A DNA stretch of 64,000 bases, taken from Escherichia phage IrisVonRoten. Under the pieces are notes generated by a model. The model was not told the origin of the DNA. It was given only the letters and a program-made list of their open reading frames with translations, and did not search any database. The stretch is taken from sequence record MZ501075. One strand, 5' to 3'. Of this stretch, positions 1 through 64,000 are shown one piece after another; the first letter of the stretch is position 1, and the number at the start of each line of letters is the position of its first letter. The translations under genes and the position numbers were made by a program.

Positions 1-219
1 ATGAACCGGATCAGCTTTACCACGAACAAAGCTCTCTTTGTCGCGGTTAAAACGGAGACATTCGAAAGGAGCTACGCTACCTTCTTTATTAGTCAGCCAA
101 TAGACATAACGTGGAAGAACACCAGAAACGATACGAACACGAGTGATACCGTTGTTGAACTTCAGGAATTCGATTTTATCGTTAGAACCGCCAGTAGTTT
201 CGCCCCAAGACTTAGCCAT
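1..219 (-). CDS. hypothetical protein, N-terminal part only (gene runs off left edge)
   Basis: Reverse-strand ATG at 219-217 preceded by AAAGAGGAAA SD; open frame to position 1 (MAKSWGETTGGSNDKIEF...); absent from ORF track because no stop in window. Confidence 0.5.
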   Translation of the reverse strand, partial: MAKSWGETTGGSNDKIEFLKFNNGITRVRIVSGVLPRYVYWLTNKEGSVAPFECLRFNRDKESFVRGKADPVH

Positions 220-496
220 ATTTTATTTCCTCTTTAAAGATTAATTTCGATTTGTTAATTGCGATTAGTGGGTTAGTGTCGATTACTAAACGTGGTATCC
301 ATACTGGAACATATTGTATGTCCAAACTAGGATCGTTTGTAAACTTGTATTCGGCATAATTTCGTAGACTTAAAATTCCTAGATATTCTGCCAGTTGTCT
401 ATTAGACAATTTATTTGGATTATCAACTATTGTTGATTCATTCAAAATGAATGAGGAACCGACCAATAATTGGTGAGCATCAGGCTCTGTAAGCAT
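212..496 (-). CDS. hypothetical small protein
   Basis: 94-aa ORF downstream of minus-strand T5-type promoters near 590-640; no strong SD. Confidence 0.25.
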   Translation of the reverse strand: MLTEPDAHQLLVGSSFILNESTIVDNPNKLSNRQLAEYLGILSLRNYAEYKFTNDPSLDIQYVPVWIPRLVIDTNPLIAINKSKLIFKEEIKYG

Positions 497-716
497 TCTT
501 TTGAATAACTTAATAATTAGGTCGGAATTTCCTCTAGCTAGTAAGTATAGCTTTTCATAATCGAAGAATTTAATTTTTGTTTTCTCCTCGAATTTATGTA
601 TATATTATACTAGATTTCGAGAGAATTTAGCAACTAAAATTTTTATTTTTCTGCTTCGGACTTTCTTATCAATCCGAAACTTTCTCTCTCAAATTTATGT
701 ATATATTATACATCAT

Positions 717-2069
717 TTATAAGCTGTTGCCAAATGCAATTTTAGCTAATTGAACTGCTTTCTCCGGAGTCATAGTAATAGTTTTCCATCCGTTGTTACG
801 ATATACTGCCATACGTCCAGAAGCCTGTCTTAGTCCAGTGCCACCTTTCATAATTAGATCTACAACAATAGGGTCGAGTTTACCCTCGACAATACGTTGA
901 ACACGGCCTGCAAGCTGTTCAATGAGAGATTCATTATTAATGAGGCTTCCCATTATTAAACAAGATAGCTCATTAAGGGAAATACCTTCAGAGAAGATAC
1001 TTTGAGCTGCTGCAAGTACACAAGGGGCACCTTTTGCTATATCTTTCTGAATTTTTAACCGATCATCAAGTGGGGTTGCGCCAATAATCTCATAGGTTGT
1101 GACGCCTCGCTGAGATAGTGCTTCTAGTACTGTTTGGATTAACTCTGTTCTATCACTTACAATGAGTACTTTATGTCCCATATTCACATATAAATGTGCT
1201 AGGTTTATAATAGTCTCTCGATATTCAGGATGATTATACACATCGTTAGCACGTAATGCCCACGGTACGTTTTGGTTTCCTGATAGCTCAACAGGCACGG
1301 AGTACCTATGGATTGTAGGTGCAACAGTATTATTAACCGGCGGGCTAAATATCTTATATCCAAAGAAATCTTTGAACATAACTTGCAAGCCATCCTTCCG
1401 TTTTAATGTTCCAGATAGTCCGATCTTATAGCGAGCACAGGATATTTCTAGGAAGTTAGTGAAAGTTGTAGCTACACAATGGTGAACTTCATCAACTATA
1501 ACAGTACCGAATACTTTAGAAAGATTATTCGCATGTTTATTCACTGTTTGAATATTACTGACTACAATTGGTGGATCAATATTATATTTCCCAGAACCTA
1601 TGATACCTGGTTCAAACCCAAACCATTTACGAACTTCTGCCGCCCACATTTCACGAATAGATGTGTTGGTACAAATTACCAAAGTTTTTTGGCCAAATTT
1701 ATACGCAAGTGCAAGGGCTAGGATAGTTTTACCAAATCCAGGCTTACCATTAATAATACAGGTATCATCGCATTCTTCGTATATTGGGAGCTGATCTTCT
1801 TCACGCAGTTTGAACTTAGGTTTTGGTATATCTACAGGAGCTAATGTGCGTTTATCGACTAATTCGTATTTTACTCCTTTAGCATCTAGTAAATCCAGAC
1901 GCGTGATAGGAATCCACTTAATCTCTTTAGCAACAACACCACTATTCTTATACATAATAGGGTATTTACTAGTCATTGTCTCAATGTGATAAGTGGTTTG
2001 CTTACTACAATAATCCCAAAGTTCATCATCGGGCTTGAAATAGGCTTTATTAGATATAACAACCTTCAT
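717..2069 (-). CDS. SF2 DEAD/DEAH-box helicase (T5 D10-like)
   Basis: Walker A GKPGFGKT and DEVH box in translation. Confidence 0.8.
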   Translation of the reverse strand: MKVVISNKAYFKPDDELWDYCSKQTTYHIETMTSKYPIMYKNSGVVAKEIKWIPITRLDLLDAKGVKYELVDKRTLAPVDIPKPKFKLREEDQLPIYEECDDTCIINGKPGFGKTILALALAYKFGQKTLVICTNTSIREMWAAEVRKWFGFEPGIIGSGKYNIDPPIVVSNIQTVNKHANNLSKVFGTVIVDEVHHCVATTFTNFLEISCARYKIGLSGTLKRKDGLQVMFKDFFGYKIFSPPVNNTVAPTIHRYSVPVELSGNQNVPWALRANDVYNHPEYRETIINLAHLYVNMGHKVLIVSDRTELIQTVLEALSQRGVTTYEIIGATPLDDRLKIQKDIAKGAPCVLAAAQSIFSEGISLNELSCLIMGSLINNESLIEQLAGRVQRIVEGKLDPIVVDLIMKGGTGLRQASGRMAVYRNNGWKTITMTPEKAVQLAKIAFGNSL

Positions 2070-2563
2070 AATTTTATTCTAAGTCTAGGAATTTCAGGCT
2101 CCTCTTGATGGACTTGATAAATAACAGGGCTATTATTTATCAGGATATAGCTTATATAAGCTGGAACGTAGGATAATACAAATGGATAAGGGACTTTAGC
2201 CACATAGCATTGGTATTTTCCATTATAAATTCTAGCTGAATGCAAAACTTTAGAGGTGACAACATCATAGAACGTAGTTTTCTTCCAATTAATAAGATTT
2301 CCATCAGAATCTATAAATTGGTTACGCTTTGACCCAACTAATTGAGACAACATTGATATTCTACCCCTAATAGGATAGAGCTTATAGGGTAATTCTTTCC
2401 GTTTCTCAAATAGAATAAGCCTACGTTGAGAAAACGTGCCAGGCAACTTCCTGTTATCTAGCACATATTTATTATATCTTGTTGTAATTACGGAATAATC
2501 ACCTTCTTGCTCAATTGATACAAACGCCCGTAACGCATAGACGGGCAATTTGAAATTAAGCAC
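2066..2563 (-). CDS. hypothetical protein
   Basis: 165-aa ORF, start overlaps polymerase stop. Confidence 0.45.
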   Translation of the reverse strand: MLNFKLPVYALRAFVSIEQEGDYSVITTRYNKYVLDNRKLPGTFSQRRLILFEKRKELPYKLYPIRGRISMLSQLVGSKRNQFIDSDGNLINWKKTTFYDVVTSKVLHSARIYNGKYQCYVAKVPYPFVLSYVPAYISYILINNSPVIYQVHQEEPEIPRLRIKL

Positions 2564-5123
2564 CGAGAATCCTTTTCACGTTATCCAGATCTTTACATAC
2601 AGCAATAAACTTATCATCCTTGTACTTGCTGTGGTCTGGATGCTCTTTATCCATCGCAGCTAATTTCTTATACTCGAAATCTGCATCAAGTAGCATTTCT
2701 TTAACGTAACGAGTATATTCGTCATCATCAATACAAGCGATTGATGGGTGCTGTTTCTTCATCTTACCACAAGAATAGTCACGAGAACCTCCAGCTTCAG
2801 AATCTGAATCAATACCAATCGGACAGCCAGGAATACTGATACCACGGTCTTTCTGAATATTACGAATCAGGATTTCATTGTATTGGTCGATCAAATCCTC
2901 ACGAACAATAGCAACTACGGAGTCATGAACCAGCATAACAATCTTCATCTCTTGTTCTAAACCAAGAGAAATGATTTCATTATCTGCATCTACAGCACCT
3001 AAAAGGAGACTATCAGAAGAAGCAGACTGAATGATTGCGTTAAATCCAGAACGAATTTCTTCACCCTGAACGCCACGGTCCTCGGAGTGGATATTATGTA
3101 GACGACGTTTGCGACCAAAGTGACTATAGATAAATCCATGATTCTTGATCTGATCGTGGCACTTATCAATCCAACGCTTAAGCTGTGGGAATTGACTAAA
3201 GTAAGTCTCAATGTACTCTTTAGCATCTGCAACAGTACATTCAACAAACGGTTCACCAGTTTTGGCTGCTTGTTCGAGCAATGCTTCGTTAACAGAATGT
3301 GCTACTTTAGCCGGGCCAGAACCATACAAAATACCAAAGGTAATTGCCTTAGCTGCCTGACGTAGAGCTGGGAACAGCTTCTTAACATCACGAGGTTCAC
3401 ATTGCAATTTAAATACCATGTGGGCGATGTTAGAGTGGAAGTCAGGGTATTTATCAGGTTCATTTCTCATGTTGATAAATACTTGTTGCATATTTCTATC
3501 ACCAGATAGAACAGCAGCATAATAAACTTCCGCAGTTGTTAAGTCCCATGCGATTACACGGTATCCAGGTGGTGCAACTACACAACCCTTAATGATAGAT
3601 TCATCACGGGGTAACTGTTGCAGGTTCAGTTTACCAGAAGAACTCAGACGACCAGAAGTAGTCATGTGTTCGTGGAAACCAGTACGAATGCAACCATCAG
3701 CATCAATGCTCAGAAGAATCTTCTCAACGTAAGTAGAGATCAGCTTAGTCAGCTTACGAATCTCTAGTAGAGTCTTAGCAATTGGATGCTGTGTAGACAA
3801 TTCGTTCAGAGCTTCTGCGTCTGTAGAGTCTGCTCCAGTATCCGTCAATTTACCCGTTGGAGTTAAGCCAACATAATCAAACAGAAGAACACGGAGTTGT
3901 TTAACAGAGTTTGGGTTAAACGCTTCGTTCTGATCTTTCTCTAGCTGAACGACTTCTGGATAAGTATACAGCTTTTCACGAGCTTTATTCAGATTATGGG
4001 TTAACTGGTACTGAGCTTCTTTTAAACGATCAATAGAAATAGGTACACCACGATCCTCAACACGCTGGAGAAATACACAACCAGGCATTAGGACATCATA
4101 ATACAGACTGCAAAGTTTTTCATTCTTCTCAATTTTTGGTAAGAAGAAGTTGTGCAAACGTATGGTGGCATCGGTATCTTTTGCAGCGTAAGGCCACATA
4201 ATATCAAACGGAATTAAATCATAGGTGAAATCTTCTTTCTTGATTTTATGTGCTTTGCAGTAATCATCTTTGAACTTATCTAGTTCAAAGTCATAGTCAC
4301 CCATATCTGTATACTTCATTGCTAGAGATTTCAAGCCATGAGTACCACGACGCTCATCTAGAACATAATGCTGCAACATTGTATCATGGAGTCTGCGTTC
4401 TTTATGTGCTTTATCAAAAGTAAGTCCCAGATGGTACTTATAAAAGTGCATATCAAACTTCAAGTTGTGAAAAACAATAGTGTGGTTTTCACTATCCAGA
4501 ATTTTCTGGAGATAATATACTGCAACCTCTGTGAGACAATCAGAATCGATATATACACCCTGATACTCTTGGTGAGATATAGAAACACCAAGCAGATAAC
4601 CATCTCGACAGTATAGTGCTGAGGTTTCGGAGTCGAATGCGACAGGTCCGATAACCATATTATACACCATCTTGATATATTCTTCTGCCTCATCAGGGTC
4701 AGTAATAGGGCGGTAATCACCAGCTTTTGCAATCTTCTCACGACCATTGATAATATCGTGGATATTCTCTACTGTTGCATCAAAAACTGGTTTCATTTCA
4801 GGTTTAAAGTGTAACTGGGCTGGGCTGATACTCGCAATCCAGTTAGCATATCCATTATACTCTACACGTTTACCGGTATAATCACCAATACCTTTCTTAC
4901 CTGCAAAGTACAAGAAAGGTTCGGCACCTACCAGTATAACAAAATCATAGTCACTCGGGTCAAATGGGTTTTCCGGAGTCCCGATAGTAATATGCTTTTT
5001 GAGCAAACGACCGGACAACTTCTCGTTACACATATGGAATACATCAACTTCCTCGCCGTATAGCTGGAAATGTTTATCATAACGAGTGTTGTTTAGAGCT
5101 TTATCAACTACTGCGATTTTCAA
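2556..5123 (-). CDS. DNA polymerase, family A, with 3'-5' exonuclease domain
   Basis: Exo I motif FDSETSAL, motif B RQAAKAITFGILYG, motif C LVHDS. Confidence 0.9.
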   Translation of the reverse strand: MKIAVVDKALNNTRYDKHFQLYGEEVDVFHMCNEKLSGRLLKKHITIGTPENPFDPSDYDFVILVGAEPFLYFAGKKGIGDYTGKRVEYNGYANWIASISPAQLHFKPEMKPVFDATVENIHDIINGREKIAKAGDYRPITDPDEAEEYIKMVYNMVIGPVAFDSETSALYCRDGYLLGVSISHQEYQGVYIDSDCLTEVAVYYLQKILDSENHTIVFHNLKFDMHFYKYHLGLTFDKAHKERRLHDTMLQHYVLDERRGTHGLKSLAMKYTDMGDYDFELDKFKDDYCKAHKIKKEDFTYDLIPFDIMWPYAAKDTDATIRLHNFFLPKIEKNEKLCSLYYDVLMPGCVFLQRVEDRGVPISIDRLKEAQYQLTHNLNKAREKLYTYPEVVQLEKDQNEAFNPNSVKQLRVLLFDYVGLTPTGKLTDTGADSTDAEALNELSTQHPIAKTLLEIRKLTKLISTYVEKILLSIDADGCIRTGFHEHMTTSGRLSSSGKLNLQQLPRDESIIKGCVVAPPGYRVIAWDLTTAEVYYAAVLSGDRNMQQVFINMRNEPDKYPDFHSNIAHMVFKLQCEPRDVKKLFPALRQAAKAITFGILYGSGPAKVAHSVNEALLEQAAKTGEPFVECTVADAKEYIETYFSQFPQLKRWIDKCHDQIKNHGFIYSHFGRKRRLHNIHSEDRGVQGEEIRSGFNAIIQSASSDSLLLGAVDADNEIISLGLEQEMKIVMLVHDSVVAIVREDLIDQYNEILIRNIQKDRGISIPGCPIGIDSDSEAGGSRDYSCGKMKKQHPSIACIDDDEYTRYVKEMLLDADFEYKKLAAMDKEHPDHSKYKDDKFIAVCKDLDNVKRILGA

Positions 5124-5185
5124 ATTTAATCTCCTCTTGGTAAGTAAGTATAACTTCAGTGTTTCTTCTCTAACTTACCAATATA

Positions 5186-6076
5186 TTATACCAAATCTTT
5201 AAGCGATTCAGCAACTAAAATTTCAATACGTTTTGCTAACATATCAATCTCTTCTTTATTTAAGTCCCCAGGGTCTTTACCTTCAGGCAGAAGAAAGTTA
5301 GCAACTACAGGTGTTAAACGCGTTTTTGTACGAATTAGCTTGGCCAGTGCTTGTGCAGCTTTATTACCAGAAGCATCATTATCTAGTAAGATAACAACAA
5401 CTTTTACACCGGCAATAATATAAGGACTGAACTTATCTGCAATGTTATCTGAAGTAAACTGATGTGTACCAAAGCAGCAGGAAGCATAGTCTATACCATT
5501 ATCCTCTAGGTTCAGCATATCAAAGATACCTTCAACTAGAATAAGAACTGGAGTATTATATCGTACAGGAAAAATTGGTGGTGAAACTTGTTTTGGTTTT
5601 ACTAAGTATTTAGGAGGGGCAGAACTGTTTATAGAACGACCCAAAAATAGGATATTGCGTCCAACAGCATCTGTGATTGGGAATACAATTCTGCCTTCCC
5701 AGTCTGCTTGGTGTTGGAAAGCAAAATATTTCTTCAAGGTCTTAGAACTTATACCCCGGAAATCACCTTCGAAAAGGTAAGCAGATTCAGGGATTGCAAG
5801 ATTCGTTGATCCATTCCTAATCTCTGAAATCTTTTTACGTACTTGCGATAGCCTTGGGGACTGTCGGTACTGAGTCTCATTAAAATAATGGTAAATGCTC
5901 GGTATACCTTTACCGAAGCCACAACTCAAGCAGTGCATAATACCTGTTTCAGGGTCAATACGCAAACTTGGGTGTTTATCGTCATGATCTGGATTGAGAC
6001 AACAGATGAGGATGTCCCCACCTGTGTCCTTATATTCAATGCCTTTCAGATCAAGTAGTTCTGTTATTCTACTCAT
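5186..6076 (-). CDS. DNA primase (DnaG-like zinc ribbon + TOPRIM)
   Basis: CCLNPDHDDKHPS...HCLSCGFGKG zinc-binding motif; acidic TOPRIM segment VEGIFDMLNLEDNG. Confidence 0.75.
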   Translation of the reverse strand: MSRITELLDLKGIEYKDTGGDILICCLNPDHDDKHPSLRIDPETGIMHCLSCGFGKGIPSIYHYFNETQYRQSPRLSQVRKKISEIRNGSTNLAIPESAYLFEGDFRGISSKTLKKYFAFQHQADWEGRIVFPITDAVGRNILFLGRSINSSAPPKYLVKPKQVSPPIFPVRYNTPVLILVEGIFDMLNLEDNGIDYASCCFGTHQFTSDNIADKFSPYIIAGVKVVVILLDNDASGNKAAQALAKLIRTKTRLTPVVANFLLPEGKDPGDLNKEEIDMLAKRIEILVAESLKDLV

Positions 6077-7545
6077 ATATCGCTGGCCTGTTCACCTGTT
6101 GAATTTTCAGCTTTGTCTTTCTTAGCACGTTTAGATTGAGCCGGCTTATCCTTCTCAATAGGGATAACGAACTCAGCTTCCATTTGAGATATATCTTCCA
6201 TTGCTAGGTTGGTAGTGTTATCCATCCGCAGGGTTTCCCAGTTCATTTTAGGCATAAACTTCACGCTATCAGAAGAACGGGTCTTAACGAAGTCAAACAT
6301 AATAGCACCTTGACCATTATCAGCTTTTGCAGCATTAAGATTAGCAGCCATGTCTGCGGAATCAAGAATCCCCTTTGACATACGTGTTCTACCATCTTGA
6401 TCAATCTGGTAAGGAGCTACACCAGCCACGTTATGCTTCTGGCAGATGGATTTGAAAGACGAGCTAACAACCATCTGTTCTTTCCAGTCGTACATATCAA
6501 TGGTTTTAGAATCTGGAAGTCGGGTTTGGTTAATATAGTCAAGTAAAGCTACTGTAACTTTATCCCCATATCTAGCAACTAATTTATTTAATTCTACGTC
6601 AACTGTTGTAATAGACAGCTCAGGGTCATAAACAATAATCATAGGAGTATGTAGTTCATACCCTTCTATTAGCTTACTTTCCATATCGTAGAAATCACTC
6701 ATCTTAGCCATTGTGTACTGTTTAACGAAGTTATCGAAAAGCTCTTCACCACCGTTAAACATCCTAGCTCTAGTTCTGGCTAATCTCAACAGAGCTGCAC
6801 CTTCTAGAGTATTATTACGCATTGCTAGTGCTGATACACCAGCTAACATGGCTAGATTACGTCTAAATACTTCATGTTCTTTCATCTCAATTGAGAAGTA
6901 TGGAGCAATATCCCCATTCAAATATTGCTGAACCTGTATGTTTGAACAGATAATGGATTTACCAGTACCACGCCAACCACCAAGCAGTAACGTTTCTGTG
7001 CGAGCTAAACCAATTTGAGCGTCGAACTCATTACAAATACCAAGAGCGATTAAGTTCAGTTTGGTATCTTCTTCTCTCTGGAAAATACGCATGTTATCTG
7101 CGTTGAATACTTTTCCAGTATTCGTTACTTTCTCTTCTAATTTTAAGTGAAGGGAGGCAACTCGGTTAAGAATTTCTCCCTGATCCAGCATTGTTAAATC
7201 TTGAAGCACGTCTGTTTCTAGAAGCTTCAGGAATAAATCCTGTGTATACTCGGCCTCTAGGACTTCAAGTGCCTGTTCCATGCTAACTTCTGGAATTTGA
7301 GTGTTAGCTAAAACGACTAGAGCTTGAGAAAGGCGGGCGTTCCTATTAGCCTCAAGCATCAGTGCGTCAATGGACGGCATTGTGTTATATTTTTTATAAT
7401 AATTCTGGACGGCTTGGTAAATTGAGGAGAAAGCGTCACTAAAATGATCTTTATGCAGTTTTGAGAATGTTTCCAATGCTATTTGCTTCTGTTCGGAAGC
7501 TAGAAGCATCTTCAACACTACAGCTTGCACGTTAAACAAGGTCAT
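6073..7545 (-). CDS. replicative helicase (DnaB-like, RecA-fold)
   Basis: Walker A GWRGTGKS; start placed at internal ATG (MTLFNV) preceded by AAAGGAGA SD; track ORF extends to 7596. Confidence 0.7.
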   Translation of the reverse strand: MTLFNVQAVVLKMLLASEQKQIALETFSKLHKDHFSDAFSSIYQAVQNYYKKYNTMPSIDALMLEANRNARLSQALVVLANTQIPEVSMEQALEVLEAEYTQDLFLKLLETDVLQDLTMLDQGEILNRVASLHLKLEEKVTNTGKVFNADNMRIFQREEDTKLNLIALGICNEFDAQIGLARTETLLLGGWRGTGKSIICSNIQVQQYLNGDIAPYFSIEMKEHEVFRRNLAMLAGVSALAMRNNTLEGAALLRLARTRARMFNGGEELFDNFVKQYTMAKMSDFYDMESKLIEGYELHTPMIIVYDPELSITTVDVELNKLVARYGDKVTVALLDYINQTRLPDSKTIDMYDWKEQMVVSSSFKSICQKHNVAGVAPYQIDQDGRTRMSKGILDSADMAANLNAAKADNGQGAIMFDFVKTRSSDSVKFMPKMNWETLRMDNTTNLAMEDISQMEAEFVIPIEKDKPAQSKRAKKDKAENSTGEQASDI

Positions 7546-7575
7546 TCTCCTTTGCACGCTTTCGTGCCTTCTAAA

Positions 7576-7612
7576 TGCAAAAAGGGGAAGGAGCATAGCC
7601 CCCTCCCCTTAG
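7576..7612 (-). terminator. rho-independent terminator (minus strand)
   Basis: AAGGGGA...TCCCCTT hairpin with T-tract on reverse strand. Confidence 0.55.
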
Positions 7613-7627
7613 GTTTAATTTACCAGA

Positions 7628-8395
7628 TTATTCAGCAGCCGCAGCTTTTGCATCCAGTTTAGCACGCTTAGCGGCACCATCATAGTCCTTAGCAACCAGA
7701 CCACGACGAGACAGCATAGATTTAACACCGCGCTCAGACTTACCAGTTTTCTCAGCGATCTCAGCAACAGTCATGTTAGCCAGATCCAGACCTTCTAAAA
7801 GATCTTCACGAGTTTTAGCACTTGAAGTTTCCTGTACCGGCATAGCAGCGATACGACCTTCACGAAGCAGACTCAGAGCTTTACCACGGATCTGCTTGAT
7901 ATTACGACCGAAGTGAGCAGCGATAGCTTCAATAGTAGCTCCAGCAACAACCTGATTAACAAAGTCAGTTTCTTCATCCGGAGTGAAGGAACGAACAGCA
8001 GCAGCTTTTTCGGTCGGCTTAACAGATGCGGTCATTTCCAGACTCAAGATTTTACCCTGTACCTGCTTAGCACCGAACTGACCACCAGCTACAGCAGCAG
8101 CGATTTCAGCATAAGTATACTGACCAGCATGAGCGTTCAGGAAATCAACCAGTTCAGCTTCCTGCTCAGGAGTCCATGGGGATTTCTGTACTTCGTTAGC
8201 TTTCTGTACTTCGAAACCTTCTTTACGCAGCTTAGAGCCAACAGAGCGAGCGGTAACGTCTTTGCCAGTTTCAGCAGCCAGTTCAGCAGCGATAGCAGCT
8301 ACTTGTTCTTGAGAGATTACAGCAACACCCAGAGCAGTGGCTTTTGCTTTCAGAGACTCGGTTACACCTTCTACGTTCCAGTTCAGTTTAGACAT
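7628..8395 (-). CDS. hypothetical Ala-rich protein, possible DNA-binding
   Basis: 255-aa ORF with phage-typical codon usage; function not recognisable. Confidence 0.55.
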   Translation of the reverse strand: MSKLNWNVEGVTESLKAKATALGVAVISQEQVAAIAAELAAETGKDVTARSVGSKLRKEGFEVQKANEVQKSPWTPEQEAELVDFLNAHAGQYTYAEIAAAVAGGQFGAKQVQGKILSLEMTASVKPTEKAAAVRSFTPDEETDFVNQVVAGATIEAIAAHFGRNIKQIRGKALSLLREGRIAAMPVQETSSAKTREDLLEGLDLANMTVAEIAEKTGKSERGVKSMLSRRGLVAKDYDGAAKRAKLDAKAAAAE

Positions 8396-9170
8396 TATTA
8401 TTTTTCTCCAATAGTTCTTTAATCGACAGGATTTCTATCCCATTCGTTTCGGCTTTCTTATAAGATGAGGAAGAACGCTTCGATTCATCCTCACAGATTA
8501 GGTATTTGACGTCTTTGGTAACGGATTTCTTAACCGTATATCCTAGACCTTCTAAATAGTTTGTTGCATCCGTTCTATTTGCAAAATCTTGCAAAGATCC
8601 GGTAATACATACCGTTATTCCGTTTGGTTGGGCTACTAGACCATCAGTGATGATGACCTCAGCTTTAGCACCTTTAATACCAGTTGTGAATTTCCACGGT
8701 AATTCGATAACATCCTTGCCTTGTGGGGAATTTAGCCAGGCTTTATAATTTTCTCCAGCTCTGCCATCAGCTCTCACATCTTGAAAACTGGTGCAATTTT
8801 GGGACAATTTCTTTGCTGCAACCTCTCCGATTAGAGGGATTCCTAAAGAACCGAGAACTGAACCAAAGTCAATGTCTCCGCGAACTTTATTATTTAATTC
8901 GCTAATTAACTTAGCGGCAACCTTGCTACCCACGACTCTAACCAAATCTTCTTCGGTTAGGTAAAATAGTTCTGAAATCTTCGTCAGCTCCAGCTTCTCA
9001 ATAGTTTTTGGGCCAAAGCCCTTTAACTTCATTTTTGTACAGAAGTTCTCAATTAACTTACTTGATTGCGCTGGACAGTTGGACTTATTACGACAGAATA
9101 ATTGTCCGTTGACAAGATCTAGTTTAGAACCACAAGAGGGACATTGTGTTGGAATTTCGATTTTCATCAA
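8388..9170 (-). CDS. NAD-dependent DNA ligase, C-terminal subunit (Zn finger/HhH region)
   Basis: CPSCGS...C...C zinc finger; lies directly after adenylation-domain ORF with a promoter between them. Confidence 0.65.
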   Translation of the reverse strand: MMKIEIPTQCPSCGSKLDLVNGQLFCRNKSNCPAQSSKLIENFCTKMKLKGFGPKTIEKLELTKISELFYLTEEDLVRVVGSKVAAKLISELNNKVRGDIDFGSVLGSLGIPLIGEVAAKKLSQNCTSFQDVRADGRAGENYKAWLNSPQGKDVIELPWKFTTGIKGAKAEVIITDGLVAQPNGITVCITGSLQDFANRTDATNYLEGLGYTVKKSVTKDVKYLICEDESKRSSSSYKKAETNGIEILSIKELLEKNNNV

Positions 9171-9197
9171 ATTTCTTCCTTATCAATTTATATAAAT

Positions 9198-9226
9198 ATT
9201 ATAGCAAGTATTTAAGCATTTAGCAA
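9198..9226 (-). promoter_or_regulatory. T5-type early promoter between the two ligase ORFs
   Basis: Reverse strand TTGCTA, 17-bp spacer, TATAAT. Confidence 0.6.
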
Positions 9227-9369
9227 CTACAATTTTAACTAACTTTGCTTACCCTCGCCATAACTTTCTATCCCTCAACTGAATGATAATAGTATATACC
9301 TAAGCGGCGAAAATGTCAATAACCACTTTATAATTCCGATATGGTAGATGGGTAGCAAAGGGTTGTGTA

Positions 9370-10344
9370 TTAATCGTATACTCGCTCTACTATGCACGGG
9401 ATTACACCACCAGCACGAATCACTCGAATCTGGCAACCGATCTCTAGATCAAGAGAGTTAATATAATCAACGTTATTAAGAGTCGCTTTAACAATTGTAG
9501 CATCATCAATAATTACCGGTTCGAAATAACCAACTGGAGTTACTTTACCAGAAGCCCCTACCTGCCATTCAACTTTAGTAAGAGTTGTAATCTCGCCTTC
9601 TTCATCCTCTTTAATAGCGAATGCTCCACGAGGGAATTTATTAGTCCAGCCTTCGCGGAAGAATTTGTTGTTGTCATTAATACGAACAACTTTACCGTCC
9701 GTTGGAATCCATTTAAAGAAGGAACGCACATTAACAACTGTTAAGAAGTTCTCATTCTCTAGCCAAAGCATATCTTTTAAATATGCTTCTGTAATACCCA
9801 CAGATTCAGCAGAACATTGGATACCATAAGCAACAAAGATTAAACCACCTTCCCCAATACGTTGTACGAAATCATCGCTATCTTTGAGGTTAATAGCACC
9901 AGAGGCAAAGTTACGTTTATTTTCTACTTCTTTTGTAATTAGAACTTCACCAGTGATTTGAGTAGGTACTTTTTGGGAAATCTTTTTAGGAATGTTCAGC
10001 AATCTTACGTTGCTTGTGACATCATTCCCCAGAATACCATTACCACGAGTTAGTGCTTGAACAAATTCACCGTTAATATATAACAGAGAAATTGCACAAC
10101 CATCTAACTTATCGGTTTCCACCTGACCTAAAGGATTGAAGGGTGGTTTATCACCACGGTTATAGTAAACTTTCTGTAAAGAATACATACGATATAGATG
10201 TGGAATATCACCCTTAGGCCCGATCTCTTCCTCTAACGGGAAGCGTTTTACCAGGCAATCATACTCCTCATCAGAGATTAAAGACATGCCTTGATAATAT
10301 GCTTCTTGACAACGCTTAATAAAGCCTTTTACATTATTCATCAT
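9370..10344 (-). CDS. NAD-dependent DNA ligase, adenylation-domain subunit
   Basis: KLDG adenylation motif (KxDG), OB-fold region. Confidence 0.75.
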   Translation of the reverse strand: MMNNVKGFIKRCQEAYYQGMSLISDEEYDCLVKRFPLEEEIGPKGDIPHLYRMYSLQKVYYNRGDKPPFNPLGQVETDKLDGCAISLLYINGEFVQALTRGNGILGNDVTSNVRLLNIPKKISQKVPTQITGEVLITKEVENKRNFASGAINLKDSDDFVQRIGEGGLIFVAYGIQCSAESVGITEAYLKDMLWLENENFLTVVNVRSFFKWIPTDGKVVRINDNNKFFREGWTNKFPRGAFAIKEDEEGEITTLTKVEWQVGASGKVTPVGYFEPVIIDDATIVKATLNNVDYINSLDLEIGCQIRVIRAGGVIPCIVERVYD

Positions 10345-10534
10345 CGGCGATTTCCATCTTGAGTTCTTTATTATATTGTGTAACCATATCCATCAAATCA
10401 GCAGATTCTTTCAGAAACGCATCTTTGTACACCTTTTGATTTACTGTGCCTATGTTATCCTGATAATTAATGCGTGCTGTGGAAAGTAGATTAAGTTTTG
10501 CTTGAATCTTGGGAAGTGTTACTGTCATTGCCAT
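10334..10534 (-). CDS. hypothetical small protein
   Basis: Start moved to ATG after AAGAGGA SD; the upstream ATG lies inside the conserved promoter leader. Confidence 0.5.
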   Translation of the reverse strand: MAMTVTLPKIQAKLNLLSTARINYQDNIGTVNQKVYKDAFLKESADLMDMVTQYNKELKMEIADDE

Positions 10535-10619
10535 GATTGATCCTCTTATCAATTTATATAAATATTATATAACAAAACTGAGTTGAAAGCAAATACATTT
10601 ATAAAGAAAAAGCCAAGAA

Positions 10620-10928
10620 CTAGGCATTCTTGGCTTTGAGTTCTTCAGCTCGTTTCTGTACTTCATGTAAAACCTCAGATTCGCTAAGAATCTGTGTAAA
10701 CGCATAGAAAAGCTGTGATGTTGTTTCTAGGGTGTAAGGAAAAGAGAAGCCAGATTTCGTTGGAAACCATTCATCATTAATATCAAGAAGCCAGTAACGA
10801 ATACCCATGTATAGATTCCCACGAAATTCAGATACTGTTAATCTTACTTGTTCCCCCTCCTTCTCCCAAAGTATGATGGACTGGTCATCAACGTGTCCTT
10901 CATAGTTTTGATTTACCTGTTCGCTCAT
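10620..10928 (-). CDS. hypothetical protein
   Basis: 102-aa ORF. Confidence 0.55.
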   Translation of the reverse strand: MSEQVNQNYEGHVDDQSIILWEKEGEQVRLTVSEFRGNLYMGIRYWLLDINDEWFPTKSGFSFPYTLETTSQLFYAFTQILSESEVLHEVQKRAEELKAKNA

Positions 10929-10978
10929 TTACATATCCCAAATACACAAAAAGCCCCATATAGGGGCTAATTGTTTTC

Positions 10979-11275
10979 TTATCGGCCTACTGGAGAAGCA
11001 CGATCTAACTCTGATTGGAGGCTAGTCACACGACGAACTTTCTCGACAGGAATAAAACGGAAGCTATCATTAGTACGAGAGAAGACAAGGATTTCATCAT
11101 CTTTCGCTTTACGAATACGTTCACGTTTAATACGCTCAGCCAGATATTTATCCTGGGCTGGATCAAATTCCATTGTACCCTGAAGGTACGTGGTTCCTTT
11201 CTGACGAAGTTTCTCGTAATGAAGATAAAACTCACCAAATTTTTCACACTGTGCGATAATTTCAGCTTTGGTCAT
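10979..11275 (-). CDS. hypothetical protein
   Basis: 98-aa ORF. Confidence 0.45.
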   Translation of the reverse strand: MTKAEIIAQCEKFGEFYLHYEKLRQKGTTYLQGTMEFDPAQDKYLAERIKRERIRKAKDDEILVFSRTNDSFRFIPVEKVRRVTSLQSELDRASPVGR

Positions 11276-11312
11276 AACTGTAGTTCCTTTTGTTGGTGGA
11301 TTTATCTAAATA

Positions 11313-11723
11313 TTACTTAGTGATAGCTCGGATTGCTTCTGCCAGATGAGCAGCCGCTTTACCGGTCAGTTTGTCGATAATTGCATCATCCAGAAAATCT
11401 GGTGCTAAGCCAGCATCAGAGAACGCTGAACGAAGGTCGGCATGAGCTTGGGCTTTGGAGGTGCGAGAACCACCGGAAGCTTTTTCTCCAGTAGATGCGC
11501 TAGATTTAGAAGTAGAACCAGCAGCTTTCTTAATATACAAACCTGCTTTAGTCAGCTTCATACGAAAACCGTTCGGAGTTACACCATTTTCCTGGGCAAT
11601 TTCACTAACAATTTCCATGCTAACACTCGGACGTTCATCCTCTGGGAATTGCTCCATACGAGCAACGTATTCGGAAGACATTTTTTCGAACAGTTCATCA
11701 GTCCACTGAGTTGGAGTAGTCAT
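11313..11723 (-). CDS. hypothetical protein
   Basis: 136-aa ORF with Ser/Ala-rich linker. Confidence 0.55.
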   Translation of the reverse strand: MTTPTQWTDELFEKMSSEYVARMEQFPEDERPSVSMEIVSEIAQENGVTPNGFRMKLTKAGLYIKKAAGSTSKSSASTGEKASGGSRTSKAQAHADLRSAFSDAGLAPDFLDDAIIDKLTGKAAAHLAEAIRAITK

Positions 11724-11829
11724 ATTTTATATTTCCTTAATTAAGAATTAAACAGAATAGTTCTTTCAAACTATGAGAATATTATATCAAGAATTGTAGG
11801 ATTAAGCAACTGAAATTTTTAAGTAGTTA

Positions 11830-12102
11830 CTACACCAGGCCAACAGCGAGCATATCATCAATGCTGGCAGCCTCCCAATCGTCCGCAATAGCTTCACATA
11901 CTGTTAATGAAACAACTTCGCTATACGGATAGTTACCAGCTACCCAAGTATGCTGAGTAGCTACATCCGAGTCAGCGTCTAAAGTTAGTAACACTAAGCC
12001 ATTATTGTCATTATCCCAGCTTCTACGATATAGAGTTTTTACTTCTCCATCTTTAAGTAAATCAGTTAGTTTACTCACGGCGTTTTCCTTTTTCTTTATC
12101 AA
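11830..12102 (-). CDS. hypothetical protein
   Basis: 90-aa ORF. Confidence 0.45.
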   Translation of the reverse strand: MIKKKENAVSKLTDLLKDGEVKTLYRRSWDNDNNGLVLLTLDADSDVATQHTWVAGNYPYSEVVSLTVCEAIADDWEAASIDDMLAVGLV

Positions 12103-12775
12103 GTTTCAAGGCAGCCTTAACAGCTTCGTTAATCAACGTAATAACTTCTTCACGAGTCCACTTGTACCCCAGGGATTTTACGTCAACCCCTAACTTTTCC
12201 AGATGTTTAACAGAAGCCAGCTCGTAATTCATATAATGAACGTTCTGTTGTTTGCCTTCTGATAGAAGCCATACACGGTAACAACCAACAGGATTATCCA
12301 TTGCTTTTTTGATTTCACCGATACACTGGTATCCAGGAACCCAAACAAGCTCGCCTATCTCAAATTCTTCTGCTACAGCATCGTCAGGAATAATTGGAGG
12401 ATTCAATGGGTCTACAATATCGTTCAAACGAAGTAGAGCACCATATCGTTCCAGGACAGATTTAACCATTGCTACAGAGCGATAATTACGATCAGCAATC
12501 TCTTCAAAAGAATCACCAGATAAATACTGTTCAATAACGTTAGCTAACTCGATGCCTTCAATGAGTGTACCACGTTTCTTTTTCTTCATCTCGGCAACTT
12601 GAATTTGGCGATCTTGCCATTCTTCAATCATCCTTTCCATAGTTGGATTGGATGATACGCCGAGCATTTCGCATGCTGCTTTCTTAGTACCACCGTTTTC
12701 CAGATGCTCTATAACTTTTTTAAAGACTTCATCCGGGATTTCATGGATATGTTTCTTTCTGCGAGAACCAGCCAT
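12071..12775 (-). CDS. hypothetical protein with N-terminal HTH-like segment, first gene downstream of the PN25-like promoter
   Basis: 234-aa ORF; GAGAGGAG SD of the PN25 leader directly upstream. Confidence 0.6.
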   Translation of the reverse strand: MAGSRRKKHIHEIPDEVFKKVIEHLENGGTKKAACEMLGVSSNPTMERMIEEWQDRQIQVAEMKKKKRGTLIEGIELANVIEQYLSGDSFEEIADRNYRSVAMVKSVLERYGALLRLNDIVDPLNPPIIPDDAVAEEFEIGELVWVPGYQCIGEIKKAMDNPVGCYRVWLLSEGKQQNVHYMNYELASVKHLEKLGVDVKSLGYKWTREEVITLINEAVKAALKLDKEKGKRRE

Positions 12776-12804
12776 ATTTAAACTCCTCTCTCAAATTTAT
12801 GAAT

Positions 12805-12833
12805 CTATTATACAGAAAAATTTTCCTGAAAGC
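12805..12833 (-). promoter_or_regulatory. T5 PN25-like early promoter
   Basis: Reverse strand reads AAATTTATTTGCTTTCAGGAAAATTTTTCTGTATAATAGATTCATAAATTTGAGAGAGGAG, matching the PN25 sequence as recalled. Confidence 0.7.
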
Positions 12834-12843
12834 AAATAAATTT

Positions 12844-13077
12844 TTACGATTCCTTGAGCAAAGAAGAAAGTTCAGCATATACTTTATCTAACTCAAACCC
12901 TATGCGAAGAGATACGTTAGTCCTCCGTTGTTTAAGTAACCACTCGGATATGTTAGGGATACCAGCTAATCTATGTGGTACCACTCTACATAGCTTTTCC
13001 GAAGTATCATAAACAGGAACTTTACGTTCTTTTACTGGAAACTTCCTTGTTTCCCATTTTTTATTCTTCACTGTCAT
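12844..13077 (-). CDS. hypothetical small protein
   Basis: Internal Met start chosen to limit overlap with the HNH ORF. Confidence 0.3.
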   Translation of the reverse strand: MTVKNKKWETRKFPVKERKVPVYDTSEKLCRVVPHRLAGIPNISEWLLKQRRTNVSLRIGFELDKVYAELSSLLKES

Positions 13078-13591
13078 ATCTCTCCGAGGGATTAAATTCA
13101 CCAAACAATTCTTTAACTCCCCTAAGGTATAGCTGATGGGCTTCTTCCGGGGTATCTCGTCTACCAAAAATATGCTGCTTTCCATCGCAGTAAGCGTAGG
13201 CCATATACCTATTACCTCGTTTTACAACTCCAGTGAATCCGGTAGAATTAGTAGAACACTTCTTATTCTTTCCATTTTCGGAATAGGTAGCCTTACGTAA
13301 ATTATCCCACAAGTTGTTTAAACTATCACCGTCTTTATGGTCGATAGTTTTATCTCCAGGATCTTCGCCTGTCTTTATAAACCAGATTATTCTATGGGCT
13401 AAGTAAGCTGTCCGCTCCCCATTTATCGTAAACTCTAACTGTCTCCCAGTTTTCATTTTGGAGCCCGCTACCTTTCCCTTCCTTGGGCCAGATAACCAAA
13501 TTAAGTCCCCAGTACTTTCGTCATACCTAAGCTTTTCTAGGATAAATTCCATAGGAGGCATTGGTTTATGCATCTTCATTAGTTGCTCCAA
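13061..13591 (-). CDS. HNH homing endonuclease
   Basis: IDHKDGDSLNNLWDNLR HNH core in translation. Confidence 0.65.
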   Translation of the reverse strand: MEQLMKMHKPMPPMEFILEKLRYDESTGDLIWLSGPRKGKVAGSKMKTGRQLEFTINGERTAYLAHRIIWFIKTGEDPGDKTIDHKDGDSLNNLWDNLRKATYSENGKNKKCSTNSTGFTGVVKRGNRYMAYAYCDGKQHIFGRRDTPEEAHQLYLRGVKELFGEFNPSERYDSEE

Positions 13592-16352
13592 GTTCGGACA
13601 TTACTTCTTCTGCCATAGCTTTCTCCTCCTCTGTCATGAATTTGAAAGGAATTGGCATACACTCTATTTTACAATAGGTTCTGTACCAGTCTACGATATT
13701 CTCCGTGTTCATATCTTTACCAATACCCATCATACCAAGATACATTCTAGCATATTTTGGGTTCGCACTCTGACCTGTTTTAAGGAAGAAGTCCTTCTTC
13801 TTACCTTTCAGAGCTTCTATGAATGGTTTAATGGTCACATTTGAACATTTCTTAATATCTTCCCAGAACATCTCGTGCATCTTATGGAAGAATGCAGCTC
13901 GATCATTCGGCTTATCTTTGATATATTGTTCAACATGCTCAACTGTTACATCTTTAATAGACTCAAGATGATAGTAGCGAACAAGAAGTAGTTTAGCTTC
14001 ATACGCATCCACATGACGTGGAGCACAATAATCCGGAGTTGAATGTAGAATAGCTTTGATTCGCTCTTCTGTGTACTCTTTACCAGCACCTTCAATAGTT
14101 CCCCAGCTTTCGCTGAAAATATCAATAGTTGCACCCTGATCAAGCAAGTAATAACGTAAGGTACTAGTATAGTTTCTAGATTCCAGCTCCCTGCGACGTG
14201 CATATAATTGCTGTGCTAACTCCAGCCAACCCTCATCAATATTATATTGTTCAGAACCTGCAGAGAATCCACTCGTAGATTTATCAATAAAATAATAGAT
14301 ATTCTGAGCACCACGGTCGCGCCTGATTGCTTGAAAACGCATGTTTGGCGCTTGATTACTAGTTCTCGTAATAACAAATACGTTATCGAAGTAGTTGAAG
14401 TCAACGCCACTCGTTACGGATGGACTACATAATAAGCAATCAATTTGTTGATCAATTAGCTCATTAGTTGTGTAATCCAGAATACGTCTAATATCCACAT
14501 CAGATGTAGAGTTTGAATGGATTTCCTTAACTAACGCACCAGTATTGCGACGTAGTGCCATACCCTTCTCATTAAGCTCATCAGGCCCACAATCAGATAC
14601 TAGAATAGATTTCTCACCCATCTCTAGAGAAGTCTGAAGTGCAACCCAAATACTGGACTCATCAGGGAACTCATAAGCATGAGCTTTTGACAGCATTTTA
14701 CGGTGATGATTGTAAAATGCTACTGGTTTATCGAACTCAATCAAAGAACCATATGCTTCAATTGTTTCAGCACTAATATCACCATCTGATAGTATAATGA
14801 TTTTTGCAGTTGCAAGAATATCACGAAGAACCTGAATACACTCACGACGTTGCTTAACAACCGGGGCGAATAATAGGTCATTCATTACTGCATCACATTC
14901 ATCTATAAAGATTGCATCAATTTGACCAATAAAACTCTTAAACTTATGCAAAGAGTGAATGGTTGTGGACATACGGTCAATAGCACCACGCTTGAAATTA
15001 AGCATATCTACAGACTTATCATATTGTCCTGCACTAAATTTCTTAGCATTTGAAGATACCAGTGCTCTAGTGTTGGTAATTGCTAAGAAATTACCTTTAA
15101 TAACTCCTGAATCCAGCCAACGAACAACAGCTGTTGTTTTACCCGTGCCTAGACTTGCTTTTACAAAAGTCATATAGCCTTCTGGTGGTACAGTATTTAA
15201 TTTCAAGAAGTTGTCGGTCTCTAGTGAATTAGTTTCTAGCTTTTTAAGGGGGATACCTTTTAATATTTCAGGGATCTCACGCTTAGAGTTATTCACAAAG
15301 GCTTTTAATGCCTGCTTCCGTCCGTTATTGAAATAATCCTGAATATTACGGCTATTATCTTTAGTTGCAATATATTCTGATAAAGCTGGGCGGATTTCTT
15401 TTTCTAGCCAACCAAAATCTACCCCATCCTCTAACGCTCGGTGATATAGCTTTGGAATAATACGTAAGTATACCCCATCATCAGCCTCTTCTAGCTCACT
15501 GATAGTTTCCTCTACTTTATCAGAGGCAGCTTTTTTACCTTTAATTTGATCGAGTAAAGAGTAGAATTCCTCTTTAAACTCTCCTCTAGTTGTTTCATAG
15601 TCAACTAGATTATTAGGTAAATTTACTTTTGAGCCTTTAACAAATACCAGACGTGAAGCACCCTCCGCTTTAAACGGATCAACTATACCATCAGTAAATA
15701 AAGGATCTGCAAAATAGTGGAGCTGTACGGAAGAGTAATAAGCTAAGTCGGCAATATCAAAGCCATACTTTTGTCTACTACTTTCGTTGATAGATGTAAA
15801 TAAGAACTTGATCTGACCCTGTGTAACTTTAACATTAGATTCTAGTATTAAGTGCATTCGGATACCTGGTTTTAGTCCAGCCGAAGACGATGCATGAGCA
15901 ATAAACCCTGCATCAAGAGGAAACATATCCTCACTAATACTATTCAACATCCTAATAATAAGACGCGCCATGCCAACAAGATCAAACTTGTTACAACCTC
16001 CTGTATCTACAATACCATCCACATCCATTGCGATTATATGACTTGGATTAGATACATTAAAGTTGCCCTTCTTACGTCGCACATTATTTTTGGGTGCAAG
16101 ACATCGACCTCGCACCGCAACGATATGAGGGTCAGACGTTAAACGTCTCATAAGAGGAAGCATTTCTACTAGGGTTTGAGGATCAACTTCGTCAATTACA
16201 TCAAACTTGAAGGGCATTGAAGCTGGTTTACCTTCAGGATGCTTTGAGGAAAATCTTTTAGCAAAAAGATAATCTTCTGCTTTAACTTCTCGCCAATTGC
16301 CTGTGGCTAAATCGCGATGAAATCCTGCATGACCTTGTAGGATTGAAAACAC
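13566..16352 (-). CDS. large replication-associated P-loop ATPase (putative origin-binding/helicase protein)
   Basis: Walker A GTGKTT, IFIDECD Walker B-like; start placed at GTG after AGGAG SD; track ORF extends to 16430. Confidence 0.65.
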   Translation of the reverse strand: MFSILQGHAGFHRDLATGNWREVKAEDYLFAKRFSSKHPEGKPASMPFKFDVIDEVDPQTLVEMLPLMRRLTSDPHIVAVRGRCLAPKNNVRRKKGNFNVSNPSHIIAMDVDGIVDTGGCNKFDLVGMARLIIRMLNSISEDMFPLDAGFIAHASSSAGLKPGIRMHLILESNVKVTQGQIKFLFTSINESSRQKYGFDIADLAYYSSVQLHYFADPLFTDGIVDPFKAEGASRLVFVKGSKVNLPNNLVDYETTRGEFKEEFYSLLDQIKGKKAASDKVEETISELEEADDGVYLRIIPKLYHRALEDGVDFGWLEKEIRPALSEYIATKDNSRNIQDYFNNGRKQALKAFVNNSKREIPEILKGIPLKKLETNSLETDNFLKLNTVPPEGYMTFVKASLGTGKTTAVVRWLDSGVIKGNFLAITNTRALVSSNAKKFSAGQYDKSVDMLNFKRGAIDRMSTTIHSLHKFKSFIGQIDAIFIDECDAVMNDLLFAPVVKQRRECIQVLRDILATAKIIILSDGDISAETIEAYGSLIEFDKPVAFYNHHRKMLSKAHAYEFPDESSIWVALQTSLEMGEKSILVSDCGPDELNEKGMALRRNTGALVKEIHSNSTSDVDIRRILDYTTNELIDQQIDCLLCSPSVTSGVDFNYFDNVFVITRTSNQAPNMRFQAIRRDRGAQNIYYFIDKSTSGFSAGSEQYNIDEGWLELAQQLYARRRELESRNYTSTLRYYLLDQGATIDIFSESWGTIEGAGKEYTEERIKAILHSTPDYCAPRHVDAYEAKLLLVRYYHLESIKDVTVEHVEQYIKDKPNDRAAFFHKMHEMFWEDIKKCSNVTIKPFIEALKGKKKDFFLKTGQSANPKYARMYLGMMGIGKDMNTENIVDWYRTYCKIECMPIPFKFMTEEEKAMAEEVMSELGATNEDA

Positions 16353-16852
16353 AACAATACTCCTGTGTTGGAAATGAAATAAGTTTTCTTTAGGACTATT
16401 CAGAAAGAATAGAACAACTGTTACTGTCAATTTCTCAACAAATTAATTGCAAATACTGAAGTGGGGTGGCAACTTCCACTTTCACGCTGCGCTGCTGCCT
16501 CATTATATCGCACAAATCCTTGAGGATGGCCGCTAAGCCAGATTTGCTCACCTAATGCTTCATATACTAGCTCATACTAGATGCAATATAACTTACAGAA
16601 TCACGTCTCGGTAGTTTTTCACTCCTCCCATCTCACTTCACAACCACCTCATACTAGGTTGCTTCGAGGCCTTACCAGGGTTCCTATGGGACGCAGATCG
16701 CTAAGTATTCTATTAACTATTTGTTTAAAAACTAACACGTAACAGTTAAAACAACCCTTAATGGGGCAGCCTAACTGTTCCGTATCGCGGATTGTAAACA
16801 AGAAAAATTAGTAAAACCAATTTTTACTAATGTCTCTCAATTCAATATAAAT

Positions 16853-16881
16853 ATTATATCAAGATTTTGAGTATCATGCAA
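16853..16881 (-). promoter_or_regulatory. promoter upstream of long leader of the 954-aa ORF
   Basis: Reverse strand TTGCAT, 17-bp spacer, TATAAT. Confidence 0.5.
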
Positions 16882-16921
16882 GTAAAATTTTCCGGATGGT
16901 GCTATCAGTGTCTTTGAGTAC

Positions 16922-16950
16922 AGAGAAAACCGAGCCAAAATGACTCGGTT
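16922..16950 (-). terminator. rho-independent terminator (minus strand)
   Basis: AACCGAG...CTCGGTT hairpin followed by TTTTCTCTG on reverse strand. Confidence 0.55.
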
Positions 16951-16957
16951 ATACGGA

Positions 16958-17152
16958 TTAATCATAAAAAAGACCACGAATAGTATTAGCAAATTTAAGT
17001 ATAATAGCGCGGTTTGAGCTACTTAACTTTTTAATATCGAAAGTGGGATCAGTCAAATATCTCGCCATAAATTTTACTTGTTTAGCGGAAAGTTGACCCT
17101 TATTCCACTTTTTAATTTTACCATAACATACCCAATATTCTTTATTCATCAT
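16958..17152 (-). CDS. hypothetical small protein
   Basis: 64-aa ORF. Confidence 0.4.
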   Translation of the reverse strand: MMNKEYWVCYGKIKKWNKGQLSAKQVKFMARYLTDPTFDIKKLSSSNRAIILKFANTIRGLFYD

Positions 17153-17534
17153 TTAGTCCCGGAACATAGATTCCAACACGATTTAATTGTTCTTTAGCTT
17201 CTTTGAGAATACCTGGAGTGTACTCCCAAATATCATCTTCCACCTGTAAAAGATGGGGCGAACAACCGTCACCAGGCACACGACATATGGCCAAACCACG
17301 TGGATGGAACAAAGAGAAATTTAGTGCAACAATTAAACCCATAGCAGACAATTCATTCCAATCCAATTCCCATTCCCTAGCGTAGCCTGATAGGAAAACA
17401 CCAACACAGGGATCATCTATTTGCTGCTCTGGAAAAGTGAAGGAGGCTTGTCTTACCCCCAACCAACGTTGTAGCAGCTTCTCCGCACGCTTCACCAAAC
17501 TAGGATCAATCTGACGCCAATATACTTGTTTCAT
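17142..17534 (-). CDS. hypothetical protein, paralogue of 17543-17971
   Basis: Shares G..E..L.EMGL..ALN..LF.P and C-terminal ..VPGL motifs with the adjacent ORF. Confidence 0.55.
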   Translation of the reverse strand: MKQVYWRQIDPSLVKRAEKLLQRWLGVRQASFTFPEQQIDDPCVGVFLSGYAREWELDWNELSAMGLIVALNFSLFHPRGLAICRVPGDGCSPHLLQVEDDIWEYTPGILKEAKEQLNRVGIYVPGLNDE

Positions 17535-17542
17535 TGTGCCCC

Positions 17543-17971
17543 TTAGGCAGTTAAACCCGGAATTTGATAACCAAAACGACGAAGTTTTTGGATACCATCA
17601 TTTACTTCTTCCGGTGAGTAAGACCAACCGTAATGTTCATTAATTTGAAAGCCTGGAGATTCACTGGTTTTATAATTAACAACAATACGGTGTTTATTGG
17701 GCATAAATAGCTTATAGTTTAATGCAAAAACCAAGCCCATTTCATCTAACTCTTTCCAGCCGACAATCTCTTCAAGACCATCCTCTACCTGCACAATTAA
17801 ACCAATACAGGGAGCTTCTTCAATCTCACCTTTAAAAGCAAAGGAGATTTCATTATTCTCACACCATATTTTCAGAGCATTAATAGCCTCATTGTACAGG
17901 TTGTCTGGAAGAGTACGCCAAAAATTAACCAATATTGGGTTAGCTTCTTTAGAGAATACATTATTGAACAT
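17543..17971 (-). CDS. hypothetical protein, paralogue of 17142-17534
   Basis: Tandem duplicate of neighbouring ORF. Confidence 0.55.
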   Translation of the reverse strand: MFNNVFSKEANPILVNFWRTLPDNLYNEAINALKIWCENNEISFAFKGEIEEAPCIGLIVQVEDGLEEIVGWKELDEMGLVFALNYKLFMPNKHRIVVNYKTSESPGFQINEHYGWSYSPEEVNDGIQKLRRFGYQIPGLTA

Positions 17972-17973
17972 AT

Positions 17974-18480
17974 TTACACCTTAAATTGTTGTAGGGCTTT
18001 ACACATTTCAAGATCTGGACTAAATTCTAACATATAGCTAACAGCTTTTAAATCTTGAAGATTTATTCCAGTTCTACCGTTGACTATAACCGTTGGATAC
18101 TGGTACATCATAGCACCAGCGTCATCCAGCACACACCAATGTTTGAGCTTATGCTTTTCAACAAAGCGAAGAACAGAATTACCCCTAGATAGCCCACCAC
18201 CAGTAAAATCCGTTGTACCAAGAAAACGATCGATAAGATCTAATCCGGTCATAATCTGAACGTTCTCCATCTCATTCCTAACAGAGAACCATGAAGATAC
18301 CCCAACAATCATTATTGGAGAAGGACTAATAAAGTCCTGAAAAGCCTTGAGAAGCGGTTTAAAAACCCAGTCACTTCCAAAGAAAATCTTTTCATCATCA
18401 GGTGCATGGTGATGGGAGATGCTCGAGTTGAGCACCCCATCAATATCTAGAAAAATAATTGGAGTATTACTTATTTCCAT
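17974..18480 (-). CDS. HAD-superfamily phosphatase
   Basis: N-terminal FLDIDGVL (DxDG motif I). Confidence 0.6.
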   Translation of the reverse strand: MEISNTPIIFLDIDGVLNSSISHHHAPDDEKIFFGSDWVFKPLLKAFQDFISPSPIMIVGVSSWFSVRNEMENVQIMTGLDLIDRFLGTTDFTGGGLSRGNSVLRFVEKHKLKHWCVLDDAGAMMYQYPTVIVNGRTGINLQDLKAVSYMLEFSPDLEMCKALQQFKV

Positions 18481-18649
18481 TTTTGTTCCTTTCTAAGAAC
18501 GTATCATACTCAACTGTATCAACATATATGACACCATAGTCATCGGATTTATAGTCCATTTCCCATAGCTCACATCGATAGCACCAACTACCATCCGCCC
18601 ATACAAATATATCATCGGGATGTGTATATACAGATTTAACTATGGACAT
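18467..18649 (-). CDS. hypothetical small protein
   Basis: 60-aa ORF. Confidence 0.35.
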   Translation of the reverse strand: MSIVKSVYTHPDDIFVWADGSWCYRCELWEMDYKSDDYGVIYVDTVEYDTFLERNKNGNK

Positions 18650-19464
18650 ATCTGTTTCCCCGGCATATAAGGTCTACCCTCTAGATGAGCTTCCACACGA
18701 GCAATAAAACCAGGGTCACTGAAAGCATCTACCGCACCTTTACTCCAGTAAGGAATACCACGATCTTCCAGTTGGTACATATCACTACGAGTCATACCTT
18801 GATAGCCTGGTTCCGCCGCTAAGGCACTATCGTAGTAGTTAACTACCATAAGTTTCGCAGCAGTCCGATTAAGAACAGGGAATAATTCCCAGTAGAAGTT
18901 AATTACTTGGTTAGAGCAACCAACCACCACAATCATATCTTGACTGGTAATACCATCAAAAACATTGTACATCTCAGCGTATGCTGGAGCACACTCCCCA
19001 AAGAAGATTACATTAGGTTTAACCCATTTATAATCATCAGGGTCAATAGAGCTATACCCAACATCAATAACTCGTTTATTACTACTATTGTAGCTATCAG
19101 CTACAACAACCTCTTTTAAATACCCGTGAATGTGCAGAATGTCACTATGTGGAACGCCAGCACGCTCAATAAGGTCATCAACGTTGGTAGTTAAGTTTAC
19201 TACTTGACCCGGATATTTCTTATACCATTCACCAATACGCAGGTGTGCAAGATTGGGCTCAACAGTTTCTAACTCTTCACGACGTTTGTTGTAAAACATG
19301 TGGGTTTTATGATAAAAGTTACCACGAAAGGCATGAATATTACATACCTCTTCTAAGTCATAATCATCCCACAATGCTTTACCACTAGCAGTATCAGTAC
19401 GAAAAGCTCGTACACCACTTTCAACACTCAAACCCGCACCGCTAATAATAATTAATCTACGCAC
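18640..19464 (-). CDS. Sir2-family (sirtuin-like) NAD-dependent protein
   Basis: GAGLSVESGVRAFR, TTNVDDL and IHG motifs match the sirtuin core. Confidence 0.65.
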   Translation of the reverse strand: MRRLIIISGAGLSVESGVRAFRTDTASGKALWDDYDLEEVCNIHAFRGNFYHKTHMFYNKRREELETVEPNLAHLRIGEWYKKYPGQVVNLTTNVDDLIERAGVPHSDILHIHGYLKEVVVADSYNSSNKRVIDVGYSSIDPDDYKWVKPNVIFFGECAPAYAEMYNVFDGITSQDMIVVVGCSNQVINFYWELFPVLNRTAAKLMVVNYYDSALAAEPGYQGMTRSDMYQLEDRGIPYWSKGAVDAFSDPGFIARVEAHLEGRPYMPGKQICP

Positions 19465-19658
19465 TATACGATTCCTTGCTTAAATCCTTCGATAATATTT
19501 CGGAGTAAAATTGCTTCCTCCGGGCGTACCTTTTCTTGTTTAATAAGCATATCCAATCTAGCAATACAAGTAGCTACACCAGCATTATAACCAAAGTTCC
19601 ACTGCTCAATAAGCATGTTTTCTGGATTACTTTTTAGATTCTGATTCAAGAAGTCCAT
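19464..19658 (-). CDS. hypothetical small protein
   Basis: 64-aa ORF. Confidence 0.4.
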   Translation of the reverse strand: MDFLNQNLKSNPENMLIEQWNFGYNAGVATCIARLDMLIKQEKVRPEEAILLRNIIEGFKQGIV

Positions 19659-19830
19659 AAAGTTTCTCCTCTAGTTCCATAACACGATTTTCATAAGAAG
19701 CACGCAACTTTTCAATTGCCAGTGCACGCACTGTAACCTCATTAGAATTAATAGCTAGTTGGGCCAGATCTTCTGTTTCCATACGTCCGTTGTAAATTAA
19801 GCGATATTTAAGATGTTTTACGTTTTTCAT
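19627..19830 (-). CDS. hypothetical small protein
   Basis: 67-aa ORF. Confidence 0.4.
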   Translation of the reverse strand: MKNVKHLKYRLIYNGRMETEDLAQLAINSNEVTVRALAIEKLRASYENRVMELEEKLYGLLESESKK

Positions 19831-19895
19831 TCTTGTTCCTCAAACATTTCAATTTCTGCATTAGCAATAGAAAGGGCGGGCTCAGATAAGCACAA

Positions 19896-20039
19896 TCACG
19901 CCCTAAGATCAATCTTCTCTTCGTCCATCCAAGTATTTACTAAACATAATTTAGTTATACCCTCACGGAGAATGGAACCATATGCCCCAGAATCCATAAT
20001 AAAATAGATACGTTCTTTATCTACCTTGTGAACTCTCAT
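19896..20039 (-). CDS. hypothetical small protein (47 aa)
   Basis: ATG preceded by GAGGAG SD within a T5-type promoter leader; below ORF-track size cutoff. Confidence 0.4.
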   Translation of the reverse strand: MRVHKVDKERIYFIMDSGAYGSILREGITKLCLVNTWMDEEKIDLRA

Positions 20040-20138
20040 ATCTTTCTCCTCTCAAATTTATAAATCTATTATATATAAATTTTTGGCTGAAAGCAAATAA
20101 AATAAAAGCCAGGTCGACTAGCAACCCGGCTGATTAGC

Positions 20139-22013
20139 TTATTTAGCTCGAATATCCTGATGTTTCACCCTGCCCATAACCTCGTGCTGTTTGCCGGGGT
20201 TAAATGGACGAGCACCTGGATTTCCAAGATACCCACAAACTCGACGAGTTACTTCAAGAGTTTCGGGGTCATGATTACCACAGATAGGGCACTTAAACCC
20301 ATCTTCGGATGCTACTGTTTCACCTAAGAATCCACATTTACCGCAAGAATCCACTGGAGTATTAATACCGAAGTAATGAACTTTACTAGCAGCATAATTA
20401 ATAACCCATTCCAGTGCATCTGGGAATCGTTTCATATCTGGTAGTTCTACATAGGAAATACACCCACCAGAAGCAATAGGAGTAAAGTTAGATTCATAAT
20501 CAAATTTCACGTTAGGAGCAACTTTACGTTCCACATCAAGGTGGTGAGAGTTGGTGTAGTATCCTTTGGACAGAATATCTTCATGCTCCGGGAAATATTC
20601 ACGGTCTAGACGACAAAAGCGATCACATAGGGACTCTGATGGTGTAGCATACAGGCTATAACCTAACTTAGTCTCTTCCTTCTTCTGATCGACCCTATCC
20701 CGCATGTACTGCAATACACGCTGAACAAACTTGATGCAGGTCTCAGACATTGTATCTACATCTTTGCCAAACATGAACTGTAGCATTTCATGGCAACCAA
20801 TATACCCCAGAGATACAGAAGCACGGTTATAGAAATGATCGAATACATATTCATCCGGCCCTAAGCGTAGTCCAAAGGCTCCTGACATATAGAGGATGGG
20901 TGCGGCTTTAGCTTGAATGTACTTTAAGCGATCAACTCTCCACTCCAATGCTTTTAACGCTGTATCCACACGTAGCTCGAGCAAATCAAAGAATAGATCA
21001 ATATTCCCTTCAGCTTCGATAGCAATTCTAGGCAGGTTTACAGAAACAACACCTAAGTTATTACGACCTGCAGTTTCACCATCTTCTGTAGCAGCCAGGA
21101 ATGAACGGCAGCCCATAGAAACTTTATAGTCACCAGTAACTTCCACAACCTTATCGTAGCTGATATAGTCGGGATACATACGTTCAGCAGTACATTTCAT
21201 AGCTAACTTCTTGACGTCATAATTAACATCTCCTGGCTTCATATTTACGCCATCACGCAGAACAAACACCAGTTTCGGGAAGATAGCTGTACGTTTATTG
21301 ATACCTAAACCATCCATGCGTACTTTCAGTATTGCTTTCTGTACTAGACGTGCTTCCCAAGAAGTTCCTAGACCAAAACCAAAGGTAATAAATGGACTCT
21401 GACCATTAGAGTTGAACATGGTATTGATTTCATATTCTAAACCCTGACAAGCGTCATAGACTTCTTTTTCAGTCATCTCCGTAGCCATTACGGATGCTTT
21501 GGCTTCATCCTTAGTCCAACGTTTTGCAAACGCATGATTTTTGTCATAGGATTTACGAACATAAGGGGCTAATACTTCATCAAGGCGATCTACAGAAGTA
21601 CCACCATACTGATGGGAGCTAACCTGAGTGATAATCTGAGCAGTAATAGCCGCCGCAGTAGTGATAGAGTTTGGAGTGCTAATTTCAGCATTACCAACCT
21701 TCATACCATTCTTCAACATATCTTCCAAAGCTACCAGACAACAGTTAGTCATACCTAATGCAGCATAATCAGCATCATGGAAATGAATATCTCCAATCAT
21801 ATGAGCATTTCGAATCTGAATTGGCATTTCTTCTAGAATCAGATATTTACTTAACTCCCCTGCAAGCATATCCCTTTGTGTAGGGAAACGCTCAGAGGGT
21901 TTATTCGCATTATTAAAGAGAAGCTCTTCATCAGCAGAACCCTCAATAATTTCTTTGCAGTTTCTAATCAAGGACTGCATTTCCTTGTATTTTAGTTCAT
22001 CATTGCGATTCAT
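20139..22013 (-). CDS. nrdD: anaerobic ribonucleoside-triphosphate reductase (class III)
   Basis: C-terminal glycyl-radical motif RVCGYLG and Cys-rich zinc ribbon. Confidence 0.9.
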   Translation of the reverse strand: MNRNDELKYKEMQSLIRNCKEIIEGSADEELLFNNANKPSERFPTQRDMLAGELSKYLILEEMPIQIRNAHMIGDIHFHDADYAALGMTNCCLVALEDMLKNGMKVGNAEISTPNSITTAAAITAQIITQVSSHQYGGTSVDRLDEVLAPYVRKSYDKNHAFAKRWTKDEAKASVMATEMTEKEVYDACQGLEYEINTMFNSNGQSPFITFGFGLGTSWEARLVQKAILKVRMDGLGINKRTAIFPKLVFVLRDGVNMKPGDVNYDVKKLAMKCTAERMYPDYISYDKVVEVTGDYKVSMGCRSFLAATEDGETAGRNNLGVVSVNLPRIAIEAEGNIDLFFDLLELRVDTALKALEWRVDRLKYIQAKAAPILYMSGAFGLRLGPDEYVFDHFYNRASVSLGYIGCHEMLQFMFGKDVDTMSETCIKFVQRVLQYMRDRVDQKKEETKLGYSLYATPSESLCDRFCRLDREYFPEHEDILSKGYYTNSHHLDVERKVAPNVKFDYESNFTPIASGGCISYVELPDMKRFPDALEWVINYAASKVHYFGINTPVDSCGKCGFLGETVASEDGFKCPICGNHDPETLEVTRRVCGYLGNPGARPFNPGKQHEVMGRVKHQDIRAK

Positions 22014-22042
22014 TATACTCTCCTTCTCTAACTAAGACTACT

Positions 22043-22071
22043 ATTATAGCTTATTCAAGGGCAAATGTCAA
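22043..22071 (-). promoter_or_regulatory. consensus sigma70 promoter for nrdD
   Basis: Reverse strand TTGACA, 17-bp spacer, TATAAT just upstream of nrdD. Confidence 0.65.
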
Positions 22072-22140
22072 TATAATTTTTCTCTTAGATATTGTATTTT
22101 GATCTGTGCTAAAAGGTTAGCAAATTGTTAAAAAATTTAT

Positions 22141-22169
22141 TTGCTATTTTGTACTTAAAATAGTATAAT
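22141..22169 (+). promoter_or_regulatory. T5-type early promoter (divergent from nrdD promoter)
   Basis: TTGCTA, 17-bp spacer, TATAAT. Confidence 0.6.
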
Positions 22170-22281
22170 CACGCGCCTATGTACGCGGTATAAAATGATT
22201 ATCTAATACCATACATTTCCCATTAAAAGCAAGCAAATTTTTTATTTAAATGCAATATCATAGGCTTATTTAAAATTGTAG

Positions 22282-22310
22282 TTGCTTTTTACTGTATATA
22301 CTGGTATAAT
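22282..22310 (+). promoter_or_regulatory. T5-type early promoter upstream of phoH
   Basis: TTGCTT, 17-bp spacer, TATAAT. Confidence 0.65.
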
Positions 22311-22383
22311 ATATTTGTAAGTTGATAAACAAGATCTTTTTGTTGATCCTCTGTTAGCGAAGTACACTATAGGAGTGTTATTT

Positions 22384-23136
22384 ATGGGAAAAGCACGTCA
22401 AAAAAGAGAGAACCGCAATGGTTCAAGAAAGCGTGGCAACAAATATGAGAATAACGTAATTCAGGCTGATTTTTCTAATGATTACGCTAACCCAGTTGCT
22501 AAATCCCTAGTAGGTAAAAACCGAGAGCAAAAATCATATATCAATATGATCAAGAACAACACAGTGACTGTGGGTATCGGTGAGCCAGGTACTGGTAAAA
22601 CCTTTATCCCGTCTGTTCTTGCAGCTCAGGAACTCGTAGACATTCACTCAGATATTGAGCAAGTGATCCTCGTACGTCCTAACGAACCTCTAGGTAAGTC
22701 TCTTGGTATGCTTCCTGGTGACCTAGCAGAAAAGCTAGAGCCTTGGTTAGAGCCAATAGCTGATGGTATGAAATGGGCCATCGGTGATCATGCCTATAAG
22801 GGATATGTCGAACGTCAGAAAATTAAATTTTTGGCTATAGAACATGCTCGTGGCAGAACTTTCAACAACTCCTATGTAATTGTCGATGAAGCTCAGAATA
22901 TTTCCGTTGAGGCAATGGTTTGTCTCCTAACTCGTGTAGGACAAGACTGCCGTTTAATTATCTGCGGGGATATAGCTCAAAAAGACATTAAAGGTGACTC
23001 AGGTCTAGCACTTCTTATGGAAGTTTATGAGAAATATGAAAATGCTCCATTCTCAATGATCGAATTAATTGATAACGTTCGTTCTGCTGAGTCTAAAGCA
23101 TTCTACGATATTTTTAAAGACATGGGGAAGGTGTAA
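22384..23136 (+). CDS. phoH: PhoH-like ATPase
   Basis: Walker A GEPGTGKT; ATG after AGGAG SD. Confidence 0.85.
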   Translation: MGKARQKRENRNGSRKRGNKYENNVIQADFSNDYANPVAKSLVGKNREQKSYINMIKNNTVTVGIGEPGTGKTFIPSVLAAQELVDIHSDIEQVILVRPNEPLGKSLGMLPGDLAEKLEPWLEPIADGMKWAIGDHAYKGYVERQKIKFLAIEHARGRTFNNSYVIVDEAQNISVEAMVCLLTRVGQDCRLIICGDIAQKDIKGDSGLALLMEVYEKYENAPFSMIELIDNVRSAESKAFYDIFKDMGKV

Positions 23137-23137
23137 T

Positions 23138-23335
23138 ATGGGAGACGTTGTACATCTACACCGAAAAACTAAAATACATCGTACTTCACTGAGTGCTGCT
23201 AATATGATTACACGTAAGGAAGGGGAAGAAAGTCCTAAGACTACCCTAGCGTGGAAAATTGTAACCTCAAATCCAAATCGGCCCTTCAATTATAATGAAC
23301 TAAGTACCTCAATAGATATTCTGCTGAGAACTTAA
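23138..23335 (+). CDS. hypothetical small protein
   Basis: ATG after GGAAGGTG SD immediately after the phoH stop. Confidence 0.4.
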   Translation: MGDVVHLHRKTKIHRTSLSAANMITRKEGEESPKTTLAWKIVTSNPNRPFNYNELSTSIDILLRT

Positions 23336-23479
23336 GTGGCCAAAAACTAGACTGACAACACAGAAGGCCTGGGTATGAAAATACTCGGGCCTTTTCTATC
23401 AGAAAATTTTATTTGCCAAATGACTGAGAATAAAGTAGAATATTCCTTAAATCCTGATAACTATAAAAAGGAAAACCAA

Positions 23480-25810
23480 ATGAGCCATCGCATTGAAAAA
23501 GTAATTAAACGTGACGGTACTGTAGAAGACTTTGCTCCTGAAAAACTCAATGGTTGGGCAGAGTATGGTTGCAAAACAGTTGATGTAAGTTGGTCAGCCA
23601 TTACTATGGCTGCTCAAAAAACTCTGCCTAAAGGGGTTGTAGATTCCGACACTCTGATGGATGCTTTAATTAAGGCTGCTGAAAGTCTTATCAAAGATAA
23701 TCCAGCATACGACGTGCCAGCAAAGGAATTACGTCTTGCGCAAATGCGTAAACGCCTTTATGATTCCTTCGAACCACCTTCTCTGCGCTTTTTCCACGAT
23801 CATATGGTTAGTGTAGGTGCATGGGAAGACATGAGTGCATGGATTACCAATGAGCAATTTGAAGCTCTGAATCAGGTTATCGACCATGATCGCGACCGTC
23901 TTTTCACTAGCGGAGGATTGAAACAATTCTTTGATAAGTATTCTCGTCGTAATATCGCAACTGGCGAAATTTACGAAACCCCGCAATTTGCCTATATGGG
24001 TATGGCAATGGCGATGTTATCTCAACCTAATTGGACAATTCTAGATGCAATCGACCTCTACAACGCAATGTCGCTACACAAAATCAACGTTCCTACGCCG
24101 CCATTGGTTGGCTTGCGCTCTAGTGACCGTGGATTTGCTAGTTGCTGCCTCGTGGATTCCACTGACACGTTGGATTCAATCGACACAGCCGAGCACATCG
24201 TCTTCAAAATGGTCGCAGCCAGAGCGGGAATCGGGTATCATCTTGAAAGCCGATCAATTGCTGATCCGGTGCGAAATGGGGCATTCCCGCATTCCGGAAA
24301 ACTGCCATATTATCGACACATTGACCGATCAGTAAAGGCTAATACTCAGCAAACTCGTGGCGGTTCTGCTACAGTGTCTTATCCTTACTTTGACCCTGAA
24401 ATCATTCAGTTGATGCAGGTTAAGCAACAACGTGCTACAGATGAGAATAAAATCGATAAGATGGATTATTCTCTGAGCTTCAACAATCTTTTGTTAAAAC
24501 GTTATCTGAAAAATGAAGATATTACGCTAATGTCATACTTCTATGCTCCAGAAGTTCATGAAGCGTTTTATAGTGATGACGAGGCTAAATTTGAAGAAAT
24601 CTATGTGGCAGCGGAGAAACGTGTGGCATCTCTTACAAAGATCGACCACGAAGGAAAAACAGTTCCAGCAGCTCCTAAAGTCTCTGCAAAAGAAATCCTA
24701 GATACTTGGCTACGTATCCGAATGGAAACAGGACGTATGTATGCTCACCACATCGGGGAATCTAATCGTCATGGTAACTTCCTTGATCCGATCCGTATGA
24801 CAAACCTTTGTGTTGAAATTACTCAGCCTACACGCCCATTCCACCACATTACAGAGCTGTATAAAACAAAAGAACAACTTGATCAAATGAAGCCGGAGGA
24901 TATTGGGGAAGTATCTCTGTGTAACTTAGGTGGTGTTGTACTAGGACGCATGGAATCTCTGGCTGAGTGGGAAAAGACTTGCTATATTCTTCTGAAATTC
25001 GTTGATACCATCATTGAAATTCAGGACTATCCGTTCCCAACTATGGAATATACAGCTAAGAAACGTCGTAACGTTGGTATTGGCCTTATGAACGCAGCAG
25101 GTGCAATGGCAGCAGAAGGTCTGGCTTATGAAGGCGTTGAAGCACGTAACTGGATCCATCGTGAAGCTGAAAAACTGTCCTACTTCCTGCATAAAGCTTC
25201 TGTACGTCTGGCTAAAGAACAAGGTGCATGTGAATGGTTTAATCGTACTAAACCATCTAAAGGAACTCTGGTAATCGATACGTATAAGAAAACTGTTGAT
25301 GAGCTGGTATCAGTAGGCCTAGAAATGGATTGGGAATCTCTGCGTGCAGATATTCTGAAATACGGTATGCGTAACTCTGTTCTGACGGCACAGATGCCGG
25401 GAGAAAGTTCTTCCGTTCTGTTAGGGGTTACTAACTCTATTGAACCACCTCGTAAGATTGTATCTATCAAGGGTAGTGCAGTGAATAAAGTAATTGCAAT
25501 TGCTCCCGGTGCAACCGATTGGGAAACTTTAATGAGCTATAAACTGGCTTATGATGTGGATCGTATTGAATGGATCAAATGGGTAGCAACTATGCAGAAA
25601 TTCTTCAGCCAGTCTATCAGTACTAATATGTACTACGACTACACCAAGTTTGAGAATGAAATCATTCCTGGCCCAGTAGTAGTTCGTGATTTCATGACTG
25701 CTGTTAAATATGGTTGGAAGACTTGGTACTACGCAAACTTCAACACTGCGAATGGTGGAGGAGCGGGTGAAGAAGCAGCGGGTTGTGCTTCTGGTGGTTG
25801 CCAGTTGTAA
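23480..25810 (+). CDS. nrdA: ribonucleoside-diphosphate reductase alpha subunit (class I)
   Basis: ATP-cone start IEKVIKRDGTVEDF; C-terminal Cys pair; start at ATG after AAGGAAAA. Confidence 0.9.
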   Translation: MSHRIEKVIKRDGTVEDFAPEKLNGWAEYGCKTVDVSWSAITMAAQKTLPKGVVDSDTLMDALIKAAESLIKDNPAYDVPAKELRLAQMRKRLYDSFEPPSLRFFHDHMVSVGAWEDMSAWITNEQFEALNQVIDHDRDRLFTSGGLKQFFDKYSRRNIATGEIYETPQFAYMGMAMAMLSQPNWTILDAIDLYNAMSLHKINVPTPPLVGLRSSDRGFASCCLVDSTDTLDSIDTAEHIVFKMVAARAGIGYHLESRSIADPVRNGAFPHSGKLPYYRHIDRSVKANTQQTRGGSATVSYPYFDPEIIQLMQVKQQRATDENKIDKMDYSLSFNNLLLKRYLKNEDITLMSYFYAPEVHEAFYSDDEAKFEEIYVAAEKRVASLTKIDHEGKTVPAAPKVSAKEILDTWLRIRMETGRMYAHHIGESNRHGNFLDPIRMTNLCVEITQPTRPFHHITELYKTKEQLDQMKPEDIGEVSLCNLGGVVLGRMESLAEWEKTCYILLKFVDTIIEIQDYPFPTMEYTAKKRRNVGIGLMNAAGAMAAEGLAYEGVEARNWIHREAEKLSYFLHKASVRLAKEQGACEWFNRTKPSKGTLVIDTYKKTVDELVSVGLEMDWESLRADILKYGMRNSVLTAQMPGESSSVLLGVTNSIEPPRKIVSIKGSAVNKVIAIAPGATDWETLMSYKLAYDVDRIEWIKWVATMQKFFSQSISTNMYYDYTKFENEIIPGPVVVRDFMTAVKYGWKTWYYANFNTANGGGAGEEAAGCASGGCQL

Positions 25811-25819
25811 TAAAAGACA

Positions 25820-25847
25820 AGGAGATCTTCGGGTCTCCTTTTTCTTT
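25820..25847 (+). terminator. rho-independent terminator after nrdA
   Basis: GGAGATC-TTCG-GGTCTCC hairpin + TTTTTCTTT. Confidence 0.7.
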
Positions 25848-25857
25848 GAAATTTTAC

Positions 25858-25886
25858 TTGCTAATCGCTACCTGATTTGCTATAAT
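25858..25886 (+). promoter_or_regulatory. T5-type early promoter upstream of nrdB
   Basis: TTGCTA, 17-bp spacer, TATAAT. Confidence 0.65.
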
Positions 25887-25917
25887 ATTCCTGAAATAGT
25901 GAGAAAGAGGAAAATCA

Positions 25918-27063
25918 ATGACTACTTTACTAAACCTGAATTGGGATCATACTAACGCTGATCTTTTCCTGGGCGATTCTCTAGGTATCGCAGATTATGT
26001 ACGTGTAGCACATCCAGAACTAGAACGTCTGGCACTTCTGCAACGCTCTCAATTTTGGACTGAGACAGAAATCAGTTTAGAAGCTGATAAGAAACAATGG
26101 CCTAACCTCCCACGTGAAATTCAGGAAATTACACTTCTGAATTTAGCATGGCAGACTCAAACTGATTCCTTTATCAGTCGAGCGCCTGAAGCAGCTATTA
26201 TGCCACTTGTAAGTCGTCCAGAACTAGAGGGTATGCTCAAGCAGTGGAGCTACTTTGAAGACCTGCATAGTCGTGCTTATAGTAATATTATTCGTAATGT
26301 GCTGACTGATCCAGCAGAATTTATTGATTCTGTAACTAAAAACCAAGAAGCATTTGCACGTATTGCAGATTCTGTTGAACTGTTCGATGAACTGTACCAG
26401 TTAGGTCAGTATTTCATCGCAGTACGTGATCATCGTGGTGACAATACATATCCAGAAACTGAGTTCCCTGAAGTTAAGCGTGAAACTCAGGCTAAACTGT
26501 TAGATGCTTATTTTGCAATCTACGGTCTGGAAGCAATGCAGTTCTACGCATCCTTTGCGTGTACTTTTGCTCTAGCAGAGAACGATATTCTGCAGGGTAT
26601 TGCTAAAAATCTGCAATTAATCGCTAAAGATGAGGCTCTGCACACCCAGATGTCTAAAGCAATCATCCAGATTATGTTCCAGCAGTTTGACAAAGATCTG
26701 GTAGATGAAGCAGTGGCTAAAGCACCAGCACAGCTCCTGAAAACTCTGAAAACTGAAATTGAATGGGGTCATTTCATCTTCAAAGGTCGTAGTCTAATCG
26801 GTTTGAATGCAGAACTTCTAGAAGAATACTTGTACTTTGTGGGGCGTAATGCATTTATGCACATTGGTGTAGAATGGCCTAGTCACTTACCAGTAATCAC
26901 TAAAAACCCTATTCCGTGGATCATGAACTGGTTGGATACTACTTCTCTACAGCCTGCTCCACAAGAAATCCAGATTGGCGCAGCCTACCGTGTAGGTCAG
27001 GTAACTGAGACCTCTACTGATACTCTGAAAGATCTGGGCAATGAATTTGGAGATTTCCTATGA
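25918..27063 (+). CDS. nrdB: ribonucleoside-diphosphate reductase beta subunit
   Basis: Immediately follows nrdA; ferritin-like fold signature. Confidence 0.85.
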   Translation: MTTLLNLNWDHTNADLFLGDSLGIADYVRVAHPELERLALLQRSQFWTETEISLEADKKQWPNLPREIQEITLLNLAWQTQTDSFISRAPEAAIMPLVSRPELEGMLKQWSYFEDLHSRAYSNIIRNVLTDPAEFIDSVTKNQEAFARIADSVELFDELYQLGQYFIAVRDHRGDNTYPETEFPEVKRETQAKLLDAYFAIYGLEAMQFYASFACTFALAENDILQGIAKNLQLIAKDEALHTQMSKAIIQIMFQQFDKDLVDEAVAKAPAQLLKTLKTEIEWGHFIFKGRSLIGLNAELLEEYLYFVGRNAFMHIGVEWPSHLPVITKNPIPWIMNWLDTTSLQPAPQEIQIGAAYRVGQVTETSTDTLKDLGNEFGDFL

Positions 27064-27593
27064 TTACAGCAATGTATGCAGTTGGGCCGAATGGGGAGTT
27101 CGGCCTCCGAGGTAAGCTTCCCTGGGGTTCTTTTAAAGAAGAACTAGATGCTTTTTATTCACAATTAGATGTACTAAATCCTGATAATATTATTATTGGG
27201 GCGGGTACTTATTTAGCTCTTCCATATGCCGTTAGGGAACGTATGATTGGAGCTTCTGACCTATTTATTCGTGCTGATCGTCCATTGCCAGACGATATTA
27301 CACATGATATTTACACTCCCATATCAATGATAGGTGATACACTACCTACTTTTCTAAAAGATCAGCAAACAGTAGTTCTAGGTGGAGCTAATCTTCTTCT
27401 AGAAATGTACCAACATGGACATATTGAAAGTGCTTTTGTATCTACAATTTTTAGCGAGCAGAAGCTAGAGGCAGATACACACCTAGATAGTATGATACTG
27501 GATTATAACTATGAATCCACTCGATTAGTCTATGCAGTTGGCGCAAACAGTGATAACAGCCTGCGATTTGTACAGGAATTGGTTACTTATTAA
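27060..27593 (+). CDS. dihydrofolate reductase
   Basis: N-terminal AVGPNGEFGLRGKLPW. Confidence 0.8.
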   Translation: MITAMYAVGPNGEFGLRGKLPWGSFKEELDAFYSQLDVLNPDNIIIGAGTYLALPYAVRERMIGASDLFIRADRPLPDDITHDIYTPISMIGDTLPTFLKDQQTVVLGGANLLLEMYQHGHIESAFVSTIFSEQKLEADTHLDSMILDYNYESTRLVYAVGANSDNSLRFVQELVTY

Positions 27594-28432
27594 TGCAACA
27601 ATACTTAAAAATTTTGACAGATGTAATTTTACTAGGTGAACCCCGTAATGACCGTACAGGAACAGGCACAGTTTCAATTTTTGATTCCTATGCTAAGTTT
27701 GACCTACGTGAAGGGTTCCCGGCTGTAACTACTAAACGCCTGGCCTGGAAATCAGTAGTAGGAGAACTTTTATGGTTCTTGTCTGGCTCCACAAATCTTC
27801 ATGATCTACGTGTATTCACATTTGGGCGTGACGAAGGACAGTGGACCATCTGGACTCCAAATTATGAAGACCAAGCTATAAGTATGGGGTATGATAAGGG
27901 TAATCTAGGACCAGTATATGGTAAACAGTGGCGTAACTTTGGTGGGCGAGATCAGATTCTAGAACTTATTGAAGGACTCAAGAATAATCCTCATGGCCGC
28001 AGACATCTAGTTTCTGCGTGGAACGTAGCTGAACTTGATAAAATGGCATTACCACCTTGTCACTACGGCTTCCAGTGTTATGTAAGTAACGATGGATACC
28101 TAGATCTTAAATGGACACAACGCTCTGTGGATTGTTTCCTCGGTTTACCTTTCAATATTGCTAGTTATGCTTTATTAACGCATATATTAGCAAAACTGAC
28201 AGGATTAAAACCTCGTTATCTTATCTTTAGTGGCGGTGATACTCATATCTATAATGACCACATGGAACAGGTAGAAGAACAGGTAAAACGCAAGCCACGC
28301 CCTCTACCAACTCTAGTAATGCCAGAGTTTGTAGATCTTTACGATTTATTAGAAAACAATACAGCAGCTTGGTCATTCCATTTAGAGGGGTACGATCCTC
28401 ATCCAGCTCTTAAAGCTAAAATGTCCTCTTAA
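27593..28432 (+). CDS. thyA: thymidylate synthase
   Basis: Active-site PPCHYGFQCYV. Confidence 0.9.
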   Translation: MQQYLKILTDVILLGEPRNDRTGTGTVSIFDSYAKFDLREGFPAVTTKRLAWKSVVGELLWFLSGSTNLHDLRVFTFGRDEGQWTIWTPNYEDQAISMGYDKGNLGPVYGKQWRNFGGRDQILELIEGLKNNPHGRRHLVSAWNVAELDKMALPPCHYGFQCYVSNDGYLDLKWTQRSVDCFLGLPFNIASYALLTHILAKLTGLKPRYLIFSGGDTHIYNDHMEQVEEQVKRKPRPLPTLVMPEFVDLYDLLENNTAAWSFHLEGYDPHPALKAKMSS

Positions 28433-28447
28433 CTTAAATAGCCCTTC

Positions 28448-28475
28448 GGGGCTATTATATTTAAATTTCATTTGC
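28448..28475 (+). terminator. terminator hairpin after thyA
   Basis: ATAGCCC-TTCG-GGGCTAT hairpin followed by T-rich tract. Confidence 0.6.
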
Positions 28476-28500
28476 TTATTTAGTGAAATTTAAATATAAT
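28472..28500 (+). promoter_or_regulatory. T5-type early promoter
   Basis: TTGCTT, 17-bp spacer, TATAAT. Confidence 0.65.
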
Positions 28501-28525
28501 ATATTTTATAAATTGGAGGTATACA

Positions 28526-28807
28526 ATGATTTCAGCCAAAGAAGCCCAAGAACTTGCAGGATTAACAGAAGTACCTGCATTTCTAAAGTTTATAGAAGAA
28601 AAGATTGTAGAAGCTGCTAAGTCTGGAAATACAGAAGTAATTATTCGAGATAATCCTTACGCTAGGTGGCTATATAATCCTAGAGAAATGCCAGGAGCCG
28701 CTAAATCGGTACTAAAAACCTTATCGGATAAGGGGTATCATCTCTCACAATACTACCGAGAAGCCACCTTTGTAGACATGGGTCTTAAAATTAGTTGGGA
28801 GGTATAA
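28526..28807 (+). CDS. hypothetical protein
   Basis: 93-aa ORF after T5-type promoter. Confidence 0.55.
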   Translation: MISAKEAQELAGLTEVPAFLKFIEEKIVEAAKSGNTEVIIRDNPYARWLYNPREMPGAAKSVLKTLSDKGYHLSQYYREATFVDMGLKISWEV

Positions 28808-29283
28808 TGTCGGTTTTCCACATTTATACAGATGGTGCTTGTAAGTCTAACCCAGGTCCAGGCGCTTGGGGTTTTATTGTCTATGATGATAACGACGATC
28901 GTTTAGGTTCTAAATCTGGTTATAACCCTAAAACTACAAATAATGAGATGGAACTCACAGCTATCGTAGAAGCCCTACGTTGGTCTGTTAAAAAAGATAA
29001 TAGACCAATTGCTATCTATACTGACTCTGCTTATTGCAAAAATGGCATGGAAAGTTGGATGTTTTCTTGGCAAAGGAAAGGCTGGAAGAAAGCAGATGGT
29101 GAAGTTCCTCTTAATCTAGAACTTTGGCAGGAAGCATTTAAATTAACACAGCAGTATATCAACTTTCATAATACTAACCCTACTTTTATTAAGGTTAAAG
29201 GACATTCTGGTATTAGTGGTAATGAAGCTGTAGACGCCTTATGTAACACAGTTATTACTGAAGCTGAAATGGCTGAGATGTGA
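28807..29283 (+). CDS. ribonuclease H (RNase HI family)
   Basis: HIYTDGACKSNPGPGAWG motif. Confidence 0.8.
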   Translation: MSVFHIYTDGACKSNPGPGAWGFIVYDDNDDRLGSKSGYNPKTTNNEMELTAIVEALRWSVKKDNRPIAIYTDSAYCKNGMESWMFSWQRKGWKKADGEVPLNLELWQEAFKLTQQYINFHNTNPTFIKVKGHSGISGNEAVDALCNTVITEAEMAEM

Positions 29284-29303
29284 TAAATAAGTTAAAAATC
29301 TTC

Positions 29304-29332
29304 TTGCTTAAAGCCCTCTAATTTAGTATAAT
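29304..29332 (+). promoter_or_regulatory. T5-type early promoter
   Basis: TTGCTT, 17-bp spacer, TATAAT. Confidence 0.65.
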
Positions 29333-29359
29333 ATTCGTATTGAAAGTGAGGAGGGCTTT

Positions 29360-29644
29360 ATGCGAATTTATAACTCAAATTCATTAGGATTTAAACCGTT
29401 GAGAAAACGTGCACAATCACCTCGTCAAATAAGAAAGGCTAATATTGGTGAGCCAGAAACACGTCTTCCACCTCCTCCAGAACAACGTTTAGTTTATCTG
29501 GATGAAGAATTAGCTGAACGCGAAGGAAAAGCTCAAGAAGAGATTGAGCGTAAGAAAATGTGTACTGCTCCAGCCTACTCCAAAGGGGCTTATCAGTATA
29601 TCTATACAGCCGAAGAGGCTAAAGATGCGGGGCGTAAAAAATGA
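29360..29644 (+). CDS. hypothetical protein
   Basis: Strong GTGAGGAGG SD. Confidence 0.55.
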   Translation: MRIYNSNSLGFKPLRKRAQSPRQIRKANIGEPETRLPPPPEQRLVYLDEELAEREGKAQEEIERKKMCTAPAYSKGAYQYIYTAEEAKDAGRKK

Positions 29645-30090
29645 AGATTACTGAATTTAAAGGTGCTTATAGTTTCTTATCTAACTTTTATTTATCACCA
29701 ATTACTTTCGAATATCTAAATGAAATATGGCATGCTGATACTGTAGAACATGCTTTTCAGGCTATGAAATCCGACCAAAAAGATGATGTAGCTCATGTAC
29801 TACGCTCCCTAAATGCAGGAGTTGCTAAACGTAGAGGACGTAAATTAACTCTACGCTCTGACTGGGATAAGGTAAAAGATGATGTAATGCTAGAGCTTTT
29901 ACGGTTAAAGTTTGCAATCCCTGATTTGAGAGATAAACTGTTAGCAACAGAAAATGCAACTTTGATTGAAGGAAATACCTGGGGAGATACATATTGGGGT
30001 GTTTGCCGAGGCATCGGGGATAATACTTTAGGAGTTCTTTTGATGCAGGTAAGGTCTGAAATTAAAAGAAGCTTACAGTTAATAAATTAA
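29641..30090 (+). CDS. NADAR / YbiA-like (DUF1768) protein
   Basis: GAYSFLSNFY...HAFQAMK...NTLGVLLMQVR pattern typical of the YbiA/NADAR family. Confidence 0.65.
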   Translation: MKITEFKGAYSFLSNFYLSPITFEYLNEIWHADTVEHAFQAMKSDQKDDVAHVLRSLNAGVAKRRGRKLTLRSDWDKVKDDVMLELLRLKFAIPDLRDKLLATENATLIEGNTWGDTYWGVCRGIGDNTLGVLLMQVRSEIKRSLQLIN

Positions 30091-30098
30091 AAATTCAT

Positions 30099-30127
30099 TT
30101 GCTAAACGCTTCAAATTCTCGTATAAT
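30099..30127 (+). promoter_or_regulatory. T5-type early promoter
   Basis: TTGCTA, 17-bp spacer, TATAAT. Confidence 0.7.
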
Positions 30128-30165
30128 ATACTTCATAAATTGATAAACAAAAAGGAAAACAAATA

Positions 30166-30681
30166 ATGGCTAAGCAGAAAAACGCAAAAACTCAAGCAGC
30201 TACTACAGTTAAAACTTTCCCGCAGACTGAGGCTAACCGCAAAGCTCGTCTGGAACGCCATCTGCGCAAGCACCCTACTGATGCTCAAGCTGCACAGGCA
30301 CTGAATCGTCCGGCTCCGATTCGTCAAAAGCCGAAGGCTAAGAATGCTACTCGTTCTGTAGCCCGCCTTGTGACCTATGTACAGGGTTATGGCCACAAAT
30401 CTGTTCCAGTAACACTGAGTTTCAATGCTGGAGCTGAATTGTTCTCTCGTAATGGCATGGCCATGAAAGATTATGAGAAAGCAGTTAACCAGAAGCGTAA
30501 ACCAACGGCAGATGTACTGCGTGATACTCGCGGACAGTTCGGTTCTGTTAAACCAAATATCTTTGGTGTAGAATATAGCAAAGATAACGTTCGTGCTCTG
30601 TGTTATGGTGTGGGGATTAAATTCACAGGCGATTCTGCTCGTAAATCTGCTAAACCAGCTCGCAAGCGTAAAGCGAAGTAA
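30166..30681 (+). CDS. highly basic protein, possible nucleic-acid binding
   Basis: Lys/Arg-rich 171-aa ORF with preferred codons; own promoter and GNRA hairpin after stop. Confidence 0.6.
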   Translation: MAKQKNAKTQAATTVKTFPQTEANRKARLERHLRKHPTDAQAAQALNRPAPIRQKPKAKNATRSVARLVTYVQGYGHKSVPVTLSFNAGAELFSRNGMAMKDYEKAVNQKRKPTADVLRDTRGQFGSVKPNIFGVEYSKDNVRALCYGVGIKFTGDSARKSAKPARKRKAK

Positions 30682-30687
30682 TAGATA

Positions 30688-30701
30688 GGGGCGAAAGCCC
30701 C
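30688..30701 (+). repeat. GGGGCGAAAGCCCC GNRA-tetraloop hairpin (copy 1)
   Basis: Same hairpin recurs at 30966-30980 after the next gene. Confidence 0.6.
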
Positions 30702-30740
30702 TACAGTCAACTAATTCTCTAACCAATCCAGGATATTTTT

Positions 30741-30956
30741 ATGTTCTCTAAGAAACCACGTTCCGTTACTGAAATCGTTGCTTCCTTTACTACTATTACT
30801 GATGAACTTCAAGCTCGTATTGAGGCTGATCAGAAAATTGCTGCTGATATTCAGAAACAGCAGGAAGAACTCGCTCTGAAGTTGGCTGAAACCAACAAGA
30901 GCGAAAAATCTGCCCAAACTATTATGGAAAATATCCTTAAACTGCTTGGCAAGTAA
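30741..30956 (+). CDS. hypothetical coiled-coil protein
   Basis: 71-aa ORF. Confidence 0.5.
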   Translation: MFSKKPRSVTEIVASFTTITDELQARIEADQKIAADIQKQQEELALKLAETNKSEKSAQTIMENILKLLGK

Positions 30957-30965
30957 TTTAAATCA

Positions 30966-30986
30966 GGGGGCGAAAGCCCCTCTTAT
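30966..30986 (+). terminator. GGGGGCGAAAGCCCC hairpin + T-rich tract (copy 2)
   Basis: Hairpin followed by TCTTATTT. Confidence 0.6.
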
Positions 30987-30997
30987 TTGGAGAAATT

Positions 30998-31234
30998 ATG
31001 CGTAATTTTGTAGCAAAGAATGATTTTAACCGTGCTAGCACTCATAAGTCCGCTAGAGATTATACACGACTTTCTAGTCATGAGGTAATGGATACCTGTT
31101 ATGAAGAGCTGGAAGGTAGTTGGAATGAATGGCCTGACTTCTCTATGGAAGAGAACTGGGATGTCAGTGAGGATATGCTTCCTGGTTTCAAAGACCCCAA
31201 GAAGTGGGAGTCTATTAAAGAGACAGCTCTTTAA
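30998..31234 (+). CDS. hypothetical acidic protein
   Basis: 78-aa ORF. Confidence 0.5.
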   Translation: MRNFVAKNDFNRASTHKSARDYTRLSSHEVMDTCYEELEGSWNEWPDFSMEENWDVSEDMLPGFKDPKKWESIKETAL

Positions 31235-31262
31235 TAGTTTTCTACACAATAAAGGATAAGTT

Positions 31263-31964
31263 ATGAAAGTAAAACCATTTGGTATGCTAGATATTGAATC
31301 TCTAGGAACTCCAGGAGATTGTGGTACTACTCATATCGCAATGCCTTCTTTCGCTTTTGTGGCTATGCACGGAATTGATAAAGACCCTGATCTAGTGTTT
31401 GTTACTTTGGATGTACAAGATCAGCTTAACTCTGGAGCTAAAGTTACGGCATCTACTCTAGCATTCTGGATGGATCAAGCTAAGAATAGCCCATCAGCTC
31501 TACATATTATGGAAGCTATGAAGGAATGCAATCCAAAGCTGATTGCTTTTCAAGATGGTAAACATCACTGTACTAATAAGCTAGGCTCTAACTATGCAGC
31601 TTATTCTATGGCTAAAAACATTATGGAGTTGGCTCTAGGTGAGAATGCTTTGTATTATGGCAATGGCCCAGAGTTTGATATGACTATCTACTCTGCAAAC
31701 ACTTTCCATGCTGGAACCAATGAAGAAATAGTTCCGTGGAAATTCTGGAACTTAGGCAATGTTCGATCTCTCCGCAATCTCTGGATGCAGGCTGGTTATA
31801 GTTACAAAGACCTAGAAGCAGAGGGAATTAGCTGGGCAAAAGCTAAGATGGAGAAGATGGACACTATTCGTTATGGGATCTATCCGGTTAAGCATGATCC
31901 AGCATTCGATGCCTTAGTTGAGAGCTATTGTGTTGCAGCTATGGTCGAAAAAATCAAAATTTGA
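31263..31964 (+). CDS. DEDDh-family 3'-5' exonuclease (DnaQ-like)
   Basis: Exo I MLDIESLG and Exo III HDPAFDA motifs. Confidence 0.6.
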   Translation: MKVKPFGMLDIESLGTPGDCGTTHIAMPSFAFVAMHGIDKDPDLVFVTLDVQDQLNSGAKVTASTLAFWMDQAKNSPSALHIMEAMKECNPKLIAFQDGKHHCTNKLGSNYAAYSMAKNIMELALGENALYYGNGPEFDMTIYSANTFHAGTNEEIVPWKFWNLGNVRSLRNLWMQAGYSYKDLEAEGISWAKAKMEKMDTIRYGIYPVKHDPAFDALVESYCVAAMVEKIKI

Positions 31965-31965
31965 T

Positions 31966-31994
31966 TTGCTTCCAGCTTCAAAATTCTGTATAAT
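31966..31994 (+). promoter_or_regulatory. T5-type early promoter
   Basis: TTGCTT, 17-bp spacer, TATAAT. Confidence 0.7.
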
Positions 31995-32034
31995 ATACTC
32001 ATAAATTTGAGAAAACAACAAAAGGAAAACAAAT

Positions 32035-32217
32035 ATGCCAGTATCTAAAAATGTTCGTAAAAATGGTAAGAAAGCTACTCGTAATCTGGGTATTCGTCGT
32101 ATGGCTGAACGTCAATCAGGTGTCCAGAAAATCTTTGATATGCTAAATCGTGCTAATCCTAAAATTGATAACAGTAAAGATACTGTTCTGCGTACCTTAC
32201 TGGCAATGGGTCTGTAA
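32035..32217 (+). CDS. hypothetical small basic protein
   Basis: 60-aa ORF after promoter and AAAAGGAAAA SD. Confidence 0.5.
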   Translation: MPVSKNVRKNGKKATRNLGIRRMAERQSGVQKIFDMLNRANPKIDNSKDTVLRTLLAMGL

Positions 32218-32269
32218 TAGACCAACTTTAAACAAATTCAAATCTTAAACTTCATATAAGGAAGAAACA

Positions 32270-32908
32270 ATGACCACTCGTATTTCTAAAACTCGTGCTC
32301 TAGCAACTATCAAATCTCTGGAAGCTAAAATCCGTAAAGCTACTGAACAGCAGCTTCTGATCGCTGTTGGTGAAGGTAAGGATAAAAACCAGGTTGTAGT
32401 TGGCGCTGCAATCGAAGTAGCTGATCTGTCTACTCGTATTAAGACTGATTTCCAGTCTCTGCTGGATATGATGTCCCAGCGTGATCGTATCAAAGCTGCT
32501 CTGATTAAGAGCAATGCGGAAACAATCGTTGAGATTGGCTCTCGTAAGATGACTGTTGCGGAAGCAATTGAAGCTAAGCGTTCTATGGAGCTTAAAGCTC
32601 AGCTGCTGGCTAACATGCGTAAGCAGTTCCATGCCGCTACGGTTAAGTTTAATACGCAGAAAGCACAGTTTGATGCTAAATATGAGCGTTTGCAGGATAG
32701 CATGGCTACCCGCGATAAGAAAACTTCCGAAGATGAAGTTAAAATGCAGCTCAACCTGCTGGAACTCAAGAATACTCCATTCTTGATTGATCCGCTGGAA
32801 CTGGAAAAGCTGATTAAGCAGCATGACGAGGAATATCAGGACTTTGCAACAAATGTTGACTTTGTTCTGTCCGAGTCTAACGCCTCTACCTTCATTGAAG
32901 TAGAGTAA
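32270..32908 (+). CDS. hypothetical coiled-coil protein
   Basis: 212-aa ORF. Confidence 0.6.
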   Translation: MTTRISKTRALATIKSLEAKIRKATEQQLLIAVGEGKDKNQVVVGAAIEVADLSTRIKTDFQSLLDMMSQRDRIKAALIKSNAETIVEIGSRKMTVAEAIEAKRSMELKAQLLANMRKQFHAATVKFNTQKAQFDAKYERLQDSMATRDKKTSEDEVKMQLNLLELKNTPFLIDPLELEKLIKQHDEEYQDFATNVDFVLSESNASTFIEVE

Positions 32909-33291
32909 TAATTTAAAAGCTAGTAAATCGGTAGACGAAAGCCCAAGCATCTTACCTCGCAGCAGCGGTTGAAATACGAGGTTAAATAAGACCGCTGACC
33001 ATACTATAAAGTATAATCTATTGGAGATTATGTTTATTACATCAGACATTTAATCTGACACGTAAAAACAAAGCGTCGTTGATATTACCGACACAACTTC
33101 AAAGATCAACATTTAAGTATGAAAGCTGAAAAGTTTAAAGAACTCAAACTTCTAAACTTCTAAAGCTAAAAGATGCAAAGTATTCGTTGATGATTCAAAC
33201 CCTAGATCAAAGGTACATGGCTCATAAGATATGGCCTGTGGCGCCTCTAGGCTGTTTATCGGTTTACTAGTTTCACAATTTAAAAATGTAT

Positions 33292-33320
33292 TTGCTAATT
33301 TATTAAGTTATCTGTATAAT
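33292..33320 (+). promoter_or_regulatory. T5-type early promoter
   Basis: TTGCTA, 17-bp spacer, TATAAT. Confidence 0.7.
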
Positions 33321-33350
33321 ATATTTTTAAATTGATGAAACGAGGCTATT

Positions 33351-33668
33351 ATGACTTTTCATATTTTGATTGATGATGTGCGTAATCTTCACGGAATGGA
33401 CATTATCATTCGAACCCCAGAAGCCGCTGTAGAGTTTCTGAATAAAACTGATACCACAGGCCACTTCGTTTATATGGATAATGACTTGGCTGTAGATGGT
33501 ATGGAAGGTTATCAAATTCTTCGTTTACTCTTAGAATTTGGGCAGAGACCAAAGAAAGTGGTACTAGTAACCTCGAACCCAGTAGCTAAGCAAAATATGC
33601 GTAATGATTTGCTTGACTTAGGGTATAAAGAAAATCCCAATCGTGTTGAATATGATTGGCAGGAGTAA
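33351..33668 (+). CDS. hypothetical protein
   Basis: 105-aa ORF after promoter. Confidence 0.55.
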   Translation: MTFHILIDDVRNLHGMDIIIRTPEAAVEFLNKTDTTGHFVYMDNDLAVDGMEGYQILRLLLEFGQRPKKVVLVTSNPVAKQNMRNDLLDLGYKENPNRVEYDWQE

Positions 33669-33673
33669 AAAGA

Positions 33674-34123
33674 ATGAAGGCAGCGTTGCTTTTAGTAGCT
33701 GCCCTTACCTTCAGCTTTAGTAGTCAGGCATCGCACGATGCAAAAGAAATAGATTGCATTGCTAAAAATATCTATTTCGAAAGTCGTGGTGAGGGCATAA
33801 AGGGAATGACGGCGATTGCACATGTTACTAAAAACCGTGTAAACTCCGGTAAATTCCCAGATTCCTACTGTAAAGTAGTATATCAGTCTAACCAGTTCTC
33901 TTGGGTATCTAAGAGACCAAAAGTTGATAAAACTGATGAGGCTTGGCAAACCGCTAAGAATTTAGCTAGAGTGATATACTACGTTGATTTACCACAAGAT
34001 CCTACATATGGAGCACTTTACTTCCATAGTGGTAAAGATAAACCTTACTGGACAAAGAAGTTTAAGAAAACAACTAAGATTAAGGGACATACGTTTTATA
34101 AACCTGTTGTCACTAAAACTTAA
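33674..34123 (+). CDS. secreted SleB-like cell-wall hydrolase
   Basis: Signal peptide MKAALLLVAALTFSFSSQA; IAKNIYFESRGEG...AHV.KNRV core; ATG after AGGAG SD. Confidence 0.6.
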   Translation: MKAALLLVAALTFSFSSQASHDAKEIDCIAKNIYFESRGEGIKGMTAIAHVTKNRVNSGKFPDSYCKVVYQSNQFSWVSKRPKVDKTDEAWQTAKNLARVIYYVDLPQDPTYGALYFHSGKDKPYWTKKFKKTTKIKGHTFYKPVVTKT

Positions 34124-34131
34124 AAATTTAC

Positions 34132-34160
34132 TTGCTTAAATACTTAAACTTCTGTATAAT
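34132..34160 (+). promoter_or_regulatory. T5-type early promoter
   Basis: TTGCTT, 17-bp spacer, TATAAT. Confidence 0.7.
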
Positions 34161-34191
34161 ACTTTCATAAATTAATGAGAGGAAGCGAAAT

Positions 34192-34356
34192 ATGAAATCA
34201 GTTGTAATTATTGGTGTTAATACTCGCGGTATTCGTACTACGAAAACTGTTAAAACTTCCAACGTTGCTGAGATCACTACGAACCCTAAAAAGTTTGATT
34301 TCGCCAAAGTCTCAGCAGTTATGACAGAACAATCTTTTAACCAAGCGTTAGGAATG
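34192..34356 (+). CDS. hypothetical small protein (54 aa)
   Basis: ATG after GAGAGGAAG SD; below track cutoff. Confidence 0.4.
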
Positions 34357-34361
34357 AAATA

Positions 34362-34805
34362 ATGGAAGAGAATATTTTAGATGTTTTGCGTAGAGCTTTG
34401 CAGGATTCTAAGTTTAATGGTTCTGATAAAGAAGTCGCTAAAAGCTACCAGACCATAATCGGGGATCTTCAGCGTATTGATAAAGATTTCATCACTTCTG
34501 AACAATTTGTGTCTTATCTCAAAGCTCAACTAAAAAGCATTAACCAGATGAAAGCTAAACTTCATGGTCAAGATCTTGATAGTTATAGCTTGCAGTCCGC
34601 TCAGTATGAATACATTCTAAATAAGTGGTTGCAGGAGTATCTGCCTCCTCAGTTATCTGATACTGAGATTCGTAAATACTTTGCAGAATTAGTTAAGCTA
34701 AACCCTGGAATTACAAAAGGTATGCTGATGAAAGCGATTAAGGAAGAATTTCCTGGGCGTTATGATGGTGGTACTGCTGCTCAGATTGCTGGCGAATTTA
34801 ATTAA
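34362..34805 (+). CDS. GatB/YqeY-domain protein
   Basis: C-terminal NPGITKGMLMKAIKEEFPGRYDG pattern. Confidence 0.6.
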   Translation: MEENILDVLRRALQDSKFNGSDKEVAKSYQTIIGDLQRIDKDFITSEQFVSYLKAQLKSINQMKAKLHGQDLDSYSLQSAQYEYILNKWLQEYLPPQLSDTEIRKYFAELVKLNPGITKGMLMKAIKEEFPGRYDGGTAAQIAGEFN

Positions 34806-34813
34806 AAATTTAT

Positions 34814-34842
34814 TTGCTAAATGCCTATAAATTCTGTATAAT
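34814..34842 (+). promoter_or_regulatory. T5-type early promoter driving the ~900-nt untranslated region upstream of the SPFH gene
   Basis: TTGCTA, 17-bp spacer, TATAAT. Confidence 0.7.
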
Positions 34843-35065
34843 ATATTCATAAATTAGAGAACAGCGAGCCGATTACGCTGAGTGCAGAATCCCAACCGGA
34901 GCGCATTGAATAGAGTCGGTGGGTTAGTTGGAAAACTAGTACACAGGGGGCGGCAATCCCGGTTAGTGGCTAGAACGTGTAAAATGGGGCGTCTGAAACC
35001 TCTCCCCTAAACTCTTCTTTAATTTACTGATAGTGGGGTGTGGAAATCACTTATGTAGTAACACT

Positions 35066-35138
35066 GCCGATCTAGTATAAAACGGTATTATCAAGCCGTA
35101 ACTGGTGGAAGATGTAGGTTCGAATCCTACGGTCGGTA
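35066..35138 (+). ncRNA. tRNA-like element (acceptor stem + canonical T-arm, no canonical anticodon arm)
   Basis: GTAGG-TTCGAAT-CCTAC T-arm; 7-bp acceptor pairing GCCGATC/GGTCGGT; no 5-bp/7-nt anticodon stem-loop found. Confidence 0.3.
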
Positions 35139-35640
35139 AGAACTGGATAACTGGTGCTTTTAATGTAAAAGCTTCCGAGGTTAGTTGCGCACTGCCTAAA
35201 CCACGCGGTAGTTGGTTCCAGACTAACCAACCAGTCTGCTGAATAGTTTTATTACGATTTAACTATGTCCAGGCTAAAGAAGAACTTTAGAAGGTATTCT
35301 AGGATAGTGAAGTTCTTTCTCCATATCGGAGTAGTTTTTCAAACTATCCACAAAGTGGGAAATGCTGGCATGAGAGATGCCACTAATGGTGCACAATAGC
35401 ACAGGTAATTCGCGATAACTCCTGTTGAGTAGCAGCAAAAAGGTGGGGAGTCATGACCCTAACCTAACCGAGTCCTCAGTATACCGCAGGACATAACCAC
35501 TAAGTCACCTTGACTTAAACTGGAAAATAATAGACGTTACTGTATTTTGTCTTGAAATACTTAATGAGTGAGACTTATGACTCTCCCGGTATCGTCTGTA
35601 TTTTTAAGAGTTTTTACGAGAGTTCTTAAAAATACTTAAA

Positions 35641-35715
35641 CGGGGTGTAGTCTAAGGGAGAGGCAGGAGTCTTCTAAATTCCTTTATGCAGGTTCGAATC
35701 CTGTCACCTCGGCCA
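35641..35715 (+). tRNA. tRNA-Arg (anticodon UCU)
   Basis: Cloverleaf folded by hand: acceptor CGGGGTG/CACCTCG, anticodon loop CTTCTAA, T-loop TTCGAAT, encoded CCA. Confidence 0.7.
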
Positions 35716-35749
35716 ATTTTATTAACTGTAACTAAAACAAAGGAAATAT

Positions 35750-36697
35750 ATGTCTAATACTAAAAATATGAAAGAACTGACTTCTGAGCAAAAAGTAATT
35801 CGCACTATTAAACGTTGGAGTATTGGTGCTGTAGTTGGTTTAGCAGGTTTAATCCTAGCTTTTAATTCATATACTATTGTTTCTGATGGTACGGTTAAAA
35901 CCCAAACATTTCTAGGTAAAGTAGATCCTAACCCAGTATTACCTGGTTTCCATCTTGTAAACCCATTTGCATCTTTCGATACTTTTAGTACAAAAGATAT
36001 TGCTGTAAAATTAGATAAACTTCAGGTTCCTAGCCAGGATAAGTTTAAATCCACTGTTGACCTGACTGTTATGTTGCAGTTTGATGGTTCTAAGGCACCG
36101 ATCAACCGTATTAATGCGGGTACTCAAGATCAGGCTCTAGATAAGTATGTAACTGAAAAATTACTGTCTACTATTCGTGAGTTTGGTAAGTCTGTACCTA
36201 AAGCACAAGATTTGTTTGATGCTAAAATTCAAGCACAATTGCAAACTGCAATTCAACAGGAAGTTGAAGAGTATGCACGCCCCTATGGTTACACAGTTAA
36301 GCAAGTGTTCCTTCAGGATATTACATTGCCACCGGTAATTATGGAACAGGTACAGAATACCAAAGTTCGCGAAGAACAAGTTAATGCTGCGAAAGCTGAA
36401 TTAGCTCGCGTTGAACAAGAAGCACAGCAGAAGGTTAAACAAGCAGAAGCAGATCGTGAAGCTCGTAACAACCAAGCTATTGCAAACGAACGTGATGCAG
36501 ATGCTAAACTGTATGCAGCTAAGAAAGAAGCTGAAGCTAACGCTGCTCTGCAACGTACCATTACTCCTGAGATGATTCGCTGGAAGCAACTAGAAGTTGA
36601 AATGATTCGTGCTCAGAAGTATCAAGGTGGTGTACCGCAGACTGTGGTTGGCACTGGTTATGATGGCCAGATGATTATGGATATGCGTAACAAGTAA
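35750..36697 (+). CDS. SPFH/band-7 (prohibitin/HflKC-like) membrane protein
   Basis: N-terminal TM helix, SPFH-like core, Ala/Gln-rich coiled-coil C-terminus. Confidence 0.7.
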   Translation: MSNTKNMKELTSEQKVIRTIKRWSIGAVVGLAGLILAFNSYTIVSDGTVKTQTFLGKVDPNPVLPGFHLVNPFASFDTFSTKDIAVKLDKLQVPSQDKFKSTVDLTVMLQFDGSKAPINRINAGTQDQALDKYVTEKLLSTIREFGKSVPKAQDLFDAKIQAQLQTAIQQEVEEYARPYGYTVKQVFLQDITLPPVIMEQVQNTKVREEQVNAAKAELARVEQEAQQKVKQAEADREARNNQAIANERDADAKLYAAKKEAEANAALQRTITPEMIRWKQLEVEMIRAQKYQGGVPQTVVGTGYDGQMIMDMRNK

Positions 36698-36721
36698 TAC
36701 CCACACGTAATATTCGAAGTA

Positions 36722-36757
36722 AGCCCTGCGTTCCCTGGAGAGCGCAGGGCTTTTCTG
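36722..36757 (+). terminator. rho-independent terminator after SPFH gene
   Basis: AGCCCTGCG...CGCAGGGCT hairpin followed by TTTTCT. Confidence 0.7.
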
Positions 36758-36772
36758 TATTTAAGATAAGAG

Positions 36773-36806
36773 AAAAGCCCCTAAGTCTTTCGACTAGGGG
36801 CTTTTT
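36773..36806. terminator. bidirectional terminator hairpin
   Basis: GCCCCTAAG...CTAGGGGC hairpin flanked by A-tract upstream and T-tract downstream. Confidence 0.6.
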
Positions 36807-36818
36807 ATTATTGGTTCT

Positions 36819-37013
36819 TTAGAACCATATACTCTTGTTACAGCAACCACCCATACGGGAGGCCAATCTTGACTGAAAATCTACTCTAGGGGGCAGGATA
36901 AGAGTAGGCTTAAAGGCAAAGGGATTGAACGCCGGTATTTGTGTAAACATTGCTGGAGAGCAACAACGTGCTACAGGCATTGGGCAGCACGAAACAGATT
37001 TTCTGCAACACAT
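36819..37013 (-). CDS. Cys-pair-rich small protein (64 aa)
   Basis: ATG after TAAGGAGGA SD; four CC dipeptides (MCCRK, SCCP, RCCS, GGCCN). Confidence 0.45.
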   Translation of the reverse strand: MCCRKSVSCCPMPVARCCSPAMFTQIPAFNPFAFKPTLILPPRVDFQSRLASRMGGCCNKSIWF

Positions 37014-37022
37014 AATTCCTCC

Positions 37023-37439
37023 TTAGGAGTTATTACCACCATTTTGAGCTTTTGCAACTTGGCTTTGGCAGAAGCTATTAAACTTACCCATAAGTGATAC
37101 AAGCTGCTTCCCATCCTCTGTCTTTGCGAAGTCTTCGAAAAGGGCTAGTACTGCTTGTCCTTCCGTAGAAACCTGCGGTTGTTGGGTTTGCTGCTGAACT
37201 TGCTGCTGAGGCACCTGTTGCTGCATTTGTTGAGGCATTTGCGACTGCCCGCTCATTTGCTGCATCATTTGCATAGGACTCACACTTCCAGGGTTTTGCT
37301 GGAAGTGTTGCTGCATCTGTTGCGCTTCTGCTAAACGCTGTTGCAACTGTTGTAGGTAAGGATTATCCAGACCCGGAACGGGCTGCTGGGAGCCCATTGG
37401 TTGATTAAATCCGTTGTTTACAAAACCATATTTACTCAT
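37023..37439 (-). CDS. Gln/Met-rich low-complexity protein
   Basis: ATG after GGGGAGGAG SD; long PQQ/MQQ tract. Confidence 0.6.
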   Translation of the reverse strand: MSKYGFVNNGFNQPMGSQQPVPGLDNPYLQQLQQRLAEAQQMQQHFQQNPGSVSPMQMMQQMSGQSQMPQQMQQQVPQQQVQQQTQQPQVSTEGQAVLALFEDFAKTEDGKQLVSLMGKFNSFCQSQVAKAQNGGNNS

Positions 37440-37460
37440 AATGGGCTCCTCCCCTTAATT

Positions 37461-38441
37461 TTAAGCCGGCAGTTTAGCCTGCAGACCAGCCAGAGTCTGA
37501 GTGATAGCACCAAGACTTACAGCGATTTGATTAATTACCTGACCGTTAGCACCACTACCTGCAGCGATTGCTTCGCGCAGACGGCATTCATTCAGTTCGT
37601 CCTGGATACGTGCAGTAGTTACACCAGCGATTGCAGTCTGAAGCTCACAGCAACATTCAGCAAGCTGACGTTCGATAGCGTTCTGGTTAGCACACATCTG
37701 AGCCTGAACAGCGGCAAACTGGTTGTTGGTCTGAATAGACTGCTGGAAAGCAATCTGAGCAGAGTCAAACTTATCTTGAGCACGTGCGATCTGGTTAGCA
37801 GCGAAAGATTGATCCATCTGACGAGAAAGATCGAATTGACCCTGAATAACGTTACGAGTTTCAGCACAGATCTGGTTTGACAGATTAGCACCTGTACCAT
37901 AGATAGTAGTCAGAACTTGCTGAGTGCTAGCAGCTTGAGCAGCTCCCACACCGTTTACTGCGCTTAGAACAGCCCCAGTGCCCTGGTTAGCTTCTGTACG
38001 AGTAGTATTGATTGCAGCTAGAATACTTGCAGTATCTTGGTTAGAAAGGATCGCGTCCACAGCAGTCCCTTCAGCGGCAACGCCAGCACCACGGCCAAAA
38101 CCACCAAAACCACCAAATCCGCCCGTTAATAGAGCACCGATTAGGATAGCTCCGAATAGACCCATACCTTCTCCACCGAAAGCACTTGCGTTAGCTGGGA
38201 ATGCACCCATGCCAGGGAAGCCGTTAGTAAATACGTTTACTGGTTCTTGCATTTTATGTTTTCCATATTTATGACAATGTTCATCATAGTCATCTTCTTC
38301 ATCTTTATCATCGTGTTCACGATGTTCTTCTTCGTAGGCTTTGACTTTCTCCCACTTTTTCTTATCTGATTCCTCGTGACGGTGCAGTTCTGCTGCTACG
38401 CTAGCGACGGTTTCAGGACTCTTAGCTACTTCTTCTGTCAT
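37461..38441 (-). CDS. glycine-zipper membrane-associated protein with acidic His-rich N-terminus
   Basis: Start at ATG (MTEEVAK) after AGGAGGTG SD; GLFGAILIGALLTGGFGGFGGFG segment; Ala/Gln/Asn-rich C-terminus with CCC. Confidence 0.6.
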   Translation of the reverse strand: MTEEVAKSPETVASVAAELHRHEESDKKKWEKVKAYEEEHREHDDKDEEDDYDEHCHKYGKHKMQEPVNVFTNGFPGMGAFPANASAFGGEGMGLFGAILIGALLTGGFGGFGGFGRGAGVAAEGTAVDAILSNQDTASILAAINTTRTEANQGTGAVLSAVNGVGAAQAASTQQVLTTIYGTGANLSNQICAETRNVIQGQFDLSRQMDQSFAANQIARAQDKFDSAQIAFQQSIQTNNQFAAVQAQMCANQNAIERQLAECCCELQTAIAGVTTARIQDELNECRLREAIAAGSGANGQVINQIAVSLGAITQTLAGLQAKLPA

Positions 38442-38503
38442 TTTTTGACACCTCCTAGTATATAGAAAATGTGTGTCTCTTTGATCACTCATCCATAACA
38501 TAT

Positions 38504-38532
38504 ACTTTACACTACCCTGGCAAAAATGTCAA
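38504..38532 (-). promoter_or_regulatory. sigma70-like promoter for the opposite-strand cassette
   Basis: TTGACA, 17-bp spacer, TAAAGT about 55 nt upstream of the 37461-38441 start; differs from the T5 early type. Confidence 0.4.
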
Positions 38533-38648
38533 GGGGTCTTTAAAAATTGCCCCCAGATTTTTAGTGGGGTCACAAATTTCGGTCCTGACCACTTACCTGC
38601 TACCCTTAAGCACCCTGTGATTTTCCTCTAAAAAGTTAAAAAATTCAA

Positions 38649-38677
38649 TTGCTTGAATGCTAAATTCTCTGTATAAT
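38649..38677 (+). promoter_or_regulatory. T5-type early promoter
   Basis: TTGCTT, 17-bp spacer, TATAAT, then ATATATTTATAAATTTGAGAGAGG leader. Confidence 0.7.
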
Positions 38678-38707
38678 ATATTTATAAATTTGAGAGAGGA
38701 ATCTAGT

Positions 38708-39226
38708 ATGACTGTTGATGAACTAACAGAACACCTCTTATCTAGAGGGTTTGATGCAGATAAATATCATTGCTGGTTAAGCCCGGAAGGATGGCTAACA
38801 GTACCATTGTATGACTTCTCTGGGATGTTGAGAGGCTATCAGACGTATAATCCTTCTGCTCCAAAAGGTCATGGTAAATCTCCTTTTGAAGCTAAGTATT
38901 TTACTTATTCTACTACACAGTGTGTATGGGGGCTGGAAACTCTCAATGGGGATGAAAAAGTAGTATTGGTTGCGGAATCTGTATTTAAGGCTGTAGCATT
39001 ACATAACGCTGGTTATCCAGCCCTGGCAATGTTGGGTTCTTCTCCAGGAAAAGCGTTGTTAAAGCAATTGAAATTACTACCTTTTAAATTGGTAGCTGTT
39101 GGGGATAATGATCCTGCTGGTGAAAAATTTGCTAGACAATTAAATGGATTTGTTTCTCCTGTAGATGTGGATGAGATGTCTACCGAAAACTTGAAAAATT
39201 TTCTTGCTATGAAGCTAAATTTCTAA
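38708..39226 (+). CDS. small TOPRIM-like domain protein
   Basis: VLVAESVFKAV...VAVGDNDPAGEKFA resembles TOPRIM E...DxD; start placed after GAGAGAGGA SD. Confidence 0.5.
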   Translation: MTVDELTEHLLSRGFDADKYHCWLSPEGWLTVPLYDFSGMLRGYQTYNPSAPKGHGKSPFEAKYFTYSTTQCVWGLETLNGDEKVVLVAESVFKAVALHNAGYPALAMLGSSPGKALLKQLKLLPFKLVAVGDNDPAGEKFARQLNGFVSPVDVDEMSTENLKNFLAMKLNF

Positions 39227-39247
39227 TATAATATATCTTATAAATTC

Positions 39248-39336
39248 GGAAGAATAGCATAACGGTATTGCAGCAGATTGCTAATCTGTCGGTTTGAAAT
39301 ATAGCCTTGTGGGTTCGATTCCCACTTCTTCCGCCA
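39248..39336 (+). tRNA. tRNA-Ser (anticodon GCU)
   Basis: Acceptor GGAAGAA/TTCTTCC, anticodon loop TTGCTAA, long variable arm, T-loop TTCGATT, CCA encoded. Confidence 0.75.
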
Positions 39337-39342
39337 AATTCT

Positions 39343-39420
39343 GGTTCTCAAGCTCATATGGTATGAGCACCCGGCTCATAACCGGAAGGTACGTAGGTTC
39401 GAATCCTCGGGGAGCCACCA
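39343..39420 (+). tRNA. tRNA-Met (anticodon CAU; elongator or Ile2-type)
   Basis: Acceptor GGTTCTC/GGGAGCC, D-stem GCTC/GAGC, anticodon loop CTCATAA, weak T-stem. Confidence 0.6.
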
Positions 39421-39441
39421 TCTTGATTAGAGAGGTTACAA

Positions 39442-39630
39442 GTGGAACTATACCTAGTTTGTGTTGTGTTTATTCCAGATAGGGAATACCCGGATGAATA
39501 TAAAAAAGGATATAGGTTAGCTAGGGCTACCTCTGAAGCTCAGGCTATGGATAAAGTGGCAGATTATATGATTACGGTAGAAAACGTACACTATATCGAC
39601 TCCCTTGAAGCCTCAAAAGTAATTGAATAA
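39442..39630 (+). CDS. hypothetical small protein
   Basis: GTG start after AGAGG. Confidence 0.4.
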   Translation: MELYLVCVVFIPDREYPDEYKKGYRLARATSEAQAMDKVADYMITVENVHYIDSLEASKVIE

Positions 39631-39639
39631 GGAAACTAT

Positions 39640-39825
39640 ATGTCTAAGTTTCAAGAACTCAAGCAAGAGCTAGAAGAATGTGCCTGCCCTGAATGTCGGG
39701 GGATTGGAGAAAGTTCTGATGCAGAAGCAGGGGATACTTTTTGCAATATCTGGGTTTGCCCTACATGCAAAGGCACAGGCATTAATCCTACCTGTGGTAT
39801 TTCTCTAGATATTGAACGAGGTTGA
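39640..39825 (+). CDS. small zinc-ribbon protein
   Basis: CxxC...CxxC pairs (CACPECRG, CPTCKG). Confidence 0.5.
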   Translation: MSKFQELKQELEECACPECRGIGESSDAEAGDTFCNIWVCPTCKGTGINPTCGISLDIERG

Positions 39826-39927
39826 TACCCGTGAAACTAAAAGATTATTATATTGGTTGGTTTGTAGGATTAGTAGTAGGGTTTTCTCTAGGCTATAATA
39901 TGTATCAACTAATAAACTGATTACATG

Positions 39928-40004
39928 GGGGGTGTAATCGAATTGGCATAGGTACTGGACTTAAAATTCAGGTTTTGTGGGTTCGAATCCCACCACCCCT
40001 ACCA
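39928..40004 (+). tRNA. tRNA, probable Leu (anticodon UAA) with short variable loop
   Basis: Acceptor GGGGGTG/CACCCCT, anticodon stem CTGGA/TTCAG with loop CTTAAAA, T-arm GTGGG-TTCGAAT-CCCAC; D-arm irregular. Confidence 0.5.
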
Positions 40005-40019
40005 ACTTAAGGAAATAAG

Positions 40020-40187
40020 ATGTATAGACATCCACCTCCGCCAACACGTCGTTCTAGGGAAGTCATCCTCATGGAATTGACGAAAAACTTCAAGGCGACC
40101 CTTGAGGATAGAGACTTAGGCACAGATGAAGACGTTGATTTCATCTGTAAACTATTAAAAATGAAACTGGAGAAACAACATGGCTAA
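40020..40187 (+). CDS. hypothetical small protein (55 aa)
   Basis: ATG after AAGGAAA SD directly after the tRNA. Confidence 0.4.
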   Translation: MYRHPPPPTRRSREVILMELTKNFKATLEDRDLGTDEDVDFICKLLKMKLEKQHG

Positions 40188-40386
40188 TCCTGAAATTACC
40201 ATGCAACGATTCATGGCTAAAGGCATGATAGCCGAGGCAGGCATTGAACAAGAAGTAAAAAGTTATTACGAACAGATTAAGGATATTATAGACTCTGCTA
40301 AAAACACCGGAGAAAAAGAACACGGTGCGGCAATTATGGCTATAACTCTTATTAGTCTAGACTTGGCCGAAGAATCCGGAGTTTAG
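40180..40386 (+). CDS. hypothetical small protein
   Basis: 68-aa ORF. Confidence 0.45.
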   Translation: MANPEITMQRFMAKGMIAEAGIEQEVKSYYEQIKDIIDSAKNTGEKEHGAAIMAITLISLDLAEESGV

Positions 40387-40476
40387 CTCCTCCAAACAGA
40401 ATTTTTAAAAATGTACTTGCCTTTTGCTTTAAATCTCTGATATAATAGTTATATAAATTGATGAAGGAGTTAACTA

Positions 40477-40752
40477 ATGCAAAATCGTGTTGTAGCAACT
40501 GGTATTGAAAGTGCAATCTGTAAATCCTGGGAAGACTGGGAAGGTGAGATTGAGTGGCTCTATCTCTATAACGTAGAACTCCTGCCGGAAGTTAAAGCTA
40601 AATGTGTTGAAGCTGGCATGGCTCCAGATGCAAAAGCTGATATTGATATTTCAATGCCTGAACTTAAAGGTCGTGTAGTTACCGTTAGTAATGAGGGCGA
40701 AGAAGTTTTTGAACTTCCGTTCTCCTTAACTGTCACTCCTAAGTTCGACTAA
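40477..40752 (+). CDS. hypothetical protein
   Basis: ATG after GAAGGAG SD and promoter. Confidence 0.6.
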   Translation: MQNRVVATGIESAICKSWEDWEGEIEWLYLYNVELLPEVKAKCVEAGMAPDAKADIDISMPELKGRVVTVSNEGEEVFELPFSLTVTPKFD

Positions 40753-40880
40753 CTAATACAGCACTGAGCAAGTTCTTCAAAATCTGACTTGCTCAGTGCC
40801 TTAAAACTTGATATAATAGTTATCTAATTTGGAAACATATTTAAAAGTGTTTAAACAAGTATTTGAATGCTTCTAAATAT

Positions 40881-40968
40881 GGGCGTTTATTCCGTAAGTG
40901 GTAGCGGAGGGGATTGTAAATCCCCGGTCATTGCGACTCGAGTGGTTCGACTCCATTAACGCCCACCA
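40881..40968 (+). tRNA. tRNA-Tyr (anticodon GUA)
   Basis: Acceptor GGGCGTT/AACGCCC, anticodon loop TTGTAAA, long variable arm, T-loop TTCGACT. Confidence 0.7.
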
Positions 40969-40976
40969 AATTTAAT

Positions 40977-41051
40977 ACACCTATCGTCTAAAGGCTAGGA
41001 CATCAGGATTTCAATCTGAGAATCGGAGTTCAATTCTCCGTGGGTGTACCA
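40977..41051 (+). tRNA. tRNA-Glu (anticodon UUC)
   Basis: Acceptor ACACCTA/TGGGTGT, D-stem GTCT/GGAC, anticodon loop ATTTCAA, T-loop TTCAATT. Confidence 0.7.
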
Positions 41052-41059
41052 ATTTCTGC

Positions 41060-41136
41060 ATTCCTAGAGTGTTACTGGACAGCATGTCGGTCTCCAAAAC
41101 CGTACGGTCTAGGTTCGAGTCCTAGTAGGTTTGCCA
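41060..41136 (+). tRNA. tRNA-Trp (anticodon CCA)
   Basis: Anticodon loop CTCCAAA, T-arm CTAGG-TTCGAGT-CCTAG; acceptor stem has mismatches. Confidence 0.5.
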
Positions 41137-41142
41137 AAATTT

Positions 41143-41217
41143 GCACCTTTAGCTGAGATGGATTAGCGCTTGCCTGAAGAGCTTGAGAGGTTCGTTCGAT
41201 ACGAACAGGGTGCACCA
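41143..41217 (+). tRNA. tRNA-Phe (anticodon GAA)
   Basis: Acceptor GCACCTT/AGGGTGC, anticodon loop CTGAAGA, T-loop TTCGATA; anticodon stem has two U-U mismatches. Confidence 0.55.
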
Positions 41218-41234
41218 AATTGAAGGAGATGCTG

Positions 41235-41498
41235 ATGCATCCTGAAAACTTCTTTATTTACTGCGCGGATAAGTCGCTGAAACGTAGAATTAACAAAGTC
41301 TATCATTATCGTGCTAGTCAACAGCCTTATGTATACGCTTTTGACGGCGATCACATTCCACTAGAACAATTATCCTGTGATTACATGATATTGAAGAACT
41401 TTGACGAGACAAAGATCTCAAGCGTTTATAATCGACAAAATCCATTAACGTGGAAATATAAGAAGAAAAAGAAAGGCATCAAATCCTTAAAAATGTAG
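41235..41498 (+). CDS. hypothetical protein
   Basis: ATG after AAGGAG SD. Confidence 0.5.
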   Translation: MHPENFFIYCADKSLKRRINKVYHYRASQQPYVYAFDGDHIPLEQLSCDYMILKNFDETKISSVYNRQNPLTWKYKKKKKGIKSLKM

Positions 41499-41527
41499 TT
41501 GCTTAGTTTCCAAAAGTTCTATATAAT
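41499..41527 (+). promoter_or_regulatory. T5-type early promoter
   Basis: TTGCTT, 17-bp spacer, TATAAT. Confidence 0.65.
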
Positions 41528-41575
41528 AATTACATAAATTGAACTGGAGAAGCAACATGACAGAACAAGATAAAC

Positions 41576-41651
41576 CGACCGTTGGCTGAATGGCTTAGGC
41601 GAAGGATTGCAAATCCTTTTTATGTGAGTTCAAATCTCATGCGGTCGTCCA
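41576..41651 (+). tRNA. tRNA-Cys (anticodon GCA)
   Basis: Acceptor CGACCGT/GCGGTCG, anticodon stem AAGGA/TCCTT loop TTGCAAA, T-loop TTCAAAT. Confidence 0.75.
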
Positions 41652-41653
41652 AT

Positions 41654-41795
41654 TTGCTGAAAGAATTGTTAAATCAATTCAGGCACGCGTAGGAACACTG
41701 TCTCCGTAATTGAAAGATGAGGCACGGTTTGGAGAGGTATGCCGCTACACGCTACGGTGCTAACTCCGTCTAGGTGAAAATCCTAGTCAGCAATA
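41654..41795 (+). ncRNA. long tRNA-like structured RNA (~140 nt)
   Basis: 7-bp terminal pairing TTGCTGA/TCAGCAA, internal hairpin CTAGG-TGAAAAT-CCTAG with non-canonical loop. Confidence 0.3.
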
Positions 41796-41803
41796 TAAAT
41801 TTA

Positions 41804-41886
41804 GGGTCGTTAGCCAAGCGGTTTGGCGGCGGATTGTTAATCCGTGTCGAAAGACAACGTAGGTTCGAATCCTACACGGCCCGCCA
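41804..41886 (+). tRNA. tRNA-Asn (anticodon GUU) with 13-nt variable region
   Basis: Acceptor GGGTCGT/ACGGCCC, anticodon stem GCGGA/TCCGT loop TTGTTAA, T-arm GTAGG-TTCGAAT-CCTAC. Confidence 0.6.
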
Positions 41887-41988
41887 AATTCTGTGTAGAG
41901 TTAAGTAAACCGGTAGCCAACCAGCTATCATTGCTGACATCGAATTCAGCCACAGATACCATTTTCATTAATAACTGAGGAAACAAGC

Positions 41989-42174
41989 ATGTCCAAGAAT
42001 GTGATTGCGCAGCTAGAAGTTCATCGTGATAGTACTATCAACAATATTGAAGTTGAGAAGAAATACATCGAAGAACTTAAACATGATATACTAGTAAGTC
42101 TCAATCGTCTTAATGTACGAAAAGAGTTTCTTAAAGAACTTAATGCAGCTATTGAAAAACTCAAAGCTGAGTAA
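41989..42174 (+). CDS. hypothetical coiled-coil small protein
   Basis: 61-aa ORF with SD. Confidence 0.5.
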   Translation: MSKNVIAQLEVHRDSTINNIEVEKKYIEELKHDILVSLNRLNVRKEFLKELNAAIEKLKAE

Positions 42175-42183
42175 ATAAATTAT

Positions 42184-42260
42184 GCGACCGGGGCTGGCTT
42201 GGTAATGGTACTCCCCTGTCACGGGAGGGAATGTGGGTTCAAATCCCATCGGTCGCGCCA
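42184..42260 (+). tRNA. tRNA-Asp (anticodon GUC)
   Basis: Acceptor GCGACCG/CGGTCGC, anticodon stem CTCCC/GGGAG loop CTGTCAC, T-loop TTCAAAT. Confidence 0.75.
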
Positions 42261-42277
42261 AATAAGGTAGGTTAGCT

Positions 42278-42436
42278 ATGGAACGTAGGGAGTTTACTCC
42301 AGAAGAGATAGAGCAGATAAAAGAATCTGCTATGAAAAATGCTAGAATATCTCTGTCACTGGAAGGTATCATTATTAGTGATGTAAACTTTGAAAAAATC
42401 AAAGCCATAGCTGATGAACTGGAAAAAGTAATTTAA
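42278..42436 (+). CDS. FicA/VbhA-like antitoxin homologue (52 aa)
   Basis: ATG after AAGGTAGG SD; NARISLSLEGI matches the S-x-x-x-E-G inhibitory helix motif recalled for VbhA/YhfG antitoxins; below track cutoff. Confidence 0.5.
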   Translation: MERREFTPEEIEQIKESAMKNARISLSLEGIIISDVNFEKIKAIADELEKVI

Positions 42437-42437
42437 T

Positions 42438-42513
42438 ACATCCATAGCTCAATGGTTAGAGCTACCGCCTCTTAAGCGGAGGGTTCTAGGTTCAAGTCCT
42501 AGTGGGTGTACCA
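42438..42513 (+). tRNA. tRNA-Lys (anticodon CUU)
   Basis: Acceptor ACATCCA/TGGGTGT, D-stem GCTC/GAGC, anticodon loop CTCTTAA, T-loop TTCAAGT. Confidence 0.75.
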
Positions 42514-42539
42514 AATTAAACTAGCACGAGAAATATGCT

Positions 42540-42887
42540 ATGATTAATGCTAAAGAAGAGTTGTTACTTGCCCTAAAGAATACTAAGTCTGAAGTTAAGT
42601 GTATTAAGATAGAATTCGGTTATTATGGGGACAAAGAAGTTTGGGTATTACCAGTAGGTTATACAGAAAAAGATATTGAAGATTTTCTAAATAACCTAGA
42701 CTTTAAATATGATTCTGGTTTTGGTGGACAATTGCTTTATGGTAACGTATGGTTTACTGATGGAACTTGGTTAGAACGTGGTGAATATGATGGTTCTGAA
42801 TGGTGGGAGTATAAGACTACGCCAGCAATCCCAGAAGAATGCCGAACAATTAATGGTGAAGTAGATAATACTTTACGGTTAAACTAA
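42540..42887 (+). CDS. hypothetical protein
   Basis: 115-aa ORF. Confidence 0.6.
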   Translation: MINAKEELLLALKNTKSEVKCIKIEFGYYGDKEVWVLPVGYTEKDIEDFLNNLDFKYDSGFGGQLLYGNVWFTDGTWLERGEYDGSEWWEYKTTPAIPEECRTINGEVDNTLRLN

Positions 42888-42894
42888 TAAAATT

Positions 42895-42999
42895 TCAGTG
42901 CAGAACACGGAGCTAGCAATTCGGAAGTGCTGACTCATGATAAGCTGCCTATGTACTTGCTAAGCGGTCGTGTCCAAGACTCGGACTCTTGCACTGAAA
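42895..42999 (+). ncRNA. structured RNA domain closed by 10-bp long-range helix
   Basis: TTTCAGTGCA at 42895 pairs with TGCACTGAAA at 42990; no ORF. Confidence 0.3.
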
Positions 43000-43009
43000 A
43001 CAATCAAAC

Positions 43010-43130
43010 ATTCTAGCGTGGTTGATGGGGAAACCAGCTTGGCGAGGGCAGAAGCTCGTTCGATTCGAGTGAAAGAATGGTTCTCGTAAGTCCGCACAAG
43101 TGATAACAGGTTCGAGTCCTGTCTAGAATG
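43010..43130 (+). ncRNA. long tRNA-like RNA (~121 nt) with duplicated T-arm
   Basis: Perfect 7-bp acceptor ATTCTAG/CTAGAAT; D-arm TGGT/ACCA; two T-arm hairpins (TTCGATT and TTCGAGT loops); no canonical anticodon arm. Confidence 0.35.
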
Positions 43131-43145
43131 ACACTATAAAGTTTA

Positions 43146-43257
43146 CTTATTATGTAGGTTCCGATAGATCGGCGGGTCTATTCTGGCATTTAAGAGAGGT
43201 CTCGCAAACTTCTTTGTCAGCCGTGGGGTTGGTAGCCTCCAGGTGGCCTACACAATA
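43146..43257 (+). ncRNA. structured RNA domain closed by ~12-bp long-range helix
   Basis: CTTATTATGTAGG pairs with CCTACACAATAAG; internal hairpins; no ORF. Confidence 0.3.
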
Positions 43258-43279
43258 AGTAAATTTATTAAAAATTCAT

Positions 43280-43308
43280 TTGCTATTTTGCTTAATTCTC
43301 TGTATAAT
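43280..43308 (+). promoter_or_regulatory. T5-type early promoter
   Basis: TTGCTA, 17-bp spacer, TATAAT. Confidence 0.7.
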
Positions 43309-43340
43309 ATATCTTATAAAGTGAAGAGAAGGAAAGCTAA

Positions 43341-43499
43341 ATGAAGTATAAAATTGCATCAGTATTCATGTGTACTTGGGTTATTCCTATAGTAATAGTA
43401 GGGTTTAACATAGATAACTTTTCTATCATAGAAAAGTTATTAGGACTAAGTACAGGCTTTACAATGCTAGGATTAAGCATGTTGTGGCTGAAGAAATAA
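43341..43499 (+). CDS. small hydrophobic membrane peptide (52 aa)
   Basis: ATG after GAAGAGAAGGAAAG SD; two predicted TM segments. Confidence 0.5.
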   Translation: MKYKIASVFMCTWVIPIVIVGFNIDNFSIIEKLLGLSTGFTMLGLSMLWLKK

Positions 43500-43503
43500 T
43501 TTT

Positions 43504-43580
43504 CTCCGATTAGCTCAATTGGCTAGAGTACACCGTTTGGGGCGGTGGGGTTGAAGGTTCGAGTCCTTCATTGGAGACCA
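43504..43580 (+). tRNA. tRNA-Pro (anticodon UGG)
   Basis: Acceptor CTCCGAT/ATTGGAG, D-stem GCTC/GAGT, anticodon stem CACCG/CGGTG loop TTTGGGG, T-loop TTCGAGT. Confidence 0.8.
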
Positions 43581-43587
43581 AACAATT

Positions 43588-43662
43588 GCGGGTGGGAGGC
43601 ATAGAGTTCTTCTTAGTCTCATAAGCTAAGTAAGTCCAGGGCAGTACTGGAACCCGCTACCA
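43588..43662 (+). ncRNA. possible tRNA-like hairpin RNA
   Basis: GCGGGTG/ACCCGC terminal pairing with ACCA tail, but no canonical T-loop. Confidence 0.2.
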
Positions 43663-43682
43663 TTTTAATAGGGGATTTCGAA

Positions 43683-43847
43683 ATGAAAGTATTTCGATTA
43701 GTAGTAAGTGATCGACGTTCTAGCAAAGATCGTTCGAAGTATACCTTAGCCCATTATGGTAAAGATGAAAATGAAGTAATGGCTGAATTTGGTATTAACC
43801 ATCCTTACTTAAAAGTCTACTCTATTAAGGAAGTTTATGCTTATTAA
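43683..43847 (+). CDS. hypothetical small protein (54 aa)
   Basis: ATG after AGGGGA. Confidence 0.35.
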   Translation: MKVFRLVVSDRRSSKDRSKYTLAHYGKDENEVMAEFGINHPYLKVYSIKEVYAY

Positions 43848-44310
43848 CAGGGTACTTCAAGCCCTGGATCTTCCAAGGCACTTTACTATTACTGACTCCT
43901 TAATACGTAGGTATATGGAGAAGTATAACGAAATATCTGGTAAAGAAGGTAAACTAAAGTCCTCGGAGTTTAAGTTCTGTTATAGAATGGCAGCGTTAAA
44001 CCTGCTGAAGTATAAAAGGGAGCATAAAATCCCTATAACAGAAGGGTTTGTATATGTAATAGGTAATCCAGCATGGCCTGGACTCTATAAGATAGGTATG
44101 ACAGTAGACGTAAATGAAAGACTGTCTAGTTATCAAACATATTCTCCCTATCGTGATTACAAGTTATACCATTTTAGATTCTCCTCGGACAAGAGAAGAA
44201 CTGAAAAAGCATTACATAGTCTTCTGAAAGACTACAAAGTATCAGGAGAATGGTTTGAAGTACCTCTGTTAGACGCTTTCAAACTATTAGTAGAGAATTT
44301 GGATTGCTAG
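43837..44310 (+). CDS. T5orf172-domain (GIY-YIG-like) protein, putative homing endonuclease
   Basis: GFVYVIGN...LYKIGMT motif; 3' end overlaps start of tRNA-Lys. Confidence 0.6.
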   Translation: MLINRVLQALDLPRHFTITDSLIRRYMEKYNEISGKEGKLKSSEFKFCYRMAALNLLKYKREHKIPITEGFVYVIGNPAWPGLYKIGMTVDVNERLSSYQTYSPYRDYKLYHFRFSSDKRRTEKALHSLLKDYKVSGEWFEVPLLDAFKLLVENLDC

Positions 44311-44378
44311 CTCAACTGGATAAGAGTAGCGGACCTTTAATCCGTCAGTTCTGGGTTCGAATCCCAGGCAATCCACCA
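44301..44378 (+). tRNA. tRNA-Lys (anticodon UUU), C33 in anticodon loop
   Basis: Acceptor GGATTGC/GCAATCC, anticodon stem GCGGA/TCCGT loop CCTTTAA, T-arm CTGGG-TTCGAAT-CCCAG. Confidence 0.6.
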
Positions 44379-44385
44379 AATTTTT

Positions 44386-44459
44386 GCTCGGTTAGTTTAA
44401 TGGGAGAACCCCGTCTTTACACGGCGGTTGCGATAGTTCGATTCTATCACCGAGTACCA
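44386..44459 (+). tRNA. tRNA-Val (anticodon UAC)
   Basis: Acceptor GCTCGGT/ACCGAGT, D-stem GTTT/GAAC, anticodon loop TTTACAC, T-loop TTCGATT. Confidence 0.75.
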
Positions 44460-44484
44460 AGTACAAGAAATTTCAAAAACTCAT

Positions 44485-44513
44485 TTGCTTAATGCTTAAT
44501 TTCTTGTTATAAT
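44485..44513 (+). promoter_or_regulatory. T5-type early promoter driving a ~600-nt ORF-free RNA region
   Basis: TTGCTT, 17-bp spacer, TATAAT. Confidence 0.65.
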
Positions 44514-44551
44514 ATTTATATAAATTGATGAGGAGAAATCCTCATCATAGT

Positions 44552-44738
44552 TCACTAAGGTATTAGCTCGACCTAGGACTGGCTGCCAAAAAGCACGATC
44601 CCTACGATTTGGGAGAAGTTCTAGATTAGTCCACTAGATTCAGCGGCAACTGAATAGTGTATCGGGTTTGCGAGATGACGTAGTTCCTTCCGCTCGAAGC
44701 GAAGGTGCTGTAGTTACGCCGAGCTAATAGCCTTAGTA
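44552..44738 (+). ncRNA. structured RNA domain (~190 nt) closed by long-range helix
   Basis: CTAAGGTATTAGCTCG pairs with CGAGCTAATAGCCTTAG; internal hairpins; no ORF. Confidence 0.3.
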
Positions 44739-44751
44739 AACTAAAGAATTT

Positions 44752-44830
44752 GGGGAATGGGTCTGCATGGAGTGGACACCTCGCTTGCACCGAGGACATC
44801 AGAACGGTTCGATTCCGTTATTCTCCACCA
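44752..44830 (+). tRNA. tRNA-Ala (anticodon UGC)
   Basis: Acceptor GGGGAAT/ATTCTCC with G3-U70 pair, anticodon stem CCTCG/CGAGG loop CTTGCAC, T-loop TTCGATT. Confidence 0.75.
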
Positions 44831-44835
44831 AATAC

Positions 44836-44912
44836 GCGTGATTGATGGAATGGGCATACATACCGTCCTTAGAAGTCGGGTTTTGAGGGTTCGAATCCCT
44901 TGTCACGCACCA
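44836..44912 (+). tRNA. tRNA, probable Leu (anticodon UAG) with short variable loop
   Basis: Acceptor GCGTGAT/GTCACGC, anticodon loop CTTAGAA, T-arm GAGGG-TTCGAAT-CCCTT. Confidence 0.5.
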
Positions 44913-44945
44913 AATTTGATGGTCAGAGTAAATTAAACCTACTAT

Positions 44946-44984
44946 CTCGGTTGAGCTGTTTTAATGGGTTCGAATCCCAGCGAG
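44946..44984 (+). ncRNA. tRNA fragment-like mini-helix
   Basis: CTCG...CGAG stem enclosing TGGG-TTCGAAT-CCCA; no full cloverleaf. Confidence 0.2.
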
Positions 44985-45024
44985 GCGTAACTGCCTGGTG
45001 TGATAGAGGCATCATCTTATTATT

Positions 45025-45115
45025 GGAAGAGCAAATCGAATTGGCGACGAAAACCGCTTGGAAAGCGGCTGACTGGTAAAACGGCTTGAGAGTTCAAATC
45101 TCTCCTCTTCCGCCA
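45025..45115 (+). tRNA. tRNA-Ser (anticodon GGA)
   Basis: Acceptor GGAAGAG/CTCTTCC, anticodon loop TTGGAAA, long variable arm, T-loop TTCAAAT. Confidence 0.75.
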
Positions 45116-45134
45116 AACAATTGAGGTAATAATA

Positions 45135-45482
45135 ATGCTAGCAAAAGATAAAGCTCTAGAGTTTTTAGCATCTTTAGATGAAGATAAGATTATAGATGCA
45201 GCTGAAAAAGCTGGAATGCCTGATTTAACATATCTGGAACGTGCTATTATTGCTCGTGATAAACTACAGAAAGAATTTGCTATTGCTCAGGAGGAGTTTT
45301 ATACTCGCTATAACGCTCTTACTAAGCAAATTGAAAATGAGTGTTCTCATACTTGGGGAGTAACAGAAAACCTAGGTAATGATCACGATGGCTGGTCTAA
45401 AGTAAAAATTACCTATTATCATCGTAGGACTTGTAAAATCTGTGGAAAAGTAGAAAACTTCACTAGTACGAGTGACTATTAG
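45135..45482 (+). CDS. hypothetical protein with C-terminal Cys/His cluster
   Basis: 115-aa ORF. Confidence 0.55.
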   Translation: MLAKDKALEFLASLDEDKIIDAAEKAGMPDLTYLERAIIARDKLQKEFAIAQEEFYTRYNALTKQIENECSHTWGVTENLGNDHDGWSKVKITYYHRRTCKICGKVENFTSTSDY

Positions 45483-45495
45483 TATAATAAATACT

Positions 45496-45585
45496 AGAAG
45501 ATAGGACGTAGTGGTACGTAACTGGTCTTGAAAACCAGCCCGCTGTAGTGATACGGTGATGGTTCGACTCCATTATCTTCTGCCA
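45496..45585 (+). tRNA. tRNA-Ser (anticodon UGA)
   Basis: Acceptor AGAAGAT/ATCTTCT, anticodon stem CTGGT/ACCAG loop CTTGAAA, long variable arm, T-loop TTCGACT. Confidence 0.75.
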
Positions 45586-45601
45586 ACTTATAGGGTAATA
45601 T

Positions 45602-45784
45602 ATGTCTTTAACGAAAACTGTGAAGGTTACACTAACTGATGGCACAGAGTTTAGTGCACAAATAACCTTACTAGAAGACGGTTATTGGGAAGTATATCTT
45701 CCACACGTTAATTCTACTGGTAGAGGATGGACTCAACAACAGGCTATTGTTGATGCTTTAAATGAGGCTTCCGCTGGTTTATAA
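45602..45784 (+). CDS. hypothetical small protein
   Basis: 60-aa ORF. Confidence 0.45.
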   Translation: MSLTKTVKVTLTDGTEFSAQITLLEDGYWEVYLPHVNSTGRGWTQQQAIVDALNEASAGL

Positions 45785-45791
45785 AAATTCT

Positions 45792-45921
45792 TGGAATATG
45801 CCGGAATTGGTAGACGGGACTGCCCAATAGGTTTACTAGGAACATCCACTCCTAGAAATATACCTTAAAAGCGGTTGAGTTAAATGGTCTAACTCATGAA
45901 GGTTCAAGTCCTTCTATTCCT
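45792..45921 (+). ncRNA. long tRNA-like RNA (~128 nt)
   Basis: GGAATA/TATTCC terminal pairing, T-arm GAAGG-TTCAAGT-CCTTC, D-arm-like hairpin with GG loop. Confidence 0.3.
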
Positions 45922-46036
45922 TGATACATCAATGGCTCAAAGTGTAACGGTGCTATTTGATGCGCTTGGAAAGACTTTCCCGACATGCGTTCGGGGGTAA
46001 GCTTCTGAGGCTAGAATAGAAGAGTTTCTGAGAGCC

Positions 46037-46156
46037 GCCACAATTGAAAATTCGTACTCGTCTTGAGCTGCGTGCAATAGGAGATAACTTGATTAGTATT
46101 CTAGAACATGCTAATTGAGGATGGTTTCGCTAACCCTGCGAGTTTTCAATTGTGGC
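46037..46156 (+). repeat. 14-bp perfect inverted repeat pair flanking ~90 nt
   Basis: GCCACAATTGAAAA at 46037-46050 and TTTTCAATTGTGGC at 46143-46156; second arm overlaps the 5' end of tRNA-His. Confidence 0.6.
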
Positions 46157-46228
46157 TATATCATAATTGGTTAATGATCCTGATTGTGAATCAGGCCTAT
46201 GTGGATTCGAATTCCACTAGCCACCCCA
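46152..46228 (+). tRNA. tRNA-His (anticodon GUG)
   Basis: Acceptor GTGGCTA/TAGCCAC, D-stem TCAT/ATGA, anticodon stem CCTGA/TCAGG loop TTGTGAA, T-loop TTCGAAT. Confidence 0.8.
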
Positions 46229-46253
46229 AATTAACTTAAATAGGAAATAAAAT

Positions 46254-46454
46254 ATGGCTGATTTCTGCAAACAATGCTCCATTGATATGTGGGGCAGAGA
46301 TACTGGTGACTTAGCTGGTCTGATTACAGAAGCCGAAGTCAAAGAAGGTTATGGTGCAGTTGTGGTTTGCGAAGGATGCGGAGTCATTCGAGTAGACCAT
46401 GAAGGTAAGCGCCTTGAAGAACCTGAGCCAATCGCAACGGTTCCTGTAGAGTGA
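46254..46454 (+). CDS. small Cys-rich (zinc-ribbon-like) protein
   Basis: CKQC...CEGC pairs. Confidence 0.5.
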   Translation: MADFCKQCSIDMWGRDTGDLAGLITEAEVKEGYGAVVVCEGCGVIRVDHEGKRLEEPEPIATVPVE

Positions 46455-46455
46455 A

Positions 46456-47037
46456 ATGAAATTAGAGAATTTTAAAGTAATCCCAGAATATCCAGAATAC
46501 TTAATCTCTCCATACGGAGAGGTTTACTCTACCAAGAGTAATAAATTACTTACACATCATTTAGGCAGTGCAGGATACCCGTTTGTAACGTTCTATGAAC
46601 AGGGTAAAAATGTTTCTGTTGTACTGCATAGATTATTGGCTAGAGTATTTAAAGATTTACCTTCGCTAGAATCTGAACTAGAGGTGGATCACAAAGATAG
46701 GAATAAATTGAACTTTGCCCTGGATAATCTAGTTGTCATGACCAAGGAAGATCACAGAGTAAAAACTACACTTGAAAGAGGACATATAATAGGTGGTAAC
46801 AAGTGCCCTTATTGTAGTAAACAAATAAATTCTTCAGCTAAAACTTGTTTTAATTGTAAACCTAAGAGTAACCCTGCTATTACAGCAGAGCAAATAGAAT
46901 ATTGGGTAATAAATTATTCGTGGGTTAAAGCATCAAAAGAGCTGGGACTATCTGATAATGGTCTACGTAAACGTTATAAATCCTTAACAGGTAAAGATCC
47001 AAAAAGTATTAAGAAGAAGGTTAGCCAAGTCGGTTAA
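46456..47037 (+). CDS. HNH homing endonuclease
   Basis: LEVDHKDRNKLNFALDNL HNH core; C-terminal zinc ribbon; 3' end overlaps tRNA-Gln. Confidence 0.7.
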   Translation: MKLENFKVIPEYPEYLISPYGEVYSTKSNKLLTHHLGSAGYPFVTFYEQGKNVSVVLHRLLARVFKDLPSLESELEVDHKDRNKLNFALDNLVVMTKEDHRVKTTLERGHIIGGNKCPYCSKQINSSAKTCFNCKPKSNPAITAEQIEYWVINYSWVKASKELGLSDNGLRKRYKSLTGKDPKSIKKKVSQVG

Positions 47038-47090
47038 GGCTGGGGTCTCTGAAATCCTGATCAGTGGTTCAAATCCACTACCTTCTGCCA
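47015..47090 (+). tRNA. tRNA-Gln (anticodon CUG)
   Basis: Acceptor AGAAGGT/ACCTTCT, anticodon loop CTCTGAA, T-loop TTCAAAT. Confidence 0.7.
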
Positions 47091-47096
47091 AACAAT

Positions 47097-47174
47097 TGGG
47101 GATTAGCTTAGCTTGGCCTAAAGCTTCGGCCTTTGAAGTCGAGATCATTGGTTCAAATCCAATATCCCCTGCCA
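47097..47174 (+). tRNA. tRNA-Gln (anticodon UUG)
   Basis: D-stem GCTT/AAGC, anticodon loop CTTTGAA, T-arm ATTGG-TTCAAAT-CCAAT; U1-U72 mismatch. Confidence 0.6.
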
Positions 47175-47185
47175 GCCAAATTAAT

Positions 47186-47260
47186 GCGTGATTAGTTCAG
47201 TGGCTAGAATAACTGGCTTCCAACCAGTAGACACGAGTTCGACTCTCGTATCCCGCACCA
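47186..47260 (+). tRNA. tRNA-Gly (anticodon UCC)
   Basis: Acceptor GCGTGAT/ATCCCGC, anticodon stem ACTGG/CCAGT loop CTTCCAA, T-loop TTCGACT. Confidence 0.75.
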
Positions 47261-47274
47261 AATAAGGAATCTCT

Positions 47275-47526
47275 ATGCACGTTTTTGAGTTTCGTAATAA
47301 AAGTACCGATAAACGAGTTATCATTATTGGGGAAACATACCGAGCTTATGAACAAACTGACGGCTCTGTTATCTTGAATGATGAAAAAGGAGGTTTTAGC
47401 TTTTATCCAGAAGAACCTTACGAAGAGTTTCGAAAACAATTTAACCTAGACTGGAGAAAGCATTTAAACACTGTTGCTTCATCTGTAGTATTGCCAACTA
47501 CCAGTACTGTACTCTCTAATGGCTGA
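47275..47526 (+). CDS. hypothetical protein
   Basis: 83-aa ORF after AAGGAAT SD. Confidence 0.5.
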   Translation: MHVFEFRNKSTDKRVIIIGETYRAYEQTDGSVILNDEKGGFSFYPEEPYEEFRKQFNLDWRKHLNTVASSVVLPTTSTVLSNG

Positions 47527-47683
47527 CAACCTAAAAGTAAAGATTGATAAACAAAAGAAACGTGTAGAAGTAGAGATTGGTGAAGAACGTGTTGCCTTTA
47601 CTTTTGAATTTCTACAGCAAATGGCAATGACAGTTATGACTGATAAGTCCCCTGTTATTGAAAAAGAAATCCCGTTGAAATAA
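47519..47683 (+). CDS. hypothetical small protein (54 aa)
   Basis: ATG overlapping previous stop; followed by hairpin. Confidence 0.3.
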   Translation: MADNLKVKIDKQKKRVEVEIGEERVAFTFEFLQQMAMTVMTDKSPVIEKEIPLK

Positions 47684-47693
47684 CGGGATTATC

Positions 47694-47768
47694 GCTCCTA
47701 AAGCATTGCTGGCGATGCAGTTGCCTTGTAAGCATCTGAACCGGGTTCGATTCCTGGTGGGAGCACCA
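47694..47768 (+). tRNA. tRNA-Thr (anticodon UGU)
   Basis: Acceptor GCTCCTA/TGGGAGC, D-stem GCAT/ATGC, anticodon loop CTTGTAA, T-loop TTCGATT. Confidence 0.7.
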
Positions 47769-47783
47769 AATTTAAAAATTCAT

Positions 47784-47812
47784 TTGCTTTCTCTCTTATT
47801 TATCGCTATAAT
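47784..47812 (+). promoter_or_regulatory. T5-type early promoter
   Basis: TTGCTT, 17-bp spacer, TATAAT. Confidence 0.7.
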
Positions 47813-47842
47813 ATTTATATAAATTAATGAGAGGGAAACCAA

Positions 47843-48136
47843 ATGAAACGTTATCTTTCTGTAGTATTCCAAACTGGTGGCCAAAGATACACCTATGAAT
47901 TTCCATCTTCTTGGAAAATCAAAGAGGGTGATCAAGTAGTAGTGCTAACACCGCGTGAAGAGTATAAAGTAGTAACGGTTAAACAAGTATTTCCAAAAGA
48001 TCATGAACCAGCTAAAGGCATCCGCTATAAGATGATTCATGGTGTGGTTCGTCAAGTACCACGAACTGAGGTAGAAGTAGATAAGACTGGAGAAGCTAAA
48101 TTTCATTATACTTCTTACCTAAACGAGAGGCGATAA
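47843..48136 (+). CDS. hypothetical protein
   Basis: 97-aa ORF. Confidence 0.6.
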   Translation: MKRYLSVVFQTGGQRYTYEFPSSWKIKEGDQVVVLTPREEYKVVTVKQVFPKDHEPAKGIRYKMIHGVVRQVPRTEVEVDKTGEAKFHYTSYLNERR

Positions 48137-48342
48137 TGAGAATTTCTTTTACAGAAAAGATCATGAGTAATGGTGTTATGATCATTACCGCGTGGGATGG
48201 TAATCAGTGGTGCAGTATTTCAGGTATTAAGCCTGCAGATCAAACACCTGAAAACATCCGTAAAGTAAAACGAAAGATGGCGGAATGTGCCCGACTTCCC
48301 GGTGCGCCTAGAAATGGTAAACGTTCTACAATTAAATGTTAA
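48136..48342 (+). CDS. hypothetical small protein
   Basis: 68-aa ORF, ATGA overlap with upstream gene. Confidence 0.5.
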   Translation: MRISFTEKIMSNGVMIITAWDGNQWCSISGIKPADQTPENIRKVKRKMAECARLPGAPRNGKRSTIKC

Positions 48343-48343
48343 T

Positions 48344-48420
48344 GCTTCGGTAGCTTAGCGATCTAAAGCACTCGGCCGATAACCGAGAGATCGGGGGTTT
48401 AAATCCCTCCCGGAGTACCA
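48344..48420 (+). tRNA. tRNA-Ile (anticodon GAU), C33 in anticodon loop
   Basis: Acceptor GCTTCGG/CCGGAGT, anticodon stem CTCGG/CCGAG loop CCGATAA, T-arm GGGGG-TTTAAAT-CCCTC. Confidence 0.65.
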
Positions 48421-48516
48421 AATTTAGGAATTAAGACTATGCGTCCAGGAAAGTTTAAAAAAGCTAATTGGTCTATAGAGTATAAAGAATACTTACTTAG
48501 TCTAATAAAACATAAT

Positions 48517-48592
48517 AGTTAGTTGGCAGAGTGGTTATGCACCTCCTTCATACGGAGCGACTACAGTGGTTCAAATCCACTACTAACTACCA
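48517..48592 (+). tRNA. tRNA-Met (anticodon CAU), second copy
   Basis: Acceptor AGTTAGT/ACTAACT, anticodon loop TTCATAC, T-loop TTCAAAT. Confidence 0.65.
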
Positions 48593-48629
48593 TTAACAGA
48601 GCTAGAGATAGCTAAATATAGGAGCAATT

Positions 48630-48824
48630 ATGTTAACAGTTAAAATAATGTCCACTGATGGTGGTGAGCAGATTCATGTTGGTAAAAGCGTAGGGTTTAA
48701 TCCCAGAAATAAAAGCATAGCTATTTCTGGAATAGATCAAGCAATCTTCTTAAAAGAAGATGAAGTAGCATACGTTATGAACCAAACTGGTAAGACAGTT
48801 TCTGTATATCGTGGTAAACTATAA
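48630..48824 (+). CDS. hypothetical small protein
   Basis: 64-aa ORF after AGGAG SD. Confidence 0.5.
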   Translation: MLTVKIMSTDGGEQIHVGKSVGFNPRNKSIAISGIDQAIFLKEDEVAYVMNQTGKTVSVYRGKL

Positions 48825-48866
48825 AGAATAAAGAGCTGAGCCAATTTCTAACATCGGGGAGAGCTA

Positions 48867-49235
48867 ATGAAAGCATATCAAAATCTTAAGTCTGGCGTAA
48901 TTAATCTTGTTCATGATAATCAGATTATTCAACTATACTCTAAAGATGGTGAACTTAAACAAAAAGTTCTGGTTGAGGATCTAGAAGGTATCACACCACA
49001 TTTTGACCCCGAATCCTTCCGTGAAGTCAAGGTGGAAGTAGTTCCTCAAATCGAGGGAGGTCAGCACCTAAATGTCAATGTGTTAAGTCGTGATCAGCTT
49101 TTGGATGCACAGAAACATCCTGAAAAATACCCTCAATTAACTATCCGTGTTTCAGGGTATGCTGTACGTTTTAACTCACTGACGCGTGAACAGCAGAACG
49201 ACGTTATTAGTCGTACATTTACTCAGGCGATGTAA
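48867..49235 (+). CDS. hypothetical protein
   Basis: 122-aa ORF. Confidence 0.6.
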
Positions 49236-49316
49236 TGGGGCTTGGATACGGTTTCTACGAACTACGTAAGGTAGTCGAGCAAACTCCATTTATCTCCCAA
49301 GTTTTAGGAGAAATGT

Positions 49317-49631
49317 GTGGATCGAGCATTAAGACGTCATCACCGGCAACGTGTAAAGAATAACCGCAAGAAGTATTGGACAGTCTTCCCACATGAAGAA
49401 AGCCCTAAACGGTTAGGTATTATCACTACTACTCCTTGTATCTGTTCTTGTTGGATGTGCGGGAATCCTCGCAAACACTTTAAGAATAGTAAAGCAGGGA
49501 TGAAAACCTCGGAGATTAGGAAAATGGAAGCAATGATTACGGATATTTCAAATGATGAATTTGATGGCTTCGTAGGATTCGGAGAAGGAATTAGCTCAGG
49601 CTGTTTCGAAGATGACCACCCCGATCTGTAA
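49317..49631 (+). CDS. hypothetical basic Cys-rich protein
   Basis: 104-aa ORF followed by rho-independent terminator. Confidence 0.5.
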   Translation: MDRALRRHHRQRVKNNRKKYWTVFPHEESPKRLGIITTTPCICSCWMCGNPRKHFKNSKAGMKTSEIRKMEAMITDISNDEFDGFVGFGEGISSGCFEDDHPDL

Positions 49632-49640
49632 TTAATAACA

Positions 49641-49686
49641 AACCCCAGCTATTGAATAAGTAGTCTGGGGTTTTTCTATATACAGG
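49641..49686 (+). terminator. rho-independent terminator
   Basis: AACCCCAG...CTGGGGTT hairpin + TTTTTCT. Confidence 0.7.
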
Positions 49687-49752
49687 TAAATAATTTATGT
49701 ATAATAAAATTCATCCACATTAGGTTAATTTAAAAGACTTAATGGAGGTAAT

Positions 49753-50100
49753 ATGAGCCGTACTTATCGTAAACAATCTGGTGATCAGTGGTGGAAGTCT
49801 AAAGAACAATTCTCTCAAGAATATTCTTTCCTCAAAGAAAATGGCTACTGGATTCGTGTTACTTATGCTAAATCCTGGGACGACATCAAAAAAGAAATGA
49901 AGGAAGCAACCATTCGTAATGAGAAAAAGGATGGTTATAGCTGGAATTCTGTTAGTAAGAATGTTAAGTGGCATTCTAATAAAATGGTTCGTCAAGGAAA
50001 TCGTCAAGAACTCCACCGCGTGATGAAAGATCCAGAAAATTACGACTATAATCGCGATCATGACATGCGTAAGCGTGGATTATGGTGGTGCTATGACTAA
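49753..50100 (+). CDS. hypothetical protein
   Basis: 115-aa ORF. Confidence 0.6.
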   Translation: MSRTYRKQSGDQWWKSKEQFSQEYSFLKENGYWIRVTYAKSWDDIKKEMKEATIRNEKKDGYSWNSVSKNVKWHSNKMVRQGNRQELHRVMKDPENYDYNRDHDMRKRGLWWCYD

Positions 50101-50117
50101 ATTCTGAAATAATTCAT

Positions 50118-50146
50118 TTGCTAAACCTCTCTTTTCTTGCTATAAT
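50118..50146 (+). promoter_or_regulatory. T5-type early promoter
   Basis: TTGCTA, 17-bp spacer, TATAAT. Confidence 0.7.
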
Positions 50147-50176
50147 ATATTTATAAATTGATGAGAGAGGTTTGAA

Positions 50177-50458
50177 ATGAAAACTCGTCTAGACTGTGCC
50201 ATTCATGTTCTTGAACATGATGTTGCGGGAACCTGTATGTCTTACCACGAAGCAGGTCGTTTAATTAAAGAACGTGTGGCAGATGTGTGCGGATTGAAGA
50301 TTACTGCTGAGGAAGCTGATGATCTTTTAGGTCAAGCACTGGAGAAAACCGAAATGTTTCTCTGCGATTCTTGTTCTTGGTGGTGTGAAGCTCACGAACA
50401 TTCTTTCAACGATTATGATGTATGTCGTGATTGTAGTGGGGAGGATGAAGATGAATAA
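50177..50458 (+). CDS. Cys-rich small protein (putative zinc binding)
   Basis: CDSCSWWC and CRDCSG motifs. Confidence 0.5.
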   Translation: MKTRLDCAIHVLEHDVAGTCMSYHEAGRLIKERVADVCGLKITAEEADDLLGQALEKTEMFLCDSCSWWCEAHEHSFNDYDVCRDCSGEDEDE

Positions 50459-50747
50459 GTTTATTATTGCACTGATGATCTCCGCAGTTAGTTTCGGTTC
50501 TCTGGCATCTACCAAAGTTTCTATGAAAAATGGTAATGTTAAAGTCCAACAGAACGGCATTATTACCGAGTATGGTAAAGTTCGTGATGTTAAAGAACGT
50601 AATGGTAAAGTAGAGGTATACACTAACAAAAATTTCTCTACACCAGCAGTAACTATTCACCGTAATGGTAATATTACTACCCAGCGTTCGAACAATTCAG
50701 ACTCCTTCACTTGCCGTTACGACTGTGATATTGAGATGGAAGAATGA
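50451..50747 (+). CDS. secreted small protein with signal peptide
   Basis: MNKFIIALMISAVSFGSLAS signal peptide; ATG after GAGGATGAAG. Confidence 0.5.
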   Translation: MNKFIIALMISAVSFGSLASTKVSMKNGNVKVQQNGIITEYGKVRDVKERNGKVEVYTNKNFSTPAVTIHRNGNITTQRSNNSDSFTCRYDCDIEMEE

Positions 50748-51253
50748 TTACACAAGAAAGGTTAAAAGAACTGCTGATATATGATCCAGAAACAGGATTA
50801 TTTTCTAGACGTCTAAAAAGTGGTAGAATAAAACCTATAAATAATAAGCCTAATAACTATGGGTATATTCAGATTAGAGTTGGAGATGGACACAGGGAAC
50901 TAGCGCATAGATTAGCCTTCTTGTTTATGGAAGGGTATATTCCTGAATTTGTTGATCATATCAATAGAATTAGGGATGATAATAGGTGGAGTAATCTCAG
51001 AGATAGTTCTAGGCAGGAAAATAATAGAAATAGGACTGCTACTAGCAATTCGGGATACTTAGGAGTATCTTGGGATACTCATCTCCAGAAAGGGAGAGTT
51101 TATACTAATAATAACGAAGGTATTAGAGTTTACGGTGGTCTATTCGATTATGAAGACTTAGAATCTGCAGTATACAAAGCTAATGGATTACGATTAGAAT
51201 TGCACGGAACTCTAGCAGTCATCGAAGAGTTTAATGGGTTTCCTAAAGAATAA
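50744..51253 (+). CDS. HNH homing endonuclease, paralogue 1 of 3
   Basis: N-terminal ITQERLKELL shared with 58152 and 62102 ORFs; HRLAFLFMEGYIPEFVDHINRIRDDNRWSNL core. Confidence 0.7.
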   Translation: MITQERLKELLIYDPETGLFSRRLKSGRIKPINNKPNNYGYIQIRVGDGHRELAHRLAFLFMEGYIPEFVDHINRIRDDNRWSNLRDSSRQENNRNRTATSNSGYLGVSWDTHLQKGRVYTNNNEGIRVYGGLFDYEDLESAVYKANGLRLELHGTLAVIEEFNGFPKE

Positions 51254-51563
51254 CAGAGAGAAGAACGTGAAAAGACTAAACATCAATAGCACAGTGCAGA
51301 TTCCAGCAACTAAGGATGTTTTAACATTCCTACGTAGTGAAAACGCTCAGTTTTGGCATGACTATATTCAGGAAAATAAAAATAATCCAGGTGTAGTTGC
51401 CTTTGCCAAAAAACGTATCGAAGAATATAAAGATCCAGAGATTAAAGATGGGATGATTACTATGCAATTGTGGGTAGCCATGAATACGTTTGGACCCACT
51501 ATGAGTCTAGGAGTTACTCCACTGTTTACTAATATTCTAATTAATGAAAAGGATCTGAAATGA
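51234..51563 (+). CDS. hypothetical protein
   Basis: 109-aa ORF; start uncertain. Confidence 0.45.
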   Translation: MGFLKNNREKNVKRLNINSTVQIPATKDVLTFLRSENAQFWHDYIQENKNNPGVVAFAKKRIEEYKDPEIKDGMITMQLWVAMNTFGPTMSLGVTPLFTNILINEKDLK

Positions 51564-51844
51564 TTATTTCTCCGTTTGCTCTTTGGTTCGTCATTGGCTC
51601 TGTGGTTGCTATTTACAGCTGTGTTGACGATGTGTTCTTCTCGAAAAACAAGGCTGTATTATTAGAGCATCTGTGGCGAACTTCCCCAGATACTTTAATC
51701 TTCTTTGGTGCGGAAAAGGGATACAAGATCGCCCTAGTGATGTTTATTATAATTGACACATTATTAGGGCCAGTAGCTCTCTACGGATTCTATCGTAAAA
51801 CCCGCAAGATGAAACAACTCGAAGCTAAATACTTTGGGAAGTAA
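51560..51844 (+). CDS. hypothetical membrane protein
   Basis: Two hydrophobic segments. Confidence 0.5.
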   Translation: MIISPFALWFVIGSVVAIYSCVDDVFFSKNKAVLLEHLWRTSPDTLIFFGAEKGYKIALVMFIIIDTLLGPVALYGFYRKTRKMKQLEAKYFGK

Positions 51845-51954
51845 AGAACTCGCGTAGGACCGAGTTGCGTCACCTGCAACTGTTACGGATAAGGGAGTCG
51901 TGCCCCTTAGTGCGGTAAGTGGTGAGGTTGCTGCTAGCACTAACTGGAGATAAT

Positions 51955-52299
51955 ATGAGCTTTATTTTATTCATTGTAGCAGCATGGTTTATTATTGGTT
52001 TAGGCTATGCTATTGCAGTTATTCGTCATCTGGATGAATATTCTGCTGAATGGTTTATTAAGTACCTACGTTTAGACGATCAAGAATACGAGTTCGACAG
52101 TGATGAGGAAAGGCAGGCTGTCCAGTCAATGACTCCCAAAGAATGCTTGCTCTACATGCGTGTAATTGGTTTCTTTGGACTGTTGGTAGCAGGACCGCTA
52201 GGTCTTACTATTGCTCCTTACAAAGAAGTTATTGACGACATTAAACTATGGAGAACCGCTGGATCGCTACGCAAAGCTAGAGAAACTAATATTACATAA
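51955..52299 (+). CDS. hypothetical membrane protein
   Basis: Start moved to ATG after GGAGA SD; followed by terminator hairpin. Confidence 0.5.
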   Translation: MSFILFIVAAWFIIGLGYAIAVIRHLDEYSAEWFIKYLRLDDQEYEFDSDEERQAVQSMTPKECLLYMRVIGFFGLLVAGPLGLTIAPYKEVIDDIKLWRTAGSLRKARETNIT

Positions 52300-52392
52300 G
52301 ATTGACACTAAGTCAACTTACTAGCAAAAGCAAATAATGACAAAGCCCAGCCTGCACTTTTGCGACTGGGCTATTTTTATAATAAAATTTTA

Positions 52393-52421
52393 GTTGCTTA
52401 GATGCCCAAACTTTTGTATAA
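52393..52421 (+). promoter_or_regulatory. T5-type early promoter
   Basis: TTGCTT, 17-bp spacer, TATAAT. Confidence 0.7.
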
Positions 52422-52453
52422 TATGTTTATAGATTGAGGCAAGAGGATTAAAT

Positions 52454-53152
52454 ATGAGGATTATTTCTAAGTTCTCCGATGTGTATGATTTGCAGAACAG
52501 TTTGTTTGACCCCGATCGTGTTTGGGAGCGTAAAACTGAAGAGTTACTGGTTAAGGTAACTGATGATGCAGAAAAGAACATTGTGCATACTCGCCAAGTA
52601 TTTCGTGAAGGTTCACTATCTTTCCGTGGCGACTTCGAATACTTTGTAAACCCACTGTTTGTTGCAGGTGAAGTTTACTGGTTACACGAGTTGTACTGCT
52701 GGCATCCAGCGTTTAGCTTTAAAACGTTCGACCTCGACACTATGTTCGATAAAATGAAAGAGATGGGATTGCATGCTCGCTCTTACTTAATGGATAAGAG
52801 TCGCGGAGATGTTCGTGAAACAATGCGTGATCTGCTAGCTGAAGCAAAACCTAAAGCAGAACGTATCTTATCCGAACTACGTGTACCGATTGCATATGTG
52901 AAAGGTATTAAGAAGAACGATAACGATGATGTTCGTAACTTCGTGATTCAGACTAACATTCGTTTTCATCAGTCAGGTATTCCGTGGCAGGAAATTGAAA
53001 GTAACTTATACCGTTTACACCAGATGATCGAGCAATATATCTGGGGCGTGTTAGGAACCGGTGAACCAAATACCATTACGATTTCCGATAAGGATCGCTT
53101 AGCTGCACATGGATTTGATACTGTTACTTCTTTTAGGAATATGAAAAGATGA
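52454..53152 (+). CDS. hypothetical protein
   Basis: 232-aa ORF. Confidence 0.6.
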   Translation: MRIISKFSDVYDLQNSLFDPDRVWERKTEELLVKVTDDAEKNIVHTRQVFREGSLSFRGDFEYFVNPLFVAGEVYWLHELYCWHPAFSFKTFDLDTMFDKMKEMGLHARSYLMDKSRGDVRETMRDLLAEAKPKAERILSELRVPIAYVKGIKKNDNDDVRNFVIQTNIRFHQSGIPWQEIESNLYRLHQMIEQYIWGVLGTGEPNTITISDKDRLAAHGFDTVTSFRNMKR

Positions 53153-53574
53153 TAAAAAACTTTATTAGTTCTCTATGGCAAGGTAAATGGTATATCCTGG
53201 GAGCAGGTCTAGCGATAGGCATCGGGTTCGGTGCTTATCACTTAGTAAATAAAGTGGAGACTTTGGCGGGAGATCTTGCGGTAGCTACTAAAAAGATTTC
53301 TTCTCTAGAGACTTCCCTTAATAAGGTGAAAGCTGAAAGCGAGCTTCGTGAGACTAGAATGAATCAGTATTTCACTATGAATAATATTTCGCAAGCAGAT
53401 CTAGACAAAAAGATTAAGCAGTTAGATAAAGCTCTTAGTCGACAAGATATTATAGCTGCAAAGCCTGGATTGGTAACATTAATTGCTAAAAAGCAGAGTA
53501 AAGAGTTCGAGGAAAGATTAGCATGTCTTTCTGGTAGCCTGGAATACTGTGGGAATGAGCATAAAAATAAATAA
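53149..53574 (+). CDS. hypothetical membrane-anchored coiled-coil protein
   Basis: N-terminal TM segment then coiled coil. Confidence 0.5.
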   Translation: MIKNFISSLWQGKWYILGAGLAIGIGFGAYHLVNKVETLAGDLAVATKKISSLETSLNKVKAESELRETRMNQYFTMNNISQADLDKKIKQLDKALSRQDIIAAKPGLVTLIAKKQSKEFEERLACLSGSLEYCGNEHKNK

Positions 53575-54253
53575 AGAAATCTTTAATAATGATTTAGAAG
53601 CTCAGGGCAGAACAGTAAGATTAGTTGGAGAGTATAAGCATAATAAGACAAAAGCACAATTTAAGTGCCTTATATGTTCTAATATATGGTTAACAGCCCC
53701 TACAAATGTTAGGAATAAGGGTAGAGGGTGTCCAAAGTGTGCTGGCAATGAAAAATTAACCAAAGATAAGATTAACTTACTTCTTAGTCCTAGAAAAATC
53801 ACATTACTAAGTGAATATACTAATTCTGCTTCTAAGTTAAAATTTTTATGTAATACGTGCTCCCATCAATGGGAGACAACTACCAACCATGTTTTACATG
53901 GTAGTGGTTGCCCAAATTGTGCTAAAACAGCTTGGGATACTCAAGGATTTTTATACATATTTATATCTGATAAAGGTATAAAAATAGGAATAAGTAAGAA
54001 TGTACAAAAGAGACTTTTAGAAGTTAGGTCTTGCAGTGGATTTAAAGACTTGAGAATACTATCTTACTATCTTTGTGGTAATGGTTCAAAAGAAGAAACA
54101 GCTAAAATAGAAGCTGACCTACATAGTATCTATAAAGCTAAAAGATGCAATTATACAGGGTTTAGTGGTAGTACAGAGTTTTTCAATGTTCCCCCAAAAG
54201 AAGTAGAACAGTATATAGAAGCACATTATGAGGTGCGTAAATGCGCAAAATAA
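53549..54253 (+). CDS. T5orf172-domain (GIY-YIG-like) protein with zinc ribbons
   Basis: CPKCAG and CPNCAK ribbons; GFLYIFISDKGIKIGIS motif. Confidence 0.55.
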   Translation: MGMSIKINKEIFNNDLEAQGRTVRLVGEYKHNKTKAQFKCLICSNIWLTAPTNVRNKGRGCPKCAGNEKLTKDKINLLLSPRKITLLSEYTNSASKLKFLCNTCSHQWETTTNHVLHGSGCPNCAKTAWDTQGFLYIFISDKGIKIGISKNVQKRLLEVRSCSGFKDLRILSYYLCGNGSKEETAKIEADLHSIYKAKRCNYTGFSGSTEFFNVPPKEVEQYIEAHYEVRKCAK

Positions 54254-54594
54254 AACTTGGAATACTGCTCGCAGCCGCAATCACAATCACAGGCTGTGCA
54301 CAAGAAATAAAGCCAGAACCTACACATGAGCTACCAACAGCCCATGTGGATTGGCCTAAAGGACTTCAGCCTTGTAGCTTTGATTTCAAATTCGAAAAGA
54401 AATTAGCTACAAATGGCGAAGATGGCGTAGTAGTTGTTGTACCATATAAAGATTGGAATATGTTGGCAAAATGCCGGGAGGCAGAATATTCATATATCTC
54501 ACGATTGACTAGTATGGTTTGCTTCTATCGCCAAGATTTACAAGAAAAACGTTGCTTAGTTTACTATCCACCCATTAACAATAGGAAAGATTAA
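54241..54594 (+). CDS. lipoprotein
   Basis: Signal peptide with lipobox ITGC. Confidence 0.55.
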   Translation: MRKIKLGILLAAAITITGCAQEIKPEPTHELPTAHVDWPKGLQPCSFDFKFEKKLATNGEDGVVVVVPYKDWNMLAKCREAEYSYISRLTSMVCFYRQDLQEKRCLVYYPPINNRKD

Positions 54595-55346
54595 TGTCAG
54601 TATTAGTAGGTCTGCATGGTGAAGCTGGTTCGGGAAAAGATACCGTTGCAAAATTAATTATCGATTGGTGTAATTACACGTATCCAACGTGTTTACCCCG
54701 TCGTTATAGTTTTGCTAAGCCCGTTTATGAACTTGCATCCGTAATCCTCGGTGTAACTCCAGAGTTTCTAGGAGAGCGCAGGGGAAAAGAGATTAACCAA
54801 TGGTTTACGGTCACACAATCTCAATTGGAGCGAGCTAGAGACGTATGGTTTAAATACGGTATCGATAAGTTTGAAGACTTCTCGTACGTTTGGCCAATTT
54901 TTGAGGAAAAATATCTTAATCCTCAACAACTTATCTCAGAGAATAAAGAAGACGGACTTTATAGTTTATTTATTTCTACGAGAAAAATGTTACAGCTCGT
55001 AGGAACAGAGCTAGGAAGGCAGCTGGTACATGAACGCATTTGGCTCATAATTCTGGAGCAATCCATCGCTAAAGACGACCCAGATGTCGCCGTAATAACA
55101 GATGTGAGATTCCCCAATGAAGGAGAGTTACTCAGAGAAACGAACCATTTAGATATGGATTCTTTACTAGTAAATGTAGTGCCCGCTGAGCAGAAGTTCA
55201 CTATTAAATCAGATCATCCATCTGAAAGTGGTATTCCTGCAAAATATATCACTCACGAATTAGTTAATAAATTCGATGGTATCAATAACCTTAAACTAGA
55301 AGTGTATAACTTCTGTGACTTAGAGCTAGAACCACTAGTTGGATAA
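54594..55346 (+). CDS. deoxynucleoside monophosphate kinase
   Basis: Walker A GEAGSGKDT near N-terminus. Confidence 0.7.
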   Translation: MSVLVGLHGEAGSGKDTVAKLIIDWCNYTYPTCLPRRYSFAKPVYELASVILGVTPEFLGERRGKEINQWFTVTQSQLERARDVWFKYGIDKFEDFSYVWPIFEEKYLNPQQLISENKEDGLYSLFISTRKMLQLVGTELGRQLVHERIWLIILEQSIAKDDPDVAVITDVRFPNEGELLRETNHLDMDSLLVNVVPAEQKFTIKSDHPSESGIPAKYITHELVNKFDGINNLKLEVYNFCDLELEPLVG

Positions 55347-55358
55347 TCAAGGATCGCT

Positions 55359-55958
55359 ATGACTAATAAAAAAGAAGAAAAGACTAACCTGTTCCACTCC
55401 ATTCGCCAATCTAATGAGTATACCTTCTTCTTTGATGAAGAACTTGGTCCGCCGGATGAATACCGTGATTTATCAATGGTACTTATGCAGGCAAATGAGG
55501 ACGATGAAATTAATCTGATGATTAATGGCCCTGGTGGTTATGTTGATACTGCTGCACAGTTATCTAACTTAATTGCTAATTGCCGTGGAACAGTTATAGG
55601 ACACCTGATTGGCCCTAGTGCTTCTGCTTACTGCACAATTTTTCTATCTTGTCATGGATGGGTAGTACATCCACATGCTACGCTAATGGGACACACGTTC
55701 TCTGGCGGGTTCTGTGAGAAAGGTCAAGAAATCAAGAAAGCCTATGAATCTTACAACAAGTTCGTAGAAGATATGATGCTAGATGTCTACTATCCGTTCT
55801 TCTCAATAGATGAAATCGACGAGATGGTAAAAGACAACAAAAATATCTATCTAGATAGCAAGGAAATCCATAAGCGTATTGAAATCTTGGCAAAATATCG
55901 ATCTGAGCAATATAATAAAGCCCAGTTACCTCAATCCGAGGAGCATAACGAAGAGTAA
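55359..55958 (+). CDS. ClpP-like serine peptidase family protein (tentative)
   Basis: INGPGGYV...GPSASAYC resembles the ClpP core; assignment tentative. Confidence 0.45.
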   Translation: MTNKKEEKTNLFHSIRQSNEYTFFFDEELGPPDEYRDLSMVLMQANEDDEINLMINGPGGYVDTAAQLSNLIANCRGTVIGHLIGPSASAYCTIFLSCHGWVVHPHATLMGHTFSGGFCEKGQEIKKAYESYNKFVEDMMLDVYYPFFSIDEIDEMVKDNKNIYLDSKEIHKRIEILAKYRSEQYNKAQLPQSEEHNEE

Positions 55959-55967
55959 GTAATTTTA

Positions 55968-55998
55968 AGCCAGGGTTAAGTACCCTGGCTTTTCTTTT
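55968..55998 (+). terminator. rho-independent terminator
   Basis: GCCAGGGT...ACCCTGGC hairpin + TTTTCTTTT. Confidence 0.7.
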
Positions 55999-56060
55999 AT
56001 CTAAAATTCTTCTTGACAACGACAAAATTTTGTGCTCCAAAGAAAATCTTTAAAAACACA

Positions 56061-56089
56061 TTGTAATTTTCCTCCAAAATTAGTATAAT
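56061..56089 (+). promoter_or_regulatory. sigma70-type promoter upstream of lysis genes
   Basis: TTGTAA, 17-bp spacer, TATAAT. Confidence 0.55.
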
Positions 56090-56771
56090 GGTACTGGTTA
56101 GAGGAGGTTACAAATTGGAAAAGTTCTTACAATTATTAACAGTACTGCTCCAAGAAGCGAAAGACCCAGCATCGCTTCTTAAACGTCTGCTAACTATCTT
56201 AGTTGCTGTCATTATTTTCTTATTTGTTAGTAATACTAGTGAAGTGATGTCATTCTTAAAGACTTTTTCCACGTCTGCAGTTTTACAAGATTTACAAACC
56301 CAGAGGATAGATAACTTCCCTAATGTGGCGAGGGAAAAGAGCATGGTTCTCTTCTCTCAGACGGGTGCAGATGCTGTTTTTGTAGTCAAGTATAAACCAG
56401 ATGCTATCAATGATTATTCCAATATTATTGCATGGGAAAGTAATGCGCAATTAGATAGGGCTGACTTGGCCGATAAAGCGGTAAATAAAACGTCTGAATT
56501 ATACAGACGTCATTTAGAGGGCTTTAACTACGCATCGGATTTAAGTGTAAGAGTAAATAAATATATGGGGTTAAATATACCTGCGTTTAAGAACGTTACT
56601 TTTAATTACATATACACTTGTCCGTACTTCAATCTAAACAATATCTATGCTGGATATATTGGTATTGCTTGGAAAGATAATCCTGTAGATGCAGCCGATT
56701 CTGAGAAATTTAACGAGTATTTAACAAAGCTCTGTTCCCCACAACAGAGATCTTTAGGTAGATCAATATGA
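56088..56771 (+). CDS. putative holin / lysis membrane protein
   Basis: N-terminal TM helix; stop overlaps endolysin start (ATGA). Confidence 0.5.
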   Translation: MVLVRGGYKLEKFLQLLTVLLQEAKDPASLLKRLLTILVAVIIFLFVSNTSEVMSFLKTFSTSAVLQDLQTQRIDNFPNVAREKSMVLFSQTGADAVFVVKYKPDAINDYSNIIAWESNAQLDRADLADKAVNKTSELYRRHLEGFNYASDLSVRVNKYMGLNIPAFKNVTFNYIYTCPYFNLNNIYAGYIGIAWKDNPVDAADSEKFNEYLTKLCSPQQRSLGRSI

Positions 56772-57181
56772 GTTTTAAATTTGGTAAAAATAGCGAAAAA
56801 CAATTAGCTACCGTTAAGCCAGAGCTACAAAAAGTAGCTCGTAGAGCTTTAGAATTATCTCCTTATGATTTCACGATCGTACAGGGTATTCGTACAGTAG
56901 CACAAAGTGCCCAGAATATTGCTAATGGTACTTCATTCTTAAAAGATCCTAGTAAAAGCAAGCATATTACTGGGGATGCTCTTGATTTTGCTCCATACAT
57001 TAATGGTAAGATTGATTGGAATGATTTAGAAGCATTTTGGGCAGTTAAAAAGGCTTTTGAACAAGCAGGTAAAGAACTAGGCATTAAACTTCGTTTTGGT
57101 GCTGATTGGAATGCTTCGGGAGATTATCACGATGAAATAAAACGTGGTACCTATGATGGCGGTCATGTCGAACTAGTTTAA
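56768..57181 (+). CDS. endolysin, L-alanyl-D-glutamate peptidase (M15 family)
   Basis: SKHITGDALD and GGHVELV zinc-ligand motifs; 137 aa. Confidence 0.8.
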   Translation: MSFKFGKNSEKQLATVKPELQKVARRALELSPYDFTIVQGIRTVAQSAQNIANGTSFLKDPSKSKHITGDALDFAPYINGKIDWNDLEAFWAVKKAFEQAGKELGIKLRFGADWNASGDYHDEIKRGTYDGGHVELV

Positions 57182-57258
57182 TTAATAACTTAGGCGGGAA
57201 TATTCCCGCCTTTTTAGGCAAAGGGGGCTTTAATAACTTTTGAAGATAGGAGAAAGCC

Positions 57259-57675
57259 ATGTTTGCAGAACTATTCACTATGATGCTACTAGGTATCTGG
57301 AAAATAAGTCTAGTAGTATTCGTTTTAATGATAGTCTTTACTATCGTTGCATTAACTACCCGAAATAGCTTATTAATAAAGGTTATTCACGGACTAGAGT
57401 ATATAATTATGGGTTCATTCGGCGTTTGTAAATGCAATTGCCATAGAGATACGAAATATTGTTGGTTATGGATGGAACTAGAGAATCCTATATCCATAGC
57501 TTTGGCTGTTTCATTCGGTATGATTCTTATGGCCCTTACTCTAGCATTAATACCTTTGATGTTAGCTGGGGGAGTTACAGCGTATTTCACCCTTTTCTCC
57601 CCGATACTTATGTACTCAATTTATCCAATAACTATGTATCTAGTTAGGAAAAGATTTATACATGCAGTAGATTAA
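57259..57675 (+). CDS. hypothetical membrane protein (possible lysis accessory)
   Basis: Multiple TM segments; adjacent to endolysin. Confidence 0.5.
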   Translation: MFAELFTMMLLGIWKISLVVFVLMIVFTIVALTTRNSLLIKVIHGLEYIIMGSFGVCKCNCHRDTKYCWLWMELENPISIALAVSFGMILMALTLALIPLMLAGGVTAYFTLFSPILMYSIYPITMYLVRKRFIHAVD

Positions 57676-57688
57676 GATAAAAAAGTAG

Positions 57689-57717
57689 TTGACTTTTAGC
57701 CCTAGTTATTATATAAT
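57689..57717 (+). promoter_or_regulatory. sigma70-type promoter
   Basis: TTGACT, 17-bp spacer, TATAAT. Confidence 0.6.
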
Positions 57718-57750
57718 ATATACATAAATTAGTTAAGAAAGGTATATATT

Positions 57751-58155
57751 ATGTCTGATCGTTTCTACACTCAAATGGCGGAACATTATAACATGGCCCC
57801 ATATGAGTTGAACATCGCATTACGTGACCTCAATTCACCAGAGCGTAAAAAACTTGAGAAGAGGGCAGGAACTACTATGTCTAAAGGCAAGAAACTTACT
57901 CGTATTGATCTTAATAACATGCTGACCGAAATGCTTGGTGTGAATATTGAGGGTGCGAAGTTGCCTCTCAATGTTCTTGAAGCTATGTTGGATAAAGTAA
58001 AGAATAAAACCTACAAAAAGGTAGAAGTCCCTGAAGGGCGTTTAAAAGCGCCTTACCAGGCAGCATTAACAGAATGTTTAGGAACTACTCTAGATCTCAG
58101 CACTGCAACTGTTAGGTGCATGAAAAACTTCTTGGAGGCCATTAATAAATTGTGA
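57751..58155 (+). CDS. hypothetical protein
   Basis: 134-aa ORF. Confidence 0.6.
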   Translation: MSDRFYTQMAEHYNMAPYELNIALRDLNSPERKKLEKRAGTTMSKGKKLTRIDLNNMLTEMLGVNIEGAKLPLNVLEAMLDKVKNKTYKKVEVPEGRLKAPYQAALTECLGTTLDLSTATVRCMKNFLEAINKL

Positions 58156-58691
58156 TAACACAAGAAAGATTAAAGGAATTACTAGATTATAACCCGGAAA
58201 CGGGTGTGTTTACCCGGTTAATAAGTGTTGGAGGCCAAAAAGTAGGTAGTATTGCTGGTACTCTAAGGAAAGATGGATATATACAAATCCGAGTTGATAG
58301 AAATCGTTATTATGCCCATCAGCTAGCTTTTCTTTTTATGGAAGGTTATTTACCAGAAATAGTAGATCATATAAATCGTATACGAAATGATAATAGGTGG
58401 GTCAATCTTAGGGAATCCAATAGTCAGAAGAACAACAGAAATAGGAACACTAAAAGTAAATCTGGCTACTTGGGGGTCTTCTGGGATACCCAAAAACAAA
58501 AGTGGAGAATAACTATTAGAGATTCTACAGGTAAAAATATTCATGGTGGTTATTTTAACTACTTAGACCTAAGATTAGCAGTCCAAAGAGCTAACGAACT
58601 CAGATTAAAATTACACGGACCCGATGCTATTCTAGAAACTTTCAACCCTACCAAGCTATTACCAACTTTAGAGGATTTAAATAATGAGTAA
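58152..58691 (+). CDS. HNH homing endonuclease, paralogue 2 of 3
   Basis: ITQERLKELL N-terminus; HQLAFLFMEGYLPEIVDHINRIRNDNRWVNL. Confidence 0.7.
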   Translation: MITQERLKELLDYNPETGVFTRLISVGGQKVGSIAGTLRKDGYIQIRVDRNRYYAHQLAFLFMEGYLPEIVDHINRIRNDNRWVNLRESNSQKNNRNRNTKSKSGYLGVFWDTQKQKWRITIRDSTGKNIHGGYFNYLDLRLAVQRANELRLKLHGPDAILETFNPTKLLPTLEDLNNE

Positions 58692-58977
58692 TAAATTAGT
58701 CTATCTATTAAAAGGTTCCACGTGTCGTCCTTGTGCTCTTTTTGAGCCAGTATTTGATAAAGTAGTCAATGAATATAATTTGGAAGTCCATAAAGAGACT
58801 GATAATACAGAATTAATGCAGAAGTTCGGAGTAAGAGCTGTTCCTGTAGTAGTTCTGGCGGATCGCTTACCTAATGGTCGAGTAGAAGCTAATCATATTT
58901 TGATTGGACGTCAGCTTCGTAAAGAAACTATGCACGAAGCTATTAAAAATTTCCTGGACGATAATCCAGAGGATTAA
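58684..58977 (+). CDS. thioredoxin/glutaredoxin-like protein
   Basis: CRPC redox motif near N-terminus. Confidence 0.55.
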   Translation: MSNKLVYLLKGSTCRPCALFEPVFDKVVNEYNLEVHKETDNTELMQKFGVRAVPVVVLADRLPNGRVEANHILIGRQLRKETMHEAIKNFLDDNPED

Positions 58978-58983
58978 TAAACC

Positions 58984-59016
58984 AAGCCTGATCTTAGCGG
59001 ATCAGGCTTTTATTTT
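58984..59016 (+). terminator. rho-independent terminator
   Basis: AAGCCTGATC...GATCAGGCTT hairpin + TTTATTTT. Confidence 0.7.
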
Positions 59017-59018
59017 AC

Positions 59019-59047
59019 TTGCTTTTTGCTAAAAATTTTGGTACAAT
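59019..59047 (+). promoter_or_regulatory. T5-type early promoter
   Basis: TTGCTT, 17-bp spacer, TACAAT. Confidence 0.6.
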
Positions 59048-59137
59048 ACTTATATAAATTGATGAGAAGGCTATCTTCGTATGGGTTCTAGTCATACTAA
59101 GGGCTATCTACGCACTACAAGAAATAGGAGTATTCCA

Positions 59138-59515
59138 ATGAACTATGCATATCTTATTATTAATAATAACGTAGTTTGTGGTACTCGCGCTGTTGAGATG
59201 GGTATTACAGAAGAAAAGTATAAGTCACTTCCAGAAAAGGAACAACAATATTATGTTGAAGAAGCTGCTTGGGAGTATGCTGAGGTTTATCCCGAAGAAC
59301 GTGAAGATCGTCTTACTCTTGTTGTGTCTCTGGGTTTGGTTGGCTATGATACCGAAGTTGATACAGACCTAGAGACTTTGGAGGAGTGGGAAGAGTTAGA
59401 TATCTCAGCTAAAAACTCCTTAATCCGTGAAGCCTTTTGGGAAGCTGTAGATTGCCACGTAGTATTTGAGCCTAATGATGAAGAGGCTGAAAAACATACC
59501 AACCATTGGAGATAA
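59138..59515 (+). CDS. hypothetical acidic protein
   Basis: Start moved to ATG after AGGAG SD. Confidence 0.55.
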   Translation: MNYAYLIINNNVVCGTRAVEMGITEEKYKSLPEKEQQYYVEEAAWEYAEVYPEEREDRLTLVVSLGLVGYDTEVDTDLETLEEWEELDISAKNSLIREAFWEAVDCHVVFEPNDEEAEKHTNHWR

Positions 59516-59519
59516 TTAA

Positions 59520-59765
59520 ATGTTAGCAGAGCAAGCAAAACATTTAGCTAGGGTTAATAGAGCTGCTCTTCTCAAGAGCAGAAAGAAACCGTATAGATAC
59601 GTTAAAAGACGGATTATATCTTCTGTAGAATGTGGTGGTTCTTATGTGCAGTTTAACCGTGATGAAATTAGTTATGAGGCCATAAAAGCCATTTATAAAG
59701 AGGGTTATACTCTCAAACTATCTAATAACTATGGTACAACTATTTTAAATGTTATTTGGGAATAA
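59520..59765 (+). CDS. hypothetical small protein
   Basis: 81-aa ORF. Confidence 0.5.
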   Translation: MLAEQAKHLARVNRAALLKSRKKPYRYVKRRIISSVECGGSYVQFNRDEISYEAIKAIYKEGYTLKLSNNYGTTILNVIWE

Positions 59766-59767
59766 TT

Positions 59768-60631
59768 ATGAAAAAAGAATTTAATGTGCATAAAACACTA
59801 GTAGTACCTGATGATGTTAACTTATTTTTTGTTGGTGATATTCATGGATGTAACGATTTACTAGAAGATGCACTACAATTAGCTGGCTATAACGGCAAGA
59901 AAGATTGCGTTGTATGCGTGGGAGATTTAATTGATCGAGGCACGCAGAACCTACAAGTTCTAGCTAAATTCTTATATAATCCACGTTTCTGTAGTGTTCG
60001 TGGAAATCATGACCAGTTTATGATTGTAGGAGATTGGGCTAACTGGATGTATAATGGTGGTATGTGGGCTATGAATGAGCTGGACGCAGATACCATTAAA
60101 AATATTGCCGAAGACATGGCTGAAAAACTTCCAGTATTTCTGACTGTGCTGCATCGTGGCAAGAAGTATGGTGTTGTTCATGGTGGTGTACCTTTTACAT
60201 ACAAAGAATGTGGTAACGAAGTAGAAACTCCAGTATGGGATAACCTTATTGCACAAGTAGAAGCAGCTAAGGAAGACCCACATGACCATCCTGGATACCA
60301 TGTTGAACCATATTTATGGGATCGAGATGTAATACAAGAAATAGGCTTCCATTTGTCCAAAAATGGTGAGGAACACCCCTACTTCCAGCGTTATGCAGGA
60401 TTTAAAGAAAAATACATGGTAGAAGTACCTTCAGTTAGTGGGGTAGACTTTGTGTTTCATGGACATACTGGAGTACCTTACCCTATTTTACACCAAAATC
60501 GTGTTTACCTAGATACTGGCGGTGTCTTCAACGGGCAGTTGACGGTTGCGCAAGTTAATGATGAAACTGGGAAAATCACAACATTTACCACGCTTCGAGA
60601 AGATAGCTGTGGCATACAGAGGATTCTTTAA
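59768..60631 (+). CDS. Ser/Thr protein phosphatase (PPP family, lambda-PPase-like)
   Basis: GDIHGC, GDLIDRG and RGNHD motifs. Confidence 0.8.
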   Translation: MKKEFNVHKTLVVPDDVNLFFVGDIHGCNDLLEDALQLAGYNGKKDCVVCVGDLIDRGTQNLQVLAKFLYNPRFCSVRGNHDQFMIVGDWANWMYNGGMWAMNELDADTIKNIAEDMAEKLPVFLTVLHRGKKYGVVHGGVPFTYKECGNEVETPVWDNLIAQVEAAKEDPHDHPGYHVEPYLWDRDVIQEIGFHLSKNGEEHPYFQRYAGFKEKYMVEVPSVSGVDFVFHGHTGVPYPILHQNRVYLDTGGVFNGQLTVAQVNDETGKITTFTTLREDSCGIQRIL

Positions 60632-61152
60632 TGAAAGTCTGCTTTTGGAGTGATCTACACTTAGGACATGCAAATATTACTAAATTCAGGCCAATCTTTT
60701 CTAGTATGGAAGAGCATGACGAATTTATTATGGATACCATTACATCCATGAAGGATAAGCGTACAGTATTCTATATTTTAGGGGATGCATTTGTATCTAG
60801 AGATGGTTTGGAGAAGTTTGGGAAACTCTTCAGCAATGTTAGAACTACATTAGTTTTGGGGAACCACGACTTAGAACGAGAGGGGTTATCTTTCAAAGAC
60901 TTAGTAGGAGTAGTAGATAGTGTACAATCCCTAGTTAAGTATAAAAACTTTTGGCTTTCCCATGCTCCAGTACATCCAGAAGAGTTAAGAGGCAAGAAGA
61001 ACTTACACGGACATACTCACTTTGAGTTAATGGGAGACCCTCGTTATATTAACGTTTGTGTAGAGTATGCAAAATCACCGGTACGCCTGGAAGACATCAT
61101 GAATGGTAAGTACACTTCTCATGATAAAACTAGCTGGATGTTAAATGTCTAA
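60631..61152 (+). CDS. calcineurin-like metallophosphoesterase
   Basis: SDLHLGH, LGDAF and GNHD motifs. Confidence 0.7.
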   Translation: MKVCFWSDLHLGHANITKFRPIFSSMEEHDEFIMDTITSMKDKRTVFYILGDAFVSRDGLEKFGKLFSNVRTTLVLGNHDLEREGLSFKDLVGVVDSVQSLVKYKNFWLSHAPVHPEELRGKKNLHGHTHFELMGDPRYINVCVEYAKSPVRLEDIMNGKYTSHDKTSWMLNV

Positions 61153-61260
61153 GTATATAGCTGAGGCTATCATTAAACGAGTCATACAAGCAGTAGCAAT
61201 ACTTATAATCATTTGTATTGCTATTGGTACAGGATTAGGCATTTTAATTAAAAGTTTTAT

Positions 61261-61289
61261 TTGCTAAAATGCTTAAGTTTCTGTATAAT
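61261..61289 (+). promoter_or_regulatory. T5-type early promoter
   Basis: TTGCTA, 17-bp spacer, TATAAT. Confidence 0.7.
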
Positions 61290-61319
61290 TACTTTATAAA
61301 TTGATGAGAAGGAAACAAA

Positions 61320-61751
61320 ATGAACAAAGTTGATAAAGCTCTAGTTTTCGCAGCAGCAGATAAGTTTGAACAAGTTAAGGCAACTTTCCGAACCTTGTTT
61401 CAGTCTTACGTTCAGGATAAGTCTAACCCTATCTCTGAACGATTAATGGTCTGGGAATGTCATGCTTGCAATGCCCTGCTAATTGCTGATTACCGTAGTG
61501 ATATAGATAAAGATCTTTGTGAAATCCTTATCCCCGAGGAAGCAGAACGTTATCAGCTAATCTCTTTCCAAGATTTGGCAGAGCAGATCATCCCTGATGA
61601 TCTTTGGGACAAATATTACGGTGATCCTGAAGACGAAGGAATGGCTCCAGAAGCATGTATTGAGTTAATCTGTAAAGATTATCCTGAAATTGCGGAAAAA
61701 TTTGAAAAAGTTTTTGCTTCTGAGTTCTCTGGTGTTGTTAACGATTGGTAA
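61320..61751 (+). CDS. hypothetical acidic protein
   Basis: 143-aa ORF. Confidence 0.6.
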   Translation: MNKVDKALVFAAADKFEQVKATFRTLFQSYVQDKSNPISERLMVWECHACNALLIADYRSDIDKDLCEILIPEEAERYQLISFQDLAEQIIPDDLWDKYYGDPEDEGMAPEACIELICKDYPEIAEKFEKVFASEFSGVVNDW

Positions 61752-61768
61752 GTAATTAAAAAATTCAG

Positions 61769-61797
61769 TTGCTTTAAGCCTTAAAATTCTGTATAAT
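61769..61797 (+). promoter_or_regulatory. T5-type early promoter
   Basis: TTGCTT, 17-bp spacer, TATAAT. Confidence 0.7.
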
Positions 61798-61829
61798 AAG
61801 TTCATAAATTAATGAGAGAGGAAATTCTA

Positions 61830-62108
61830 ATGGAAAACATGACTAAAGACTTCGACGCCTCTAACCTTACCAAGACTGAAATGGCCAATGTATTAGCAAT
61901 TCTCCTCGACATGCAAGGATTTGAGGGGCAACTGATGAAAATGTCTATTCCGGCGATGAAGAAGATGTACGATTCTCTTAACAAGAACGCTATGGCCTTT
62001 AATTTAGCAAAACAAGAGGCACGCTTTGCTAAGGAGCATCAAGCAGTGGCAGAACGCCGAGCAGCTAGCTTTGAGCGTGAAGTCAAGCAATTAAAGAAAA
62101 AATGTTAA
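61830..62108 (+). CDS. hypothetical protein
   Basis: Start placed after GAGAGAGGAAA SD. Confidence 0.55.
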   Translation: MENMTKDFDASNLTKTEMANVLAILLDMQGFEGQLMKMSIPAMKKMYDSLNKNAMAFNLAKQEARFAKEHQAVAERRAASFEREVKQLKKKC

Positions 62109-62638
62109 CACAAGAAAGATTAAAAGAGTTATTTGAATACCGCCCGGAAACGGGCGAGTTTATTAGATTAGTAAGTATAGGTAATCAAAAAGCTGGTAGT
62201 ATTGCTGGCTGTCTAAGAAAGACTGGGTATATAGAAATAAGAGTAGATAAAGTAGGCTACAAAGCACATCGACTAGCCTTCCTCTATATGGAAGGTTATA
62301 TTCCCAAAGTAATAGACCACGTAAATCGTATACGGAGTGATAATAGGTGGTCTAACCTTAGAGAATCTAATAACCAAGAAAATTCTAGAAATAGAACAGC
62401 AAGAAGCAAATCAGGGTATTTGGGAATCTTTTGGCATAAACAAAAGCAAAAATGGGAAGTAAGGGTTGTAGATTCATACAAAAAGTTAGTACATGGCGGG
62501 TATTTTGATTTCCTAGATCTAGAATTAGCGGTTCAAAGAGCTAATGAACTACGTTTAGAACTACAGGGGGCTAACGCTGTTATAGAAACTTTTGACCATA
62601 CAAAACCCTTACCTACTTTAGAGGAATTAAATAAATGA
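62102..62638 (+). CDS. HNH homing endonuclease, paralogue 3 of 3
   Basis: LTQERLKELF N-terminus; HRLAFLYMEGYIPKVIDHVNRIRSDNRWSNL. Confidence 0.7.
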   Translation: MLTQERLKELFEYRPETGEFIRLVSIGNQKAGSIAGCLRKTGYIEIRVDKVGYKAHRLAFLYMEGYIPKVIDHVNRIRSDNRWSNLRESNNQENSRNRTARSKSGYLGIFWHKQKQKWEVRVVDSYKKLVHGGYFDFLDLELAVQRANELRLELQGANAVIETFDHTKPLPTLEELNK

Positions 62639-62916
62639 TTACAGAAATTCTTATTGGGTTACTAATTCTTACTACGCTAGTAGCGATTGGTGGAATTATT
62701 GGGATTGTAAACGCGCGAAAAAACATGGAAAGTATGCTTATTACTAATGATGGACTACACCACCGTTTGCTAGAGCAAGAGCAAGATATTGAAATAGCCC
62801 AAAGACGCTCGGATATTCTTAAGGAAAAACTAAGTAATATAGAAGCAATAGTTGGGAATAATAAATTACCTGCTAAAGTAATGCGTACACAGATAATCAT
62901 GGAGATTAAAAAATGA
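62635..62916 (+). CDS. hypothetical membrane protein
   Basis: N-terminal TM helix. Confidence 0.5.
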   Translation: MITEILIGLLILTTLVAIGGIIGIVNARKNMESMLITNDGLHHRLLEQEQDIEIAQRRSDILKEKLSNIEAIVGNNKLPAKVMRTQIIMEIKK

Positions 62917-63158
62917 TGATGTTTATTCTAGCATTTTATTTGGTTGTGGTAGGGGTTCTAGTTACTAAGTACCATACATGGGCACCAAAGAATATAGCTA
63001 AGGTAGCATTATTTGTTATTCCAGTCCCACTTATTATACTTTCTATGTTACTGGTGATGTTAATCGGTAAAGTGACGAAGACCGATACTAAGCGCATTGC
63101 TGACGAATTGCAACAGTCCTGTGATATGATTGAGGATATTCTTAAAGATGAAACTTAA
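62913..63158 (+). CDS. hypothetical membrane protein
   Basis: Two TM segments. Confidence 0.5.
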   Translation: MMMFILAFYLVVVGVLVTKYHTWAPKNIAKVALFVIPVPLIILSMLLVMLIGKVTKTDTKRIADELQQSCDMIEDILKDET

Positions 63159-63474
63159 TTTTAACGAATTAAATACTTTGCATGAGCTGTTACAGTTTGT
63201 AAATAATAATATTAGTATTCCAGATGACACACTAGAAGTTCTCATGGTAATCGAGAAAAAGGTAGGAATTGCAATTGAGGACTCTTGGAAACCGCTCTCT
63301 GAACTGACACCTCTCAAAATGAAGGTGGTTGTTAAAAATATTGAAACTGGAGAAGAACGTGAGATGGTTCGTACAGAACTGGCGAATAGTTACTCTCCAA
63401 CGTCTGTAGTAATGCAACATGATGATGTTTCCGAAGTTCTACAGACAGCTAATTACGTATGGCGTCTCCCATGA
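63130..63474 (+). CDS. hypothetical protein
   Basis: 114-aa ORF. Confidence 0.5.
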   Translation: MRIFLKMKLNFNELNTLHELLQFVNNNISIPDDTLEVLMVIEKKVGIAIEDSWKPLSELTPLKMKVVVKNIETGEEREMVRTELANSYSPTSVVMQHDDVSEVLQTANYVWRLP

Positions 63475-63573
63475 TTGATTTAGTACCAATTACTGCAGGG
63501 CTAATAGCACTATTAGTGCTCGCAGTTTTCATTATTGTGGAGCAGGCCAAAGTAATAAGGAGACTTAAAAACA

Positions 63574-63774
63574 ATGATAAAACGTCTTGTTTATCAGGCA
63601 CCAAAGATTGTAACTGAGTATTTTGTATTACTTCCCCAGATTGTATTTCTAACAGCATTATTTAATATACTTTTTCGACATCTAGGAATAACGGAAAATA
63701 TATTCTACACTTCTGGGTTACTTCCTTTTATGTACGAAGGCATCATTATGGCAATTAACGGGGTTCGTAAATGA
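63574..63774 (+). CDS. hypothetical small membrane protein
   Basis: ATG after AATAAGGAGA SD. Confidence 0.5.
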   Translation: MIKRLVYQAPKIVTEYFVLLPQIVFLTALFNILFRHLGITENIFYTSGLLPFMYEGIIMAINGVRK

Positions 63775-64000
63775 CAGCACTACAACAACTACAGAATTAT
63801 TGGTTTGATAACCAATTTAACGATCTCTTCATCCAGTTATTTGTCGAAACGAATGGACGCTTCAATTACCGATTCTTTAATAAGTTTCATGAAACAAAGT
63901 TCTCACATACAGAAATTAATGCAGCGATTCAAGACCTAACTGGTTCTAAAGTAATTCAATATCGCGAAGTAGACTTTACACCAGATTGTTTTGGATTTGA
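63771..64000 (+). CDS. hypothetical protein, 5' part only (runs off right edge)
   Basis: ATG overlapping previous stop (ATGA); open to end of window. Confidence 0.45.
   Translation, partial: MTALQQLQNYWFDNQFNDLFIQLFVETNGRFNYRFFNKFHETKFSHTEINAAIQDLTGSKVIQYREVDFTPDCFGF

What the first reader, a model, noticed from the sequence alone, without database searches (positions are those of the whole stretch)
43837..47090. Homing-endonuclease ORFs physically overlap tRNA genes
The 3' end of the T5orf172 ORF (43837-44310) overlaps the first ~10 nt of tRNA-Lys(UUU). The HNH ORF 46456-47037 ends about 23 nt inside tRNA-Gln(CUG). This suggests endonuclease genes inserted at or using tRNA genes as targets, and may explain degenerate tRNA-like remnants nearby.
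Basis: seen in the sequence. Interest (0 to 1): 0.45.

Follow-up and report, generated by a model that had tools for sequence, protein, structure and literature searches.

The report
Homing-nuclease genes fused to phage tRNA genes
In this T5-like phage, two selfish nuclease genes end inside the tRNA gene that follows them and always travel with their own version of that tRNA; this is a real feature, but it is a further example of mobile nuclease genes already known from the tRNA clusters of phages T5 and T4.

Summary
ORF 43837-44310 (T5orf172/GIY-YIG type) ends with a TAG that is nt 8-10 of tRNA-Lys(UUU). ORF 46456-47037 (NUMOD4+HNH) ends 23 nt inside tRNA-Gln(CUG).

The window is the tRNA region of a T5-like phage. 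The HNH is the orthologue (94% aa) of T5 F-TflII, whose identical 23-nt overlap is already annotated in T5. The T5orf172 ORF is BF23 "ORF trn 2.12.1", which T5 lacks.

Both genes are present or absent at fixed sites among relatives. Each is tied to a private, strongly divergent allele of the tRNA it runs into. A near-isogenic phage (99.8% identical upstream) lacks the HNH block, which fixes its edges at 46431 and about 47262.

Across T5-like loci, all 11 independent nuclease/tRNA junction types abut or overlap the tRNA, against 4 of 22 other ORF families (p=1e-4). All ten that overlap carry a private tRNA allele.

Best reading: these are free-standing homing endonuclease plus tRNA cassettes, working like T4 SegB. 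The link to nearby tRNA-like "remnants" is not supported: those are conserved in nuclease-free relatives, and several correspond to RNAs annotated in T5/BF23. Cleavage targets are inferred, not shown. Modest interest.

The parts
43280..43308 (+). Sigma-70-like promoter (TTGCTA-17-TATAAT) at the position of T5/BF23 promoter P13a. It is the likely start of the transcript that carries orf52, tRNA-Pro, orf54, the T5orf172 gene, tRNA-Lys and tRNA-Val.
   Evidence: 10 of 12 match. T5 and BF23 annotate P13a at the homologous place. No + strand terminator-like site lies between it and tRNA-Val.
43683..43847 (+). Upstream small ORF (54 aa, homologue of T5.065 / BF23 ORF trn 2.12). Its last 11 nt are overlapped by the start of the nuclease gene. 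It is a flank that is not linked to the cassette.
   Evidence: It is only 77-93% identical to relatives, and only 81-82% identical to the other T5orf172-carrying loci. In nuclease-free alleles it ends 0-2 nt before tRNA-Lys.
43837..44310 (+). T5orf172 (GIY-YIG superfamily) free-standing homing endonuclease gene, 157 aa. The last 2.3 codons and the stop codon TAG are encoded by tRNA-Lys nt 1-10.
   Evidence: Pfam. GIY-YIG-type residues (G70, Y73, K85, G87, R95, E123, E138) are invariant among 5 paralogues. It sits at the same site at 98-99% aa identity in VAH1, VEc33, VSe12, BF23 and one IMG/VR contig, and is absent in 21 loci. ORF plus tRNA is found in 84 INPHARED records. It is 99.3% identical in Epseptimavirus S132, where the flanks are 75-90% identical.
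44301..44378 (+). tRNA-Lys(UUU), the nuclease-linked allele. It has a perfect cloverleaf and an anticodon loop CCUUUAA (C33).
   Evidence: It is identical in all 6 T5orf172-carrying loci and in none of 21 nuclease-free loci. The allele is in 86 records, 84 of which hold ORF plus tRNA. The identical BF23 gene is annotated as giving an effective amber suppressor.
44386..44459 (+). tRNA-Val(UAC), the downstream flank that is not linked to the cassette. It marks the 3' limit of the T5orf172 cassette.
   Evidence: It is 96-100% identical in loci with and without the nuclease.
46254..46454 (+). Upstream small ORF (66 aa, CxxC...CxxC, homologue of T5.062). The recombination breakpoint lies at 46430/46431, inside its last 8 codons.
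   Evidence: Phage S.Inf 5-2 is 99.8% identical up to 46430 and then diverges. The same microhomology (cttgaagaacctgagcca) is the endpoint of HNH deletions in DT571/2- and phiAPCEc03-type alleles.
46456..47037 (+). NUMOD4 + HNH (I-HmuI-like) homing endonuclease gene, 193 aa, orthologue of T5 F-TflII (hegD). The last 7 codons and the stop codon TAA lie in tRNA-Gln(CUG) nt 1-23.
   Evidence: Pfam. It is 94% aa identical to T5 hegD at the syntenic site with the same 23-nt overlap. It matches PDB 1u3e (I-HmuI) at E=2e-10. The D-H...N...H residues are invariant among paralogues, while the tRNA-encoded tail is not conserved.
47015..47090 (+). tRNA-Gln(CUG), the HNH-linked allele (AGAAGGTTAGCC...).
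   Evidence: 56.9 bits. All 5 HNH-carrying loci have it. The 21 HNH-free loci carry an unrelated allele (TGGGATG... / TGGAGTG...). Three loci keep the linked allele after deleting the HNH. In INPHARED, 17 records hold HNH plus tRNAs and 30 hold the tRNA pair.
47097..47260 (+). tRNA-Gln(UUG) and tRNA-Gly(UCC). Relative to the near-isogenic phage they lie inside the exchanged block, but in the wider population they are only loosely linked to the HNH.
   Evidence: The block 46431 to about 47262 is replaced in S.Inf 5-2. The tRNA-Gln(UUG) allele occurs at 100% identity in 47 further records without the HNH. The tRNA-Gly allele is unlinked.
45025..45111 (+). tRNA-Ser(GGA)-like element (= BF23 tRNAS2). 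It is one of the nearby 'degenerate tRNA-like' stretches and is not a by-product of the two nuclease genes.
   Evidence: Weak hit to the Rfam tRNA-Sec model, 24 bits. The minimum-energy fold is a cloverleaf. It is annotated as a tRNA in BF23. The surrounding segment 44913-45134 is 98-100% conserved in most loci.

Best explanation
Both ORFs are free-standing homing endonuclease genes that have colonised the 5' flank of tRNA genes in the tRNA cluster of a T5-like phage. Each forms one mobile cassette with the tRNA it runs into.
- Cassette 1, about 43820-44385: ribosome-binding site, T5orf172 gene and a private tRNA-Lys(UUU) allele.
- Cassette 2, 46431 to about 47100-47262: the end of orf66, the F-TflII-type HNH gene, a private tRNA-Gln(CUG) allele and, variably, tRNA-Gln(UUG) and tRNA-Gly.

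Inferred mechanism: in a mixed infection the nuclease cuts (T5orf172) or nicks (HNH, I-HmuI-like) the nuclease-free allele at or near the cognate tRNA gene or the ORF/tRNA junction. Recombinational repair from the nuclease-carrying genome then copies in the nuclease gene together with its divergent, presumably cleavage-resistant tRNA allele.

The overlap arises because the nuclease ORF has no stop codon of its own. It reads into the tRNA until the first in-frame stop, for example the conserved U8-A9-G10 = TAG. This welds the nuclease to its resistant target allele.

A probable side effect, proposed earlier for SegB and for F-TflI/II, is that RNase P processing of the tRNA 5' end removes the stop codon from the nuclease mRNA and so keeps expression low.

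Shown here: the domains, the overlaps, presence/absence at fixed sites, the linked private tRNA alleles, the sharp recombination boundaries and the lateral transfer.
Inferred: the cleavage site, resistance of the resident allele, and the processing effect.
For: - Nuclease domains with intact catalytic residues.
- The HNH is 94% aa identical to T5 F-TflII at the syntenic position. F-TflII is reported to be a site-specific nicking endonuclease (Akulenko 2004, as paraphrased in PMC6105707).
- Both genes are present or absent at fixed sites.
- Linkage: the T5orf172 gene goes with one tRNA-Lys allele in 6 of 6 loci against 0 of 21 loci without it, and 84 records hold ORF plus tRNA out of 86 with the allele. 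The HNH always comes with the AGAAGGT-type tRNA-Gln(CUG).
- Cassette edges: the flanks (orf54, tRNA-Val) are unlinked. The near-isogenic S.Inf 5-2 is 99.8% identical up to 46430, differs to about 47262, then is 95.8% identical.
- Lateral transfer: the cassette is 99.3-100% identical in Epseptimavirus S132, where the flanks are 75-90% identical.
- Generality: in 11 of 11 nuclease/tRNA junction types (5 T5orf172 and 6 HNH, 10 of them checked against Pfam; NUMOD4 only for the tRNA-Asp HNH, HNH_3 below the curated cut-off for the 153-aa one) the ORF abuts or overlaps the tRNA. All ten that overlap have a private tRNA allele. The single case with 0 nt overlap shares the common allele.
- Precedent: T4 SegB sits in a tRNA cluster, cleaves tRNA genes of segB-free phages and co-converts them. 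Its stop codon abuts tRNA-Arg, and the processing idea was extended to F-TflI/II (PMC2330249).
Against: - No cleavage site is known for the T5orf172 protein, and the published F-TflII sites could not be read here (the paper is not held).
- The region is a dense mosaic in which many segments without a nuclease gene also occur as discrete alleles. Linkage could therefore partly reflect ordinary modular recombination.
- Linkage of the tRNA 5' end to the ORF is partly trivial, because they share bases.
- The tRNA-encoded protein tails are not conserved, so the overlap itself need not be selected.
- Four non-nuclease ORF families also overlap tRNAs.
- Thirteen records keep the HNH-type tRNA pair without the HNH.
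Confidence: 0.65

Rival explanations
1. The overlap is incidental packing. The nuclease genes are mobile, but the overlap and the tRNA next door have no role: the targets lie elsewhere, and the ORFs simply read on to the first stop codon in a genome with almost no spacers.
For: ORFs in this region end 0-15 nt from the next tRNA as a rule. Four of about 22 non-nuclease families overlap a tRNA by 6-14 nt. The residues encoded by the tRNA are not conserved among paralogues.
Against: Overlap is strongly enriched among nuclease genes (10 of 11 against 4 of 22, p=1e-4). Every overlapping nuclease gene has a private allele of that tRNA, which diverges along its whole length and not only in the shared bases. 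The one non-overlapping case does not.
Confidence: 0.15
2. The overlap is selected as an expression throttle. RNase P cutting at tRNA position +1 removes the stop codon, which lies 8-23 nt downstream. The nuclease is then translated from a non-stop mRNA and kept at a low, non-toxic level. This is compatible with the main explanation, as an added function.
For: Proposed in print for T4 segB, and by personal communication for T5 F-TflI/II (PMC2330249). Both genes lie inside tRNA-containing transcription units with no intervening + strand terminator. In 9 of 11 junction types the stop codon lies wholly inside the tRNA.
Against: There are no RNA or protein data. Two junction types (tRNA-Pro with 0 nt and tRNA-Thr with 1 nt) would keep or nearly keep their stop codon. 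Translation could precede processing.
Confidence: 0.3
3. These are domesticated nucleases that benefit the phage. They might exclude competing T5-like phages, or promote rearrangement or amplification of anti-defence tRNA genes, rather than being purely selfish.
For: SegB drives amplification of tRNA-Tyr and other anti-defence loci, and SegB homologues are associated with tRNAs (PMC13096335). The T5 tRNA-Lys(UUU) at this very locus neutralises PARIS (PMC11464382). The linked tRNA-Lys allele is 100% conserved while the nuclease gene diverges to about 85%.
Against: Both genes have a patchy distribution (17-84 of about 600 records). HNH deletions are frequent (13 of 30 allele carriers). T5's linked tRNA-Gln(CUG) is flagged as a pseudogene. 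No tandem amplification is seen in the window.
Confidence: 0.15
4. There is no true dual use. The overlapped 'tRNA' is a pseudogene or merely a homology arm, so the overlap involves no functional RNA. This applies mainly to tRNA-Gln(CUG).
For: T5 annotates its tRNAQ2(CUG) as a pseudogene, and its anticodon and T stems are mismatched. DT571/2-type alleles have a broken acceptor stem.
Against: The window copy scores 56.9 bits and all its stems pair. The variants in fp01 and SP3 keep the anticodon-stem pairing. For tRNA-Lys the identical BF23 gene is annotated as functional, giving an effective amber suppressor.
Confidence: 0.15

Closest known systems
Phage T5 F-TflII (hegD, T5.061) with tRNAQ2(CUG)
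   Same: It is the orthologue: 94% aa identity, the same position after T5.062, the same 582-nt ORF and the same 23-nt overlap with the same tRNA-Gln(CUG) allele. It is reported to be a site-specific nicking HNH endonuclease.
   Different: T5's overlapped tRNA is flagged as a pseudogene and has mismatched stems. The window's copy has intact stems and scores 56.9 bits.
BF23 ORF trn 2.12.1 with tRNAK (AJ604530), and homologues annotated 'putative homing endonuclease / GIY-YIG nuclease' in IrmaTschudi, TrudiRoth and JLBYU43
   Same: The same T5orf172 gene (98% identity), the same 10-nt overlap and an identical tRNA-Lys allele.
   Different: Nothing structural. In BF23 it is annotated only as hypothetical, and no activity has been reported in the papers searched.
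Phage T4 SegB (GIY-YIG) in the T4 tRNA gene cluster
   Same: A free-standing homing endonuclease gene inside a tRNA cluster. Its ORF ends at the 5' end of tRNA-Arg. It cleaves tRNA genes of segB-free relatives, and homing co-converts and excludes their tRNA genes. tRNA processing has been proposed to limit its expression (PMC2330249). SegB homologues are widely associated with tRNAs (PMC13096335).
   Different: The nuclease families differ (the T5orf172 subfamily, with the nuclease domain at the C-terminus, and the HNH family). Here the ORFs run 10-23 nt into the tRNA, and each has its own private allele of the downstream tRNA. SegB recognises the 3' end of tRNA genes.
I-HmuI (SPO1 intron-encoded HNH nickase, PDB 1u3e)
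   Same: The closest solved relative of the HNH protein (E=2e-10). The N-terminal region and the HNH motif align over residues 14-111.
   Different: I-HmuI is intron-encoded within a DNA polymerase gene. The gene here is free-standing and lies next to a tRNA.
T5orf172 homing endonuclease genes of ICP1 and other phages (Barth et al. 2023, PMC10448857)
   Same: T5orf172 is treated as a GIY-YIG subfamily of homing nucleases and is reported to be abundant in T5-like phages. Nuclease genes sit at the boundaries of genetic exchange.
   Different: That work does not describe tRNA-fused cassettes: a search of the paper found no occurrence of 'overlap' and no mention of tRNA in this context.

Membership tests
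Free-standing homing endonuclease gene | Encodes a nuclease domain of a homing-endonuclease family with intact catalytic residues | tested here: met
   Pfam gives T5orf172/MUG113 and NUMOD4+HNH_3, all above the curated cut-offs. Catalytic-type residues are invariant among paralogues. The HNH protein matches I-HmuI.
Free-standing homing endonuclease gene | Present or absent at one and the same locus among close relatives | tested here: met
   T5orf172: 6 loci with it and 21 without. HNH: 5 with it and 24 without. In INPHARED, 84 and 17 records carry them, out of several hundred T5-like records. A near-isogenic HNH-free relative exists.
Free-standing homing endonuclease gene | Sharp recombination boundaries or co-converted flanks, and lateral transfer | tested here: met
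   For the T5orf172 cassette, identity steps from 82% to 98-100% and back to 96%. For the HNH block it goes from 99.8% to unalignable to 95.8%. The S132 cassette is 99.3-100% identical, with flanks at 75-90%.
Free-standing homing endonuclease gene | The resident allele of the target differs from the allele in nuclease-free genomes (self-protection) | tested here: inconclusive
   Private, strongly divergent tRNA alleles are linked to every overlapping nuclease gene. Whether the tRNA is the target has not been shown.
Free-standing homing endonuclease gene | Site-specific cleavage of the nuclease-free allele, and super-Mendelian inheritance in crosses | not testable with these tools
   This needs enzyme assays and phage crosses. 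For F-TflII only a second-hand statement of nicking activity was available, because the original paper is not held.
F-TflII (T5 hegD) orthologue group | High identity over the full length, and conserved synteny | tested here: met
   94.3% aa identity over 193 of 193 residues, located between the T5.062 homologue and tRNA-Gln(CUG).
Functional tRNA gene (the overlapped partners) | Covariance-model score above threshold, a cloverleaf fold, and evidence of activity | tested here: met
   59.9 and 56.9 bits against a gathering score of 29. tRNA-Lys gives a perfect cloverleaf as its minimum-energy fold. The identical BF23 tRNAK is annotated as yielding an effective amber suppressor. Activity of this tRNA-Gln(CUG) allele has not been shown, and T5's copy is flagged as a pseudogene.

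The most novel reading that the evidence does not exclude
In T5-like phages, homing nuclease genes and tRNA genes form obligatory fused cassettes, and placing the stop codon inside the tRNA is the point of the arrangement. It makes it impossible to recombine the nuclease away from its resistant tRNA allele, and it lets RNase P remove the stop codon to throttle the nuclease. As a consequence, selfish nucleases drive sweeps of alternative alleles of anti-defence tRNAs. One example would be tRNA-Lys(UUU), the anti-PARIS factor of T5, whose nuclease-linked allele carries an unusual C33 anticodon loop. On this reading the nucleases shape which tRNA-targeting host defences a phage can escape.
Probability: 0.2. 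Interest if true: 0.6.

Novelty: new member of a known kind. Interest (0 to 1): 0.33.

Why it matters
By itself it adds little. The HNH/tRNA-Gln overlap is already in the T5 annotation, and homing nucleases that target tRNA clusters are established (T4 SegB, T5 F-Tfl enzymes).

The comparative result is somewhat more useful. In T5-like phages every nuclease gene in the tRNA region runs into the next tRNA and carries a private allele of it. This explains much of the mosaic structure of the tRNA region. It gives concrete, testable target predictions for an uncharacterised T5orf172 nuclease. It also links selfish-gene drive to the turnover of tRNA alleles that are now known to act as anti-defence factors against systems such as PARIS and retron Eco7.

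Tried and rejected
- The original F-TflI/II/IV paper (PMID 15456135) is not in the library. Its cleavage-site data therefore could not be used; only paraphrases were available.
- A MAFFT alignment of window, T5 and VAH1 misplaced the large gap. The boundaries were taken instead from per-segment BLAST and from the near-isogenic pair.
- A megablast search with the T5orf172 ORF alone suggested poor linkage: 17 records against 86 with the tRNA allele. The more sensitive search showed a second ORF subtype of about 85% identity and restored the linkage to 84 against 86.
- I first took tRNA-Gln(UUG) to be part of the HNH cassette. The wider search showed the same allele in 47 records without the HNH, so its linkage is loose.
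- I considered that the nearby tRNA-like stretches are debris from these insertions and rejected it. They are conserved in nuclease-free phages, and several correspond to RNAs annotated in T5/BF23.
- No solved structure resembles the T5orf172 protein by sequence.
- Structure prediction and the large protein searches were not run, because domain identity was not in doubt.

Full report
**What the window is.**
The 4-kb stretch around the finding matches 604 phage records, nearly all of them T5-like (Demerecviridae: Tequintavirus and Epseptimavirus). It is the tRNA gene region, in reverse orientation relative to the T5 record. The best complete genome is Escherichia phage VAH1 (91% identity over 99% of the query). 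A contig of Salmonella phage S.Inf 5-2 is 99.8% identical over window 42001-46430.

**Check of the observation.**
- ARAGORN finds 25 tRNAs in the window, including tRNA-Lys(UUU) at 44301-44378 and tRNA-Gln(CUG) at 47015-47090.
- The Rfam tRNA model gives the same 5' ends at 59.9 and 56.9 bits, against a gathering score of 29.
- ORF 43837-44310 (157 aa) carries T5orf172/MUG113. ORF 46456-47037 (193 aa) carries NUMOD4+HNH_3.
- The overlaps are exactly 10 and 23 nt.
- The first ORF stops at TAG, which is U8-A9-G10 of the tRNA. The second stops at TAA in the D-loop, tRNA nt 21-23.

**What was already on record.**
- T5's own annotation (AY543070) shows hegD, "H-N-H endonuclease F-TflII", 582 nt, overlapping tRNAQ2(CUG) by the same 23 nt. 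It also shows hegC (F-TflI) overlapping tRNA-Ser(GGA) by 14 nt, and T5.069 overlapping tRNA-Asn by 24 nt.
- The window's HNH is 94% aa identical to hegD.
- T5 has no ORF between T5.065 and tRNA-Lys(UUU). BF23 has "ORF trn 2.12.1", annotated as hypothetical, with the same 10-nt overlap. Some newer records call this gene a putative homing endonuclease or GIY-YIG nuclease.
- The T4 SegB paper states that homing nuclease genes in phage tRNA clusters are rare. It names T5 F-TflI/II as the other case. It proposes that tRNA processing at the end of the ORF restrains expression of segB and of the T5 enzymes.
- F-TflII is described second-hand as making single-strand breaks at asymmetric sites.
- The HNH protein resembles the nickase I-HmuI.

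**Presence or absence, and linked tRNA alleles.**
I used the small ORF upstream of the HNH (orf66) as an anchor and fetched 28 T5-like loci.

T5orf172 gene:
- It is present at 98-99% aa identity at the same site in 5 loci plus the window, and absent in 21.
- All carriers share one identical tRNA-Lys(UUU) allele, and none of the 21 others has it. Those carry alleles only 74-80% identical, which differ in the acceptor, anticodon and T stems with compensating changes.
- In the larger INPHARED collection the allele occurs in 86 records, and ORF plus tRNA together in 84. About 200 other records match only the tRNA part, at 77-80%.
- The flanks are not linked. The upstream orf54 is only 81-82% identical between the window and the other carriers. 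tRNA-Val is 96-100% identical regardless of the nuclease gene.
- The cassette is therefore about 43820-44385.
- In Epseptimavirus S132 the ORF is 99.3% and the tRNA 100% identical to the window, while neighbouring segments are 75-90% identical. This indicates lateral transfer of the cassette.

HNH gene:
- All 5 carriers have a tRNA-Gln(CUG) allele (AGAAGGTTAGCC...) that cannot be aligned with the allele of 21 HNH-free loci.
- Three HNH-free loci keep the HNH-type allele and are visibly deletions. Their endpoints fall in a microhomology between the end of orf66 and the HNH 3' end / tRNA 5' end. One type (DT571/2) corrupts the acceptor stem.
- In INPHARED, 17 records hold the HNH plus both tRNA-Gln genes and 30 hold the tRNA pair.
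- The near-isogenic S.Inf 5-2 defines the exchanged block. It is 99.8% identical up to 46430. Window 46431 to about 47262 (end of orf66, HNH, tRNA-Gln CUG and UUG, tRNA-Gly) is then replaced by 265 bp carrying other alleles. After that, identity is 95.8%.

**A general rule in this phage group.**
- I scanned all ORFs that end near a tRNA in the 29 sequences (28 loci plus the window). This gave 11 independent nuclease/tRNA junction types: five T5orf172 paralogues and six HNH genes. Ten were checked against Pfam; T5orf172-B to -E, F-TflI, HNH-186 and HNH-130 hit T5orf172 or HNH models, the 193-aa tRNA-Asp gene matched only NUMOD4 (just under its cut-off) and the 153-aa gene matched HNH_3 below its cut-off.
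- The tRNAs involved are Lys, Asn (twice), Leu (twice), Pro, Gln, Ser, Asp, Gly and Thr.
- The overlaps are 0, 1, 6, 8, 10, 10, 10, 14, 15, 23 and 24 nt.
- Conserved non-nuclease ORFs typically stop 0-15 nt before the tRNA, and only 4 of about 22 families overlap it (Fisher p=1e-4).
- Three unrelated junctions use the tRNA's U8-A9-G10 as their TAG stop codon.
- The protein tails encoded by the tRNAs are not conserved among paralogues. The ORFs therefore simply lack a stop codon of their own.
- Every nuclease gene that overlaps a tRNA has a private allele of that tRNA. The single gene with 0 nt overlap (before tRNA-Pro) shares the common allele.

**Interpretation.**
- These are free-standing homing endonuclease genes, each forming a unit with a divergent tRNA gene. 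The pattern matches T4 SegB, which cleaves tRNA genes of segB-free phages and converts their tRNA cluster. It also fits the general picture of nuclease genes at the boundaries of exchange.
- It is inferred, not shown, that the cognate tRNA gene or its upstream junction is the cleavage target, and that the resident allele is resistant.
- The overlap most simply reflects insertion flush against the tRNA with read-through to the first stop codon. It has the effect of welding the nuclease to its presumably resistant allele.
- The published idea that RNase P processing removes the stop codon and throttles expression is plausible. Both genes sit in tRNA-containing transcription units without intervening terminators. 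It remains untested.

**The "degenerate tRNA-like remnants".**
- The stretch 45025-45111 is a tRNA-Ser(GGA)-like element. BF23 annotates it as tRNAS2. Its minimum-energy fold is a cloverleaf, and it scores 24 bits against the tRNA-Sec model.
- The stretch 45785-46151 corresponds to RNA1, RNAI and RNAIII, annotated in T5/BF23 as stable RNAs.
- Both stretches are 90-100% conserved in phages without these nuclease genes.
- The fMet-like element at 43587-43666 keeps the acceptor stem and anticodon loop but has altered D and T arms. It also occurs in phages that lack the T5orf172 gene.
- These elements are therefore not by-products of the two insertions. In relatives, however, HNH turnover has damaged tRNA-Gln(CUG) (T5 pseudogene, DT571/2 type).

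**Function of the overlapped tRNAs.**
- The tRNA-Lys allele folds as a perfect cloverleaf. The identical BF23 gene is annotated as giving an effective amber suppressor when its anticodon is changed.
- Its anticodon loop is CCUUUAA, with C33 in place of the near-universal U33.
- T5's tRNA-Lys at this locus is the factor that neutralises the PARIS defence, through differences in the anticodon stem-loop. The three allele classes differ exactly there.
- The window's tRNA-Gln(CUG) has intact stems, unlike T5's copy.

**Verdict.**
The HNH case is already known from T5. The T5orf172/tRNA-Lys cassette is an uncharacterised member of the same kind. The "overlap plus private allele" rule is a tidy comparative result, not a new mechanism.

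Noticed in passing
window 44301-44378: The nuclease-linked tRNA-Lys(UUU) has the anticodon loop CCUUUAA, with C33 in place of the near-universal U33. The identical BF23 gene is nevertheless annotated as functional (amber suppressor). T5's tRNA-Lys at this locus is the anti-PARIS factor, and the three allele classes in T5-like phages differ in the anticodon stem-loop.
   Followed up: partly
window 43587-43666: A tRNA-fMet-like element keeps the acceptor stem and the CUCAUAA anticodon loop but has replaced D and T arms (T-loop GGCAGUA on a perfect 5-bp stem). Neither ARAGORN nor Rfam calls it. It is identical in SP3, S.Inf 5-2 and another locus (L026), whereas T5, BF23 and VAH1 have a canonical tRNA-fMet here.
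   Followed up: partly
window 45025-45111 and 44940-45024: A tRNA-Ser(GGA)-like cloverleaf is missed by ARAGORN (it is BF23 tRNAS2). It is preceded by a stretch with a T-arm-like GGGTTCGAATCCC that may be the 3' half of a lost tRNA. In T5 this interval holds F-TflI and a private tRNA-Ser(GGA) allele.
   Followed up: partly
window 44752-44830: ARAGORN calls a 79-nt tRNA-Ala(UGC) with a G3:U70 pair but an unusual long D-arm. The Rfam tRNA model gives no hit at E<=1.
   Followed up: no
L021 5165-5240, L027 2526-2601, L028 5185-5260: These loci are HNH-deletion derivatives that keep the HNH-type tRNA-Gln(CUG). The endpoints fall in a microhomology between the end of orf66 and the HNH 3' end / tRNA 5' end. 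The DT571/2 type breaks the acceptor stem, the phiAPCEc03 type is precise, and the FFH_1 type keeps the last 14 HNH codons fused to orf66.
   Followed up: yes
window 41804-41886 versus L001 164-241: The window carries the nuclease-free 83-nt tRNA-Asn allele. All 8 loci that have the T5.069-like T5orf172 gene carry a different 78-nt allele, which that ORF overlaps by 24 nt. This is a third case of perfect nuclease/tRNA-allele linkage.
   Followed up: yes
window 46254-46454: The 66-aa CxxC...CxxC protein upstream of the HNH has homologues (45-68% identity) on about 35 unrelated metagenomic viral contigs (L029, L032-L065). It is therefore a widespread small phage protein of unknown function.
   Followed up: no
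window 35065-35139: ARAGORN calls a tRNA-Ser with the anticodon ACU, which is an unusual assignment. It lies outside the finding and was not examined.
   Followed up: no

What the first reader, a model, noticed from the sequence alone, without database searches (positions are those of the whole stretch)
50744..62638. Three paralogous HNH endonucleases with near-identical N-termini
ORFs at 50744, 58152 and 62102 share the ITQERLKELL...ETG...R N-terminus and the HRLAFL.MEGY.P..VDH.NRIR.DNRW.NLR core but diverge elsewhere. A fourth related HNH ORF lies on the minus strand at 13061-13591. T5-family HNH enzymes include site-specific nickases, so this family may shape marker exclusion in mixed infections.
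Basis: partly seen in the sequence, partly recalled or inferred. Interest (0 to 1): 0.35.

Follow-up and report, generated by a model that had tools for sequence, protein, structure and literature searches.

The report
Mobile HNH homing endonuclease genes, T5-like phage
The three look-alike genes are real full-length paralogues: selfish, free-standing HNH-AP2 "homing endonuclease" genes of the F-Tfl family already described in phage T5, scattered patchily among T5-like phages, so this is a well-documented but ordinary feature.

Summary
The ORFs at 50744-51253 (A), 58152-58691 (B) and 62102-62638 (C) are full-length paralogues with 57-68% aa identity (BLASTP E 1e-59 to 1e-96). The minus-strand ORF D (better start 13579) is a distant relative, about 30% identical. 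All four carry Pfam HNH_3 and fall in phrog_99.

The window is a T5-like phage (Tequintavirus). A/B/C belong to the F-TflV/P-TflX subfamily of T5 'heg' genes. D is the P-TflIX orthologue (98.8%).

Comparative evidence fits mobile homing endonuclease genes:
- Distribution is sporadic. Orthologues of A, B and C occur in 8, 2 and 11 phage records. Site B is uninterrupted in 346 of 393 T5-like records.
- Orthologue identities are bimodal.
- Identity peaks over the genes and one flank, with sharp recombination boundaries at the gene ends.
- Alleles are mosaic.

Near-identical genes are already annotated as HNH or homing endonucleases in GenBank. Cleavage or nicking activity and target sites remain untested. 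Novelty: already known. Interest is low.

The parts
50744..51253 (+). HNH-A, 169 aa. HNH_3 + AP2 free-standing homing endonuclease gene at the site T5 uses for hegE/F-TflV. Its ATG overlaps the upstream stop (ATGA). It carries W117G.
   Evidence: It is 99.4% identical to Gostya9, vB_Sen_I1 and H8 orthologues and 66% to T5 F-TflV, with the last 36 aa identical.
58152..58691 (+). HNH-B, 179 aa, GTG start overlapping the upstream stop (GTGA). It is inserted between the T5.038 homologue and the thioredoxin gene, a site that is empty in T5.
62102..62638 (+). HNH-C, 178 aa, between the T5.032 and T5.030 homologues. It replaces the small T5.031-type ORF found in T5 and vB_Sen_I1.
   Evidence: It is 96.6% identical to the oldekolle and H8 orthologues. 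About 70%-identical allelic variants occupy the same site in Gostya9 and others.
13061..13579 (-). HNH-D, 172 aa, the orthologue of T5 hegI / P-TflIX. It lies immediately downstream of the replication-origin-binding-protein gene and overlaps its end.
   Evidence: 98.8% identity; 22 records at >=95%; start context.
46456..47037 (+). Fifth HNH gene (NUMOD4 + HNH_3), the orthologue of T5 hegD / F-TflII. It belongs to a different subfamily, and its 3' end overlaps tRNA-Gln(CTG).
   Evidence: (94.3% identity).
57703..58151 (+). Upstream flank co-inherited with HNH-B: a promoter-like site plus a distinct allele of the T5.038 homologue (134 aa, ending ...AINKL).
   Evidence: This flank is 97-99% identical to KookSpook against a background of about 89%. 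It is only 60-75% identical to H8, whose surrounding DNA is 97-100% identical. The allele comparison is and the promoter-like site at 57689-57717.
58667..58691 (+). 3' tail of HNH-B (TTTAGAGGATTTAAATAATGAGTAA). It contains a GAGG Shine-Dalgarno sequence and the thioredoxin ATG overlapping the HNH stop. The equivalent tail of C is at 62615-62638.
   Evidence: Read directly from the sequence. Its function is inferred.

Best explanation
A, B and C are three free-standing homing endonuclease genes (HEGs) of one subfamily, the F-TflV/P-TflX group of phage T5 'heg' genes. D is a more distant member of the same superfamily.

Each protein is a monomeric two-part enzyme:
- An N-terminal I-HmuI-type His-Me-finger (HNH_3) nuclease module, made of an N-terminal helix, a beta-hairpin and the beta-beta-alpha metal site. 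The catalytic set is Asp72/His73/Asn85/Asn94 in B numbering.
- A C-terminal AP2 DNA-binding domain that supplies sequence specificity.

Inferred mechanism:
1. In a cell co-infected with a related phage lacking the gene, the enzyme nicks or cuts that phage's DNA near the cognate intergenic site. Nicking is the more likely outcome, since there is one active site per monomer as in I-HmuI.
2. Replication and recombination repair then use the HEG-carrying genome as template.
3. This copies the HEG and adjacent DNA into the recipient, so flanking markers are preferentially inherited (marker exclusion).

The genes sit inside early operons. Their start codons overlap the upstream stop and they have no good Shine-Dalgarno sequence of their own, which suggests low, translationally coupled expression. 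Their 3' tails restore a Shine-Dalgarno sequence and an overlapping start for the downstream gene.

What is shown: homology, fold, intact catalytic residues, patchy distribution, identity peaks and recombination boundaries. What is inferred: cleavage or nicking, target sites, and homing itself.
For: Homology and family: Pfam HNH_3 on all four. All four fall in phrog_99 'HNH endonuclease' over their full length. Identities to T5 F-TflV are 60-69% and to P-TflX 54-60%. D is 98.8% identical to P-TflIX.

Mobility signatures:
- Orthologues at >=90% identity occur in only 8 (A), 2 (B) and 11 (C) of roughly 400-460 T5-like records. Few or no records have intermediate identities: none for D, one for E, and a gap between >=90% and <=80% for A, B and C.
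- Site B is uninterrupted in 346 of 393 records.
- A is 99-100% identical among A+ phages while the downstream flank drops to 83%.
- B plus 450 bp upstream is 97-99% identical to KookSpook against an ~89% background. H8 is 97-100% identical around site B but 53-75% within it.
- Synonymous divergence pS of B is 0.057, versus 0.26-0.38 in neighbouring genes.
- pN/pS of 0.07-0.35 indicates the proteins are still under purifying selection.

Mosaicism: A and F-TflV are 93-100% identical in the last 45 aa but 40-77% elsewhere. C and the Gostya9 allele share their ends (87-90%) but not their centre (57-68%).

Literature: F-Tfl HNH homing endonucleases of T5 are described, and HEGs are called the main source of variation among T5-like phages (PMC10644984; PMC2330249). 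The HNH+AP2 HEG family is known (PMC5714182; PMC10448857).
Against: - No biochemical or genetic data exist for A, B or C. The only 'nicking' statement is a GenBank product name, and a literature search for F-TflVIII returned nothing.
- Pfam AP2 itself did not reach E<=0.01 on the four window proteins.
- For sites A and C no truly empty allele was seen among the seven relatives examined. The alternatives there are unrelated small ORFs: phrog_5486, a T5.031-type 54-aa ORF, and phrog_13127. The events therefore look like cassette replacement rather than simple insertion.
- The window's copy of A has W117G at a Trp that is >=90% conserved in 83 homologues, so this copy may be impaired.
- The distribution counts include duplicate GenBank/RefSeq records.
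Confidence: 0.85

Rival explanations
1. The HNH proteins are domesticated nucleases serving the phage. Candidate roles are the enzyme that makes the characteristic single-strand nicks of T5-type virion DNA, host DNA degradation, or a dedicated weapon against competing phages. On this view they are not selfish mobile genes.
For: T5 and BF23 DNA carries site-specific nicks, annotated consensus Pu|GCGC. I-HmuI-type HNH enzymes nick. AP2 domains tend to prefer GC-rich sites (PMC10448857). pN/pS below 1 indicates the proteins are maintained.
Against: Nicks are a conserved trait of the group, whereas A, B and C are each present in only a few records. T5 itself lacks B and C and carries a different allele at site A. 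A conserved function would predict conserved presence. Identity peaks and recombination boundaries point to horizontal spread.
Confidence: 0.06
2. The three genes are relics: homing endonuclease genes that are no longer active and are merely carried along.
For: HEGs are expected to decay after fixation (PMC3326045). Window A has W117G at a near-invariant AP2 tryptophan. That is its only difference in 510 nt from the vB_Sen_I1 and H8 copies.
Against: All ORFs are intact and full length, and the catalytic D/H/N/N residues are invariant. pN/pS is 0.23-0.35 for B and C and 0.07-0.08 for D and E. Very low synonymous divergence from orthologues in otherwise diverged genomes indicates recent transfer, which requires activity somewhere in the recent past.
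Confidence: 0.07
3. The three copies arose by recent duplication within this genome, and their similar N-termini reflect ongoing gene conversion between them.
For: The first 26-53 nt are 79-88% identical between copies, higher than the gene average. Mosaic alleles show that recombination among family members does occur.
Against: Overall nucleotide identity is only 71-73.5%. Each copy has a 96-99% orthologue at the same site in other phages, which is far closer than any copy within this genome. The N-terminal motif is conserved at >=90% across 83 diverse homologues, so protein-level constraint explains it.
Confidence: 0.02

Closest known systems
Phage T5 heg genes, especially hegE (F-TflV) and hegJ (P-TflX); hegI (P-TflIX) for D; hegD (F-TflII) for the fifth gene
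   Same: Same phage group, protein length and architecture. A, B and C are 54-69% identical to F-TflV and P-TflX. A occupies the same intergenic site as F-TflV and shares its last 36 aa. D is 98.8% identical to P-TflIX at the same site, and E is 94.3% identical to F-TflII at the same site.
   Different: B and C sit at sites that carry no HEG in T5: T5.038|T5.037, and the position of T5.031. A is a different allele from F-TflV, with a 53-71% identical nucleotide centre. The window lacks T5's hegF, hegH, hegJ, hegC and hegA.
I-HmuI / I-BasI (intron-encoded nicking HNH homing endonucleases of Bacillus phages; PDB 1u3e)
   Different: I-HmuI is intron-encoded and uses C-terminal helical/HTH modules for DNA binding. 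The window proteins are free-standing and use an AP2 domain. Nicking has not been shown for them.
HNH-AP2 homing endonuclease family (Magnani et al. 2004, as cited in PMC5714182 and PMC10448857; includes the ICP1 'IPA-HNH' genes)
   Same: N-terminal HNH plus C-terminal AP2 architecture in phage-borne, variably present genes. Homologues of B carry PF13392+PF00847.
   Different: The ICP1 IPA-HNH domains are too divergent for the HNH_3 Pfam model, whereas the window proteins match HNH_3 strongly.
T4-type free-standing HEGs (Seg and Mob proteins, e.g. SegB)
   Same: Free-standing genes between conserved genes. They cause preferential inheritance of flanking markers in mixed infection (PMC2330249). 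The flank co-conversion signature is comparable.
   Different: Seg proteins are GIY-YIG enzymes. Mob proteins are HNH enzymes of another Pfam family and lack AP2.

Membership tests
HNH_3 / I-HmuI-type His-Me finger nucleases | Significant match to the HNH_3 model above the curated cut-off | tested here: met
   PF13392 scores are 47.5-55.6 bits against a cut-off of 24.8 for A, B, C and D. The fifth gene scores 36.6 bits.
HNH_3 / I-HmuI-type His-Me finger nucleases | Catalytic residues present: general-base His preceded by the metal-ligand Asp, the structural Asn, and the metal-ligand Asn | tested here: met
   In the profile alignment to 1u3e, I-HmuI D74/H75/N87/N96 align with columns D72/H73/N85/N94 (B numbering). 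These columns are invariant in 10 family members including A-D.
HNH_3 / I-HmuI-type His-Me finger nucleases | Structural similarity to I-HmuI | tested here: met
HNH_3 / I-HmuI-type His-Me finger nucleases | Site-specific nicking or cleavage activity | not testable with these tools
   Only a GenBank product name on the Gostya9 orthologue ('nicking homing endonuclease'). No paper was found.
AP2 DNA-binding domain (PF00847) | Three-stranded beta-sheet packed on one alpha-helix, matching solved AP2 domains | tested here: met
AP2 DNA-binding domain (PF00847) | Sequence match to the AP2 family | tested here: inconclusive
   Pfam AP2 was not reported at E<=0.01 for A-D themselves. The family profile hits WRI1 AP2 at E 0.0027, and many homologues carry precomputed PF00847.
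Free-standing homing endonuclease genes | Sporadic presence or absence among closely related genomes at a fixed position between conserved genes | tested here: met
   Orthologues occur in 8, 2 and 11 records for A, B and C. Site B is uninterrupted in 346 of 393 records. Synteny blocks break exactly at the genes.
Free-standing homing endonuclease genes | Evidence of horizontal spread with co-conversion of flanking DNA | tested here: met
   Identity peaks cover A (99-100%) and B plus its upstream gene (97-99% against an ~89% background). pS is 0.057 for B versus 0.26-0.38 in neighbours.
Free-standing homing endonuclease genes | The enzyme cleaves the gene-lacking allele and the gene is inherited non-reciprocally in crosses | not testable with these tools
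   Requires in vitro cleavage mapping and mixed-infection crosses.
T5 F-Tfl (heg) family | Homology and shared genomic position with named T5 heg genes | tested here: met
   A sits at the hegE site (66% identity, identical 3' end). D equals hegI (98.8%) and E equals hegD (94.3%). B and C are 57-69% identical to hegE and hegJ but lie at sites unoccupied in T5.

The most novel reading that the evidence does not exclude
The conserved ends of this HEG subfamily may be functional 'portable junctions'.

- The 5' end places the HEG start codon over the upstream gene's stop (ATGA, GTGA, ATGTTAA).
- The conserved C-terminal tail (...LE[ED]LN..., DNA TTAGAGGAnTTAAATAA) supplies a Shine-Dalgarno sequence and an overlapping ATG for the downstream gene. 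The cassette can therefore drop into translationally coupled operons without polar damage.
- The same conserved ends could act as homology handles. These would let the specificity-determining centre (residues 23-43 and the AP2 sheet) be swapped between alleles and paralogues.

This would explain three observations: the different HEGs sharing one identical 5' junction at site B (window B, H8 B', and the F-TflVI-like gene of vB_Sen_I1); the A/F-TflV mosaic; and the C/C' mosaic.
Probability: 0.3. Interest if true: 0.4.

Novelty: already known. Interest (0 to 1): 0.15.

Why it matters
The practical value is in annotation and comparative genomics. These genes mark the boundaries of recombination blocks among T5-like phages, many of which are used or proposed for phage therapy and biocontrol. 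They explain most local gene-content differences between otherwise about 90-100% identical genomes. If activity were shown, the enzymes could also be a source of new rare-cutting nickases with AP2-based recognition. Nothing here changes current understanding: HNH-AP2 homing endonucleases, the T5 F-Tfl family and their role in mosaicism are all described.

Tried and rejected
- Recent intragenomic duplication or gene conversion as the cause of the similar N-termini: rejected. Nucleotide identity is 71-73.5%, and same-site orthologues elsewhere are 96-99% identical.
It was redone with database homologues.
- A literature search for 'F-TflVIII' found nothing. No paper with activity data for F-TflV through F-TflX was found. 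The primary Akulenko 2004 paper is not in the library and is known here only through citations.
- The sigma-70 promoter scan was not enriched over shuffles (42 found versus 45 expected). Only sites that coincide with promoters annotated in T5 were used, and only as context.
- The idea that vB_Sen_I1 gene 132 at site B is an N-terminally truncated HNH was rejected. Reading upstream shows a GTG start at the same junction, giving a full-length protein.
- The hypothesis that these HNH proteins are the T5 virion-DNA nickase was rejected on distribution grounds.
- A script lookup of the H8 copy of C by exact string failed and was not needed, because one search covers it.
Full report
**What is there**

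The window is a T5-like siphovirus genome segment. Region 50000-63000 matches 460 phage records by megablast. The best matches are about 91-93% identical over 80-93% of the query: Escherichia phage H8, Salmonella phages vB_Sen_I1 and oldekolle, and Escherichia phage Gostya9, all Tequintavirus. The window runs antiparallel to the T5 reference map. It covers the early region from the D10-D6 replication genes, through the nrd genes and a cluster of 25 tRNA genes, to the lysis, dnk and phosphatase block.

The ORFs named in the finding exist exactly as stated:
- A, 50744-51253, 169 aa.
- B, 58152-58691, 179 aa, GTG start.
- C, 62102-62638, 178 aa.
- D on the minus strand, 13061-13591. By homology to T5 hegI it most probably starts at the ATG at 13579, giving 172 aa.

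**Is the similarity real?**

Yes.
- BLASTP gives A-B 59%, A-C 57% and B-C 68% identity over essentially the whole length, with E values from 9e-59 to 7e-96.
- D is 30-31% identical to B and C over 115 residues (E 1e-10 to 3e-12).
- All four exceed the curated threshold of Pfam HNH_3.
- All four match the same PHROG family, phrog_99 'HNH endonuclease', from end to end.
Mean identity among A, B and C is 76% for residues 1-22 and 71% for the HNH core.
- The proteins remain alignable everywhere. The least conserved parts are residues 23-43 (40%), the AP2 beta-sheet (44%) and the C-terminal tail (39%).
- At the DNA level the copies are old: B-C is 73.5% identical, and A versus B or C is about 71% over the core only.

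**A fifth HNH gene and other nuclease genes**

Scanning 52 further ORFs of the window found one more HNH_3 protein, at 46456-47037, with a NUMOD4 motif. Its 3' end overlaps tRNA-Gln(CTG). The same scan found two T5orf172 (GIY-YIG-like) proteins, at 53549-54253 and 43837-44310.

**What the proteins are**

- A profile built from ten family members hits the nicking homing endonuclease I-HmuI (PDB 1u3e) with E 1.8e-6. I-HmuI's Asp74, His75, Asn87 and Asn96 fall on columns that are invariant in the family (B: Asp72, His73, Asn85, Asn94).
- The same profile hits the AP2 domain of WRI1 with E 0.0027.
- A search of 5.8 billion proteins returned 581 homologues. [quoted passage not shown]
- An AlphaFold2 model of B built on 83 sequences is confident (mean pLDDT 88.5).
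- Foldseek agrees for the AP2 half only.

The architecture is therefore an I-HmuI-like nuclease half fused to an AP2 DNA-binding domain. This is the known HNH-AP2 homing endonuclease family (PMC5714182; PMC10448857).

**Relation to T5**

The T5 reference annotates ten 'heg' genes. By position and sequence:
- D is hegI / P-TflIX (98.8%).
- The fifth gene is hegD / F-TflII (94.3%).
- A sits at the site of hegE / F-TflV (66% overall, last 36 residues identical).
- B and C are closest to F-TflV and P-TflX (57-69%) but lie at sites that hold no HEG in T5.
- The window in turn lacks T5's hegF, hegH and hegJ. Their sites are uninterrupted here (53153|53190, nrdA|nrdB, helicase|primase).

The Gostya9 record labels its 99.4%-identical copy of A, and its variant of C, 'family HNH nicking homing endonuclease F-TflVIII'.

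**Evidence that they are mobile**

1. Patchy distribution. Orthologues at >=90% identity occur in 8 records for A, 2 for B, 11 for C (six phages), 22 for D and 17 for the fifth gene. Few or no records have intermediate identities: none for D, one for the fifth gene, and a gap between >=90% and <=80% for A, B and C. A 70-bp probe across the uninterrupted B site is contiguous in 346 of 393 T5-like records.

2. Synteny breaks exactly at the genes.

3. Identity profiles.
   - A is 99-100% identical among A-carrying phages, while DNA just downstream drops to 83%.
   - B together with the whole upstream gene (57703-58600) is 97-99% identical to KookSpook, against a background of about 89%.
   - H8 is 97-100% identical to the window on both sides of site B but only 53-75% identical within it. 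There it carries another paralogue.

4. Synonymous divergence of B from the KookSpook copy is 0.057, against 0.26-0.38 in neighbouring genes. For C against oldekolle it is 0.063, against 0.11-0.21 in neighbours.

5. pN/pS of 0.07-0.35 shows the proteins are still constrained.

This pattern matches the report that nuclease genes sit at boundaries of genetic exchange between phages (PMC10448857). It also matches the statement that HEGs account for most differences among T5-like genomes (PMC10644984).

**Anatomy of the insertions**

- All three starts overlap the upstream stop: A ...GAAGAATGA, B ...AAATTGTGA, C ...AAAAAATGTTAA. None has a convincing Shine-Dalgarno sequence, which suggests weak, coupled translation.
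- The insertion changes the last residues of the upstream protein. At B...AINNYE becomes ...AINKL. At C...LKGKK becomes ...LKKKC.
- The 3' tails of B and C (TTTAGAGGA[T/A]TTAAATAA) contain GAGG 8-10 nt before the downstream ATG, and that ATG overlaps the HEG stop. The empty B site has an equivalent GAGG at the same distance. I infer that the tail preserves translation of the downstream gene. This is not shown.
- B lies in a three-gene unit bounded by a promoter-like site at 57689-57717, which matches a promoter annotated in T5, and by a hairpin terminator at 58984-59009.
- At sites A and C the alternative alleles are not empty. They carry unrelated small ORFs: phrog_5486; the 54-aa T5.031 type; and a 140-aa phrog_13127 protein. 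The events there are cassette replacements.

**Mosaicism**

- A and T5 F-TflV are 93-100% identical over the last 45 residues and 99% identical in nucleotides over 51175-51250. Elsewhere they are 40-77% identical.
- C and the Gostya9 allele share their ends (87-90%) but not their centre (57-68%; 61-68% nucleotide).
- Three different HEGs use the identical 5' junction at site B: window B, H8 B', and an F-TflVI-like gene in vB_Sen_I1. The vB_Sen_I1 gene's annotated start is too far downstream.

This suggests exchange of gene centres between family members. I did not run formal recombination tests.

**How it most likely works (inferred)**

1. The AP2 domain, and probably the variable 23-43 segment, recognise a site in the allele lacking the gene.
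2. The single HNH site nicks, or with a second event cuts, that DNA.
3. Replication converts a nick to a break, as proposed for I-HmuI and I-BasI (PMC3017599).
4. Repair from the HEG-carrying co-infecting genome copies the gene and its flank.

The direction and length of the B-linked tract (about 450 bp upstream, ending near the HEG's 3' end) fit such co-conversion.

**Rivals**

- A conserved phage function such as the virion-DNA nickase is unlikely. T5 lacks B and C, and most relatives lack all three.
- Wholesale decay is unlikely given intact ORFs, invariant catalytic residues and pN/pS below 1.
- The window's A does carry W117G at a tryptophan conserved in >=90% of 83 homologues. It aligns with the Trp of WRI1's 'RWEARI' strand. 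This is its only difference in 510 nt from the vB_Sen_I1 and H8 copies, so this particular copy may be impaired.
- Recent intragenomic duplication is excluded by the identities.

**Verdict**

Near-identical genes are annotated as HNH or homing endonucleases in GenBank. The T5 F-Tfl family and the HNH-AP2 architecture are described, and so is their role in T5-group mosaicism. The modest residual interest lies in three points: the junction design of the cassettes, the swapping of gene centres between alleles, and the lack of any published activity data for this subfamily.

Noticed in passing
It is the orthologue of T5 hegD / F-TflII (94.3%). Its 3' end overlaps tRNA-Gln(CTG) at 47015-47090, a tRNA that the T5 record flags as a pseudogene.
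   Followed up: yes
window 53549-54253 (+): A putative GIY-YIG-like homing endonuclease: two CapR / treble-clef zinc-finger domains plus T5orf172/MUG113. It is a clean ~704-bp presence/absence polymorphism. It is present in vB_Sen_I1 and H8 and absent in oldekolle, Gostya9, KookSpook and T5, where the flanking alignments overlap by ~14 nt.
   Followed up: partly
window 43837-44310 (+): A second T5orf172/MUG113-domain ORF (157 aa) in the tRNA cluster. Its end abuts tRNA-Lys(TTT) at 44301. It is probably another mobile nuclease gene.
   Followed up: no
window 51092-51094 (codon 117 of HNH-A): GGG (Gly) where vB_Sen_I1, Gostya9 and H8 have TGG (Trp). This is the only difference in 510 nt from two of them. 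It falls on a Trp conserved in >=90% of 83 homologues, on the second AP2 strand. It may be a recent inactivating hit in this phage's copy.
   Followed up: partly
window 57751-58155 (+): The T5.038 homologue upstream of HNH-B is a distinct allele. It has a 9-residue deletion and many substitutions, and ends ...AINKL. It is 98-99% identical to the KookSpook copy but only 60-75% identical to H8, although H8 is otherwise 97-100% identical nearby. The allele appears to travel with the HEG.
   Followed up: partly
window 53153-53190, 54597-54600, 25810-25918 and 6073-6076: Uninterrupted sites that hold HNH genes in relatives: the hegF / F-TflVI site (occupied in T5, vB_Sen_I1 and H8); a T5.044|dnk site (occupied in H8 by a B/C-like paralogue); the nrdA|nrdB site (T5 hegH); and the helicase|primase site (T5 hegJ). 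The family uses at least eight sites across the group.
   Followed up: partly
window 59063-59515: A 452-bp indel containing ORF 59081-59515 (144 aa, acidic, phrog_6798, function unknown). It is present in vB_Sen_I1, oldekolle and KookSpook and absent in Gostya9, H8 and T5.
   Followed up: no
window 51550-51750 and 51925-52200: Two short hypervariable stretches inside small membrane-protein ORFs (51560-51844 and 51919-52299). They are 49-70% identical even to relatives that are 95-100% identical on either side.
   Followed up: no
window 62141-62156: A perfect 6-bp all-G:C hairpin (CGCCCGGAAACGGGCG) lying over codons 14-19 (RPETGE) of HNH-C, flagged by the terminator scan. It could modulate HEG translation or be coincidental.
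   Followed up: no
L001 (vB_Sen_I1) 10173-10679: The GenBank CDS vBSenI1_132 (131 aa) appears to be annotated with too late a start. A GTG at the same junction used by window HNH-B gives a full-length F-TflVI-like HNH protein of ~168 aa beginning MITRERLLEVLEY.
   Followed up: partly
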